Origin: Neophaeotheca triangularis
Taxonomy: Eukaryota
Length of the DNA stretch: 64,000 nucleotides
Assembly (NCBI GenBank): GCA_054600435.1
Contig: BAAIJX010000040.1
Location: 124,001 to 188,000, forward strand
Direction of reading: 5' to 3'
Position 1 is the first letter of the stretch; the number at the start of each line of letters is the position of its first letter. Positions 1 to 64,000 of the stretch are shown one piece after another. The notes under the pieces were generated by a model. The model had not been told where the DNA came from. It did no database searches and was given only the letters and a program-made list of their open reading frames with translations. The position numbers and the translations under genes are program-made.

Positions 1-3000
1 GGTGGAAGTTCAGGTCAATGACGCTTGGCGCGAGTGGCGCTTGCGCAGGTGCCCTGGAGGCTACCGAAGTCGTCATTTCATCAACAACCTAACTTTCAAG
101 GCTGAGCAATGTGGCCGTGCCTTGCCATCAATCTTGAATGCTAGTAATCTAGCAGTGGCCTGTCTCGATGCATCTAGTAAGCAGCGCGAGGCTGATGCGC
201 GGCGACTCACCGACAGTCGTATCGCATTTCAAGCTCCATAGTGGCAGCTCACGAAGCTTCGCAGAGCTGGAGAGCCTTCCTGCCCAAACGGACTCGAAGG
301 CGCCTTATATATAAGCCCGACGAGCTCTGCACACAACGCGATGACTAGATATATACAAAGAGTAGCCACGCGAGTGCTTCACATTCTCATCAACGAAGGG
401 AAGTCTACGGGCATGGTGGAATGACCAGAGATGTCTGCGACGCGAGTCACGCGATGCCACGCGCGGTGCGCTTCACACTGGGAGCTCATGATTCTACCTA
501 CATCTTCTCAGAGCTGGGCATGCCCCAAGTGCTGGGTATGCGTCGATGGATGGGTATACTCATCACTGGCATCCGGAGAACGCAAAGTCCTTTCAGGTGT
601 ACCACCTGTTGGAATGCTGATGATGGTACTCGTTACATTGTACTGACCATCGACAGGAATACGCATGCCATGAGGCTTCAAGACATATTATCTAATACCC
701 GATTGGATTGAGCACTGGCAAGCCAGGTGAGGTAGCGAAGCTGTCAATTGCTACCGAAGGGTAACTGAAGCGGTAGCCAGGTTTGGATCCTCGATGCAAG
801 TACCCGATTGGAGAGAGAAGTGGCAACCCGAGTGATGAAGCTCTCAATTGCTACCCAGTAGGCACCAAAGTGGTGGTCTACGAATCCTCGACTCAATCGT
901 GGTACGGTATCGACGGTGTCCAGACAAGCCAGGGTAGTGGAACGTGAGCTATCGACAGATAACTGCACCTGACGGACCACCTGGAGAGGAAACATCCCCT
1001 TTAAGCTACTGGTGGCAAAACAGACCGGAATGCCAGGTACTGTACCCACTCATTCGCCCGCAGCCCGAATATCTGGACACATCTGACTCAACCCGACGGT
1101 ACCTACCTAGCCTTGTCAGCGCATCGGTGACATAGACGGCCAGACTAATGCCTGGACTCATTTCTCGACAGGGCTAGTTACAAGATTGATGACAGCGAGC
1201 TGATATCTCGTCACGAGTACCAGACCACATTCATGAGCTGTGCTATGACTTACATGACCGGAGTGGATGCACGACCAACGCTTGGCCTCAGTGTCAATGA
1301 TCAAAAGATCTGATTATTCTCTTGGCGATAAGCTCGAACCGATTGCCACCAGCCGGCGGTTAGGTTGGTGTTCGCGTGGCAAGTGCAAGATCGTCGTTTG
1401 TGAGTCGTGAACCGTGAGTCGTGAGTCGTGAGCGAGAATGTTTGAATCCCAGGCGAGCGGTAACGACCTCAAGTTCGCGAAAGCCCATCCATGGTAGAGA
1501 TGAGCCTCAAATCCATAGTGCGTGCTTGAAACGGTCTTTGAGCAACACTATTGCAATCAATCTCCCCGACTGAAAGGAACGGTGGAGTCGCTTTGGCCCG
1601 AAGAACCAAACAGCGAGTCGCTTTTCCCGTTTTTGACAGGTCCTTTGAACCTCGTTCCGGGTTTAGCGCCTTCGCCAAGGAGTCGGTCTACGTCGGGCTG
1701 GAAACATGGAGTCAAAATGCTTTAAACTTACCTCAACCCCGGATTCTTAAATCCACGTCACCTATCGGTATCCTCCTCCTCCTCCTCCTCCTCACCTCTT
1801 TTTTGTCTAGAACGTTGGAGGGTTGTTCCGTGACCGCGACTACTAGTTGATCCACGTTGGGAGTCGAGGGACTAGTTGGCAATAGGTGGTCTTGTCAAGA
1901 TTCCCAAGTCGGACACGTTATTGTTGGAATGAGGTTGAGTGTGGGCGTGCGAAGTGTAGACAGCACTTTTGTTGAGGAACACCATGGGGTTTTGAATGGG
2001 ACGAGGTAGTCTGCTCTCGGCGCGGATTCCCCAGAATCAGAATCGATGAATTCTTCCCCCACCATAATCTCCAAAAGCAAGTCTTTCTGGGGCACATTCC
2101 GTGTTGGCCGTCGGAGAGCACGCTTGCTGGTTCGGTGTGTTGATTCGATTCTGACTTCACCAAGCTATGCTTGGGCGGCGCATCTGCTCATGATCCCAAG
2201 CTGATAGGGTTGTCTGCTCTTTTCGCCCCGCAATCTTAGTATAGCATCATGCGATCTTGGCATGGGTGCGGTTAAGCAACAAAGCGCCTATCCTAGCAAG
2301 CCAGCAACCATACTCGCCGACCCCTCGCTTCTGTCGAGGCAGTCTTGGATCAAATCTCCACCTTTGAGACGCCGCCGACATAGGCACACGGGCGATGTGC
2401 TTCTCGCTGTATGTGCACGAATCACCGCGCTGCAACCCGCTTGGGAAAGGCCGCAGACTTTGGGGCTCCGCTTCCGGTACTTTGGTCGTCCCCACGAAAG
2501 CAAGACCTGAACGAATAAGCATCTAGCCGAGGAAAGGTCGCTTATCAACTTCTATGGAGCCCAACCTACCCTTTCGGTGAGGGCAACCGCCACTGACTCC
2601 GGGAATGGCCTTTGTCCTTGTCGATCTGCACCACCTCGCCATATTTGACAGGAAACAAGGAAGCTCTCTACCGCTGTTAGTCCGCTCTGGGCTCCCGCTC
2701 TCCAGCTTCAAGTGAAGACGTAGTGTTCCTGTGAAAATAAGCACGATCTGATCTTAGCGAGCCCAGGGTAGCGGTATGCTGATCGATCGAACAGCCAATC
2801 AAGAGCACTCAGCCAGCTACAACCCGCTGCAGACCGCTGTCTGTCCACCCATAACTCATGCCATAACGCCACACGTGAGTGTTGGCATCGGAGAACTTCG
2901 TTGGTCGAAGCCAAGGGATCAGATCAGACAGCCCGCTCATACCACAGCACTGGGTCGTTTCGCCTCAACGAAAGCGAGCCTTTAACCTTTTGCAGTTGGA

Positions 3001-3215
3001 TGTTACTGGCAAACGATCATGGATAATCGAATCTGTGGGACCTTCTAACGCCACGCGGGATATCGAACGAGGTAGGTGTTGATCTTGTCTTCTGGATATA
3101 GAGTTAAAAGAGACCATTATCCCCCCAAAGCTCTTCAGTCCAGCAAACGACGAGCATAGAAGCTCATTGCGAGGTATTGTATTTCTCCCCTACCCTCGCT
3201 GAACACTAACCAGTC

Positions 3216-6200
3216 ATGCGTTACGGTATCGCGTTGGCTGCCTTGAGCACCATTGCTCAGGCAAGTCCACTGTACCGTCGCGCTCCATGCGACCCCCAGC
3301 CTCCCGGCGCTCCAGGTGCTCCCGTTCCAAGCCCAAATACGCCTGCGGCCTTCAGGAACAGCGCAGAAATCGAGGAGATTGCCTCGTCTGCTGCGGCGCC
3401 AGAGGGCTACGACGTGGCTTACTCGAACCTGGCTGCCTCCAACAAGTAAGTGTCGAAAGAGCTGGCCACATTCAAGGCCATGAAATTGACACTCTATCAG
3501 TGAACCATCTGGGTATCTCACCTTCCAATCCATCAACGTATACGACCCGTCTATTTGCGCCGCCCGTTGCGATAGCATCGATGGCTGCACATCCTTCAAC
3601 ATCTATTTCCAACGCTCCCCTAGCGTCGAGCCTGGTTACAACGAGTGCCAAAATCCCGAGGCAGTTGTTTACATTCACTGCGGTTTCTGGCAAAACCAAA
3701 TCTCCATTGCAAATGCTGTCAACACGGGCCAATTCCGCGCTGACTTTCAAGTGCTTATTGGTGGTTCCAACGGTTACACTAGAAGAGATGCTCCAACCAC
3801 GACTGAGAGCACAGTTGAGCCTCCTGTCGAGACTACACCACCCGTCGAGCCTCCGGTTGAGACTGAGACCGTCCAGCCGATCACCACCTCGACTGACACT
3901 GTAGTCGAGCCTCCCGTCGAGACTACACCACCGGTCGAGCCTCCGGTCGAGACTGAGACTGTCCAGCCGATCACCACCTCGACTGACACTGTAGTCGAGC
4001 CTCCCGTCGAGACTACACCACCGGTCGAGCCTCCGGTCGAGACTGAGACTGTCCAGCCGATCACCACCTCGACTGACAGCGTAGTCGAGCCTCCGGTCGA
4101 GACTACACCACCGGTCGAGCCTCCGGTCGAGACTGAGACTGTCCAGCCGATCACCACCTCGACTGACACTGTAGTCGAGCCTCCGGTCGAGACCGAGACG
4201 GAAACTCTCCCACCCGTTGAGACTGAGACCGAGACCGTTCCTCTCCCACCTGTTGAGTCCGAGACCGAGACTGTTCTTCCCCCAGTTGAGACTGAGACCG
4301 AGACTGCTCTTCCTCCAGTTGAGACTGAGACTGCTCTTCCCCCAGTTGAGACTGAGACCGAGACCGTTCCTCTCCCACCTGTTGTGACTGAGACTGAGAC
4401 CGCTCTTCCTCCAGTTGAGACTGAGACTGAGACCGCTCTTCCCCCGGTTGAGACCGAGACCGAGACCGTCCCTCTCCCACCTGTTGTGACTGAGACCGAG
4501 ACTCTCCCACCTGTCGCCACTGAGACCGAGACTCTCCCACCTGTCGCCACTGAGACCGAGACTGCTCTTCCTCCAGTTGAGACTGAGACTGAGACCGCTC
4601 TTCCCCCGGTTGAGACCGAGACCGAGACCGTCCCTCTCCCACCTGTTGTGACTGAGACTGAGACTCTCCCACCTGTCGCGACTGAGACTGATACCGTTCT
4701 CCCGACCGGAACAGAGACTCTTGAGCCAACCACGTCTTCCGTTGCTCCTTCGCCCGCCACTTGCGCACCCCAGCCCCCGGGCGCCCCAGGTGCTCCTGTC
4801 CCTACACCAAACACCGCGCAAGGATTCCGGGATAGCGCCGAGCTTGATGCTCTGGCATTGGGCGCTAGCACTCCGGAAGGTTACGAGCTGGTTTACCAAA
4901 ACCTCGAAGCCTCCAACTCGGCTCCCGGCTACATAACCTACCAAGCTGTTGGTGCCTACCAGCCCGGCGAGTGTGCAGCTCGTTGTGACGAGCTTAGCGG
5001 TTGCCAGTCTTTCAACATTTACTTCCAGCGCAACCCGAGCGTTGACCCCAACAGCCCAGCCTGTCTTAGCCCTCCAGCAGTGATCAACATCTTCTGTGCT
5101 TTCTGGACTACCGATATCTCTGCTGTCAATGCCAACAACTTTGGCGAGTTCCGTGGCAGCTTCCAGGTCCTCATCGGCGGATCCAACGGCTACGTAAGGA
5201 TCGCTGGTGCCCCAACCGGGACTGACACCGCGACTGCCGTCCCTCTACCCACTGACACGCTGACCATCTCTACCGACACTGCTCTGCCGACTGAGACTGA
5301 TGTTGAGACCGTTCTCCCGACTGCATCTCTTACGACTACCGAATCGTTGTCTCTGGATCTCCCATTCCCAACTCAGACGGAAGGGCCTTTCCCGACAGAG
5401 ACCCTTACCTTGATTACGGAAACTGCCACCGACACGGAGACCTTCCCCCCGTTCACGGAGACCGGCACTGAGCTGACTCTGCCGACCGCGACTGACACAG
5501 AGACCGTTGTCACTCTCCCGGACACCACTCTAACTCTTCCAGTCACCGAGACCGACACTGACCTGCCGATCGTGACTGATACGGAGACTGTCGTCACTCT
5601 CCCGGACGCTACTTTGACTCTTCCGGTCACCGAGACAGACACTGATTTGCCGATCGTGACTGACACGGAGACTGTCGTCACTCTCCCGGACGCTACTCTG
5701 ACTCTTCCGGTCACCGAGACAGACACTGATTTGCCGATCGTGACTGACACGGAGACTGTCGTCACTCTTCCGGACACTACCCTGACCTTCCCCCCTTTCA
5801 CGGAGACGGACACTGACCTACCGATCGCGACTGACACAGAGACTGTCGTTACCCTCCCTGATACCACTCTGACTCTTCCGGTCACCGAGACAGACACTGA
5901 TTTGCCGATCGTGACTGATACGGAGACTGTCGTCACTCTTCCGGACACTACTCTGACCTTCCCCCCTTTCACGGAGACGGATACTGACCTACCGATCGCG
6001 ACTGACACAGAGACTGTCATTACCCTCCCTGACACCACTCTGACCTTCCCCCCTTTCACGGAGACGGACACTGTCATAACTGTACCAAGCGACAGCGTCA
6101 CGGTCCCTCTCCCCACGGATGTTGACACTGAGACCGTCGTCACTCTTCCGGACACAACGGTGACTCTTCCTTTCACGGAGACTGATACCGCGGCTCCTAC

Positions 6201-9200
6201 TGCCACAGCTACTCCTGATGACGTTGATGCGGTCATCGACATCATCATTGACATTGGAGCTCAGGATTTCTGTAGCACACTATTGTCCCTCGACCTGGGA
6301 ATTGGCCTCACCCGTCGCCATGCAATCTCGAAGCGCCAGATCAACCTTCCAATCGCCGTCCCAGACGCTCTTCTCGGCGTCGACCTCGACGTTCTCACGA
6401 CCGCTTGCCGCGCGGTAGTTGGCCCAGACCCAACTGCCACCACCACTGCACCAGCCCCGACTAGCACACCTGACTTGATCGCCGATGCACTTTTCAGGAT
6501 TCTGAGCTCAGGAAACCAGCCTTTCTGTCGAACACTACTATCGCTTGACGTTGATCTTGGCCTTGGACTCGATCTTCCTATCTTTGGTAACCTCTTGCGC
6601 CGCTTCACGCGTTCAAAGCGTCAAGTTGACCTTGGTGATTTGGTCATTCCTGATGTCCTTGTTGGCATTGATCTCAATGTTCTCGGCGCTGCTTGCAGAC
6701 AAGCTATTGCGCTGCCCACTTCGGTCACTGAGATCCCAGCGCCCACGACCTCGTCTGCAGTGGAGCCCACAACTATCGTTGACCCGACAACTACGATTGA
6801 GTTGCCTGTCACTGAGACCGACACCGAGCTGCCTATCACTGAGACTGACACGGAAGTTGTTGAGCCGACGACCACGATTGAGTTGCCTGTTACTGAGACC
6901 GACACCGAGCTGCCTATCACTGAGACCGACACGGAAGTTGTTGAGCCGACGACCACGATTGAGTTGCCTGTCACTGAGACCGACACCGAGCTGCCTATCA
7001 CTGAGACCGACACGGAAGTCATTGAGCCGACGACCACGATTGAGTTGCCTGTTACTGAGACCGACACCGAGCTGCCTATCACTGAGACCGACACGGAAGT
7101 TATCGAGCCGACAACCACGATTGAGTTACCTGTAACTGAGACCGACACCGAGCTGCCTATCACTGAGACCGACACGGACGTCGTCGAGCCGACGACTACA
7201 ATCGAGCTGCCTGTTACTGAGAGTGAAGTTCCAGTGCCAACGACTACGGTCACGCTGCCTGAAATTGATCTGCCCACTACTACGGCTACCGACGTGCCTA
7301 CGGCCACCGAAATCCCGGATCTTACCACCTCGACCGCGCCGCTTCCGACGGCCACTCCTGAGGAAGATGCTGAAGTTCTTGCTGCCCTCAGTATCATCTT
7401 GAACATCGGAGCGCAAGATTTCTGCATCGCGCTACTCGACCTGAACCTTGGCGTACAGAGCACCGACGCGCTTCGTCGCCGCAGCAGAGTACATGCGCGT
7501 CAAATCGACCTTCCTGGGCTTCCAACAATCCCCACGGCCCTTGTGGGCATCGATCTCGATGTTCTCTCGCGCGCTTGTCGCCTGGCGGGAGATCTCCCAG
7601 CTACCACGACTGGCACCTTCCCAAGTGGCTTGCCAACAGACGTCACCGAGCTACCTGTTCCTACAGAGATCATTCCAACTTTGACCGACCTGTTCCCGTC
7701 GGTTTCTGTCCCAACCGACCTCCCGACCGATGTAGAGGAGCCTACGTTGACCCTTCCCACGGACCTCATCCCTAGCTTGACGGACTTGTTCCCGACTCTC
7801 GTTCCCACCGATGATGAGCCGACTCTCATTCCTACGGACTTCACTGAGATCCCGGTACCTACGGACATTATCCCTACCTTGACTGACCTGTTCCCGTCGG
7901 TTTCTGTCCCAACTGATCTTCCGACCGATATCGAGGAGCCTACCTTGACTCTTCCCACGGACCTCATTCCTAGCTTGACTGACCTGTTCCCGACTCTCGT
8001 TCCCACCGATGATGAGCCGACTCTCATTCCTACGGACTTCACTGAGATCCCAGTACCTACGGACATTATCCCTACCTTGACTGACCTGTTCCCGTCGGTT
8101 TCTGTCCCAACTGATCTTCCGACCGATATCGAGGAGCCTACTTTGGTTGTCCCTACTGACATTGTCCCATCTCTGACTGATCTGTTCCCTACCCTTGTCC
8201 CTACCGACGTTACGGAGATCCCAGTACCCACGGATATTATCTCTTCTCTAACAGACCTGTTCCCTACGATCTCTGTCCCGACCGACCTTCCAACCGACAT
8301 CGAGGAACCTACTTTGACTGTTCCTACCGACATCATTCCGTCTCTGACTGATCTTTTCCCTACCCTTGTCCCCACCGACGTTACGGAGATCCCAGTACCC
8401 ACGGATATTATCTCTTCTCTAACAGACCTGTTCCCCACGATCTCTGTCCCGACCGACCTTCCAACAGACATCGAGGAGCCGACTTTGACTGTTCCTACCG
8501 ACATCATTCCGTCTTTGACTGATTTGCTCCCTACCCTCATCCCTATCGACGTCACAGAGATTCCAGTACCCACGGACATCATTTCCTCGTTGACAGACCT
8601 GTTCCCAACCATCTCTGTCCCGACCGACCTTCCAACAGACATTGAGGAGCCGACTTTGACCGTTCCTACAGACATCATCCCCTCATTGACCGACCTGTTG
8701 CCAACGCTCATTCCAACAGATGTCCCTCTCCCTACTATCTCGACCCCGCCGATTGCGGCTGATATTCTTATTACGGATCAGATCTTCTCGGCTCTGTCTG
8801 CCATTCGGGGCTCCGGGTCGCAGGATTTCTGCACTGACCTGCTCGGCCTTGATCTTGGTGTCGACGCTGGCTTTTCAGCTGGTACTTTGCAACGACGCGA
8901 CATGGTATATGCCCGTCAGCTTGGCATTCCCGGTGGCTTCCCAACTATCCCGTCGGCTCTTGCAGGAATCAACATTCAACTCCTTGTTGCGGCTTGCAGG
9001 CAAGAGGTCACGGCTCCAGCGACCACCACGGGTACATTTGTCTTGGTCACCGCCCTCCCTACAGGTCTTCCGCTCCCGTCTGATCTTACGGAGATTCCCA
9101 TTCCCACAGAAATCATTCCTTCTTTGACGGAGCTGATTCCTACATTGACGGACCTAATCCCGACCGATCTCCCTACTGGTGAATTCCCCACTTTGACCGT

Positions 9201-12200
9201 ACCAACGGACATTGTGCCGTCGATTAGCGACATCATCTCTGATCTTCCTACCGACGTTCCCCTTCCAACGGACTTCACTGAGCTCCCGATCCCAACGGAC
9301 CTTATTCCTTCTCTCACATCCCTCTTCCCTACTTTGACCGAAGTAATCCCCACAGATCTTCCAACGGATGAGATCCCTACACTGCCCATTCCTACGGACA
9401 TTGTGCCCTCGATAACGGATCTCATCCCCACCGATCTTCCGACAGATCTGACCGAGCTTCCTATTCCCACAGAGATCATTCCATCTCTGACTGAAATTAT
9501 CCCTACCCTTACCGACGTTATCCCAACCGACCTTCCCACCGACGTCCTTCCCACCTTGACTATCCCCACCGACCTCGTACCCTCAATCACCGAGCTCTTC
9601 CCTACGGATCTCCCAACCGATCTCCCGCTTCCGACAGATCTCACAGAGCTTCCAGTTCCTACGGACCTCATTCCGTCGCTTACTGAGCTCTTCCCGACCC
9701 TGACGGACATTGTTCCTACGGATCTGCCTACTGATGTCGAGGTTCCGACTCTTACTCTGCCTACGGAAATCATTCCTTCCCTGACGGAGGCGTTACCAAC
9801 TTTGACAGACCTCCTACCTACGGATCTGCCGACTGACCTCCCCTTGCCGACTGATTTCACTGAGCTGCCTATCCCCACAGAGATCATTCCTTCTATCACT
9901 GAGCTCTTCCCTACCCTAACAGACATTGTTCCTACGGACCTACCTACTGATATTGAGGTTCCTACTTTGACTCTACCTACCGGCATCATTCCGTCTCTGA
10001 CGGAGGCCCTTCCGGAACTGACCGATCTCGTCCCAACTGATCTTCCAGTCCCATCTCTCACAGAGGTACCTATTCCCACAGAGATCATTCCCTCCTTGAC
10101 AGAGATTCTGCCTACCCTCACCGACATCATTCCAACCGATGGGCTTCCCACAGGGATTGAGGTTCCTACTCTGACCCTGCCTACTGACATCATCCCTACC
10201 CTGACGGATCTTTTCCCTACCATCGAGCTCCCAACCGATCTCCCGCTGCCAACTGACCTCCCGTTGCCGACTGATATCACTGAGCTTCCTATTCCCACCG
10301 AGCTTATCCCCAGCTTGACCGAAGCAATTCCAGACCTCACGGATATCATTCCTACAGACCTCCCAACCGGCATTGAAGTTCCTACCCTTACGGTACCAAC
10401 GGACCTCATCCCGTCAATCACCGAGGTGCTGCCGGAGCTGCCTCTCCCGACCGAAGTCACTGAGCTTCCTATTCCCACAGAGCTTATCCCCAGCTTGACC
10501 GAAGCAATTCCAGACCTCACGGATATCTTTCCTACGGACCTCCCAACCGGCATTGAAGTCCCAACCTTGACAATCCCAACGGATCTTGTACCTAGCTTGA
10601 CCGAACTCCTTCCTACAGACGTTATTCCCACTGACCTGCCCGATGTCACTGGCATTCCAATCCCGACTGACTTCATTCCTACCCTCACGGAAATTTTGCC
10701 AACTTTGACAGACATCATTCCCACTGATCTTCCTACTGGCATCGAGATCCCGACCATCACTGTTCCAACAGAGCTTGTCCCATCTCTGACGGAACTTATT
10801 CCCACCATCTTGCCGCCTGACAACACGGAGATCGTCATTCCCACGGACATTCTCCCTACCTTGTCCGACCTATTGCCTGAGATCACTCTGCCTACCGCTC
10901 TTCCTACTGACGTCGACCTTCCAACCATTACGGTGCCGACCGAGATTGTTCCATCTATCACCGAGCTTTTCCCCACCATTGAACTGCCACTCCCAAGTGA
11001 TCTCACCGAGATTGTCGTCCCGACTGAGCTCATCCCTGATATCACGGACATTCTCCCAACTGGGATCATCCCCACAGATCTCCCTACGGACGTTGAACTG
11101 CCTACCTTGACTGTTCCTACTGGCCTTATTCCCAGCATCACGGAAGCTCTCCCTGATCTTCCAATTGATACCGACGTCACGCAAATCATTGTTCCCACGG
11201 AGCTGTTCCCATCCTTGACTGGTGTTCTTCCGACCGAGGTGTTCCCGACCGACCTTCCCACCGACATTGACCTTCCAACACTCGAAATTCCCACAGAGAT
11301 CCTTCCTAGCTTGACCGACTTCCTCCCGAGCGACATTTTTACGGAGATCGTTGTACCTACCGATGTGATCCCTGATATCACGGATGTCCTACCGTCAGAC
11401 ATTGTCATCCCTACCGATGTTCCGTTGCCTACGATAACGGTACCCACCAACATCATCCCTGATTTGACCGAGGCGCTTCCCACGCTTGTTCCGACGGAAC
11501 TCACGGAAATTATTGTACCCACCGAGCTCATCCCAGACATTACGGAGATTCTTCCAACTGACATTGTCATTCCTACCGACGTTGAGCTTCCAACTTTGAC
11601 GGTTCCCACCGACATCATCCCAAGCTTGACGGAGGTGCTTCCTACCGGCATCATTCCTACTGATCTCACCGAGATTGTGGACATTCCCACGTTGACGATC
11701 CCCACGGCCGTTCCTACCATCACGACTCCTCCCATCGCCACTGGCGTCCCGGTTGGAGACCAGATTACCGCTGCCCTTGGAGTTATTGTTGACATCAATG
11801 CGCAGCCATTCTGTCGCAACTTGCTTGGCTTCGCTGATGGAATCATAAGTTCTGTCATTCCAGTTACTACAACTCCCACCGTTACTCTTGGTGTGCCTGG
11901 CATCATCAGCACCGTCCTCAGCGTTCCTCGACCACCAATCTCACCAACCATCCCCAATACAGCGAACTTTGGCAATGGTGTCCTTCCTTCGGCAGGATTC
12001 GGATTGAGCCTGGACGCCAATCTCCCCGGACTCGGGCTCAATATTGACGTCGGCCTTGGTTTACCCGTCCTTGGCAGACGCAGCAGGCTCTCAGCGCGCC
12101 AACTTGGAGGTAACCTTCCAACGCCACCTGCGCAACTTGCTGGCTTCAATATCGACATCATCGCCGCCGCCTGCCAACAAGCCGTTTCGCCACCAAGTAC

Positions 12201-12681
12201 TACTACGGTCACGTCAACTATAACTGCTGCGCCTACCAGCGTAACGGTCACTACAACTACCATAACCCAAACCAGCACGCAAACTCAAGTACCCACCTGC
12301 ACTGCTGGCGGTGCATCTCTCGTACCTTCTGGCCAGCGCTGCGGATGTAATTACGCTACTGGATGCGGTGCCTTGACCAACGCCATCTGCAGAGTACCAG
12401 CTGGTGTCTTCCCAAGCCTTGCATCCTGCGTGCAATTCTGCGACCATTTCAACACTTGTGTTGGTGTCAATTACAACCGTCAATCTGGGTTGTGCACAGT
12501 TTGCGACAACAACCTCTTGGGACTTGGCCTGCCTGTTCCAAGTTTGAGCCTTACTGGCTTGAACTTCAACAGTGCCTTTGGAGTCAACACTACCGCCGCG
12601 GCCAGAACCAGGTGTGCTCTCAAGATTCCACTTCTCGGCGGTGGCGCGCTCAACGCGCTGTGCGCTGGTGCCCTCCTGTAA
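3216..12681 (+). CDS. Giant secreted mucin-like/Kex2-processed polyprotein (~3136 aa); exons 3216-3445, 3501-12681
   Basis: Signal peptide-like N-terminus MRYGIALAALSTIAQA followed by SPLYRR. A 55-nt intron (GTAAGT at 3446, TTGAC branch, CAG at 3500) joins ORF 3216 in frame to the 2976-aa ORF and restores a Cys domain homologous to a second copy at 4762-5193. Thr/Pro/Glu/Asp repeat arrays; Cys-rich apple-like C-terminus. Confidence 0.9.
3814..4200 (+). repeat. Coding tandem repeat, 90-bp unit, ~4 copies (VEPPVETTPPVEPPVETETVQPITTSTDTV)
   Basis: Near-identical DNA units, e.g. gtagtcgagcctcc recurring at 3901, 3991, 4081, 4171. Confidence 0.9.
4201..4700 (+). repeat. Coding minisatellite of short ETET(A/V)LPPV units
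   Basis: Repeated gagactgagacc/ctcccacctgt motifs; roughly 27-42-bp variable units. Confidence 0.85.
5491..6190 (+). repeat. Coding tandem repeat, 84-87-bp unit (TDTETVVTLPDTTLTLPVTETDTDLPIV)
   Basis: About 7 copies visible in the translation and the DNA. Confidence 0.85.
6784..7222 (+). repeat. Coding tandem repeat, 81-bp unit, ~5 copies (PTTTIELPVTETDTELPITETDTEVVE)
   Basis: gaagttgttgagccgacgacc at 6853 and 6934 (81-bp period), continuing downstream. Confidence 0.9.
7639..11720 (+). repeat. Coding PTD(L/I)/PSLT(D/E) repeat arrays: ~180-198-bp higher-order units (7639-8720), then degenerate units (9060-11720)
   Basis: The translation shows 60-66-aa higher-order repeats followed by diverged copies. 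Confidence 0.8.
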
Positions 12682-15199
12682 ACGGCTTCAAGATGATGAT
12701 TAGGCATTACTTGCTGCGATTGACGCTGCCAGCAGCTCTCGCAAAGTTCAATGCCTATTGACGCAAGAGGCGCGGCATTCGATGTCCGCGCTACGAAGTT
12801 TTTCACGGCTGAACAGAAGAAAATAAGATTGATTATTTGTTTTCGAGCTTGGCTTTATCCAGCCGACGATGTTGCTTTGGCTTCCTTTCTCTCATTTCGT
12901 ATCGTATATATATTTAGTTTCGTACAAAGATTATTTTCGTTCTCATACTGATTTTCCCTATCAATTTGAGCTTCTCTTCATTCATCATCTCCACACTTTA
13001 CCTTGTCTCGAGACCTCGAAGCTTGGACTTGGTAGACTGCGGTTCCATCTTCAAAATTGTTCGGTGAAGTTGTCACTTGAGCATTGGATGGCACCGTTCA
13101 TACATCTTGCTGCTACGTAATCTAGGGCGTCTACTGAGTGAGCTGGTCGATCCGCTTGGCCCCGTCGAGTGCGCGAGCAAAAGGAGATGTTTGAAGTAGC
13201 AGGTTTGTAGTGCGCGGGCGAGCAAAAGATGGACTTCGCTCGATTGATTGCTCGGTTGCTCGGTCGGTAGGTAGGTGGGAAGGTAGGTGGGTGAGTAACT
13301 GTCGACGGAATTGATATACGGTAGGCTCAGCGTTGTAATGCTGCCTTCCAATTGACTTGCCACCTGCTCGCTTCTCCCGGCACTTCTAAATGAGGCAGAA
13401 AGCTTCCGCACACTCATTCCAGTCTCTTCAATTCTTGATCAACAGATCTAATGTCTGTGAGTTAAAGTCATCGCAGATCGGTCACTACGGCCGTTGTACT
13501 TGATGAATAGTCGTAACGAGCAAGCAGTGAGCTATTGAGTGAGCGTACCGAAGCAGAGACTACCAAACGCGAAGACACGAGCAGACAAGCGTCTGAGCGA
13601 CCAGCCTACTTATGCCGAGACGGGCGAACGGGCTCTTACCCTTTCTGCTCAAGCTCGCTCGCTCAGCGACCAACATATCAACTCGTGCAAGTGATCACGA
13701 AGCGGTCCACGTGAGTTGAGATCTGACAACCCATCCTGGCGGTACCTACGGGCGAAGCTCAAGTTCTTGTCCACATCCGCTAGCGCTCCCCGTTGACGGC
13801 CGGGGAGACTGCTCCGGCTCTAGAGTTGGGATGCATTTTCGGCTGTCCCGACGGTCATCTGCCGGCCTCGTCAGAGTTCAGGGTGCTTTATGCGATCCTT
13901 CCGAAAGCCATATTCCGGCCTTGGCACCGATGAAATGGTTGCAGCCGGTCGCCTGATGCCGCTCGGCTAGGTTTCTGTGTCTTTCTCCGCGCTCCCTTTG
14001 CCCTCGCTTGAGTCCGCCGATACCTAGACACGGTTAGGTGTTTTTTATACGATGTACCTTACCGTCACGAGTGGACGACTTACTCTGGTAGCTGTCCAGC
14101 AATCCGGCCCTGCGCGCCACGACAGAGGTGAAGAAAGTAAAGTGAGGTGAGGTGAATGATGGAGAGTGAGCGAGGTTAGGTCAAAGTAAGGTAAGGTACA
14201 GTAAAGTCGTCAAAGTCTATTCGAACCTCACCAAGGGCTTCGGCCGGCTACTTTGAGGAGGCTCGGCCCGAGAAGCCGACTTGGCAAAAGACGTCTTGTC
14301 CTGCAGACTACTAAGAGGTAGTGCAGTAGCACTTCAAGAAACAGGGTCTAGAATACCAGATCTGCAATGACAATATCCTGTGCCACACAAGGCCATGTAA
14401 CCATTAAACGTTGTGAATTGGTCGACGCATTCCCGAATCCTGAGAACTTTTAGCCAGCCGAATGGTAGCGGCAGGCCAACGGCATGCTTGGGGCTTGGAT
14501 AGTAGTCAGCCGTGCCCTGCGACTGCGGTACGAGGAACGTTCAAGAAAGAACAGAGTTAAAGGTGCTCGGGAATCAATGACTTGCTAGTGCCGCTATCAC
14601 CTCGACACGACTCTAAAGACGCAGAGCGCGGGCCTCGTCCATATCTTAAACGACGGGCTAAGCGTCTCCAAAGGTGTAGCGAAGCGTCACCCGAAGTCTT
14701 GCGAGCTCAGCCAGAAGCCGAAGAATGCCTTGGGCGCAGGTCCGCTCTCGCATGCTGCCGAGTAAACAACGCCACTTCCAGAACCCGGCACTGCCGCTGG
14801 CTGAAGTCATCCTATTTGTACCCTTTCCTGGCCCTCGGAATCACACCGCCGTTTCTCGACGATTGATAGCTCGGCGATTGATAGCTCCACGGGATCCAAA
14901 TGTCCCTCCTACCCGTTTCAACGTCTCAACTGCATTATCACCGACATGGAGTGCATGACCTGAATCGAAGCCTGTTTTGACCGCATGCCAACATCGATAG
15001 CGCGGCGATTACCGCAAGTATCCTCGACGGGATTCCATTGTCGTTTGTTTCCGCTTCTCTTTCACTACCACAAGTCATGGCGTTGTCTGCAGCCTGAACG
15101 CTGACGCTCTCTCTATCTTGGGGTCATTGGCACTGGGATTCGACAAGAGCATTCGGCTGTGTGGAAATTATTTCGCGAAGCTGTTGCTAGCAGCGCTCG

Positions 15200-15891
15200 T
15201 CATCCATCTCGTACCGGATCCCAATAACGCGTCGCTGCACGGCCATCAGTTTCAAATGTCGAGCAGGACAACCATCATGCCAGAACTTACGCGTGTTTGT
15301 ACCAGGTGTCTGGCTCCCTCCACTACTGCCGTTACCACTACCGCGACCGCTAGTCTGAGATTCTCGAGCAGGGAGTCCCGAGACCGCGCTGGAGATTGAT
15401 TGGGAGTCTCCATCAGGTGTCGCACTTGGGGAGCCCGTTCGTCTGTGCCTGTTACGATTGTCCCGATACCTGAACACGTGCCAGATAAGCCATCGAATCA
15501 CCCAATTTTCCTCATTGACGCCCTCAGTATCTCGACCAAGATTGTAATACATCTTCGTCTCTGGCCTGGCTTCACGATAAACGCGCAAGATCTCGCGGTG
15601 AAGCACTGTCTCGCTGATTTGTGAATACGAATACGGAACGCCAGCTTGAGCGGTGTCCCTCAGCTGCGGGATCAGCGCGTCTTGGTTGTCAGTCATCCTT
15701 CTGCGAGCCTGGATGGCTTCCTCCTGTTGACTCTTTTTTAGTGGGCGACGCTAAGGTTGATCTTCAGCCTGACGAACCTTCATCATCTCGTAAATTTTAC
15801 AGTCGCATCCATTTTCCTTATCGAGCCGGAGGCGTTCCATGAACCGACCTTTCGATTCACTCTGAGCCAGAGGCTCTATCGCAGGCGCCAT
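15200..15891 (-). CDS. Hypothetical protein, ~193 aa; exons 15891-15778, 15723-15291, 15234-15200
   Basis: Two canonical introns (GTTCGT..CAG 54 nt; GTAAGT..CTGAT..CAG 56 nt) join ORF fragments in frame: MAPAIEPLAQSESKGRFMERL...EENWVIRWLIWHVFRYRDNRN...RYWDPVRDG*. Confidence 0.75.
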
Positions 15892-18800
15892 GATCTCTCC
15901 ATAGACGACACGGGTTAGATGCGAAGCACAGCTGACAGTGCTGCAGCGCAAGGAAATACTAGCGAGAGCTTTGCTCAAAAGATTCGTGGCTCTCAAGCCC
16001 GATCACTGTTGCTATGCCTAATCACGGCCATCGACTTCAAACCAGGTAGACCAGGGTCCACAACCCATAAGCATCTCGGCAGCTGCAGAAGTCTGTTGAG
16101 GTGGATCCCGGTCCCGGTCCCGAGTCCGGCGGTCCGGCTACTGCTGGCACGAGCCTTGCAGACCCAAGACCGCTTGCTCGTGGTTGTCATGAGTTAGGTA
16201 TGACGGCTACGCCTTCCCGACTGGTGCGCAAAGCGCGCGTACCCTACGATGGCGCAGCACAGCTCCAGTCTTCCCCACCGGTAGACCTGTACGGCAGTTG
16301 GCCAGAGTTCGCCCTTTCCAGCCCTTCACCACCCAATTCAACCACCACGATAACTCTAGAGCGTATATAATATCCAGGTCCCGTTCGAGATGGGTGTCCT
16401 AAGAGGCCCGTGCTAGTTTACCTTGAAGGAACTCGACTTGCCTATGCCAGGCTAGAAAAGTACAAAGTCTATTCGAAACGCGCCGCAGAATTCGATGAGG
16501 GATTCAACTTCAAACTAGGTATGAGAGTTTCATCCGCGACGTTTCCAAGACACGGGAATTTCTAGGAACCCCCCCACGTTCTGAGAACGCGCAGCGCTCA
16601 GCATCCCGGCTCCGGCTCCGGCTGCGTATGCGTCTTGATTGGCTGATCCCCATGCCAAGTGAGGATCTCTCGGGGGATCGTACCGGACAAAGCACGGCAA
16701 AAGGACGGATTGCCTCTCGAGCGCGTGCATCTGCTTGCACACTGCTATGCTACGGAGCCCACGAAGCTATCTAGACCATACCGCTCGAGGGCAACAACGC
16801 AGAACAATATTTATAAAGAGCCATGATCGGCCATCGCTTGGATGGCCAATCTGCCAAAACGCATCCTGTCAGAATCCCCTTCTCACTCTCCGGCGGTAAT
16901 TTCGCACCTTTTTCTTTAGCTCCCATGGGTATGCCATGCTTTATGACTCGCCAAAGAACCGAGGCGCACGATGTTGAGGGGAAAGACTCAAGAGGCCTGA
17001 AAACATGATCCGTATCTTTGCGAAACTTACCAACGAGGTGGTATAATGAGTCGCTTTCCAATATGAGCTTAGCCTTGTTGTTCCATGCTCCCGCGTACGA
17101 GGCGCAAGTTCGTGTAGGTGCAGATAATGATATGCAGCCAGATTAGCTAACGCTGGGTTGCACTTAACTACAGGGGTCATCCTTCCAGCTTATAGACCGC
17201 TCGGCTCTTCTGCTCCTTGGGATACAGGAAGCCTGGTGTGTTCTGGAAATCCGACATGCCTCGTTCTACCGATGATGAAAAGCTGGAGCCGGACCCTAGT
17301 AGTGGAGTGAGCATTGACAGCAGCGTTCTTATGATGATGTAGGCTTCCAAGGTTGTTGCGCGATAAGTAAACCCGAGAACATCGGCATCGGCAGGTGTGT
17401 TGGCGAGTCAGCTGCCACCCGCAACGTCCCGAGACTAACGTGGCAGTTCTGGTAGTGCAGACGGACGACTGGATAAATTATTCGTTGCAGGTTATTATGG
17501 ATTCGAACTGTAAGCCACGGGGTGGAGAATCGAGCAAGTGAGATGCCGCGGACGGTTGAGTCTCGGCATCGATGACGGATTGTGCTGCTAAGTGAATTGT
17601 CGAGAAAGAAGACGGATGGGAACAATGATGAGCAAGAGAAAAAGGCCTGGACACATAGGTCATCTTGAACTTTTGATGCGTAGTAGTATCGAGGCAGCCA
17701 ACAAGCAAACCTACTTACCTAGCGAACATCCGAGACGGACGATACGACGATTCAAGAGCAGGGCTGGGATTGGGTTACTCCCTCGTCCGCCCTACTTTCT
17801 ACCAAGGGGTGAAGGCACCTACTAGGTCCTAGAAATTTAGGACGCACTTGACCAAGCCACTAGACGTTGCTGATATCGATGAGTAGTGCGCCCGCCAGCC
17901 CTACAGTACTGCGCGCCCAGCAGCTAACGATATGATAAGTCGGCACTTCTAAGGGTAATAAATTGATGGCTTTATAGGTGATAGGTACCTGAGAGTGCTG
18001 TAGTCTCGGCGAGCACCGAAGGTTTGAACTTTTGAACCCGCGTCGTTGGCGCTCCGGATATGATGCAAGCCTTGGCACTGGCAGATCTTGCACCATACCA
18101 AGACGGGAACAAGGTTGTGACCCGATCTACACCACCACACGGGGGCGGACAGTACTAATAAAAGTGACTTTTTGGTCCATCTGCACTTGGGCAAGAACGA
18201 ACGATTGGAAGGTCAAAACTCGGCGGAAAGGGACCGAGGTAGGTACTACTGTAGCTTTGACTTTGATTAACCGAAACCCTTGGACCGTCACACGTGGACC
18301 ATGCCAACGGATTGCGGGATCGACTTCAAGACCACTACTGCGACTGCGACTGCGACTGGTCAGCGACGGCAATCAATGCATACATAAATAATTACAGTTG
18401 GTGTTCTGTCCATTTTCGGAGCCTTCAATTCAGACAGACAGACAGACAGGCCGATCTTCTACACACGCCTCTCACTACTGCAGGGGTTCCATAGGGTGGG
18501 CAAACGAATGGCGGACAACGTCTTCCATCTTCCATCCATGGAGTAACTCAGCTCTGGCGTACACGTAGGACAAGACAATTGACAAGGAGCCGGTGAGTTT
18601 AGCGCCCAGGCGTTACTACTACTCTGTGTGATGCACAAACGTACGGGGATGTAATTAATATTTAATCACTCACATCGACCTAGCGGGCCACCAGTCCGAG
18701 TCCCCTGGAGAGGCCGAATGAACCTAATAATTTAATAATTCAGCCCAGTGGGGCTGATGTGGGTTACCGTGTCGACCACTCCGAGTCGCATCCCATCACA

Positions 18801-21022
18801 CGGCGACGCCAGCAGTAACTTAGTGCTAGTACCTCCTAGCAATAGTAGCATTTTATACTGCTACTGTGACTCTGTGAGTAGTGCTATGTGACCCCCGACT
18901 TCACAGAAGGTAGCCACATCGATAACAGAGAGAGATCGTCGAAAAACTCTGATCACCCATGATGCAATAAACCCGGCTACTACCCTTGGCTACCTAGCCT
19001 TATGCCCACGAGAGACGCCTTTCTATCTGTCCTGCCACGCCTTTCAAAACCCCCCGTAAAAGCTAGACATAACTAGGGCGGTAGGAAAGTGAAAGACGAA
19101 AACTTTGCCCCGTCACACCTAAAAGTTGTGATTGCCGCATTCATCGATGTTGCAAAAGAAAAAACGCCATCGATTCCCCCGACACCACTGAGCATCATAT
19201 TCAGGCCTACCAGATACTTACCTAACATGCTGGCCCATCCATGCCAATAATCTCTCGGGAACCGGTCGATGCCCTCGGTGCAGCGGAGATGATCCTTCTG
19301 GTAAAACAAGCTACCGACAAGATGATGAAAACAATAATGTCATCTCGATCTCAAGACCTCTCACAACAGGACATCACGATCGCGGTTGTAGCGTCGTCGA
19401 AAAAGTACCCACCTGCTAGATAGGTGATTGGATTGGGAGCATCACCAATATGCACAGCAAGCGCATCATGGAACAGCAGCGAGAAGCAGCCGGGTCATGC
19501 GCAGACTTTTCAAATCGCAAGGGCCTTGTATTTTGATTCCATCTCTCTCGTACTACCTGCCGTTGCTTTTGACTTTCTTTAGATACGTCGACAACAGGAA
19601 GAGTGGGCTTCATACAGGCTACAGTTCTGTTCCATCTGTTAACTGACTCTTACTCGGCGTTGGACCTCCTAGCCTGAGCAGTTTTTAATCTTGATGCCAC
19701 ACACTCCCAAGGTCCACCAGCGAGCACTCAACGACACAGTAAGAATAACTGTACCGCTTCCAGCTGGGGGTCAGATCGCGTTGGCTCATCTATGCGGGAG
19801 ACAATTCCGACTTGAACCGGAATCCAACGCAAAATCGTTACCTGGCGGCATGATGTTACGTTCAGAGCTTCGACCCCTGCTATCACACTTGACAAAGTCT
19901 TTCAGTTCAATTACTAGCTTCCTTCAGTCGCAGTACCGACCAACTAGTACTTACATTCTTCGAGGCAAAAAGCAAGTTAGGCTAAATACGCGCTTACGCT
20001 TGTGACGTGGCTTCAACTTCTCACCGGGGGCTTGGCCTCGTCTCGTCAGTGGGCACCAATGCAGTGAATGCAGCAGCAGAGGAGGACTAAAAGCACCAGG
20101 GGGAATGGCTTGATGGTATCCCTTCACAGCTGGAGCCTGGTGAGTCATGACTATGGGTAGCATGATTGAATCCCTTCGCGAGATGGTGAGAGCATTGCTG
20201 CCCGAGAAAGCATTCAATTGCTTGTCCGGCCACACCGTGCATTGCTGCACCGTAGCTTGCCCCGAGTACAGCGCCAGCAGTCGTCGATGCCGATCGCGCC
20301 CCATAAAGGCGACGAGAGGGGGTCGATCGGACTCCAAGTCAGGCAAGATCTGACCGCAGTATGGCACCCAACAGAAATCTCTGCAAGTCTCATTCGTGAG
20401 TCGGGTTCCCGCTGCACAGACTTGACAGGACGACGCCAAAGTTTCGGATTGCGAAATGAATCACACAGGTAGTTTAGCGCGACGAGACGTCGACAAGATA
20501 ACGCGCCCCGTCCTTGAGGGAGGGCGTCGTGTCGGATACCGAAGTGAGTGCTTCGTGCTTGTAGTCTGGAGAGCTACTTTCTCGGCTCTTTGTTGTTTCA
20601 CGCGTCTCGTCGAGTTGGCATTTTGCGAAACTCTTCGTTACTACTGTACTACTGCAGGCGGCGAAGTACCCTTCTTTATCGTACAGTCTCAAGCTGTGCG
20701 CTGCTTTGGCAGACGCTTTTGCTTTACAGCTCTTCGTAGAGTCAACACAGTTTTTTGTTCGTCTGACTCTAAGGCCAGTAGATTTGTCCTGGCTCAAGAG
20801 GGCCAGCTACTGCCTTGGATGTGCGTGTTGCTGAAAGAAGGAACGAGCATGCAACTACCTTCGAAGCAAATATCTCAGGGCAAGGTAAGTACTACAACGG
20901 CAAGTTCACTTTATCGCTCGCCAGCACTCCAGCTGTTGTTCAAACAACTCGTCCTCCCTATGTAATCGTCGAGCTTTTTTGAGACCAATTGAGGTATACC
21001 TTATGGGGGCATTATAGCAACC

Positions 21023-23965
21023 ATGAATACGATCAAACGCAAACCCGTACGCAAGCCTTCAATGCAAGACCTCTCTGCGGACCTCGCTATACACTCCTCG
21101 GACGGTACTCCCAGCGAACACAGTTCCATCTACGATGCTTCAACCGGGGGAATTCGTCTGTCAGAGATGATGACATCCTCGGAGACCGACGATATGAGCG
21201 TGCGACGAGACGACACGGCGGCTCAGGAAGTACGATTTGTGAACAAGCCAAATGGCACTCCATTGTTCACCATCGTCGAGCAAAAGAGCTTGAGCACCCT
21301 GCGCACTATACCCTCGAACTGGACTTTCCAACGCCGCATAGTCACTTTCGACCCTGCAAGCTCATCCAGCCCTTCATACAAGAGTAATGTCGAGTCACAA
21401 GGGACTGAGAGGAGAAGGTGTCAATCACTGGACGAGACAACCACACGCAAGCTTGATGCTGTTCAGGAGTTCTCCCAATGCGTATCATCCGACAACAGCA
21501 CCGCCCAAGCAACCGCCAGCCACTTAGCCGAGCGCTCCAAGCCCGCAACACCACCTTTTGCGCCCCCTGTAAGAGTCACAACCCCCGAGGGCCTGCCACG
21601 CTGGCCTGGAGAAGTTAATTACAGCCCCCCTCGGAGAGTGAGCACTCGAGCAGCACTTCTTAAGTACATTCGCCAACGTGGCAGGAACGGGACCAGTTTG
21701 CGAGACGTTTTTCATACAAATACTAGGAATGCGCAAGCACGTCCGACGGCGACGGGGAGGCGGTATTGGAGGCCTCCCGTCAGCGGCCACGGGACTCTGA
21801 GGCATGATGGCCTTGACAATCACCCCTTTGCTGCTGCAAATCACGAAGAGCATCCGTCAGAGCACACCCAACCGCCGCACGCGAGATCGAGCCAGGACAA
21901 ACTCTCTCCGCCAAACGAGACCAGTGTCGACGGTCCCCGGCAGGCTGCAACAAGCCCCGCCCAACGCGCCCTGGCTTTTACGCAAGAGAACGCAGTAACA
22001 GTTCCTGCCGCGCGCGTGCAAGCCGCAAGTGCCGCTCGCTCAGTCTCGATGCCGAAACGCAAAGCAAGCCCACCGCTGAATACCACCGCGAGTACCAGGC
22101 CACCAAGCGCCATCCCGAGCACCGTACGGACCGTAGATTTGCTTGAGCAATTCCCTGGACCACCCGAAGAGTCGATCGGGGACGTCGAGCAGGAGCCCAA
22201 CGCGAGAGGGTCAAAGAAGGTGGTCAAGCTTTCGCCGTTCCCGAAGCAAGCATTGTTCGCACCTAAAGCTCGACCTGGGGCAGCGGTTGCGGGCTTGCTT
22301 GTTGGTCAGAATGTTGGCACCGAGACGCAGCAGTGTTTGCAGGATCTTTTGCGGACTCGCGAGGTACTTGGAGATGGCGAGAACAATCACCCGGTTTCCC
22401 TCGATGTTGCGGCTGAGGGACAGGAGGTTTCTGCGGTTGGGCAGACGGTATGCCACGATGCCAGCTCGTGTGCTGCTCGCAGGGAGGGTGCGCAGCGTGG
22501 CTTGACCGCAGAGAGATCAGCCCTCCTCAGTCCGGCGACGGAAAGTGGTACAAGCACCAGCAGGTATTTCAGCGCCGCCAGCGAGATGGAACCACAGAGT
22601 ATCGCCGGTGCAACAGAAACAGTTCCCCCGCCCCGGCAAAATGACGAAGAGCGCGGAAGGTCCAAACATCGCGTCACGCGCAAAAACACTATCGTCACCA
22701 CCACCAACCGGCCCATCACCAACGTCGTCCGCAGCCTCAAACCCCCGAGCCACGAACCCTCTCCCAGCGTCCAAACCTCCCAACACACCACACCCCTATC
22801 CCACCACCTGCACTCCTCAAACCCCTCCCCGCGCTCCCCCTCCCTAACCCCCATAACTCTCACAAGTCACGCACGCTTTTGCCGCCATCGCCTCCCCTCC
22901 CCAACCGTCCCGCTCTTCACGACACCCCCGTCGCAACAACCCTCCAACCTCGACGGCACGACCGACTGCAGCACCCACGGCCGCACGCCCACGGCCCGTC
23001 GCGCCAGCACCCGCACGGCCACTACCCAAGACCCTCCCACGAGCCCGGATTGCTGGAAGTGCCGCAGCATCCTGTGTCTTGAGAATGTGATGCGACGGTT
23101 AGGTCGCAGTTGTCTGTGCGGGTACAGGGCGGAAGTTGTGTCGTCGCGCGAGTCGCGGGGCCGGGGTCGCGACGCTGCGCCCGCTGCCAACACCAACGTC
23201 GACGTCGACGCCGCTGCCTTGCCTCCTGTCGCCGCGGGCTCTCCCCTTTCAAATGCTTCGCCTGTTGTTGTGAATTCGCGCATCAGGGGCGTGGTGTTGG
23301 ATGATGGCGAGGCGGAGGCTATTGAGCTGGAGCTCGCGAGGCGCACGGCGCCGGGGGCTAAGGGGAGGGGGCATTGGACTTTTCGGGACAGTGTGGCTGT
23401 GCCGACGGGGGAGGTTGTGAGGGCGCTGAAGGCGAGGGAGAAGGAGAGGGAGGAGAGGAGTCGGGAGAGGGAGAGGGAGGGGAAGAGGGGGGAAGGTGAG
23501 CGGGAGAGGGAGAGGGCAGAGAGTGCGTTGAGGCATGTTGGGGGGATCGGGGTGCTCGATCGGCCGGTGGGGATGAATGGGGTTGAGTGGGGGAGGAATA
23601 GGCTTGGGACAGGACACGGGGCTGTTGAGGCTGGGGGTGAGGGAGAGGTTGTATCATCCGGCATGCGGCCTGCGGAATGGGGGAGGGGGTCTACGCAGAT
23701 GGGTTTCGTGACGGGTCCCGAGGGCGGTTTGGTTCCTGTCAAGGTTCGGCACAGGAGTGAGGAGCACGAGGAGGTTTCGCCTTTGACCAGGCAGGCTACC
23801 GGGGTGAGGAGTGGCGGGCAGCGGGCCGAGAGTGTTTTGGAGATGGGTCCTGCACTTGCACTGCCTAAGCCGGTGGCGGTGCGTGGAGATGCCGCGATCA
23901 GTGCGCCGCCTTCACCTGTGCCTGCGGGATTGCACGATGGGTTTCCGAGGCGGCAAAGTACGTGA
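21023..23965 (+). CDS. Hypothetical, largely disordered protein (980 aa)
   Basis: Uninterrupted 2.9-kb ORF with a good start context (caaccATG). Ser/Pro/Thr/Arg-rich; no domain recognised. Confidence 0.65.
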   Translation: MNTIKRKPVRKPSMQDLSADLAIHSSDGTPSEHSSIYDASTGGIRLSEMMTSSETDDMSVRRDDTAAQEVRFVNKPNGTPLFTIVEQKSLSTLRTIPSNWTFQRRIVTFDPASSSSPSYKSNVESQGTERRRCQSLDETTTRKLDAVQEFSQCVSSDNSTAQATASHLAERSKPATPPFAPPVRVTTPEGLPRWPGEVNYSPPRRVSTRAALLKYIRQRGRNGTSLRDVFHTNTRNAQARPTATGRRYWRPPVSGHGTLRHDGLDNHPFAAANHEEHPSEHTQPPHARSSQDKLSPPNETSVDGPRQAATSPAQRALAFTQENAVTVPAARVQAASAARSVSMPKRKASPPLNTTASTRPPSAIPSTVRTVDLLEQFPGPPEESIGDVEQEPNARGSKKVVKLSPFPKQALFAPKARPGAAVAGLLVGQNVGTETQQCLQDLLRTREVLGDGENNHPVSLDVAAEGQEVSAVGQTVCHDASSCAARREGAQRGLTAERSALLSPATESGTSTSRYFSAASEMEPQSIAGATETVPPPRQNDEERGRSKHRVTRKNTIVTTTNRPITNVVRSLKPPSHEPSPSVQTSQHTTPLSHHLHSSNPSPRSPSLTPITLTSHARFCRHRLPSPTVPLFTTPPSQQPSNLDGTTDCSTHGRTPTARRASTRTATTQDPPTSPDCWKCRSILCLENVMRRLGRSCLCGYRAEVVSSRESRGRGRDAAPAANTNVDVDAAALPPVAAGSPLSNASPVVVNSRIRGVVLDDGEAEAIELELARRTAPGAKGRGHWTFRDSVAVPTGEVVRALKAREKEREERSREREREGKRGEGERERERAESALRHVGGIGVLDRPVGMNGVEWGRNRLGTGHGAVEAGGEGEVVSSGMRPAEWGRGSTQMGFVTGPEGGLVPVKVRHRSEEHEEVSPLTRQATGVRSGGQRAESVLEMGPALALPKPVAVRGDAAISAPPSPVPAGLHDGFPRRQST

Positions 23966-24259
23966 GAGGGAGCGCTTCGGGGAAGCTGACTTTGCTGGGA
24001 TTTGGTAGCGGACGTGGTCGAAAATGTCCTATTCTTACACACGTTCTTCGACTCGGGGGGTATGGACCTATGAACAGCTCTTTCTGTACAACCTTTATAA
24101 ATGATGATTCCCTCGTGACGCCTGCAAATGCGACTGCTGCACAGCTTCGCTTCCTGCGAGCTGTAAATTCTTCCAAACGCCAATCCTACTCCTTTGCCAG
24201 CTTTTGTACACTGACCCGTGCTATGAGTACAAATCCCCGATACTGCGGTGTCGCACCTT

Positions 24260-24591
24260 TTATTTCCGCTTGTGTGGCCCAACGATTTGCGGGTAGAGTC
24301 TGGACAAGTGATGGTTGATGGAGCTCTTTTTCGTTTGCATTGGTTTCTGTCGGGGTTTTTCGCATCAGCATGTCGTCCAACAGCCACCCTTCGGTCACTC
24401 TCTGGATCTCTTCGTCTTCCAGGACGAACGAATACATACCCTTGCGTCCATACAGGCTCTCAGTTGTTGTTCCAACGCCGCACAGCCCTGTGTGCTATAC
24501 CCTTGAGATGCCCAGCAACCTGTAGGTTGGAATGTATCAGCGCTTCTATTGTTGCCTCGCCCCAATCTCCCGTATCATACGGCCCCTGCTG

Positions 24592-24624
<33 letters not shown>

Positions 24625-24818
24625 TCTCGTCGCGATCTCTCATCAGGGCCCAACGTACCCAACACCGACGACATGACACCAATACACGGGTTCGCATCTG
24701 CTCGGTCTGGCCTTCGAATCTTGAGCTTCGAGAGAGGCGGCAGTTGAGGTCCGGATTGCTGCCCAGACTGCGCAGCAGCGCGGGCAACGGTAGAAGGGGT
24801 GTTCTTGCCGGCGACCAT
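24260..24818 (-). CDS. MRP10: Mitochondrial small-subunit ribosomal protein mS37/Mrp10 (twin CX9C type), ~108 aa; exons 24818-24659, 24519-24440, 24346-24260
   Basis: Spliced product LPPLSKLKIRRPDRADANPCIGVMSSVLGCWASQGYSTQGCAALEQQLRACMDARKPMQTKKSSINHHLSRLYPQIVGPHKRK with Cx9C..Cx9C. Introns GTACGT..CAG and GTATGT..CAG. Not visible as a single ORF in the track. Confidence 0.9.
24592..24624. repeat. (CT/GA)n microsatellite inside MRP10 intron 1
   Basis: tctctctctctctctctctctctttctctctct. Confidence 0.9.
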
Positions 24819-25080
24819 GTTTGGTTGTAGTCGTATTTGCTGTTATCGTCAGGCGTTCATTGACAGAGTATTCTAATGTTGCACTGCCGTCTCGAACATG
24901 GGATGAAGCCAAGATCTATAAACAAGTCTTGGCATATGCAAGTCGCTCGGGAGCAGCCGCGCGATTGTTGACGCCCACTTCCCCAGTGTTTACTCCTCCC
25001 AGCCTAGGTACCATCTCAAGCACGCGACAAACCCATATATATTACAACACCGTCGCCGTCGCGCATATCATCTCCACATC

Positions 25081-28000
25081 ATGGCGGACGACTCATCTTT
25101 ACCGAGCGACGACAGCAAGATGCAGAAACCCACGGAAACCTCACAAGAAAGCACGACCGACGCTTTTGCCGCGCACTGGCAACCCACCGACACCCACTCC
25201 CTCCTCCCTGGCAACTTGCCCTTGACACGTCCCGCTCGCGCATACGAGCGCAAACCCTCTTCGCCCTTTACGCGCCGCCAAGTACGCGTGGGCAAAGTCT
25301 GGAAACGCGCTGCGGCGCTGCCGGCAACGCGTCGTGAAAGTGTCGCGAGTCCCGGTGCCGGAGGGGGCTTGGCTGGCAAGTCTATGCGCCGGTTGAAGGG
25401 GCAGGAGGAGTCGCGGCAGAGTCCGCTGAAGCCTGTTAAGAAGATTTGTTTGCCTGCTGGTAGTGGTGGGGAGCGTGGTGTTAGGCCGCAGGTTGCGCTT
25501 TGGGAGGGCAGGGGGAGTGGTGGGGAGGGGAGGAAGATTGTTACAAGGAGTGGAAGGAGGGCTGCTGTTGCGGGGGATGGGGAGGAGGGGCTGGTGGAGT
25601 TGGCTGAGGAGGGGACGGAGGGGGGTCTGGTTGATGAGATTGAGGGAGCGCATGGTGCTGAAGAGGAGGATGCGGAAGGAACCCTGGTCGAAGTTCTGGA
25701 TGAGGATGGGATGCCCATGGAGGGAGGTGGTTTTGCTGGGGATGGCGAAGGCTGGCTGGATGTTGAAGCTGAGGAGTTGGGCGACGACCCAGAAATTGAG
25801 CGCACGCTTGTGCAGCCTGACGATGGTTCTGGCTTTTCTGAAGTTCACGATAGTGTCGTAAGCTCGCAAGGAGAAGCATCTGATAAGCAGAAGGCAGAAG
25901 ATGCAGAGCAAGGTCAAGGATCGACTGCAGTGGATGAAATCGCCACTGAAAACGCGATCACCTCCCCTAACGAGCGAAAGGCGACAGAAGATACAACTCC
26001 CATCCATGCGCAGAACACCGCGCTCGACTCTCCATCTGCACATCTTACACGAGACGACGCGCCTCTACCAGAAGGCTTCGTCTCGCCTGTCAAGAGAGCA
26101 CCAAGAACCAGCCGAAGGACAGTCAAGGAGGCGTTGGCAGCACGGAGGAGGACTCTACCCGTCCAGTTCGCACCGGCTATAGTACCGGAGCAGTTGGCCG
26201 CAGATGCCTCGCACACTGATCTGCCTATGGAGACGATTGATCAGTCCGTTGAGCAGCACGACTCAAGTTCTTTACAAGTTCTGACGCCCACAAAAGATGC
26301 CAGCCAACTTGCAGACAAAGATGGTCAAGGGGATCTCCCTTCTGCTAGAAGTGCTTCAATGACGACTTCACCGGCGTTTCGGCCGCAGACAGGCGAAATG
26401 GTGCAGCCGCTATCCGCCGAAGAGGCTTGGGAAGACGTGTCTGAGGATGAGGAACAGGTGGAGACGACAGAGAATCTTCCAGAGGACGAGCCATCACTTG
26501 AAACGTTGCCCGTCGGCGCGAAAAACTTGTTGAGCGAGGCAGAACACGACAGCACAGAACACATTGACATGTTCCAGGACGGAGACGACCTCTCGCAAAC
26601 GGCAAGCTCGAAGACAATAACAGTAACTCCAACGACGCTCGATACGCCTACCGACGATATGGCTGTGGAAAGTCAGTCTCCCTTCCATGTCCGCAAGTCA
26701 CCCCGGCGCAAGTCTTCCAGCCCGATTAAGTCACAGCATGCTGTGCTCAAAGGCAAAGACGTGCCGCATCTTGTTGCGTTCAGCCCTATCAAGCGTGTGG
26801 AAGTACACCTCTCTACACACGACATTCCTGATCTCGCTTTGCCTGAAGCGCCTACCATGTCAAAAGACACTGCCATTGCGCTCGACGATGCTTCGCCTGA
26901 ATTGGCGAGCCCTGTGCAACGATCATCTTCGGCTCCACCAGAGGAACCGAAGATGTCACCTCACAGGCCCAACAAGCCACGTGTATCCGACGACACTGCG
27001 CTGCTCCAGGCCTTCCTCTCCCGTGCGGCTGCCAACAAGAGTACCAAGCGAGCGACTACCGCTAGGCGCGAATCAGCTTCCAATCGTAGGGACTCTGAGA
27101 CCGTGAAACAAGCGCTTGCGAGCCCGGCTAAACCAGAAGTACTAGGGGATTTGGATCCCAACAGCTCCTCGCCTCGAAAACCAGCTGGACTGGAGGACAT
27201 GCCTAACTCTGAGCCGATAGAAGAAGTGTACAAACCTTTCAGCAGCGGTCAAGACGAAGGTACCAACATCGAGCAAGCGCCCAAAAAACGACGCAGCACC
27301 CGCGACAAGAAGAAGCCAGCGCAGAACCCCATTTCAGACAACTCATCCCACCCCTCGCCACCGAATAGGATCGCTGTCCGAGGCCGCGCGGATCCCATAG
27401 TGCTGAAGAAGACAGAAGCCCACCAGCTAGCTCTTACGACCAAAAACAATACTCGCAAGAACAAAGGCACCTCAGTACTTCCACAGCTACGACTCACCAA
27501 GCTCACAACCGAAGTCCCACCCGAAGCGCAAAACGTTCCTGAAACCAGCGAGCAGCCAGCCACCGGCAAACGAGGCATCAGATGGGACGAGACCCTCACC
27601 TACTTTTTCGAAGCACCCTCGCAACCAGCCCTCCTCGAACTCGGCAACAGTGATAGTGCGCCGCAGCTACAAGCCGAGTCCATTCCCATGGACACCACCG
27701 AAGAGGACCACGAACCCCAACCCCCTCCACCAGCGGAAACCCCCTCCAAACCCAAAGTCCGCCGCCTCAAAGCCCCAAAGGCCACCGCCGCTTCCACCGC
27801 TGCCGGCAAAACCGCAACCGCCCAGCCCACTGCGCCCGCACCTCCCCCACCAACAACAGAAACCCCCTTAACCCGAAAACAGCGCTCCCGCATCGCTACA
27901 CCTGCCGCCAAAGCTTCGACTAACAACATCTCCCCGGAAGCTCCCATTGATGCCAACTCCAACACTCCCGCTCCTTCAACCACGAATTCAACAGCCCCTA

Positions 28001-28446
28001 GCTCTTCTCTCCCGAGAAAGCGCCCCGCCCCTCAGCCTTCCAAACTCCCTTCTCTAGTCCCCAGCAACTCGAGCCTTCTCGGGCAGGGCAAGGGCAGCTT
28101 ACCTGCTCCCAATATTAGCACGAGTGGGAACGGGAACGGGAAGGGGAATGGGAATGGAAACGGAAATGGGGGTCCGTTGGAGGGCTGTGGAGCCGGGTTG
28201 ATCGCTTCACCAGCTAAGAAGCGGAGGACTGCTGCTGGCACTACTGCTGGCACTGGCTCGAGAGCTAAGAGCGGGCTAACGGGTCCGAAATTTGGTGGTG
28301 CTGGTGCTGGTGCTGAGGCTGAGTTTGGAAATGATGGGCTTGGTTCTGGTCCCGCAACGGGGTTAGCGAGTCCAGCCAAGAAGTTCAGAAGCAAGATTGG
28401 GGGCTTTTCCGCTTCCTCCGCGGGTGCGTTGCCGGAGGATGCTGGC

Positions 28447-28477
<31 letters not shown>

Positions 28478-28569
28478 GTGGGGAGGGGAGAGGGACGAGG
28501 TCTGCAGCGCTGTCGAGCTCTGGCGTGGGTGTGGGGTTGAGTTCGCCTGCGAAGCGAAGGAGGAGGTAG
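25081..28569 (+). CDS. Hypothetical disordered, probably nuclear protein (1162 aa) with many CDK consensus sites and an RVxF-like motif
   Basis: Uninterrupted 3.5-kb ORF, head-to-head with MRP10. Conserved-looking islands RVSDDTALLQAFLSRAAANK, LALTTKNNTRKNKG and KRGIRWDE; basic C-terminal NLS-like clusters. Confidence 0.75.
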
Positions 28570-29376
28570 ATGCCGAACGTGTTGTGGGTGGGGGAGGTTG
28601 CGATTCTTTGGCGTAGAAGGGGGGAAGGATGGAAAGGGGTGGTGAGACGAAAAGATGACTGCGTTTTCGACGCGCTAATCATGCTCTGCTTCACTGTTCT
28701 TGAGCGTTGGTTGAATGGTGATGAAGTAAATGATGATTTCAGTCTCAACGGAGTTGGCTAGCTAAGGGATAGGTGGTTTCGCGCTGCTTTTGGTCGAGTA
28801 GTCAGTCTTTTGTGTGCATTGCTTGGCCCCTTGTGTATTCAGCGTGGTGTACATAGAGTACTTAAGGGTGGCTCGCCTTTACTTCCATCTTTTGTTTGTT
28901 TGAGATATCAATTCCTAATGTTGGCTGCCAGCTTGACTTGAGTTTAGAGGGCTGCTCCTTGGAGGTGTAAGCAGGCTATGAGGTTTGAGCTTGGTTTACC
29001 ATTTTGAATACAGTTGATACTTGCGCCAAATGCTGGCTCTTTTCCGAAGACTTTCTCATGTCCTTGATAGTTTATGCAATGTTTTTGCTGCCGCTTGCCC
29101 CAACTCTAACCCTGTAAGACGCAACGAGGGACCTTGACGAGTATCAGTAGACGATCTAGCGTTATCCTTGTAAGTCGTAACTCACTGATTTGTCAACAGT
29201 CCCAGAAATAATTCCGGCTCTTGGCAGTTGATTTGTTCCTTTCTAGGCGTAAGTGAAGGTGAAAGTGAAAGTGAAAGTGAGGTGGGGCCAAATCAGCCAA
29301 TCAAACATCTGCATCTTCCGGGTCTAAAGACACCTGCAGCGATACCAGGCTCAGGGCTGGAGTTGACGTTGCAAGC

Positions 29377-31437
29377 ATGCCTCCTACAACACCCACCACG
29401 GTCAGTGCATCGTACAAGAAAAAGGATGGCAACCTCACCGTCTCGGCCGACGGCAAGTCGCTGTCATTCCGGCCTCTACAACCTCCGGGCGGACCGGCCA
29501 CGGTAAACATTGCCGTCACCGACATCACCAACCTCCAACAAACACCGGAGCCAGCACCCAAACAAGCACTCAAGGTGTTTGTCGGTGAAGCCAGCCATGT
29601 CTTCACCTTCACCCACAAGACTAACGCCCGTAAAGAGATTGCAGCGGTGACGGATATCTTGAGGAGTAGCATAGCCGCCGCAAAGGCATCGACAGCCGCT
29701 CAAGTGCTCCCAAAGAACACCCACTCCCCAGCACCATCAACTGGAAATGGCGACTCAACAGGTGCTCCGGCGGCCATGGCTATAGCCAAAGCCGTCGCCT
29801 CCAAAGATGAGGGCTGGTATGATGACAACAAGCTCAAAAACGACATCTCCCTCCAACAATCCCTCTTGCGCTCCGACAAGGCCAAAGCACTTCGCGAACG
29901 CTTCAACCAATCCCTACGAGACAAGCCCGAATCTGTTTCAGCGGCCCAATTCACTACGCAATTCTGGGCGACTCGTCTACACCTCCTCCGCGCCCATGCT
30001 ATCGAGCAAGCCCAGCAAATGGGCGAGTACAATGTGCTCCCCGAGATAGCCTTTGTCCGCAAGCGCGCGGAGAAAGAAGGGGATCCGGATATCCGTCAGC
30101 TCAACATTACCCGCGAACAAATCAAGCTCATCTTCAAACAATACCCGGTCGTGTCCGAAGCATTCAACGCACATGTGCCTCCCATGGACGCCGCGCAATT
30201 CTGGCAGCGGTTCTTTAGCTCGAAGCTGTTGAAGAAGTTGAAGGGCGAAAAGATCACACAGCAAGACCCTTCAGATCCAGTGCTGGACAAATACTTGGAT
30301 AGCAGGGAGGCGGGTCCACGGGATTTTGGCCATGTGCCGAACTTTATAGATCTGGAGGGGAATGAGCAGAACCACAGTCAGAGGAAGGGCAATCGGCCGG
30401 ATGAAACTATGCGGGCGAGTAACAACGAAAAGGTGCCGATCTTGCGTGTTCTCAACAACCTCTCGGAGAAAATGCTGTCACGAGTCGCGGCCGAAGACGG
30501 GGAAGCACATGCACCTATCGGCATGGACGAAGACTCATACGAGCAGCTACGACTTCGAGATCTGGCCCTGGAAGACAAAGACAACAGAGTTGTGCTCAAC
30601 ATCCGCGAGCAGCAGCGGCTGCAAGGCGGAAATCGCGACGACCTCTCCGCGGAAGCCCTGCAATACTCAAAACAAGACCCAACAACCGTCCTCAACAGCC
30701 TCCGTGCCTCCCTCCAACCCTCCAACCTCGGCGCGGACGCCAGAACCGGCACTCTCCGTCTCGACCGCGCCATAGGTTTCAACCCAGACAACGACAGTGA
30801 CGACAACCCCAGCGACGACGGCGAAGCCGACCCCCAAGCCACCAAAACCGCCCCTAAAACCGGCACTCCCGCCTCCATGACTACAGCCACAACCACAATC
30901 TTCACCTCCATAACCGCCCACCGCGACTCCACAACCAACCCTCTGGACACACTTCGCGGTCTCTCCCCGCAAACATTCCAAACCCTCACCACAACCGCCA
31001 ACACCACGACAGAATTCCTCCACTACTTTTGGACCCTCTTCCACTCCGGCGACAGTTCCAAAGTCCCCGAGCTTCAAAACCTCGTCGCCACTCTGGACCG
31101 TTCTGTCGATCGCTTGGATGCTGTGGCCGAGCAAGCGGAAAACGAGCGCCGGAACCGGATTGACGCTTTGAAAGCCAAGGTAAAGGCTTTTGAGCAGAAG
31201 AGTGGGAAGAGGCGGAGGGTTGATTATGAAGGCGAGGTTGGAGGCGGGAGGAGGATAGTAGAGGAGTTGGCGGGGCCGGTCAGAGGGGCGTTGCGGAGGG
31301 CGGTGCAGGTTTATCGGGGGGAGTTTGAGAGGCAGACCAGGGAGGTTGCTGCTGCTGCGTCGGCGGGTGCCGGTGCCGGTGCTGGGGGTGGCGGCACGCC
31401 TGTTGCTGGGGGTGGGGATGTTGTTATGGTTGGGTGA
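29377..31437 (+). CDS. TFB1: TFIIH core subunit Tfb1/p62 (N-terminal PH domain, BSD domains)
   Basis: YKKKDGNLTVS...ITNLQQTP (PH_TFIIH), QFWATRLHLLRAHA and FWQRFFSSKL (BSD), FIDLEGNE, TTEFLHYFW. Confidence 0.92.
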   Translation: MPPTTPTTVSASYKKKDGNLTVSADGKSLSFRPLQPPGGPATVNIAVTDITNLQQTPEPAPKQALKVFVGEASHVFTFTHKTNARKEIAAVTDILRSSIAAAKASTAAQVLPKNTHSPAPSTGNGDSTGAPAAMAIAKAVASKDEGWYDDNKLKNDISLQQSLLRSDKAKALRERFNQSLRDKPESVSAAQFTTQFWATRLHLLRAHAIEQAQQMGEYNVLPEIAFVRKRAEKEGDPDIRQLNITREQIKLIFKQYPVVSEAFNAHVPPMDAAQFWQRFFSSKLLKKLKGEKITQQDPSDPVLDKYLDSREAGPRDFGHVPNFIDLEGNEQNHSQRKGNRPDETMRASNNEKVPILRVLNNLSEKMLSRVAAEDGEAHAPIGMDEDSYEQLRLRDLALEDKDNRVVLNIREQQRLQGGNRDDLSAEALQYSKQDPTTVLNSLRASLQPSNLGADARTGTLRLDRAIGFNPDNDSDDNPSDDGEADPQATKTAPKTGTPASMTTATTTIFTSITAHRDSTTNPLDTLRGLSPQTFQTLTTTANTTTEFLHYFWTLFHSGDSSKVPELQNLVATLDRSVDRLDAVAEQAENERRNRIDALKAKVKAFEQKSGKRRRVDYEGEVGGGRRIVEELAGPVRGALRRAVQVYRGEFERQTREVAAAASAGAGAGAGGGGTPVAGGGDVVMVG

Positions 31438-32423
31438 GGTAGGAGGGTCATCTTTCTCAGATGGGACTGGCGGTGCGCACGCGCTGGGGAAAGCTAAACA
31501 TATTCTTTAATGCTTGTAATATTGCCCCAGCGGAAGAGAGCGAACTCACACCACTCGTTTCTCTCCAGCGCAGTCGACCTCCTCTGCCATCTTCTATGCC
31601 CCGTCGTCCGGCCTACAAGCTCATAGCATTGGCCAACAAGCCAGCAGTCATGGAGTCGGTCTGAAATTATCGACCTCGTGTATGTCTGTTCTTTTGACTG
31701 GCCACTCGGGCACCGATCAACTTACTCTAAGCATCTCACGTCTCCTTCCTCCAATCAATCCAGATGCCCAAAGCTATCAATTGCATTGCAAAAGGAAAAG
31801 AGATGGCCTTGGTAAAAAAAGAAAAAACGAGCCCCCCCCCGGACGCTTGCTCGTATGGCTAGATTACACACACGCACACACACTTACCCGGACAAACCTG
31901 TATACCCTAGCAACCGTTTTAAGCCATGGAGTCGCGAGTTTTCGCCGTGTAGTAGTTCACCCCTATGAGTGACATTGCTCTAGTTTTGGTTCGAAGGTGA
32001 TTCTGGACTTAATGTCGACCAACCGTCGTGAGCATACGACACCAACGCCTAAAGTCCAGATTCCTTCAAAACGCATCCCCGACTCGCAAACTCTTCTACT
32101 CCAAACCCTGGCCCAACCGTATTTCCTCCCAGTTCTCCCTCCCAAAGCACTCTAACCCCATCAATCATCCGCTCGAGCTCCAGGCCAACGCGAGTTCGAT
32201 GCTCATGCTTGTCTTGATGCTCATGCTCGTCTTGATGCTCATTCTCGCCCCCTCCCCACTTCCACCCAAACTCTCCTCCCGAACCCTTCGCATCCGGACT
32301 CCCTTCCCTCGCAACCAGACCCCCAAACCCAGACCTCTCTAGGCCACGACCCTGCAATCCTCCATCCACCTCCACGACCCTCCTCCCACGCCCCTCATCG
32401 CCACCCTCACCACCCCCACCCAA

Positions 32424-33914
32424 CTAATCCAACCCCCGAATCTCCAACTCAATAGCCTCATAAACCGCCACCCCCTCCCTCAAAAGCCGCAAAACCCCCA
32501 CTCGCTCCCCACATTCACCTCGATCAACCCCGCCCATCCCTCTAACCCCCTCCTCTCCAACCCCCTCGCTGCCCCAAAACCCCTCCCCCTCCAACACCCC
32601 CAACCACTCCCTCCTCCCGGAAACCCGTCTAGCAACCACCCTCCGCAAAAACCTCAGCCGCTTCTCCACCCTCTCCGCCCACCCTACCCCATCCGCCCCT
32701 TCATCCCCCGCAGCCTCCCCATCCCGCAGCCTTCCAAACCTCCCGCGCCCCTCCCCCGCCTCGAATACTACACAGCAAACACCAGATCCCAAGCTGTCTA
32801 ACTGCCGCTGCTGCTGGTGCTGCTGTCGCTGCCGGTGCTCCTGCCGCAGCGACGAAATCGCCAAGACTAAATTCCAGTGCAAGAACAACGCTAGAGCTTT
32901 TTCTCGCGCGAGTTGGGCAGTGAGGGCTTGCCAGGGGATGATGAGGAGGGGGAGCGGGGGGCTAGGGGGAAAGTGGGGGGAGTGCGGTGGTAGTGGTGCT
33001 GGTGGTTGGGCTGGGGGTTGGGGTGGGGGTTTGATTTTGGGGGTTTTGATGGTGTTGGGGGCGAGGAGTAGGGTTGTGGGGGATGGGGAAGGGGAGGGGC
33101 TGGGGTTGGGCGGGGGTGGTTTTGCGGGAGGGGCTGCGAGGGGGTTCCTCGGGGCCAAGGGGAGCCGGCGGTGGAAGCGGGTTAGGATGCGTCTTGTGCG
33201 CAGCGGTAAGGGGGGTGGGAGGGTTGGCGGTGGTGATGGTGGCGGGCCTGGGGCTGGGATTCGCCGAGGTCTTGGCCTCGCAGGATTGAATGCTGCACCC
33301 GGACCGGGACTGGGGCTTGTCCGTCGACTAGGCTCTTGCTTCAGACGTGCGCCTGGCCTCGGACCCCCCGTGCTTGGGCCTGGATTCCCAGCTCGCCTTG
33401 GTGCCGCTGCTCTCAGACTCGATCCAGATCCCGTACTGGACGGCGATGCTAAAGGCAAACTCCCTGTCGAGGTTGCATTCGGACTCGGGTCTAGACTCTG
33501 ACTCAGGCCTTGACGCAGATTTACGGTAGTCGGCTTCGAGCTTCCGTCTCGGAATGGGCGTGAAGACCAACTCGAGCCCGAGCCCGAGCCCAGATTCGAC
33601 CTTTCATCCCGGGAGTAGTAGCCGCCGCTAGCTTCCCGCCGCGAACCTGGACTTGACGTCTCCGACGACGGCGTGGGTGAGACCGCTACTGCTGCTGCCG
33701 CTACTGTCAAGGGGTGAGTCGCCAGGTTTTGCGGCAGCGGTGGGAGAGTGCTGGTTTCGGATGGGAGGGGCGGGGAGGGAGGTCTTTTTTTGGGCAGGGG
33801 GAGAGGTGGGAGCGCGTGGGTTGTTGATGGGGGAGGCGGGACGACAGCTGCCGTGGCTTTATAGCCGGGGGGAGTCGTTGTGGTCGCGGGCGGGAAGAGG
33901 AGAAGAGGAGGCAT
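32424..33914 (-). CDS. Possible orphan/low-complexity protein (496 aa), Pro-rich then Gly/Glu-rich
   Basis: 1.5-kb ATG-initiated ORF in a gap between real genes. No recognisable domain; the strong C/G skew could inflate ORF length. Confidence 0.35.
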   Translation of the reverse strand: MPPLLLFPPATTTTPPGYKATAAVVPPPPSTTHALPPLPLPKKRPPSPPLPSETSTLPPLPQNLATHPLTVAAAAVAVSPTPSSETSSPGSRREASGGYYSRDERSNLGSGSGSSWSSRPFRDGSSKPTTVNLRQGLSQSLDPSPNATSTGSLPLASPSSTGSGSSLRAAAPRRAGNPGPSTGGPRPGARLKQEPSRRTSPSPGPGAAFNPARPRPRRIPAPGPPPSPPPTLPPPLPLRTRRILTRFHRRLPLAPRNPLAAPPAKPPPPNPSPSPSPSPTTLLLAPNTIKTPKIKPPPQPPAQPPAPLPPHSPHFPPSPPLPLLIIPWQALTAQLAREKALALFLHWNLVLAISSLRQEHRQRQQHQQQRQLDSLGSGVCCVVFEAGEGRGRFGRLRDGEAAGDEGADGVGWAERVEKRLRFLRRVVARRVSGRREWLGVLEGEGFWGSEGVGEEGVRGMGGVDRGECGERVGVLRLLREGVAVYEAIELEIRGLD

Positions 33915-34468
33915 TGGTTGGTTGGGTCGGAAGAAGTGGGGGTCGAGTTAAACCGATTGTCTGGGTTAGGTTGGGTTGGGGAGGGTGCAAGAGGGTTTTG
34001 ATCCCTTGCGACTGGTTTTGTAGGTCTTGAGTATGGTGGTCGAGTTTGCAAGGGAGGTAGGAAAGAAGAAGACTGCTTTGGATGGTTGGGAATGGTCGAT
34101 CTGGTTGCTGCGGCCTGGCTTTGCTGGATTATTGAATGGATTGGGTTGGTGATATTCTTTGTAGTGAGAGGATGGGTGATTCAGGGGCCCTTGACTTGCC
34201 TTTGACTCTAGACCGGCGGAAGAATCGAGTTGAGACATGGTTTTGCGTGAGACTTGCCTGCTAATTTTGCGACGGGAACGCTTTGTGACATCCAGCGCAT
34301 GAACAACAGACGAGTAGTAAAGGCCATACGATGGTCTTCTCTTCAGCATTTTTTCGTATATGATACAGTGCTGCTTGCTCTATCATTCGTAGACTCGCTC
34401 CCGGTGCTAGAGGCAAAATCGCTCCTTCACTCCTCCCCTTGATGGTGTCAAACTTCTCTTTCCCCTCC

Positions 34469-35570
34469 TCACAACTTGGCCGGATCCGTAGGCTTCTCGC
34501 CAATAACGTCCAAGAAAGCCTGGTGAACGTGTCCAGTCAAATCAGCCGCTTGCAAACTCCTACCAAGCTCCTTGAAAGCCAGCCTCGAGCACTCTCTTGT
34601 AATAGCGGATCCTCCGTACGCACACAGTGCCAACAGCTCATCGCCCTGCATATCGTTTTCATGATCCCACAAGCGCTCCAAGTAGGCTTTCCTGTACGCC
34701 AAAAGCGTGGCCAAAGAACCGGTGAGCGTGTCGCCTTGGCCGCCGGAGCGCTTGAGCCCGCCCTCGCCGTCGGAAATGAGCGTGCTCGTGCCGTTGGAGA
34801 TGTAGTCCTGCGCACCCTTTTGGATAATTGTCACGCCCCCGAATGCACTCGCGAGTTTTGCGCACAGCTCTTCGGGCTTCTCCTTGCTCGTGTCGATGTT
34901 CTTGCTCTTCGCCAGACGGCCGAATTCCACAACATTGGGGGTGAGGATGCACTCCTTGTAGCCGTCGACCAACTCCGGACGGGTCTGGGCGAGGTAGAGA
35001 CCGTCAGCGTCAAGGACGAAGCTGACGCCCTTTTTGCGGGCTTCGGTAAGGACGCGGGCGCAGGTTTCTTGCATGGCGGGATCCCTGCCGAGACCCGGAC
35101 CGATGACGACAACGTGGAGCCTGTCTAGCATGTCGACGACGTTCTGGCTGACGCTGTCGATGCTTTCACCTTGAGTAAGGTTCTTTTGTTGCCGCATGTA
35201 GGGGTGGACCATGAGGTTGGGGGAGTAGGATTTGATGACCATGCCCGCGCCGGGTTCGCAGATGACGTGAGACTGTGGGAGATGATCAGCGTTTGATCGA
35301 TCATTTGGTGAGAAGGATTGCCTACCATGTCACATCCGAGTTTTGCTGAGGCCATTGCTGAGAAGTAGGGGGCTCCTGTGTAGTCCTCGCTGCCGCCGAT
35401 TACCGCCACTCGTCCTAATTGGCCTGGGAGGGAGGATCAGTATTGAAAGTTCCGAATACAGCAAATTGTAGCATATCGTTACCCTTGTGAAACTTCTCCA
35501 ACATGGGGGGAACCATTTTGTAAACCTTTGCGAGAATGTCCTTGCGGGACAAGTTTGATAGCGCTGCCAT
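34469..35570 (-). CDS. NNR2: ATP-dependent (S)-NAD(P)H-hydrate dehydratase (YjeF C-terminal/CARKD), ~329 aa; exons 35570-35483, 35423-35326, 35272-34469
   Basis: [62 protein letters not shown]. Two canonical introns; ends in -AKL. Confidence 0.93.
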
Positions 35571-36149
35571 GGTGGCGGGTATTTGACGTGATGGGGGGGG
35601 GGGGTGTTCTTGAGCTGGGGTTTGATTAATTAGATGAAACTTTTGACTGGTGAAGAAGGGGTATCAGGTCGGTGATGAGGATTGATTTGATGGGAAAGTT
35701 GATTAAGAAACAGGAGGTGAAGTCAATAAGTTAAAGTAAAGGTAGATAGGAAAGCTGGTAGCTTCGATGGGATGGCATTATTGATGATGATGGAAGCTCT
35801 GGCCAACTTCACTTCCAATTCCCGTCGACTTCAATCATGACCACCAAATGACGTCGGTGGGGCTGGTGGGGAGGTACCTTACCTGCTTACCTTCCATACC
35901 TTTACCTTCCATTACTGTCGAGGGGCAGACGGGGCAATTTTTGTTTGGATGCGACATCGCAGCCACTACTACTACTCTCCCGTCTCCATCACTCAACTCT
36001 TCTTCATGTGACAACATCTTACCTCCCTCTCTCTCACTTGATACATTTCCCAACCGCGACATCAACTCTCTGACAAACACCCCGACACCCCGACACCTTA
36101 ACCCTCACAAACGACAACAACGAACACCCCCCCCACCACAACTACAACC

Positions 36150-36758
36150 ATGTCCGGCGACGACATTCACCCCACGGGGCCCTCGCAGCCCACCCTCAAC
36201 CAAGCCTACACCACCCCAGGCAACCCGGCATCCAAAGAGCCCGCAGAGCAACTGCAAAGCGACATCAACTCGACCAGGGACACGCCTCAAGTGTGAGCAT
36301 AGCCAGACCAACCACATAACATCATTAAACAACCCCCCAATCTCACAACTTTGCTCTCCAGCGACAAGCGCATCCCCTCCGCCCAAACAACCTCCATCTC
36401 CGAAGCAACCCCCACCTCCGTCGCCCGTGGCATCCGCGGCGCCCCTCCCGGCGAAGAGACAAAAGGCTATACGCAAGAGCAAATGGGCCGCAAGCAAGAG
36501 CTGGAAGCCATGCAAATGGCCGCTCCGGGCGAGGACAAAATCGCCGATTCCGTCACTGCTGAGCACAAGTCCGGGGCTGCCGGCGGTGAGCAAGGGCTGG
36601 AGAGCGATTTGGATAGGAAGAAGCGCGAGCAGGCTCCTATGCGGGAGCAGGTCGAGGCTGAGCAGCAGAGGGAGACGGATGTTGGCGGTGTGCTGGGACA
36701 GAGAGGGGGGCCGGCAAATCCGGTGGATAAGAATGGGTACCCGAATGCTTCTTCTTGA
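36150..36758 (+). CDS. Small hydrophilic (hydrophilin/LEA-like) hypothetical protein, ~179 aa; exons 36150-36292, 36362-36758
   Basis: caaccATG start; 69-nt GTGAGC..CAG intron joins MSGDDIHPTG... to DKRIPSAQ...QMAAPGEDKIA...SDLDRKKREQ...DVGGVLGQRGGPA. G/E/Q/K-rich, no hydrophobic core. Confidence 0.75.
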
Positions 36759-37097
36759 GGGGAATGGGAGAAGCGAGCGTTGTGCGATGCTAGAGAGATA
36801 CCAACCAAAGGTGGCAAGCGTGTGTTCAAGTTCGGAAAGACTGTCTGCTGCCGCCGTGATACCTTCTGGCCATTTACTTGTATCGCTAAGCTGCAAGGCT
36901 ACAGTATGGAATATCATTTCGACAGCTGCATTTCAAACAACACGCGGTAACACCCCGACATGTACCACTACAGGGCGTGCTCTCCTCTCCATTCCTCAGG
37001 TTCAGCAATAAAACGAAGACCAATTCAACTACCTTTCCCCCTCCATCATCCATTACAGACCGTTTCCTTTAACCACCCCATCACCGCCAAATCCACA

Positions 37098-37369
37098 ATG
37101 GTGTCCTTGCCACCCACCAAACCATCTACCAATACGACAAATCCCTCCGCACGCATCCGACCCGCGTAACCTCCATCCAACCCCTGAGCGACCTATCAAC
37201 CCCACTCCGAGCCTCTTCAGAAACCTACCCCCAGACCCCCCATCCCCCTACCACGTCCTCGAAACAACCGAAACAATCTTCTACCCCCAACAACGTCGGC
37301 CGAGCCTGCGACACAGGCACCGTAACCACCACCACGATCCTCGCCTTCAACCGGGCGGTACTCGCTTAG
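37098..37369 (+). pseudogene. Frameshifted 5' remnant of an AlaX-like (alanyl-tRNA editing / ThrRS-AlaRS common domain) gene
   Basis: Stitching three frames gives MVSLPPTK/TIYQYDKSLRTHPTRVTSIQPLSDLSTPL/SLFRNL...YHVLETTETIFYPQ/..GRACDTGTV, resembling the TIFYPQGGGQPxDTG motif. About 3 frameshifts; no downstream HxxxH/CxxxH editing domain seen. Confidence 0.6.
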
Positions 37370-37884
37370 CCTAGATAGACTCAGCTACCCACCCAAATCT
37401 GATCCGAGTAGCCGGCCCTCCCCCCTCACCGAGCTACTGAGCCTGCAACCGCCTCGTTTCCGGGAGCATCGACCGCGAGTAAAGATAAGACAAGACATGG
37501 CAGAAAATGAAAATACCCAGACCAGGAAGTAGGTAGCCGGCAACAAGTGGTAGAAATGCTGGTAGCAGAAGCAAAAACCATGCGAACCATCCCGGGTTCT
37601 CCACGCTATTCGATGCAATACAAGCCTTCTACAAGCCCCAAACCGCAGCCGCCCTTTGTCGCCACCCCGAGCGAGCTCGAAACTCGTTTCGAGAGAGGCG
37701 GAACGCGGCACGGCAATTCGGCCGCGTACACACTGTTGATAGACACCTCGACGGATGGAATAGGAGGTAGTACTTGCCACGCAATCGGCCCCCCCATGGT
37801 CAAGGAAACCACGCCTCCCGGTCCCCTGGCTCAAAAGCAGCCCCCACAGTCACGCCTCCACTACTCGGTACCCCCGCCTGCGCT

Positions 37885-39330
37885 CTAAGCACCAGCACCA
37901 GCACCACCAGAGCAATACCCCGCGCACGCCTCGCAGACCAGCGCCCTCGCCACCGCCTGCTCGAAAGCCGCAGCTTCCACTTGGCGCACATACTGCACCG
38001 GCCTCAAGTTCTGCGCTCGCGATTGGTTCGTGGCCGAGTACGCCATGATGTTGCCGTAGTAGGGGCTGTTCCAGGCGGTGTCGACGGTGACGTGGACTTG
38101 CGGGGAGAGGAGGTTAGGGTTGTGGAGGAGCTAGAGTGGCTGGGGGATTGGGGGGCTTACAGGAGGTGCTGTTGGTGATTTTGCTGGGTTGGAGGACTGG
38201 GAAGATTGCCAGGGGGTCCCAGTAGGGGAGGTTTGAGGGGTAGTTTTCCGCGAAGAGCGTGGTGTAAGGGTAGCTGGAGTTGGTGGAGGAGAGGGTTGTT
38301 TTGAAGTCTTGGGTCGGTTGGAGCTGGTTGGCGCCGTTGCCTACTAGGGCTGTTTTTGGGGGGTTGGTGTTGGTTTAGTGGATTCTAGGGGGCTGTGGGT
38401 TCGGGTGTGGTACACGTACTGATGTTGGGGAAATCGGCGGTCAAGGCGATTTTGGCCGCTTCGGGGTCGACTTTGAGGTTGATCTGGGGTACGGATATCT
38501 CGTTAGTGATGCTCGCTATTCCGGGAATTTTTGCTCCAAAGCAGAGATGTTGATACTCACATCAGAATTAATGTCCACCAACCCTTCTCCCCCTTCTAGT
38601 CGCAGCAGCATGACATCAATGTAACCCCCCATCTGCACTAACCCCTTGGTCAATGACGCAAATTCCGGATCCATGCGCACCGCCAGGGCGACATTGGTTA
38701 GGCTGCCGCCGCTGAAGATTGTAACTTGGTGGGGGAAGGCGTGCACTTGGTCTATCATCCATCTCGCCGCTTGCTCCCCGGCGAGAGTGGTGTTGGGGTA
38801 GCCTTGGATGAAGGCCTCGGGGACGATGCGGGAGGGGTCGCCTGAGGTGGGATCCGTACCGAGGGCTTCGGCTGTTGTATTCAGGGGGGCAAAGACGCCT
38901 TGCTGGGTTTAGGGGATTGGGTTAGGATGCTGGGAGGTTGTTTTTGTTTGAGGGGTGATGAGGGGTGATGAGGGTTGGAGGTAATCTTGTCACTTACGTA
39001 CGGCAGCTGCCCGTTCAACGTCTCCCAGGTTCGGTGCAGTTCGGGAGTGTTGAGGAGAGGGTAATCGGCGCCTTTGTGGACGGGGATGCAGGAGAGTCCG
39101 CCTATTTCTAACAAGGAGAGGGCATGGTAGCTGGCCTGTCGTGACCAGGAGTTGGCTGTGTTGCCGACTAGACCTAAAACTTCCCAGCCGGCATCGATGG
39201 CTAGGAGGAAGGTGAGGTAGGCATCGGAGTTGAAGTCGTTTTCGATGATGATTTTGGGTTTTGGGGCTTCTGTTGCCGTCGATGTGGTGGCGAGGAAGAG
39301 GCTCGCTGTGAGGGCGGTGGGGAAACGCAT
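37885..39330 (-). CDS. Secreted inosine/uridine-preferring nucleoside hydrolase family protein, ~379 aa; exons 39330-38998, 38902-38561, 38483-38420, 38349-38161, 38096-37885
   Basis: Signal peptide MRFPTALTASLFLATTSTA; KIIIENDF, IPVHKGADYPLL, GGSLTNVALAVRMDP, MGGY, NLKVDPEAAKI, YWDP, VDTAWNSPYYG. Four introns keep frame (last acceptor is AAG). Confidence 0.85.
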
Positions 39331-39772
39331 TTTGTTACTTGTAACGGTATCGATCGAAGCAGTGTTTTGGTTGGTTTTGCTGCTTTTGCTAGGTATGCGG
39401 GTTTTATAGATGGTTGACAATCAGACGGACCGTTTGTTGGGCGAGAGAGGTAGTGTGACGTTGATGTACTTGAACGACTCCACCCATTGGATTGTCCGAT
39501 GATTAAAGTTTACTTTGCTCTAGAGATGAAGTTCATCATCATTCTTGTTTACAGCAAGATAAGATACCTACCTTGTTCATCGCATGTCAAATTTCCTATA
39601 GAGGTCGTACCATGCTCTTGATGTCTGCCCTCTGTTGATGGGAGTGCTCGTTTTTGTACCGGCTCACATCCATCGACAAGAAGAGCTTAAGGTTAGCTTC
39701 AGCGTTAGATGAGCAGCAGTATAAGGTACCTATCGACCGAGTACAATTGCCGTACACAGATAGGGAAGACTT

Positions 39773-39860
39773 TATATATACATACGTATATATATATATA
39801 TATATATATATATACCCCTTACTATAGGTACTGTACTGTACTGCACTGCACTGTACTGTA
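39773..39860. repeat. (TA)n microsatellite followed by a (GTACT/GCACT)n pentamer run in the divergent promoter
   Basis: tatatatatatatatatatatatatata then gtactgtactgtactgcactgcactgtactgta. Confidence 0.9.
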
Positions 39861-40098
39861 TTTAGTAGTTACTCGTTGCTTGGCAGTTGTCGGGTCTTGT
39901 GTTGCCCCAACGACGAAGCGCGTAAACATCAAAATCCGGGGAAGGACGCGCTGGCTGAGACTTGGAACAATTGAATGTCATGGAAGCAACAAATCCAAGT
40001 GGAAGAGCTTGACCAAGTTGAAGTCAGACACCACCTGCACTCACTAATCACTTCCAATTCACACTCTGACATAGAATTGGGACAACAATACATCCAAC

Positions 40099-42799
40099 AT
40101 GCAAGTCCAAACGCCGCAGAGTCCCGTCTCAGCAGCACGGCAACAACGACCTCACCACCAACGCAGCAAATCCTCAAACATCTTCCGCGCTTTGGTCTCA
40201 CCCAAGTCACGAGCAGCTTCCCCAGAACCCAATGACAGGACCGAATACGTCGATGTCAGCAAAAGAACCCAACAAGTGCCTCTACTGCCACCTGACCATC
40301 CCCATACCACCAAGACCCAACCACTAGGCGAGCGCAATGGCAACGTCCAATCTCCCCCTGCCTCGCCCAGGCGGCGGGAGAGGAAGGCTCAAGATCCAGA
40401 AGAGCGCAAGGCACGGAGCAGGAGCAAGCCCCGAAAAGAAAACGACACAAAACCCTCGGGCAGTCCCAAGAAATCGAAATCCTCCACCAGCTTGTCTGCA
40501 ATGTTCTCCAAGATGAACCGGTCGAGTAAGGATCTATCCCAGGTCACTTCCAAGGACAAGGAGAACGCAACGCCCCCTTCATCAGCAACAGAATCTTCTG
40601 AAACACCAACCTGGGCCCAAGACTCGAGTGAAGAAAGAGGTCGTCCGAGCACCAGAGATGGCACGTCTTCGCATGATCTTCTTAATGAGATTGAGAGGTA
40701 CACGCCGCAAGAGTATTCGCCTTCCAAGCAGCAGGACTACAACGGATCTCTCGAACAACCTGCGCTTCGACCTACCCTCTGCAGCCGACCACAGAGCGCG
40801 TATGCGCAAGGTTCGGATGGTATCCTCGACGCTATTGGTCGGAGAGTCAGTGGACCAAGAAAGTCAGAAGATTCAGGCAGGAGAAGAGGCGGTGAATCGG
40901 AACGTCGCGTGTCTGTCGAGAGACCTGCATTTTTCAAAAGAGCAAGCACAGATCGTAAAGTCAGTGGGAGTAGTGCAGAACAAGCCGCACCAGCCAAAGA
41001 GAAGATCACTGTTGCGAAGCGAGGAGCTAGGGTCATGGCAGCTGTTGCGGCATTTCAGGGAAAGGCAAAAGAGGCGCAGGGTGCCAAAGAAGAGCCAAGG
41101 TTGGATTCAAAAGCTGTCGATTCGCAGTTTGAGGCGGTGTTGGATTCGAGGAACATACCCGAGCCGATGAGGCAGAAGATGCGGAACTTGACTCTCAGGG
41201 TAAAGGCGGACTTCATCAAGCAAGACAAGGGTACGAAATCCGCTGGCGGGGATAACGATGGCACTGTCGAAGTGGACGAGACACCTACGGTAACGGGTAC
41301 GGGGCGAGAAATAGACGACAAGGAAGATGAAGAAGATGCAAAAGCTACCAAGCGTTCGAGAGCGAGAAGCCGAACCTTTACCTTTTCCAAGGGTGACAAA
41401 CGTGGCGATGGGTCTCCGTCCAAGAAGCAGCGCTCGCAAAGCAAAAGCAGACCAACTTCAATCCACATACCGAAAGAAACGACCATCACCGCCGAGCCTG
41501 GACCTGGAACCCCAAAGAGCTTGTTAAGTCGAAGGAGCGCGGGTCCGACCTCACCAGCGGATTTTATCAAATACCTACGCAAGGAACAAGACCCTACGAA
41601 GGTGGAAGTCGGACGTATGCATAAGCTCCGCATTCTCCTTCGCAACGAGACAGTCGCTTGGGTAGATTCCTTCATCTCACAAGATGGCATGACCGAGATT
41701 GTGGGATTATTGCACCGCATCATGGCCATAGAATGGCGTGAAGAACACGAAGACCAACTCCTTCATGAAACACTCCTATGCATGAAGGGACTGTGCACAA
41801 CCGAACGCGCCTTGACCGAGCTGGAAAAAGTCGCCGATCGCCTCTTCCCAGCCCTCATAGCCATGCTCTTTGACGAGGAGAAGAAGGGTCCGGCAGAGTA
41901 CACGACGAGAACAGTCATCATCAACATGCTGTGTAAGTAGACCCATTTACTCCACGTATGCCTCCCGACTAACCCTCTCCATCCCCATAGTCACCTTCCT
42001 CTCCTCATGCACGACCTCGCCTCCAGATGTCCTCGAAGCCCGCGCCCGCCGCATCCTCACCTACCTCGGCGAGCCTTCAAAACCCGAAACCGACCGCCCG
42101 GTCAACTTCGTCCTGGACATGCACCAACCGCGCCCGTATAAACTCTGGAACCGCGAAGTCAGCAATGTGACCAAAGAAGTCTTCTGGATCTTTCTGCACC
42201 ACGCCAACGTCATCCCACTGCCAGATCCCACTACCGCAACCAACATGACACCAACAACCACAACTCCCACCGAAAACTCTCAACCCTCGCTATCTAACCC
42301 CTCCTACACCGCAACCCATTTCCCGCGGCCCCGTCCCCCAGTCCCCGCAGCCCCCTACATCGGCGGCGTAGAATGGGACGCGACAACCTACCTGACCTCA
42401 CACCTCGACCTCCTCAACGGCCTCCTCGCGTCCCTTCCCGCCCTCGAAACCCGCAATTCCCTACGCTCCGAACTCCGCGCTTCGGGCTTTGAAAAGTGCA
42501 TGGGCGGCACGCTGCGCACTTGCAAAGCCAAATTCTACAGTGGCGTGCATGACGGCTTGGGGGTCTGGGTCTGCGCCTCACAGGAAGATGGATGGGGGAC
42601 AGCGGCTGTGAGAACGGGGGTTTTTGGGGAGGAGCAGCAGCAGCAGCGTGGGAGCCCTAGGAAAGGCCTTGTTGGTGGCGTGAAGGGGAAAGGGGAGGCC
42701 GCGCCCAAGTTGGAATTGCCGGGTTTGATTGGGCTCGGGGAGGGAGGGAGAGCGGGGGTTGGCGGTGAGAAGGTTGAGGATGAGGGGTGGCTTGGCTGA
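40099..42799 (+). CDS. rid1: Formin-type GTPase-binding (GBD/FH3) protein lacking FH1/FH2, Rid1-like, ~880 aa; exons 40099-41932, 41991-42799
   Basis: VDSQFEAVLDSRNIPEPMRQKMR, HKLRILLRNETVAWVDSFI, EWREEHEDQLLHETLLCMKGL, PYIGGVEWDATTYL, RSELRASGFEK. 58-nt GTAAGT..CTAAC..TAG intron. Confidence 0.8.
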
Positions 42800-43446
42800 G
42801 ATTTGATGAGGGTTTTCCCTTCTTTCTTTTTTTCTTTTTTTCTCTGCCCCTTCTTTCTGGGTGGGTTTCATGAATGGTTTTGACGATGGCGGTTGGGATC
42901 GTGGGTTTAAATTGGTTTGGTATGGTTTGGCGATTTTGTCGCGTTTTTTGGCAGAGGTTGGGTACCTTTACCTACCTATGAATGGGGTGTTTTTCGCGTT
43001 TTGACCTGTCGTTTTTTTTAAGTCTTTTGTGGGTGGGGGGTTTCTTTTTTTCCTCATCTCCATCTCATGCTAGCATCGCAGCAACGTCGCAAAGAGAAAC
43101 CCCAATTTTCTCGAACCTCATGCCCTCACTCATCTCACGCCGCCTCCCGTAGAGCTAGCCTGGTTCCCCAGGTCGTCGTGGTGGTGATTGGTCGCGGTTC
43201 CTTGGGATTTTCAAGGGGTAAAAGGCGAGGCCCCTGACGGGTCGGGGAATGGTTGTACCCACCCGTTGGTGAGATTTGCCAGTTTGTGATCTTGTAGGAC
43301 AATGATGATGGATCCTACTAACGATCTCTACACAGTAAACTACACATCACATCCAGGCAAACCGGGTAGAAATAGCGGGTTCACATTCATATCTACTTTT
43401 GTACATGTATATCGAATACCACCCGTATCCTCGTCTCCTCCTCTGC

Positions 43447-45391
43447 TCAGGCGTCCAGAACAACCCCTTGCTCCTTCGACATGGGCGGTACGCCGTCCTC
43501 GAGCTCGCCAAAAGGCACGGCCTCATACTCGCCAAAACAGGCGTGTTCGTACTGACTCGCCTCCAGCATACCCTCCTGGATTTCGAGAAAAGTCTGCAAT
43601 TCGCACCATCCGTCGTCGCGCTCGCCGCAAGCGGGAAAACTCCTGCCGAGTGGGATGGTGCGCTGGTTGAGGACAAAATGCACATAACGTGTCTCGCCTC
43701 CGGCGGACTCGTCGTAGTTGTTGCCGTCTTTGCGGTTGCCGTTGAGGGGGTGCGGGGTGGAGATGATTTCGATATCGAGGCGGGCGGCAAAGGGCTCCAG
43801 GTGCGAGACTATGAGCTCGTGGGTGGCGGGGATGTGGGTGGTGGGAAGCGGGCGGGAGAATTGCGTCAGCCCGAAAGCGGTCAGGATTGACATGATGTTT
43901 GTGTCGTGAGAGAAGTCGAAGTTGAGGGTTTGGTTGAGGGGGAAGGTGGCGGTGTTATTGTCGAGGGTGACGTTGACTTGGGCGGTGGGCGTGGTTATGG
44001 TGTGGTGGGAGAGGCGGGCAAGAATTTCGGATACGTAGCCGATTCCGATTGCGCGGCCGGTGGGGGACTGGAAGGCATTGTTGCCGGCGAAGGAGAGATC
44101 GATGCTGTATTCGTAGCCTTGCCATTCTGGGTAGGTAAAAAGGTCGCAGAAGGCGCTGTAGCCTAGGGCGACGGTTTCGTAGGCGCAGAGGGATTGGGCG
44201 TTGTAGCTGAGAGAGTGTTAGTCTTCGAATAGATTATGCTTTCATTTCTTGACCTCACCTATCCTCGATCGTCCAGTTGAATTCAGGGCTGACGAGGGGG
44301 GCCAGACGAGCGGTGGCGTTGGCGAGGTAGGTCTCGTACCAAGCGATGCTGGCATTGGTACCACCATTGTTGGCAGGTTTGTTGGAATTGGGACAATTGA
44401 AATAGCCGGCGAGAGAATTATTCCACGGGCCACCGGAGCGGGATTCAATCTGCAGGAGGAGCGTGGCGTTGGAAGTCCAGTCCAGGCCAAAGAATCCCGA
44501 GAGGAAGTATTCGGCGCTGTTGGTCATGCGGTCCTGGGTAGTACTGCGAGCGAGAATCTTGCTGCCGTCGTTTGGATAGAGATGGCCGTACTGGTATTGG
44601 TGAAGCGTGCCAGAGTCGAAAAGTTCCTGCTTGCCAATGGGAACAAGAATCTCCGCGCCCAGCTTATAATTCCAATGGTTCAAAAACTCAAGAGCTCCGC
44701 TAAAAGTAACGTTACCAAGAGTGCCGTCGGTGTAGTTTGTGAGTTTGGCGGCCAGCTCGGGAGCGCCAGAACCCGTGGTCGGGTACCTGGCGCCGTGTCT
44801 ATGTAGCATATTGAGCTGTACTATGCTGGCTTCGGCTGGGAGTGAGTATTCTTCCACGCCGAAGCCATCTGGGTTGGGGAAGTAGTGGGATAGCTGGCCT
44901 TGCAGGTGGAAGATGTTGCCGTTGTTGTCATTGCCTTGGATTGGGACTTGAGTTTCCAAGGGCTGTGGCGGGATGTACGTGGTCGATGCAAAGGGTGCTG
45001 GATTGGATTCTGCTAGGAAAGCTGCTTCTCCTGTGGGTGTTGGTCCAGGGTAGCGCTCGGGTTTGTCGGTTTGGAAGTAGTAGTCCGGTTGGCTGTCGGA
45101 GAGATGCGATGGTTTGTGGTGTTGGGGTAGTACGCCCGCTTCCACCAGACCAGCGCCGAGGACAAAGTGTTTGTACAGCATGATGAATTGTACTAGAATG
45201 ATGGCAAACAGAATGATTTGAGCAACGAAGGAGACGCGCTGTGACACTAGACTCCAAAAAGCGCGAGGCCGATAGGGCTGGTGGTCGATAGTAATGGCTG
45301 GCGATGGACGACGCTTTGTATCCAGAGCTTCATCCCGGTGCATGTCGCTGTCGGCGGGTGGTGGGGATGGTCCGGCGTGATGGGTATGCAT
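43447..45391 (-). CDS. Histidine acid phosphatase / 3-phytase family, N-terminal TM anchor, ~630 aa; exons 45391-44259, 44206-43447
   Basis: RHGARYP catalytic motif and FSHD motif; LCAYET; 52-nt GTGAGG..CTAAC..CAG intron; hydrophobic segment FVAQIILFAIILVQFIMLY. Confidence 0.92.
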
Positions 45392-45935
45392 CACAGACGC
45401 TAGCCAGCTCCTCTAACGACAGTATAGGAAGTTGGACAGGAGATATGGTTTGCGTAGTGAGAGGGGTTGTAGTAGTAACTTGTAACTTTGTATCATCCGA
45501 CTTGCCGGTGGAACTGAAAGGCGGTTGGCGGTTGCTTCACGTGCCTTGGCTTGACTTGCATTGATTTGACGGCCGTTGATGCCATCAAGGTCGCGAACGG
45601 CGACATGAGGTTGAGATAAGCCCGCGGCGTAAGCATGCCGAGCCTTACAAGCATCTCGAGCACGTGTTGGGCATACCTGAGGTATACCTAAGGTTGTTCA
45701 TCGAAAAGGTACTTTACTAGTAGGTACCGTACACAGTGAATGATGGCCATGCGGATCCAGGCTTTGAGGTGAGCATCCTAAAGGCATCAACGATAGAGGT
45801 ACTAGTATCGATACAAGGGAGAGCCTTCTCAATCTTCTATAGCACACGGTAGGAGTATTCGTTGCAACGTCGAAATTTCTTGCTACGTATGTCTATCTAT
45901 ACTACCACCTAGCATCCCCAACCATGTTCCACGAC

Positions 45936-47045
45936 CTATTGCAGAGCAGTAATCAACTTACCCGTGTTACCACCCTCAAACAGCTTCATCCAAGTCGCAG
46001 GCACATCATCAAACCCGGCCTTGACAATCTGCTCACCGCCCTCAACCTTCAACTTGCCCTCAGCGATTGCCTTTTTGAAAACATCAATAGCCTCGCCCGC
46101 CCTGTGGATGAAGTCCAAGACAATAAACCCCTTGATCTCAATCCTCATGCTGATAACCTCGAACCAATTCTTAATCCCTGTCGTCCTCTCCTTGGAATTG
46201 TTGTACTCGGCAACTGCACCACAAGCCACAACGCGCCCATACTTGGCCATGCGCGTGAGCATAAAGTCCAAAATCTCCCCTCCAACATTGTCGTAATAGA
46301 CATTGGCCCACCCCTCGGTGGCCTTGGCCAATTGCTCCCTGAAACCTTGCGCCTTGTAATCCACACACACATCCGCCCCCAAGCCCTCTACCCACTTGCA
46401 CTTGGCCTCGCCGCCGGCAATACCCACAACCTTCTTGCACCCCAAAATCTTCTTCGCAATCTGCACAACCATGCTCCCGGTCGCGCCCGCCGCGCCAGAA
46501 ACCACGACAACATCATCCTTGGTCGCCCGCCCAATCTCCGTAATCCCAAACCACGCCGTCAACCCGGTCCCGCCCAGCGCACCGAGATAATGCGTCCTGC
46601 CCAACCCGCCAGGCAACTCGGGGGCAGCATTGACCGCCCCGGCATCGAGCACGGCATATTGCGTCCAGCCCATCGACGCCTGCACCCAATCGCCCTTTGC
46701 GAACTTGTCGCTCGTGCTCTCGACCACTTGTCCGAGGCCGCGCGCGTACATGGGAGCGCCGACGGGCACCGGCGCGACGTACAGGCGCTCCGGGTTGATG
46801 TCTGGGCTGATCCAGCCGCGTTGCGCCGGGTCGTTGGAGAGGTAGACGGTTTGGAGGAGGACTTGGTTGGCTTGCAGGGCCGGGAGGGTGGTGGTTTGTT
46901 GTTTGAATGTTGCGTTGGGGCCGCTGAGGATTGGGGTGTCGGTGGGTTTTTGGGAGAGGACCCATTGTTTGGTTTCTTGAGGCATGGTGGTGGTCGTGGT
47001 TGGCGTGGTCGTTTCGCTGGCGTTGATTTTGGCTCTGAGCGGCAT
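45936..47045 (-). CDS. NADP-dependent oxidoreductase, MDR family (prostaglandin reductase/LTB4DH-like)
   Basis: YLSNDPAQRGWI, GALGGTGLTAWFG, VVSGAAGATGS, YYDNVGGEIL, LFEGGNTGKL. The start may instead be the downstream MPQETKQW. Confidence 0.9.
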   Translation of the reverse strand: MPLRAKINASETTTPTTTTTMPQETKQWVLSQKPTDTPILSGPNATFKQQTTTLPALQANQVLLQTVYLSNDPAQRGWISPDINPERLYVAPVPVGAPMYARGLGQVVESTSDKFAKGDWVQASMGWTQYAVLDAGAVNAAPELPGGLGRTHYLGALGGTGLTAWFGITEIGRATKDDVVVVSGAAGATGSMVVQIAKKILGCKKVVGIAGGEAKCKWVEGLGADVCVDYKAQGFREQLAKATEGWANVYYDNVGGEILDFMLTRMAKYGRVVACGAVAEYNNSKERTTGIKNWFEVISMRIEIKGFIVLDFIHRAGEAIDVFKKAIAEGKLKVEGGEQIVKAGFDDVPATWMKLFEGGNTGKLITALQ

Positions 47046-47696
47046 GCGGTTGTTGAGTTGGGTTGGTTTGGTAAGTTTTATGCTGAGTCTTTTGAACGTT
47101 TTTGAGTTGGTCGTTATTTGGGAGAAGAGACGGATCTCTCTATATATACCTCATGTTCTGAGAAACTGCCTTACCGCTTCAATCATCAAACCGAGGTTAG
47201 ACCCGGTAAACATTTCGTCATTTGCATAAAAAGCGAGCTGCTTGGTAAGAGGCGATGTATAACGTGGATATCTTCTTGCATAAACGAGTCTCGTTAGCTA
47301 TGCGGCGCACATCTCAACAACGACTCTTTTCATTAGGTGTTATTAGATGGAGGTGATGTATAGCGTGTACCTTAAGACTTCTCCAAAGTGTCGATAACTT
47401 CCGACGTTAGTACAACGACTTTGTGGCTAATGCAGCTGGGTGGGATGTTTTGATTGAACCAAGTACGTCAACGAGATAGGGGCTCGGGAAGGTAACAAAA
47501 TGCCTGATCGCTTTGTCGGCGATCGTTCAGATGCCTATTCCTAGCGAGAGGTATTGATTATTGCCTCCGGCTCCACTCACAAGAACTCAACACCAAGTCC
47601 AAAAACAAAACCCAGTGGCCGCATTCGCCTAAATACATTTACAGCCATTGAACCATCAAATCCCCAGCACCATCCATGACATCCATCCCAACCCCC

Positions 47697-49379
47697 TCAC
47701 AACTTTGCCTTCCCACTCCTACCCTCCCACTCCCCAACCCTCCTTTCACTCGCCCTCTTCTCCCTCCCCACACTCTCCCTCACCTCCTCCTCCCTCGTCG
47801 CCTCTTCAGCCCACTGACTCAAATAGCCGACAGTCTCGCGGTACATTTCGCGCTTGAGCTCGCCGTAGACGGACTTGCCGCTCGCGCTCGGCTGCGCCTT
47901 TTGCACCAGCTTCATCTCATCAATGTAAGCTAGAGTTTCCGGGAGCAGGCCGAGGTGGTCTACCAGACCTGATTTCAGGGCGTCGAGGGCCTAGGGTGCT
48001 GTCAGAGGAGTGGATAAATCGAAACATGCAAAGGCTAGGAAGCAAAAGAGATTGAACGAGTCGGCATCATGCGGAGAAGTTGCTACGCCGTCGCTAGACC
48101 GGTGGCATATTGGGGGACGGGGCGAAGATGGGAGAAGGAAGCTTACCCCGAACCGCGCAGCTTCAAGCACACACCTCCGATAAACATCTGGAGCCAACTT
48201 TTCCCTGAACACGCTACTCATAGCGGGCCTCAACGGCACGCCCAGCTCCAGCTCGTTCAAACAAAGATACCCCCGATCGGGATTCATGACGCGGTAATCG
48301 TGCATCATGGCCAACATAAGAGCGCCGGCGAAAGCATGGCCGTTCATTAAAGCAATCGTCGGCATTGGGAAGGTTAGAAGTCGTTTCCACAGAGCGTAGA
48401 GGGTGCTGGGGAAGAAGCCGGGGGTGAAGGAGGCGTGGGAGAGATCCAGGCCGTTGGAGTAGAATTTCTTGATCGAGCTGGTTGTGATTACTACGCCCGG
48501 GGGGTGGCGGTGGGCGATTATGTCTAGGGCGAGGTGGAGGGTGTTGCAAAAGGCCTATTGAGGGGATGGGGTGTTAGCTTGGGTAACTTTCGTAGGTTTG
48601 CGCGTGTGTGCTAGGTTGAATGTGGTGTTTAGGGGCTGTCTGGTAGGTCCATGGGGTTCTCAAGGCAATCTCTGGGGGGTTGGATGATAGTGTCGTTGGA
48701 TAGTTCTCGAGTGAAACTGTTCCGAAACCGCCGTTCTCGTGGTGATTCTGATTCCGTAAGACGGCGAGAGCGTGTCGTAACGACCAATGGAGTCAAACGA
48801 CTGGTTTCGCAGGTTGCAGTCCCAGAGTCCACCAAGGCCGAACCACTGCACTCGCAACCCCTGACCGTCGATGCCTGGACCGCTCTCCGATCTTTCCATA
48901 TCCCGATCCCGACATCCTTTTCCAATTCTTCACACCCAGCAGTCAGCGCCCTTTGCCCCACTATCCTACCACAACCGAGCCCGTCCAACATCTACCAAAC
49001 CAAACCTCACATCCCGCTCCATCCCCATCTCCAACCCACACTTAAGCCCACAATCGGCAAGCCCCGGTCCCCAGTCACCATTTCCAAATCCCAAATCCCA
49101 CAACTCAAATCCCCAAGTCCAATCCCTAGACCCAAAACCCCACCCCACCAAGACCAAACCCCCGAAAGGAGAAAAGACGAAAGAACCAGGAAAAAAAAAA
49201 GAAAAAAAAAAGAAACTCACACTAGTCAACCGATTATCCCCCCCACTCGCAAACTCGACCAAATAAACGCCGGACGCCGGTTTGGAGACGACGATTTTCC
49301 CAGCCGGATCCGCCGTCTCGCTGCCATCGGGGACGATGGGGAGGGTGAAGAGGGGTTTCGAGGTGTTGGCGGTGGACAT
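47697..49379 (-). CDS. Peroxisomal enoyl-CoA hydratase/isomerase (crotonase) family protein, ~286 aa; exons 49379-49221, 48554-48147, 47990-47697
   Basis: DNRLT|AFC, KFYSNGLDL, MPTIALMNGHAFAGALMLAMMHDYR, LCLNELELG. PTS1-type C-terminal AKL. Introns of 666 and 156 nt with canonical ends. Confidence 0.88.
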
Positions 49380-50542
49380 GTTGGTGTCTCGGGGATGGGG
49401 TTCAGAGGGGCGGGGTTTCTGGGATTCAGGAGGGGGGTTCGGGGATTGTGAGGGAGATGTTGGGTCGCTCTATGGGGATGGGGTGGAGGGTTCTGACTGG
49501 GTCGGATGAGGTGGGATGGGGTGGGTTGTTTTTTACTTAGGTGGTTAGAGGGTAATCAGTTGGCGTTCCTTGGGACATGTAACTTGGGTGTTGTTTTGTG
49601 TGAGACCTGATGATGATGATGATGATGTCTTACCAACGCTACAGCCGAGGTATGTACTTGAAATAAAAGTGGGACTCGGACGTCTTTTGGCTTTCACATG
49701 CAGCGCACCAATTCTTCGTTCAAACGTCGAGGTCGGCGGCTTTCAAATTCTTTAGGCTTCGGGTTTGGTTGGTAATGACCCTTCGATACATACCTTTAGT
49801 CAAAGCACGGTAGGCATTGACCGTACGTGATTAAAGAGGTAGACCTCGCGAATCATGGAAGAAGCGGAACGCATTCTTGATTGGTGTAGGTCAGCACCCC
49901 TTGCTCATAGAGAATAAGAACCTTGGAAACCAGTTGATTGGGGGACGGGGCTGTGAGACATCACGTCGCGACGTAAACAAGGTATACTGGTTTGAAACAC
50001 TCATTTCCTCTACTTGTCGGATTGGTCCCTACGTGAATCTCACACATAAACTCAGCTGGAATAAGAACAAGTACCCCTTCCGACCGTCCTCAAAGCGCAA
50101 GGAGAGACGGGTTCAGATCCACGATATCGGTGCTCTCAGCACAGTCCATACACCCGTATACCGAGCCGTCCGGCAAGAATGACATCGCTAGGTTTCATCA
50201 GTTCGTCAGGCGCTGAGTAGACTCAGATCGTGCAAATAATTCTATTCAAGACGAAGAAAGCTGTGTTGCAGGCGCTGCTATCTACCTGCACTCTTTCCCA
50301 CGTTCCTCCCTGCCTTGGTTCCCCCACTTCCAGCACCCATCATCTTTTCAAGATCTCCTCGATATTGCCCGCTCCTGCTGCCTCCAAATCCCATGCCATC
50401 CACCGTCCTCCATCACAACGCATCGTTCATGCCGTTTCCCATGCCATGCCACGCCATCCCTCACCCTAACCCCTTTTACCCCCAACCCCCCATGTCCCCA
50501 TCTCCTCACACCTCAACCCTTTCAACCCAAGCAGTCTCCAAT

Positions 50543-53374
50543 CTAAGCAGTCTCCAGACTCCACCCCCCAATCTCCTCCAACTCCCTGTCCCCGGCGGCG
50601 AAATCCCACCCCACAATCACCTTATTCTGGCTACAGCACACGATGCGACGGGTATCAAACTGTAGTTTGAAAACTCTGTTCGATTCGCGGAGGGGGTTTT
50701 GTTGTACAGCGGCTGCTGCTGCTGCTGCGGGGGTGGGGCCTTGGGCTGGGATGGGATGTTGGTGTTGGTTTTGGTTTTGATTTTGGGCTTGGTTGGGCTG
50801 GGCTTGTTGTTGCCATTGGGCTAGGTTTGCTTGGAACTGGGCTTGGCCTTGGACTTGTTGTTGGGACAGAGCGGCGTTGGCGTTGGCGTTGGCGTTGGGC
50901 ATTCCCGGTCCGTTCGTGTTCGCGCTCGCGGTAGCTGCGCTGGCTGTGGCGTTGTTATTGACGGCAGCTGCACCGCCGCCGTTCAGAGTACCGTGGTGAT
51001 GGTAGTGATGGTGGTGATGGTGATGATGCGGCCCACTGCCCGCTGCTGGATTCCCGTTGGGCTGCTGATGCGCGGCTTGTGGGTTTGCGACGTTGACGTT
51101 ACCATTGCTGCCGTCTGCACTGGTTTGCTGTGCCGCTTGTTGCTCGCTCAGTGCGCGCTGCGAAATGTCGAGCTGATGCTGCAGCTGCGTGCGCATATTA
51201 AGGAGTTGGTTTTGTGCGGCATGCTGGGCCAGGGGGCCGGCGTCTGCCACGGCGGCAGGGAGAATCGGAGGGTTGGGCTGATGAGCGGGTTGTTGGGGTT
51301 GTGGACCGGCATTGCGAGGACCCCGTCGGAGGTCTTGTTGTAGCTTGTGTTTGGGCAGCCATTTGCCGTCGGCATCGCGTTTCCAGACGATGACAGTTTC
51401 GTCGTAGGAGCCAGAGACGATGCGGGACCAACGGCTACCGCCACCGCCTGGAGGAACCACGGTGCCGACCGAGAGCATGTCTTCTGGCCGGCTAGAGCCT
51501 GCGTTGCGAAGAGCGCGACGGGAAGGTGCCGCCGGTTGCATTCCGCCGTCGAGGGCGCGGAAAAAGCGCTTATCGGCTAGTCTTGCTTCGGCTTCGAGTT
51601 CTCTATCGGTGGTGGTTTCAAGGTCGCCGAAACGCGCTTGTACAGTGCGGACTAGATTGTTGTGACCAACCAAGCACGCGAGTTCAGCGACTTTATTGGC
51701 GTCGAAGATGCGCACTGTGTTGTCCGAAGATCCCGAGACGATGCGTCTGCCGTCGTATTGCACACATGCTATGCCTTTGGTGTGTCCTGGGTAGTTCTTT
51801 TGTTGCTTGCCGGATTTGATGTCCCAAGATTTAATGGTACGGTCGCCGGAAGCCGAGACGATGGTATTTTCGTGAATCATGACCGCATTCACGGCTGCCA
51901 TGTGCCCTTCGAGACGGTAGAGGAGAGTGTATGGTGGAAGTGGACTGACGTCAGTCTCCATGCTGAATTGTTGGAGTGCGGGTGTCGGTATAAGTGGTGA
52001 GTCGCGAGCAATCTCCCTCCTGTTCCAGAGTTTAATCTTCTTGTCTTTGGAGCAAGTCACAATGTAACGGTCGTCGAAGCGCAGATTGAGCACCGACTCG
52101 TCGTGGGCTGTTGTCATTTTCTTGATGATTTCGCCCGTAGAAAAACGCCAAATGATCACCCAGCTGTCACTTCCTCCCGAAACGATGATGTCGTGTTCTG
52201 GCCTCTCATCGAATTGCAGGCATAGCACACTAGCTTCGTGCCCTTGAAGTGGCGGCCTAGCTAGCCGACAGGTATCCATGTCCCAAATACGAATCGTCTT
52301 ATCCCGGCTCCCGCTTACCAAGTGTTTGGCCGAGTGCTGGATGGTGTATACGCATTCCTGATGTCCTTCGTTCGGATGACTTGGGTGAGGCAGTCGGAAA
52401 GGCGTACACTTACCCTCATCCCAGTTCTTCTCTAATCGCCTGCGCTGCTTGTAGAGATATGGCCAGGACAGCTTCGGATTGTCTAGATCGGGTTGAAACG
52501 GCAATGGCGCAACCTGAACATGCGACTGATCAATGATTGTGGCAGCCTCGTATGACCTTTGCGCGTCAGCCGCTTCCTTGGAACTCTCCTCGCGCACCTC
52601 CGTAACCGTCTTCTCAACCCCAACCATCTCGTCGCTGTCGCCCTGTGCCTGTTCAGCTCGTTCAGCTCCGTTGCCAGCCGGTATCCTCTGCACCCAAGTT
52701 TGCGCCTGAGGGGCAGCATGAGCCGCCTGAGAAGACGAGGAAGGCTCGCCATCTTCAAAAGCCTCACCTACCCGCCTCTTCCTGCTCGTAGACCTAGTCA
52801 ACCCCAGCGACGACTCCTCTGGCAGCGGCGGTTCTTCGCGTATGTGCTTCGCCATGGTCTCATAAACCCTCATCTTCTCCTTGTCCAACTTCCAGCCCTC
52901 TCTTGCAAAACATTGCCTCCATAACCTCTGATCCTGCGTTCGCACATGCCACTGTCTTGACACACTTGCCGCTCTCAAGATTTCCTTTGGAGTGAGGCGG
53001 GAGAAGATGTCCAAGACCAGCTCATTCGGCAGGTAGTTGACGGGATCGAAGAAACAAAGGTTCTTTAGTTTGTCTTGGAGCCTTGCAATGGAAGAGACGG
53101 GCAGTTGCGATCCGAGAGTGTAGGCCAGATGCTCTAGATCAGTACCACTAAGGACACCTGCGCGCGCGACGATGTCGTTGATGAGGGTGGTGGTGGCATC
53201 GTGGGCGGTGTTCATACTGGTGTCGGACTGACTGCGTGTGTCTTCGGAGTAGCCCTCATCCAGATTTGAAGGGGTGCGTCGAGCGTGGAGTGACGACGAC
53301 GATGGCAGTTCGGCATGCATGTTGGGGTGGTTTAGAGGAGGCGCAGAAGGATTGTCGCGCAGGGGCGAAGCCAT
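50543..53374 (-). CDS. FWD1: F-box/WD40 protein, beta-TrCP/FWD-1/Pof11-like SCF substrate adaptor (~943 aa)
   Basis: F-box DPVNYLPNELVLDIFSRL...VSRQW; WD repeats LVSGSRDKTIRIWD, GHEASVLCLQFD, IVSASGDRTIKSW, GIACVQYDGRRIVSGSSDNTVRIF, RVFKLQFD. First in-frame ATG at 53374. Confidence 0.88.
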   Translation of the reverse strand: MASPLRDNPSAPPLNHPNMHAELPSSSSLHARRTPSNLDEGYSEDTRSQSDTSMNTAHDATTTLINDIVARAGVLSGTDLEHLAYTLGSQLPVSSIARLQDKLKNLCFFDPVNYLPNELVLDIFSRLTPKEILRAASVSRQWHVRTQDQRLWRQCFAREGWKLDKEKMRVYETMAKHIREEPPLPEESSLGLTRSTSRKRRVGEAFEDGEPSSSSQAAHAAPQAQTWVQRIPAGNGAERAEQAQGDSDEMVGVEKTVTEVREESSKEAADAQRSYEAATIIDQSHVQVAPLPFQPDLDNPKLSWPYLYKQRRRLEKNWDEGKCTPFRLPHPSHPNEGHQECVYTIQHSAKHLVSGSRDKTIRIWDMDTCRLARPPLQGHEASVLCLQFDERPEHDIIVSGGSDSWVIIWRFSTGEIIKKMTTAHDESVLNLRFDDRYIVTCSKDKKIKLWNRREIARDSPLIPTPALQQFSMETDVSPLPPYTLLYRLEGHMAAVNAVMIHENTIVSASGDRTIKSWDIKSGKQQKNYPGHTKGIACVQYDGRRIVSGSSDNTVRIFDANKVAELACLVGHNNLVRTVQARFGDLETTTDRELEAEARLADKRFFRALDGGMQPAAPSRRALRNAGSSRPEDMLSVGTVVPPGGGGSRWSRIVSGSYDETVIVWKRDADGKWLPKHKLQQDLRRGPRNAGPQPQQPAHQPNPPILPAAVADAGPLAQHAAQNQLLNMRTQLQHQLDISQRALSEQQAAQQTSADGSNGNVNVANPQAAHQQPNGNPAAGSGPHHHHHHHHYHHHGTLNGGGAAAVNNNATASAATASANTNGPGMPNANANANAALSQQQVQGQAQFQANLAQWQQQAQPNQAQNQNQNQHQHPIPAQGPTPAAAAAAAVQQNPLRESNRVFKLQFDTRRIVCCSQNKVIVGWDFAAGDRELEEIGGWSLETA

Positions 53375-55387
53375 GTCGTATGACTTGTGGGAGTATGTCT
53401 TGCTTGAGTCTTCACGTGGCCGTCCGATTTGTGCCAAGGGTGGGTGTCAGAAGGTTGTCGTTGATACGGTAGAGGTCAGGGAGTCATGTCGCGCTGAGGG
53501 AATCGGGTGGGCGAATGAGTAGGTAGTGTAGAGAAGAGGTGGTCTGTAAGTGTGGCAGTAGTGGGGGAGAGGGCTGGAAGAGGTTGTATTGCTACTACTA
53601 GAAGACCCGCGACAATAACAAGAGCGAGCGTATCCTTTCTACCTACCTAAGGTAGGTATGTAAGTGAAGGTGGCTCGCCAGCTCGCGGTTAGGTCATTAC
53701 AAGTAAGGTAAGTTAAGGTAGACAACGGATGTCCCTTCTGGGACTAGCGCCGGATGTTTCCGGTGGCAGAAGCATGGATTCCTTACCTCCGTACCTACTA
53801 GTAGTAGGTAGGGATGGAGGAACATACTCCAAGCTGCTAGGTAGTACTAATGTATGTATTCACGGGTACAGTAGTAGTACTAAAGAATTTTACATGGACG
53901 GGCAAGCTTCTTCTCAACGCGGCAATTGATGTTGACGGGTGTTTGATATTCGGGTGACACATGACAATGGGTTCAAAGTCTCTGCACCGCTGTAGCATGT
54001 GTAGACTAGGTACCTACTGCAGCATATAGGAACGGTGAATCTCCGGAAAGACGGTGGAATTAACTGGCAATAATAAATACCTAGGTAATAATGGAATGCT
54101 GCGTGTCGTTGCTGCACCGTCATACCATCATGTGTGATTCGGCATACTGTGGCTACTTCTACTGCAGGGCAGGGGAAAAGGAGTGAGTACCAAAGTGTCT
54201 ACCTAATAAGTACTATGTACTATTAGTACTAGGGTCTCTACGGGTGTCCAAGGGGCGCCACACTGTTACTGTTACAGTGCCGAAGCAAATCACCTGCATA
54301 ATGTCACACGTGCCGGGAAAGAATAGGTACTGTAGGTACTGGTACGGTTAAGGAGATGCTAGTACACGCCGGCCATGGAGAATAGGAGATTATTATTATC
54401 AAGAGGGTTTGACACGACTTAAAGGTATTAACTTGTGATAACTAGTAGATAGTTTGGTAGTAAAACCAAAGCCATCCATGCTCGCGCCGAACCGCTTTCT
54501 GTTGTGTGTCTTTGCTCCTCCCCTCTCTCCACCACTAGCACTGGGTACTAGTACTACTCTCTCTCCCTCCCACTCCCGCTCCACCCTTTGCCTGTCCAGT
54601 GTCCACCTAAAGCCAACACTACTACGAGGTACCTCCTAGGTACTACTACTACTACTAGTACTGCTCGGTCCTTGACTCTCTGCCTCAGAAAGTGGCCGCG
54701 AGTACAACCTTCTTGACTCTCATCTTCACACTTGCCCCATAGCCAGCGACCCGCCGTCTAACCTACCTCTTACCTCCACCACAAGCTGCCGCCTCCCTCC
54801 CTTCCTGATCGTCCACCACCACCACCACCACCACCACCACCGCCTGCCTCTCCCCCCTCCCCCCTCCCTCCCTACCTCCCTACCTACCTCATCTAGCCCC
54901 GAGATTATCTTGCACCGACCATCTCAGGCTATCACTCTCGCCGCCAAAGATCCCCCCTCACCGACTTACTTCCCTTGAATCCACACTACTTGCCGACCGA
55001 CCCCATACTACCCGTACCTTACTGTGCACTCCAGCCATTGTTCAGTAGTAACCTTCTTTGACCCCGCCGACCTGTCATCCCTTCCAAGCCACAGCTTCGG
55101 GCCTCGATCCGCCGTCCATTGTTCACCACTTCCACCCCCGACCATTTCCATTCGCCCCAAACAAAGAAAACCCGACCCTTCCCACCTCGGCGCACCCGAG
55201 ACGCGCGCACATGGCAGTGCAGACGTAGTAGCGCCGCCCGCCTCACGTGCGACTCCGCGACATGGACGTAGCCACGCTCGGCAACAACTCAGGATTCGGC
55301 CTCGCCAATTCACGCGCACCTTTCGCCTCACGTGGTAGTGGTACTAATAGGCAGGAATCCGCCGCGAGGCTTCAACAAACCAACAAC

Positions 55388-58300
55388 ATGGCCTCGCAGC
55401 AACACAACCCCTCACCACTTCTTCATTCGAGGAACAACACCAGCTCAAATTACAGCATGCAGAGTCAACCGAGCAGTAGGAGCTCCGACACCACTCAGGG
55501 AACCGCTCACTCGACTCTGTTCCCACCGCCTTTGCCGACAAATACACCTGGTGTGCCACAAGGCAATGGCGCCGGCGGCAACAATGGCGACGTCACCGCG
55601 ACAGACAACATCATGAACTCTGTAGGCGATGCGAAGCGCTCACTCTTCCAGATTTGCGTTACATTGCGCCTGCGACTATCCGGAGTGTCTGGGTTTGAAG
55701 AGTCGGTGGTGGAAGAGGAGCAAGAGGCGGACGAGGAGCTAGATCCCGTTTCATTGTTGTGGAGGACATTCAGAAAAGGACACCCGCTCATCTTACTGTT
55801 CAACACCCTGAAACCTGATGCGCCCATCCAGGCCCCCAACAACGGAGTGAAGAGGGACAAAATGGGCAAGGCTTCGTCTTTCAAGTTCGTCCAAGCATGC
55901 ATGGACAAGCTAAAGTTTGAAGCCGACGATTGCTTCATCATGCAAGATCTCTACGGCGATGACACTACAGGCTTTGTCAAAGTCGTCCGCGTGGTTGCAC
56001 GGGTCCTGGATCTCCTAATACAAGACAACCTCATCGAAGACATGCGCCAGTCTGCACCGGATGCTGCCAACGCCGACAAATCTCTGAAGCGCACACAACA
56101 GCAACATATCATCAACGAACTTGTGACAACCGAGAGGACATATGTGCAGCATCTCGAGCTGTTGCAGAGGTTCAAAGAGCTGGTGGTGCAGAATAGCGTA
56201 ATACCCGGCGACGCGATTCATGACATCTTCCACAACCTTGACCAAATACTAAACTTTCAGCGTAGATTCTTGATTCGAGTGGAGCAAATCAACGAGCTGA
56301 AGGACAAGGATCAGAACTGGGGCAAACTTTTCGTGAACTGGATGGCCAACTTTCAAGTCTACGAGCCTTATATTGCGAACCAGAAGCGTTGCCAGCGAAC
56401 GGTGGATGCCGAGTTTAACAAGCTCAAGACAGCGGGAGGTTCGAACGAAATGCGGCAGATGGTGGAGAACAATGCTTCGCTGTACGGATTCTTGATGAAG
56501 CCTTTCCAACGCTTGTCCAAATACCCGCTGCTCCTGGGCGATTTGATCAAAAAGGGAGACATGGATGCCGAGAAAACGGCAGATCTGGAAGCTGGAAAGG
56601 CGGCTGCGACACATGTGCTTTCGCTCACCAACGAAGCAGTGGGCAGGGAGGAGAGGGTACTGGCCGTGGAGGATCTCAAGAGTAGGGTCGAGGATTGGAA
56701 GGGACATCGAGTCGAGCAGTTTGGTGATTTGATGCTCTACGGTACTTTCACCGTCGTCAAGAGCGAGGCGATTGCCACCGGGAAAGATGCTGAGCGCCAG
56801 GTGGGCACCGCTGTGATGAGAACGTATGAGGATTTTTACTGACAGCTTTTCTTAGTACCACGTCTACCTTTTCGAGACGATTCTGCTGTGTTGCAAGGAC
56901 ATTGACCCTAGCAAACCGAAGAACAAACTCGCTTCAAAACCGATGGTGGACAAACGGGGCAAACCCAAGCTTCAGCTAAAGGGAAGGATCTTTATGCAGA
57001 ACGTGACAGATCTCATCTCTCTGTCCAAATCAGGTACGGCACAGCTCTATCTTAAAATTTGCACCAATCAAACCGTAAGTAAAATGCTTCCAAAGCACCA
57101 GTGCTGATTGTATTATCCATAGGCTCATATACTTGCCAGATTTTCTGGAAAGGCGACCCGAGCATCGAGAACTTCATCATCAAGTTCAACACAGATAATG
57201 ATCTGAAGACGTGGTCGGCTGCTATAAGTGAACAACGCAGAATACATCAACAACAACAACAACAACAACAACACGCCGACCGATATAGCCACGGTAGTAG
57301 ACATGGTGCAGGCACGAGCGCTACGGAATTCACATTTTTGCACCAAAACAAAGCCGCGCTGCCGAATCCGTACCAGGACCAACAGGACGACGAAGACGAT
57401 GATGAAGCAGAGACGTTGGTAGGAAGTACGGCGCCGAGTGTTACTAGTGGTTATCCCGGCAGAGAACACTCTTATCAAAGTCGCAATGGATCCAACAGTA
57501 GCCTACGGTCGAGGAGCACAACCACAGACAGCAATTCGACTTTGGCTTCGACCGGCGGAAGAGGTCAAACGCCGCGATTTCCCGCTGGTGGACTACCGCA
57601 GCAGGCTCCTCTAACCTTGCGCACAAGAGAACTTCAACAACAGGCCGCTTCTCCCGGCGATAGAGGCGGCGACAGCTATTTCTCCCCGACAGTCGACTCA
57701 CCCATGTCCAGCTCACGCATAAGCTCCAGTTCGGGAGCTCAATACCCTTTCCCTCCCCAACAATATCCGCCCGGAGGACCACAAAACGGCTACTATCAAG
57801 ACAGTCACGGGCATACACGTTATACAGCACCAGCCATGAACCGTCCACCCATGGACCGAAGAGGTGATACGACTCCCTCATCCGTTTCCAATGGCTATGC
57901 GCCTCCCGGCCGCAACGGTCCCGCTCCGCGACCCGGCTATCCCAACAGTAGCGGCCTCCACAGCGCACAAAACATGCCTCAACAAGCCCGAAACCGCTCA
58001 GCAAGCTCCCCAGACATCCACAACTCCCAACGGCGCCAACAACAAGGCGCTAACGCAGGAGCTCCAGGCGGCGCACCCCCAGTTCCCGATGTACCCTTAC
58101 CCTACCAAAACGCCCAAGCCGCCGTCCATAACCCAGGGACTGCCCACCTCATCTCCCGCAGCCAATCCAATTCTCCCAACCTCCCCCAACAACCAAACCC
58201 ACCCCGCCACCAGCCTTCCCGCGACTCTTCCCGCTCCTACACGCGCCAACCATCCGACCCCTACGACCGCACCGCCCAACCCACCCCAATAACAAGTTCG

Positions 58301-58732
58301 CGCTCCGTCACCCCTTCAAGCAACACAAGCGTGCGAACAGCCTTCTCTCCGCCCCCAGCCCTCCCCTACGATACCGACGGGCCGCCACCCCAACAAACGA
58401 CCCCAACCCAACTCAGAGTCAAAGTCAACGTCGCCGACAACAAAATACCGCAAATCCTAACTCTCGTCGTCCCCATCAGCATCTCCTATCAGTCGCTCAA
58501 AGACCGCATAGAGGCGAAGTTACAACGCTCGGCGCCGAGCTGTACTCTTAGTTTCGGCAGTAACAATGGAGGTGCAGGGCAAGCCAAGTTGAAATACTAT
58601 GACGAGGGCGATTATGTCAGTATTCAGAGCGATGAGGACGTTGTCAGTGCTTTTGAGAGCTGGAGTGCGGGTGTTGGGGAGGGCGCGGGGGCTGGGGGTA
58701 TGGGTGAGATTGAGCTGTTTTGTCAGCGGTGA
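55388..58732 (+). CDS. CDC24: Rho-family GEF Cdc24/Scd1 (CH-DH-PH-PB1), ~1066 aa; exons 55388-56800, 56856-57033, 57123-58732
   Basis: DLYGDDTTGFVKV (CH), ELVTTERTYVQHLE...KPFQRLSKYPLLL (DH), RVEDWKGH...LQLKGRIFMQNV (PH), KLKYYDEGDYVSIQSDEDV (PB1). An alternative in-frame ATG lies at 55262. Confidence 0.93.
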
Positions 58733-61103
58733 GCGTGGGGGTTGACATGGACTGCTTGGGTGAGAGTAGGGTCGTCGCTGTGGTCGAGGTTGCTGAGGTG
58801 CTGGATGTGGTGTGCAACTCGCTGACACCGCTTTTTTTTGGCTGGCTAGGATGATGAAACTGGCGCTCCGTGAGTGCGAGGAGCCCCGGGAGTCTTGCCG
58901 TTGACGGCATCGTGGCGACCATCTTCCTCTCAGCGCTTTCTCATTGGTTGTTTCTACGAAACTAGACAATTTCTACGCCGACTGGACTCAATACTCTCAG
59001 CCCTCCAAAAGCTTTGATTTTGGAAGACATCCCCCGTTCCAGCCCTGTCCCGGCCGCCAATTTGCCGTGCGGGGAAGAAGACAAGAAAGATAGGGCGACC
59101 GAGCCCTTGGCTGCACCACAGCACTGTGCGCCACCGAATGTGGAAGCGAATCGATGGACAAGCGCGCGCCCGCGAGACTCGCTTGCAGGAGGTCCAGCCC
59201 GCCTTCGAAGCTGGTCCGCGAAATCAAAGTCCACGGCTTTTTCCCTGGGCGCGTTTGACTCGACCTGCGTGTTTTGTTGCTTTCGTCCAGCGCCTGTTTG
59301 AGTTTGAGGAAATCGGGAAGGAGAGGGAAGGATGGGGACGGGCAGGAATGAAATTGCCGTTGAAAGCTTCTAGGCTCGGAAAAGGAGGAGGCGGGAGAGG
59401 TGTTTTAGTGTGGAGTGTGGATGTGCCCGGGTGAGTGAGCGTGAGTGAGTAAGTGAGTTCAGTGGTTGCTGTTTCTGAAAAATATGACTTGTTGCTACGA
59501 CTTTCTTTGTTGATTCGGTTACATTTGGTTGGGCTCGGTTTGGGATAGTTTTGGCAGCGAAGCGGGGTTTTACGGCCTTGGGGGTTGCGATGGGGTTTCG
59601 ATCGACAATGGGCTTGCTTTTGCAACGATTACTGGAATTTTATTGGTGCAGCGGTTTACAGGTGCGGGTGTTTCGGGCTGGAATTGTTTTTTTCCTCCTT
59701 CCGAGTCGGCGCGGATTTGAGGCCGGGAGTCAAGGGATTTGGAGCACGGAAGGTGGACTCGTATTTGCGCGGGCTACGAATCGAAACAAATGGCGCGACT
59801 CGCTCAAACTGACTGTACCGGCATATCGACGTAGCACTCGCAAAGTTCAATGAGCTGAACGGGAATTCGACGTTGGCTGGCCTAGCTGCGAGTGCTCGAT
59901 CCCGGCTTCAAGGAAAAGGTAGCGCTATTACATCCAGCTCCTGCTGTCGATCCATCGGAGCATGCATTCGTTGTCTAGCGAGCTGAAGCATCAAGGGAGA
60001 GCAGGACGAGGAGAGCAGAGTCAGAGACGGGAGCTGTAGATGTCGCTAGCTGTAGATGAATGACCGAGCCAACCCCTTTTTGCGTCGCGGTTGTGCCGCT
60101 CCGCCCGTTTTTTCCTCGCTTCAGAATGTTATTGGAAGCCGAATTTGATGTTCCGCCATATAAGCCCAACTCAGTGGGGACTTTGTACAGTCTGACTATT
60201 CCGGATCAAAGCTGATGAGGGCGGCAAAGTATCAGCCCCTACCTCGAGCAAAACCTGTAGGTAGGTAGGTATGCAAGCAAGCAAGCAAGCAAGCAATAAA
60301 GCGAGCGAGCGAAAGAAGCCCCCGACAGCAACAATCGTCAATCCAAGACACACCCCTCGCTAGCTTTCCACTCACATACCTTGCCTTCCCCGGCAAGTAA
60401 AAAACCGCCCCTATCCTACCATGCAATCATCATCCACAGGTCCTCGATCCAGCCCACTAGCCAACCTAACTTTACCAACCTCTTCCCAGCAGCTGCATCC
60501 CCCTTCTCTTATGTCAGTGTCCGACGCACCAGACAAACGGTCGCTACGGGCCCCGATGATGCGCTTCAAAGCCACCACTTGACCTCTCATGCCAGGCTTT
60601 GATGTTTTTTGTTGTCGATCAACGTGGACATGCCGGGAGCCACTACGGCTCCGAGACTTTTACATCTTTCTAACTTCGCAGCTGCTTTCGTTCATTCGGC
60701 TGTTGGCGGATTGTGTCGAAGGGGCCTTCTCTTTCATCATCATGTTCCTTGAAAAAAAAAAAAAAAAAAACGCTCGCTCTTACCTTCTCCCGCCTAGGCT
60801 TTGTAGCTGTCCTCGATCAATGCAGACGCGTCGGGAGTTACAAGTACGAGAGGTATAGCAGGGGACGTCGACCTCTCTTGGAACATGCACGCCGTTAGTT
60901 GCATGATGGGTGTTGTTCTCGGCCCGGTGTGGGAGGATTTTTCGGTCAAAGCTGCCCCTGCCCGGGCAGGCCTGGCAGGGGCGAGGGCTGCACGATGCTG
61001 AAATGTTGAATCGCTAAGAATGAATGGATACATGCTGACTCTGGGTCGCTGGGCCAATTCAACGCGTTCAGAAGAGCGTCGACCGCGACGAGGGTTCCGC
61101 GCC

Positions 61104-62847
61104 TCATATCGTATACCTAAAGTTGACATCGCCCTCCAAGACTACTTCTCCCCGATCGGCTCTCTTGTTCTGGCGGCGGAAATGAATGGTGTTGATCAAG
61201 ACGATGATGGCGATGAGGACATTGCATGCCAGCACGCCGTAGATGCCAGGATGGTATGAGGGACGATCTTGCGAGCGGAAGATGAGAGACCCAGCGATGC
61301 CGCCGATACCGCCGAAGCCAATCAAGGTCGAAGAGCAGAAGGCTCGTTTCCAGTGGCCCCTAAAGCTTGCGTTAGCCGGTGGCTAGACTGGAGTTGAGAT
61401 TACCAGGAGACGCGAGTGCACTTCCCGCTTCGTTCAGTACGTACCTGATGTTGTTTGCCTGATAAGTCATGCAAGTCGGGATGCCGCCTTGTGCTGCAGC
61501 GCAGATGAGAAAAGTGCCAAAGTAACGCACCCCTGGCTGTTCAGCCCAGCCTAAAAGTGGTGCTCCGATGAAGCCCATGGCGCAGTTGACGAGCAATAAC
61601 GGGCCACGGATTCGATAGCGATCTCCGATCCAGGCCATCGACCACATGACGATGCAAGCTAGGCCATAAGGCGGCGCAGATAAGTACTGCGCCTCGCCTA
61701 CACTAAAGCCCATGTTTTCTTGCAAGATGATGGGCAGGAAAAAGGAAATGGCGTACGCAGATGTGCAGAGGGCGCTGCATCAACCGCGGATTAGCAATAG
61801 TCAAGGAAGCAGGAGCTTTCATACTCACAAGAATATGAGGGCAAAGCCCCAAATTTTCGGATCCGCCCCAGAAGCCAGCCAGGCTTTAAAGTCAAAGGCT
61901 CCAGCTTCTGCATCGTTGCGGTCCCGGTTCAGACGGCGGATTAGAAACTGGACTTCGTTGGGTTTCAAGAAGCCCCAGGCCGGTTTCTTCGCAATTTGTT
62001 CTGGGAAGTTGACAACGAAGATGTAGCCGAATATACCAACTACTACCGTCGCTATTCCCTCCAGAATGAAAATCCACCTCCAGCCTCCGTAGTTTGCGAC
62101 GCCGGCCATTTGTTGTATTCCATACGCCAGCACCCCAGACAGGCCGTTACATAAGGTACCGATGAGATAGAAAAAGGCGTACCGCTTCTGCATGTCGAAG
62201 CGAGCATAATACGCTGAGAGGAGGTAGACACAGCCGGGGAAGTAGCCTGCCTCGAAGAATCCAAGGAGTAGTCGCAAAGGGATGAGGGTTGTCCAGGTTT
62301 GGACAAAGCCAAATCCAATCATTACAAGGCCCCAGGCGACGCAGATGGATGGTAAGAACTTCCGCGGTCCAAGCTTGTGGGTGATGATAGTTGCCGGCGG
62401 TTGGAAGATTGTGTAGGTGATGAAGAAGACGAGCGATGCTATTGAATAGCGATAGCCGATGTCGGTGTTCAGGTCGTCGTGCCTAACGTAGAGTCAGTGA
62501 CAGGTTATGAGGCGGTTTGAGGGCCATCTTCAGTTATTGTTGGCTCTGGAAAGTACAAGGGAACGACTGTAGTTCGCAGAAAGGTCAACTTACATCCCCG
62601 CTACGGCGGCATTGGGCATGTTGCCTCTGTCGATCAACGAAACGCAGTACATCAAACCGGTAATGACAACGAGCCGGCGATCGATGCGGTGGATGATTTT
62701 GCGTTGCTCGGCGTAAGTGAATTCGTCGTCCTCGTCGGTGTTGTCGACAAAGCGGTCCCTAGGCTTCTCCAAGCCCTCTTTGTCTAGGCTGTCATGCCTC
62801 ACAGCCGGGGCTGGAGACAGGCCATGCTTGTCGTTGATCCCGGCCAT
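61104..62847 (-). CDS. MFS transporter, anion:cation symporter (allantoate/nicotinate/phthalate permease-like), ~497 aa; exons 62847-62594, 62482-61829, 61774-61445, 61359-61104
   Basis: RKIIHRIDRRL, SLIDRGN, LRLLLGFFEAGYFPG, GWRWIFILEG, YQANNIRGHWKRAF, FRYTI C-terminus; three canonical introns. Confidence 0.92.
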
Positions 62848-62921
62848 GGCATAGGATCTTGAGCGTAGCTGAAGAAGAGTCGACAAAGGCGCTGTGCCCT
62901 TCTTGTGGCCGGCAGTTGGAC

Positions 62922-62929
62922 TTTATATA
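62922..62929 (-). promoter_or_regulatory. Candidate TATA box (TATATAAA) of the MFS gene
   Basis: Consensus TATA about 75 bp upstream of the ATG at 62847. Confidence 0.45.
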
Positions 62930-63527
62930 GGGATGCTGCTGCCGGGAATGCCACTCCCCCACGGAAAGGCAGCCAACATGCATATACGAGACACCATCCT
63001 TCTTGCAAGCTGTCGTCTTATCATGCCGTGGGAGGCACTCTGCTGATGGTCCGCAATGGTTCTTACACGCCTTTCCAAGACCACGGCATACCGAGCGGGG
63101 GAGCTCCATCGAGCGTCTGGGCGCCAAAACGGAGAAGCATGGCAAGCATGGAGTGTGGGATAGACGTTGGCTTAAATGGTTAGCATTGGTGGGATACTCA
63201 TCGTCGCAAAGGTTGGCAGACTGGGCGCGGCCTTGCCACCTTCCCAATTGGTCGCCAAAGGTGCGAAATTCGACGTATGAGGTGGTCGACTCCATTGCGC
63301 CAAGAGGCCTGTGTGGAGAGGGAAATATGGGGTAACGTTTGGATTATTGCCGGGAGATATATAAGCATACAAGGTAGAGCGAAGTGGCACGTCTGCTTCA
63401 TTTTACACGGGTTTCACTGGTGGCACTGGTGGATCATCAGCGGATTGGTCCGCATATGTCGATAAGATAGGCAAGAATACTGCCTTTATTGCATCAGCTG
63501 CTCCAAAGAGGGGTGAGCAAGCTTCAA

Positions 63528-63964
63528 CTACTCACAGCATATTTCATTAGGAACCGCTGAGAGACGACAATAGCACGAGACGGTGGTGTCGACATCGACA
63601 AAAGCAGAGGCCGAGTCCAGTCGCTTCTTTACCAGATGCGCCTCTTGATCCTTGCCGTTACGTTCGAGCGTCTCGTGCAGGCCATGCAAACCCCATACGT
63701 TATTCAGCTTCGCTTTTACGGCGGGGTAAATCTGTTGCCAGCCAAAGGATCTCTTGAAATCACTCTCTCAGCCTCATCTCCGAGACCTTGCTCCAGCAAC
63801 AACCCACCGAGAGCAAGGCGTACAGGTTGCATCCAAGGGGGAGGATCTAAGTAGGCTAGAGCGTCTTCACGTCGAACGGCCTCGTGGAGCATCGAGAATG
63901 CTGCGTTAAAGTTTTCTCTTTGACGTTCTAGCTTCCTGGCAAACATAGCGGAGGAATAAGCCAT
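63528..63964 (-). pseudogene. Degenerate 3' end of a fungal TPR-domain protein gene (may continue beyond the window)
   Basis: EDALAYLDPPPWMQPVRLALGGLLLEQG ends in a stop at 63716, while KLNNVWGLHGLHETLER...VSCYCRLSA..CCE* lies in another frame. Frameshifts fall near 63715-63760 with no intron to bridge them. Confidence 0.65.
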
Positions 63965-64000
63965 CGCATACGATCAGTCGTGATGCGCTGCTCGTTCAAA

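Follow-up and report, generated by a model that had tools for sequence, protein, structure and literature searches.

The window analysed here, a 64,000-nt stretch of Neophaeotheca triangularis, contains an uninterrupted open frame of 3063 aa at 3490-12681 (+). Joined to an upstream exon, it gives a two-exon gene (3216-3445 and 3501-12681, +) with a predicted product of 3136 aa (Table 1). The N terminus of the N. triangularis orthologue P0076 (MRYATAFAALSALAQASPIHRRAPCDPQPP...) matches the exon 1 product, and the predicted splice junction (...NLAASNNEPSGYLTFQ) matches ...NLDASSNEPSGYLTFQ of P0076.

Basic residues are scarce, with 44 Arg and 3 Lys in the 3063-aa frame and 475 Asp plus Glu versus 51 Lys plus Arg in the 3136-aa protein. 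The product is rich in Thr, Pro, Asp and Glu and is probably a giant secreted, acidic, O-mannosylated Thr/Pro-rich glycoprotein of the surface or matrix of this dothideomycete, and its hydrophobic C-terminal tail is possibly a GPI-attachment signal. Both ends of the protein appear to carry PAN/Apple-like binding domains. P0076 scores 21.7 bits against PAN_1 (cut-off 21.4), and the C-terminal domain and its counterpart in Elsinoe fawcettii P0082, a PAN_1 domain, align with their Cys in register (E 5e-5, for a single comparison). Repeat arrays fill much of the remaining chain, including one detected at 9601-10007 within the long region E, and five two-cysteine modules lie at the borders that separate unlike arrays.

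Table 1. Features of the gene (positions in the window)
Feature	Position	Strand	Description
Exon 1	3216..3445	+	start codon, signal-peptide-like stretch, propeptide, beginning of PAN-like region 1
Signal-peptide-like stretch	3216-3263	+	MRYGIALAALSTIAQA; called by eye from sequence
Short propeptide	3264-3281	+	SPLYRR, after the signal-peptide-like stretch
Intron (predicted)	3446..3500	+	55 nt, GTAAGT...CAG; sole acceptor keeping the frame open to 12681
Exon 2, to stop codon	3501..12681	+	from frame and spliced translation
PAN/Apple-like cysteine domain 1	3502..3810	+	5 Cys; PAN_4 15 bits, below cut-off 27
Repeat arrays A	3812..4700	+	periods 90 and 33/162 nt; VEPPVETT / ETETxLPPV units
PAN/Apple-like cysteine domain 2	4762..5214	+	PAN_4 17.4 bits, below cut-off; 71% identity to P0076
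Repeat array B	5439..6049	+	period 84/171 nt
Module 1	6187..6438	+	Cys codons 6271, 6406 (ORF residues 928/973); LTRR-HAIS-KR-Q, RR...Q 6313-6339
Module 2	6442..6726	+	Cys codons 6526, 6694 (1013/1069); LLRR-FTRS-KR-Q, 6598-6624
Repeat array C	6778..7222	+	period 81 nt
Module 3	7339..7608	+	Cys codons 7423, 7576 (1312/1363); LRRR-SRVH-AR-Q, 7477-7503
Repeat arrays D	7639..8699	+	periods 198 and 171 nt; PTDxIPSLTDLFPT units
Module 4	8746..9027	+	Cys codons 8830, 8995 (1781/1836); LQRR-DMVY-AR-Q, 8893-8919
Repeat region E, long, diverged	9100..11700 (limits approximate)	+	from translation; PTD/IPSLTE-type units
Module 5	11728..12204	+	Cys codons 11812, 12172 (2775/2895); LGRR-SRLS-AR-Q, 12076-12102; loop insertion of ~70 aa
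C-terminal PAN-like cysteine-rich domain	12298..12510	+	PAN_1 16 bits, below cut-off
C-terminal hydrophobic tail	12613..12678	+	...CALKIPLLGGGALNALCAGALL; from sequence

The pattern RR-x4-(K/A)-R-Q has exactly five matches in the frame, each inside one Cys pair, which bears out the five modules with a fixed cassette described by the first-pass annotation. The modules are homologous by alignment: copies 2-5 share 37-52% identity with copy 1, and 18 columns are invariant, including F28, C29, L32, L33, L41, R43, R44, R50, Q51, P59, L62, G64, A73 and C74. The further motifs listed in that annotation, Q(D/P)FC-xxLL, P..L.G(V/I/F)(D/N)(L/I) and AC, each occur in all five modules, and its insertion in copy 5 is seen as a Cys-Cys gap of 119 residues versus 44-55 in copies 1-4. 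A Leu two positions before RR (L-x-R-R), absent from the annotation, is also present in 5/5 cassettes.

The cassette pattern goes beyond chance, since Arg and Lys are scarce in the frame, dibasic sites are concentrated in the cassettes and scanning all six frames of the whole window finds only these five modules. Seven of the nine dibasic positions in the 3136-aa protein fall within cassettes (five RR, two KR), the others being YRR↓A and TRR↓D, which directly follow the signal peptide and follow the first PAN-like domain, respectively. In the scan, whose profile was trained on the same five modules, these scored 103-133 bits and the next match 4.5 bits. Contigs from runs X3 and X4 (95-99+% alike) have an identical module 5 cassette; a search for an orthologue with five modules found none.

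Each of the five modules contains two Cys and no more, and hundreds of residues separate them from all other Cys. Among the predicted chains, the middle ones would each hold two Cys from two different modules and the end chains 13 (12 + 1), counts consistent with one FC-AC bridge per module. AlphaFold2 predicts three helices in the module (10-23, 26-38/39 and 67-78) with a pLDDT of about 80 and places the cassette in an inter-helix loop with a pLDDT of 51-60, the model as a whole being of modest confidence (mean pLDDT 66-67, pTM 0.51). Within one compact model, both Cys fall in helices and, in our reading of C29-L33-L37 and L67-L70-C74, on the hydrophobic stripe of each helix.

The FC...KR...SAC motif that had been noticed in other fungal secreted proteins is, by profile comparison, a true homologue of the window module (hhalign probability 95%, E 3.9e-8, 78 columns). 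It takes the form of a single "QPFC...T-rich...KR...TPxxLTKYPxxVLSSAC" module that an unnamed Apple-domain family carries in Dothideo-, Leotio- and Sordariomycetes. This module is widespread yet undescribed in moulds; no Pfam model matched it and no solved structure was found for it. In a joint alignment, C29, P59, L62 and C74 are invariant in 19/19 sequences, and the (K/A)R column of the window coincides with the KR column of the family.

A survey of 126 relatives yielded 92 modules in 90 proteins. The dibasic site lies between the Cys in 87 of the 92 modules as (K/R)R, whereas 1000 shuffles of the loops gave 13.7 such modules on average and never more than 28. It is present in 11/11 clusters (50% flank identity) and was found in Botrytis, Colletotrichum, Xylariales, Glonium, Hortaea and Aureobasidium. 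The C-part detection profile spans the KR columns and could favour KR-bearing modules, but all 13 proteins with half-recognised modules carry (K/R)R there, which speaks against a large bias. The last site is 18-24 residues ahead of the second Cys in 72 of the 87 site-bearing modules, and 44 of the 92 have at least two separate sites, spaced 6 to 76 residues apart in loops that vary freely in length and sequence. At the 87 sites P2 is K (70) or R (17), P1' is mostly A (42), D (22), Q (10) or S (8), and P4 is L/V/I in 41. Five modules, all short-looped, lack the dibasic site, which implies that the module fold does not require cutting; the second Cys is missing in four Apiospora members, and 10 of the 92 modules have an extra loop Cys.

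Kex2 specificity, as outlined in PMC8528282, is Arg at P1, Lys or Arg with some tolerance at P2, and Leu or another aliphatic residue at P4. Both cassette sites fit this. Site 1 is L-x-R-R in all five cassettes, while site 2 has I/R/V/V/L at P4 and K/K/A/A/A at P2 in modules 1-5, so that three of the five second sites are Ala-Arg with a non-canonical P2.

Likened to K28 toxin and Ywp1, the module may be a helical domain with a one-disulfide clasp, in which a Kex2-type protease nicks the exposed loop and leaves the chains linked, a reading to which we give about an even chance. In the ER, one disulfide would link the FC Cys, where helix 2 begins, to the AC Cys near the end of helix 3, and the loop between them would display the two sites L-x-R-R↓ and (I/V/L/R)-x-(K/A)-R↓Q. 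Judging from the motifs and the family conservation, a Kex2-type proprotein convertase would cleave both in the late Golgi; by analogy with established yeast biology, trimming by a Kex1-type carboxypeptidase and cyclisation of the N-terminal Gln may follow. Cutting would leave the chain nicked into six segments (1000, 89, 287, 466, 1055 and 193 aa) held by five disulfides plus the fold, with the hexapeptide spacers discarded. If true, a giant mucin-like chain is nicked at five joints yet still joined. The six large mucin chains put forward earlier agree with this in number, but one is an 89-aa connector of modules 1 and 2; the redox-releasable polymer suggested along with them is speculation without support.

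Alternatively, the loop is cut and the chains separate, the module Cys pairing with those of other modules, with other molecules in the manner of gel-forming mucins, or with the wall; the gene would then encode a true polyprotein that yields either six separate glycoproteins or a network held by cross-links. We consider this unlikely, given that both Cys are invariant in 19/19 sequences and lie on either side of the cut, that each module has exactly two Cys far from all others, and that both sit on hydrophobic stripes in one compact model; in its favour are the conserved dibasic sites of the family, the polyprotein-like placement of modules between unlike arrays, the Cys2 missing in the Apiospora relatives and the third loop Cys in 10/92 modules. 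Fairly unlikely is an uncut single chain whose conserved basic patch, the cassette, serves structure or binding, for example by touching acidic repeats or wall polymers or by acting as an export signal. In so acidic a protein a basic patch could matter electrostatically, A-R replaces K/R-R at three of five second sites, and 5/92 family modules manage without the site. However, the family conserves nothing in the loop beyond the (K/R)R pair and how far this lies from Cys2 while the site spacing drifts, P1' residues are small or acidic and those at P4 often aliphatic as at the Kex2 sites described, the same proteins bear a KR/RR-ended propeptide next to the signal peptide, and the cassette loop is predicted to be unstructured.

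Another protease specific for basic residues, for example a GPI-anchored yapsin-type aspartyl protease at the cell surface, might instead make the cuts once the protein is secreted; this would be regulated shedding and not constitutive maturation. Yapsins cleave mucin-like sensors, and A-R is a poor Kex2 site. Cuts near the Ywp1 site by acid proteases after secretion are reported for unbuffered cultures (PMC6258133). L-x-R-R in 5/5 cassettes and K-R in 70/87 family sites nevertheless follow the canonical Kex2 pattern as described, which makes shedding very unlikely. The released spacer peptides that had been suggested by analogy with KEX2-processed repeat proteins (KEPs) would be HAIS, FTRS, SRVH, DMVY and SRLS, either bare or with their basic ends. 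Every spacer is bordered by a pair of basic sites and KEP surveys list motifs from 3 aa up, but the KEP definition given in the same source (PMC6339444) is at least three similar motifs filling at least 15% of the protein, and the six-residue spacers are mutually unlike, have no common pattern and make up 30 of 3136 residues. With inter-site stretches as variable in the relatives as noted above, such a peptide precursor is extremely improbable. Overall, the first-pass observation is confirmed and its interpretation partly supported.

SEA domains of animal membrane mucins are self-cut in a loop, and their halves stay together without a disulfide; in proinsulin, the connecting peptide is excised at paired basic sites between disulfide-linked chains. 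SEA domains share with the proposed clasp a small fold in or beside mucin repeats, a loop cut and retained halves, and proinsulin is a small hormone; both are without sequence or demonstrated fold relation to the clasp. The K1 killer preprotoxin works like that of K28. In Saccharomyces cerevisiae, the K28 preprotoxin acquires an alpha/beta disulfide made by Pdi1, is cut by Kex2 and Kex1 and leaves the cell as a disulfide-bonded heterodimer, according to the account in PMC5391188. A disulfide spanning a stretch cut by Kex2/Kex1, a fungal "proinsulin-like" scheme, is what we propose here, but K28 and K1 are small toxins encoded by viruses, from each of which a single gamma segment is excised, whereas the window protein would have five clasps in a 3136-aa mucin-like chain and six-residue excisions. 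The likeness is one of scheme as described, and no sequence similarity is claimed.

Candida albicans Ywp1, a wall glycoprotein, carries RRR-x8-KR, cut at both sites in a Kex2-dependent manner with probable Kex1 trimming, and its propeptide stays tightly associated after cutting; the two propeptide Cys bond each other, and PMC6258133 calls the association strong without attributing it to a disulfide that spans the cut. By description it resembles the window protein in having two basic sites a few residues apart, but there is one such site per protein, near the N terminus, with a spacing of 8 and not 4. The claim that a repeated double-site architecture is undescribed stands only in part, given Ywp1 and the at least two sites in many family modules. 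KEPs, such as the alpha-factor precursor and Ustilago Rep1, are likewise secreted fungal precursors with several KR/RR sites, but as defined (PMC6339444) they release similar peptides, whereas the window pieces (89-1055 aa) are unlike one another and the spacers unrelated.

Homologous N-terminal PAN-like domains, and a homologous FC...KR...AC module with basic sites in the same loop, occur in the "Apple domain-containing" or "carbohydrate-binding-like" family, as in Elsinoe fawcettii D9617_3g019790 (P0082) and Aureobasidium pullulans D6D01_09999 (P0081); P0082 also has a homologous C-terminal PAN domain. These relatives have one module (two in 2/90 proteins), a Thr-rich loop and 420-1040 aa, unlike the window protein with its five modules, four of them with short non-Thr loops, its fixed RR-x4-xR-Q cassette and its giant repeat arrays between modules. 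The window clasp may be an expanded, compacted form of the single-copy module found between the N- and C-terminal domains of many Pezizomycotina Apple-domain proteins.

The open frame that carries the module-bearing protein has 3063 codons, stop to stop, and since it contains a single internal Met, an upstream exon was sought. A 230-nt exon 1 with a GTAAGT donor was found, and the 55-nt intron ends in CAG; no other acceptor leaves the frame open to its stop. The spliced product has 3136 aa and starts with a stretch that resembles a signal peptide by eye, MRYGIALAALSTIAQA. The N terminus and the spliced junction agree with P0076 (MBLNU230_g0998t1, 625 aa), the orthologue from Neophaeotheca triangularis, a dothideomycete of the order Neophaeothecales; the window accordingly most likely belongs to a related dothideomycete. 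The gene model of P0076, located on a 25-kb contig, stops directly after the second PAN-like domain. A truncation within the repeats, of the model or of the assembly, is the probable reason, and may explain an absence of the five-module part from public protein sets.

Coordinates of the gene, its modules and flanking features in the window
Feature	Position	Strand	Details
Two-exon gene	3216-12681	+	3136-aa product
Exon 1	ATG at 3216	+	230 nt
Propeptide	3264-3281	+	SPLYRR↓APCDP, after the signal-peptide-like stretch
Intron	3446-3500	+	55 nt
Open frame	3490-12681	+	stop to stop
Tandem arrays	3812-11700	+	periods 90, 33/162, 84/171, 81, 198/171 and ~216 nt
Second PAN-like region, aligned to relatives	4762-5214	+	identity to P0076 71%, P0077 55%, P0079 49%, P0081 43%, P0082 44%; E 2e-126 to 5e-28
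Five modules	6187-12204	+	
Cassette, module 1	6313	+	spacer HAISKR
Cassette, module 2	6598	+	spacer FTRSKR
Cassette, module 3	7477	+	spacer SRVHAR
Cassette, module 4	8893	+	spacer DMVYAR
Cassette, module 5	12076	+	spacer SRLSAR
Region mostly covered by RNA-library contigs	11500-12821		
Hydrophobic C-terminal tail	12613-12678	+	putative GPI-attachment signal
Tail insertion in related strain	12630		6 nt, contig X4
Tail substitutions in related strains	12634-12673		seven listed
Common end of contigs X2 and X3	12821		~140 nt past the stop codon
Low-complexity frames	20993-28569; 32427-37008		Ser/Pro/Ala/Arg-rich products, no Pfam matches

The protein has two N-terminal PAN/Apple-like cysteine domains and one C-terminal, which score 13-17 bits against Pfam cut-offs of 21.4 and 27 (PF00024 and PF14295); PAN_1 in the orthologue P0076 reaches 21.7 bits, barely above cut-off. 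Between the C-terminal domain and PAN_1 of P0082, a relative in Elsinoe fawcettii, the alignment (E = 5e-5) pairs the Cys one for one. The 3063-residue frame is dominated by T (603), P (450), L (371), D (243) and E (226), with R at 44 and K at only 3, and the full 3136-aa protein has 475 acidic versus 51 basic residues and a single N-x-T sequon. Each stretch between domains or modules is filled by a different tandem array, acidic and Thr/Pro/Leu/Ile-rich with Ser, Lys and Arg nearly absent, a make-up that differs from classical Ser/Thr mucins. The hydrophobic tail (...RTRCALKIPLLGGGALNALCAGALL), which could serve as a GPI-attachment signal, is the most variable part of the 3' region covered by contigs of related strains.

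The pattern RR-x4-[KA]-R-Q occurs exactly five times, each time between paired Cys, as the first-pass annotation had described. The five copies of the module are homologues with 37-52% identity to copy 1 and 18 invariant columns, among them F-C, L-L, L-x-R-R, R-Q, P-x2-L-x-G and A-C. The insertion of about 70 residues noted in copy 5 follows the first Cys and precedes the cassette, which is itself unaltered. Only these five modules emerged when the 64-kb window was scanned in six frames with a module profile; they sit at the borders between different repeat arrays. Seven of the nine dibasic positions in the protein fall within cassettes, the remaining two being YRR↓A in the propeptide and TRR↓D after the first PAN domain. 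The spacers are mutually unlike. Contigs from related strains, 95-99+% alike, show the same module-5 cassette with Val replaced by Thr three residues before RR, and are too similar to be informative on cassette conservation.

A search with the PAN-like domain gave eight matches, two of which, P0081 from Aureobasidium pullulans and P0082, contain one FC...KR...AC stretch: ...SSLQPFCSTLLGY, a Thr-rich run, RR/KR, at times a second KR, and then TPxGLTRFPATVLSSACS. Used as a query, P0082 matched 277 proteins at E <= 1e-5; among the best 120 of the 277 were Dothideomycetes, Leotiomycetes (Botrytis, Coleophoma) and Sordariomycetes (Colletotrichum, Apiospora, Xylariales), with source names such as "Apple domain-containing", "carbohydrate-binding-like" and "glycoside hydrolase". 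One relative bears the source name "Sporulation-specific protein 5", under which no useful paper appeared among the matches listed. In hhalign, the five window modules matched 34 family modules with 95% probability (E = 3.9e-8, 78 columns), and once 5 + 14 modules were aligned together, both Cys, a Pro and a Leu proved invariant in all 19, with the window (K/A)R in the family KR column. These alignments support homology of the window modules with the family module.

The window protein has the N-terminal PAN/Apple-like cysteine domain of the family, and its modules follow the family pattern of an amphipathic helix, Q-P-F-C-x2-L-L, a variable loop, P-x2-L and A-C. It departs from the family in scale, as 88 of 90 family proteins have one module and two have two, at a length of about 420-1040 aa, compared with five modules in 3136 aa. 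The propeptide reads SPIHRR↓APCDP in N. triangularis P0076, and other members have KR or RR directly before the same C-x-P-Q-P motif; N-terminal Kex2 processing also seems, on these motifs, to be a family trait.

Profiles of the N-terminal and C-terminal module halves identified 92 modules in 90 proteins from a sample of 126 relatives. At least one (K/R)R lies between the Cys in 87 of the 92; over 1000 loop shuffles the count averaged 13.7 and never exceeded 28 of 92. The C-half profile spans the KR columns and could favour detection of KR-bearing modules. The five modules lacking a site all have short loops. When the flanks were clustered at 50% identity, the site was present in all 11 clusters. 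Against a large detection bias, it also occurs in 13 of 13 proteins in which only one module half was recognised (three of them truncated gene models and four Apiospora proteins without Cys2). In 44 of the 92 modules the loop has at least two distinct sites, spaced 6-76 residues from each other.

In 72 of the 87 site-bearing modules, 18-24 residues separate the final site from Cys2. By hand count, the (K/A)R of window modules 1-5 is 23-26 residues before Cys2, with K-R in only two of five, and the window modules share the family trait of a dibasic site about 18-24 residues ahead of this Cys. At P2, the family site has K 70 times and R 17 times, P1' is mostly A (42) or D (22), followed by Q (10) and S (8), and P4 is L, V or I in 41 of 87. 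From these counts, what is conserved in sequence over three fungal classes is a dibasic site in the Cys-Cys loop at a fixed distance ahead of the last helix, loop length and sequence being otherwise free.

In two Aureobasidium proteins (P0144 and P0174) the module occurs twice: one copy has a short loop that lacks basic sites, the other a long loop containing RKRD. In four Apiospora proteins (P0151, P0170, P0172 and P0176), the FC half and three basic sites are kept and the second Cys is missing; all but P0176 have a Cys inside the loop.

The five-module profile retrieved 75 matches at E <= 0.001 from 1.84 billion representatives, none of which was accepted as a relative. They are bacterial proteins of polyketide/PUFA-synthase type with 3-10 tandem carrier domains; 72 of the 75 contain the acyl-carrier motif G(I/V/L)DS(I/L)(K/N/M) and none the RR-x4-xR-Q cassette. 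On re-scan, single domains scored about 2-22 bits, the totals (E down to 1.6e-18) being summed over repeats, and the matches are regarded as compositional. Such acyl-carrier proteins, without the Cys pair or cassette, are a trap for automatic annotation. This profile search found no true relative and missed the single-module family as well.

Other searches were likewise negative within their scope. Modules 1-2 gave nothing in a word-based search within the full protein, which covered proteins of 1684-5361 aa only, and no usable match in the ESM Atlas; metagenome contigs queried with modules 1-2 and with module 5 plus the C terminus gave no confirmed relative. No five-module orthologue was thus found among the 1.84 billion representatives, the 1684-5361-aa proteins or the metagenome scans. 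No Pfam model covers the module, and sequence searches of the PDB with a 19-sequence module profile and with P0082 gave no relative. No description of the module or of a Kex2 site in an Apple-domain Cys loop was found in open-access full text, a weak kind of absence because it comes from word searches of open-access papers only.

Metatranscriptome contigs from marine and aquatic samples (two RNA libraries) cover most of the 3' end of the gene; X2 is identical to it and X3 is 95-99% alike. The presence of a contig in an RNA library is not proof of transcription, and uncovered bins carry no evidence. The shared end of X2 and X3, past which X4 continues, gives a weak hint of a transcript end at about 12821. 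By Pfam, the neighbouring genes encode TFIIH p62, a formin GTPase-binding domain, a histidine phosphatase, an F-box/WD40 protein, a Cdc24-type RhoGEF and an MFS transporter, and apart from the low-complexity frames the remainder of the window consists of ordinary housekeeping genes. No protease or thiol-oxidoreductase partner was matched by Pfam among the 16 largest frames tested, nine of which have no match at all.

AlphaFold2 models from 5 and from 19 aligned sequences agree: both have helices at residues 10-23, 26-38/39 and 67-78 (pLDDT about 80) and place the cassette in a loop of pLDDT 51-60 (mean pLDDT 66-67, pTM 0.51). Helix 2 has the first Cys in its opening turn, and the second Cys is four residues from the end of helix 3. 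In this model, the Cys are placed where, we infer, a disulfide would close an antiparallel helix pair. Foldseek of the module model against the PDB gave no match at E <= 0.001. In VIA-align wide the best match was to OSCP/delta subunits of ATP synthase, in their helical N-terminal domains (Z 5.3), and no fold is assigned because this Z is below the level common for helical bundles.

According to the excerpted rules for Kex2 (PMC8528282), Arg is required at P1, Lys or Arg is preferred at P2 with some tolerance, and Leu or another aliphatic residue is preferred at P4. By these excerpted rules site 1, L-x-R-R in all five copies, is fully canonical. Site 2 has Arg at P1, I, R, V, V and L at P4, and Lys (two copies, K-R) or Ala (three copies, A-R) at P2, the A-R form being of an extended "LxxR-like" type. 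The residues at P1, P2 and P4, the predicted unstructured loop and the signal-peptide-like N terminus together fit a kexin substrate. For Gln at P1', no data were found in PMC10135057.

The core idea of the first-pass annotation was a proinsulin-like scheme, in which a Kex2-type cut would be made inside the disulfide-closed loop of each module and the chains on either side would stay linked by the intramodule disulfide. Taken with the loop model, the fit to the Kex2 rules and the Cys counts, this is the best-supported reading; cutting and the intramodule bridge each appear quite probable, and because both have to hold, the whole stands at about an even chance. Double cuts are predicted to give chains of 1000, 89, 287, 466, 1055 and 193 aa, of which the four middle ones have exactly two Cys each, from two neighbouring modules, and the end chains 12 + 1, consistent with one bridge per module. 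The expected "six large chains" thus come down to five large or medium ones and an 89-aa connector. The further suggestion that the spacers are released peptides looks weak, as they are six unrelated residues and the protein does not fit KEPs (KEX2-processed repeat proteins), defined in the excerpt of PMC6339444 by similar motifs that recur three or more times between KR/RR/KK sites and fill at least 15% of the protein; here the pieces between sites have the six chain lengths and the spacers are dissimilar.

To call the product a redox-releasable polymer is speculation. We also regard as unlikely a wider proposal, in which FC...KR...AC would be an ancient and so far undescribed domain of Pezizomycotina that serves as a pre-nicked, disulfide-stapled joint, comparable to the SEA domain of animal mucins, with every copy cut by Kex2 in the course of secretion. 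A surface mucin or adhesin would on this view consist of segments that only single disulfides hold together and that thiol exchange, reductants or force could free stepwise, and the five-clasp window protein would be the extreme form, by which the cell coat would be shed or remodelled in a graded way.

If the loops are cut and the chains stay linked, an entire uncharacterised family of Apple-domain secreted proteins would be two-chain, disulfide-linked molecules once mature. Its members are found among plant pathogens, black yeasts and saprobes (Botrytis, Colletotrichum, Elsinoe, Aureobasidium, Hortaea), and the two-chain state would alter tagging, expression, modelling and secretome detection of these proteins. 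The reading would also supply a domain-level case of a Kex2 cut in a folded, disulfide-closed loop in large wall or matrix glycoproteins; to our knowledge, fungi have so far shown such a scheme chiefly in small killer toxins. In the five-clasp protein, one site is replicated five times within a single precursor. Should the sites be uncut, the module is still a new conserved domain without Pfam model or solved structure.

Three features are new: a conserved, unnamed domain family with the site inside the Cys loop, the presence of five copies of this module, each at an array border, in a mucin-like protein of 3136 aa, and the compact cassette of this protein, where L-x-R-R and the Gln that follows the second Arg are invariant. 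The scheme of processing is not new, being known from killer toxins and Ywp1. In the excerpted account of Ywp1 (PMC6258133), both sites of an RRR-x8-KR segment are cut Kex2-dependently, Kex1 trimming is probable and the propeptide remains bound, a likeness to the proposed module cuts in having two nearby sites and a retained product. The K28 preprotoxin, as excerpted from PMC5391188, acquires its alpha/beta disulfide by Pdi1, is processed by Kex2/Kex1 and is secreted as a disulfide-bonded heterodimer, which resembles the proposed state of the window modules, where the chains would remain disulfide-linked after the cut.
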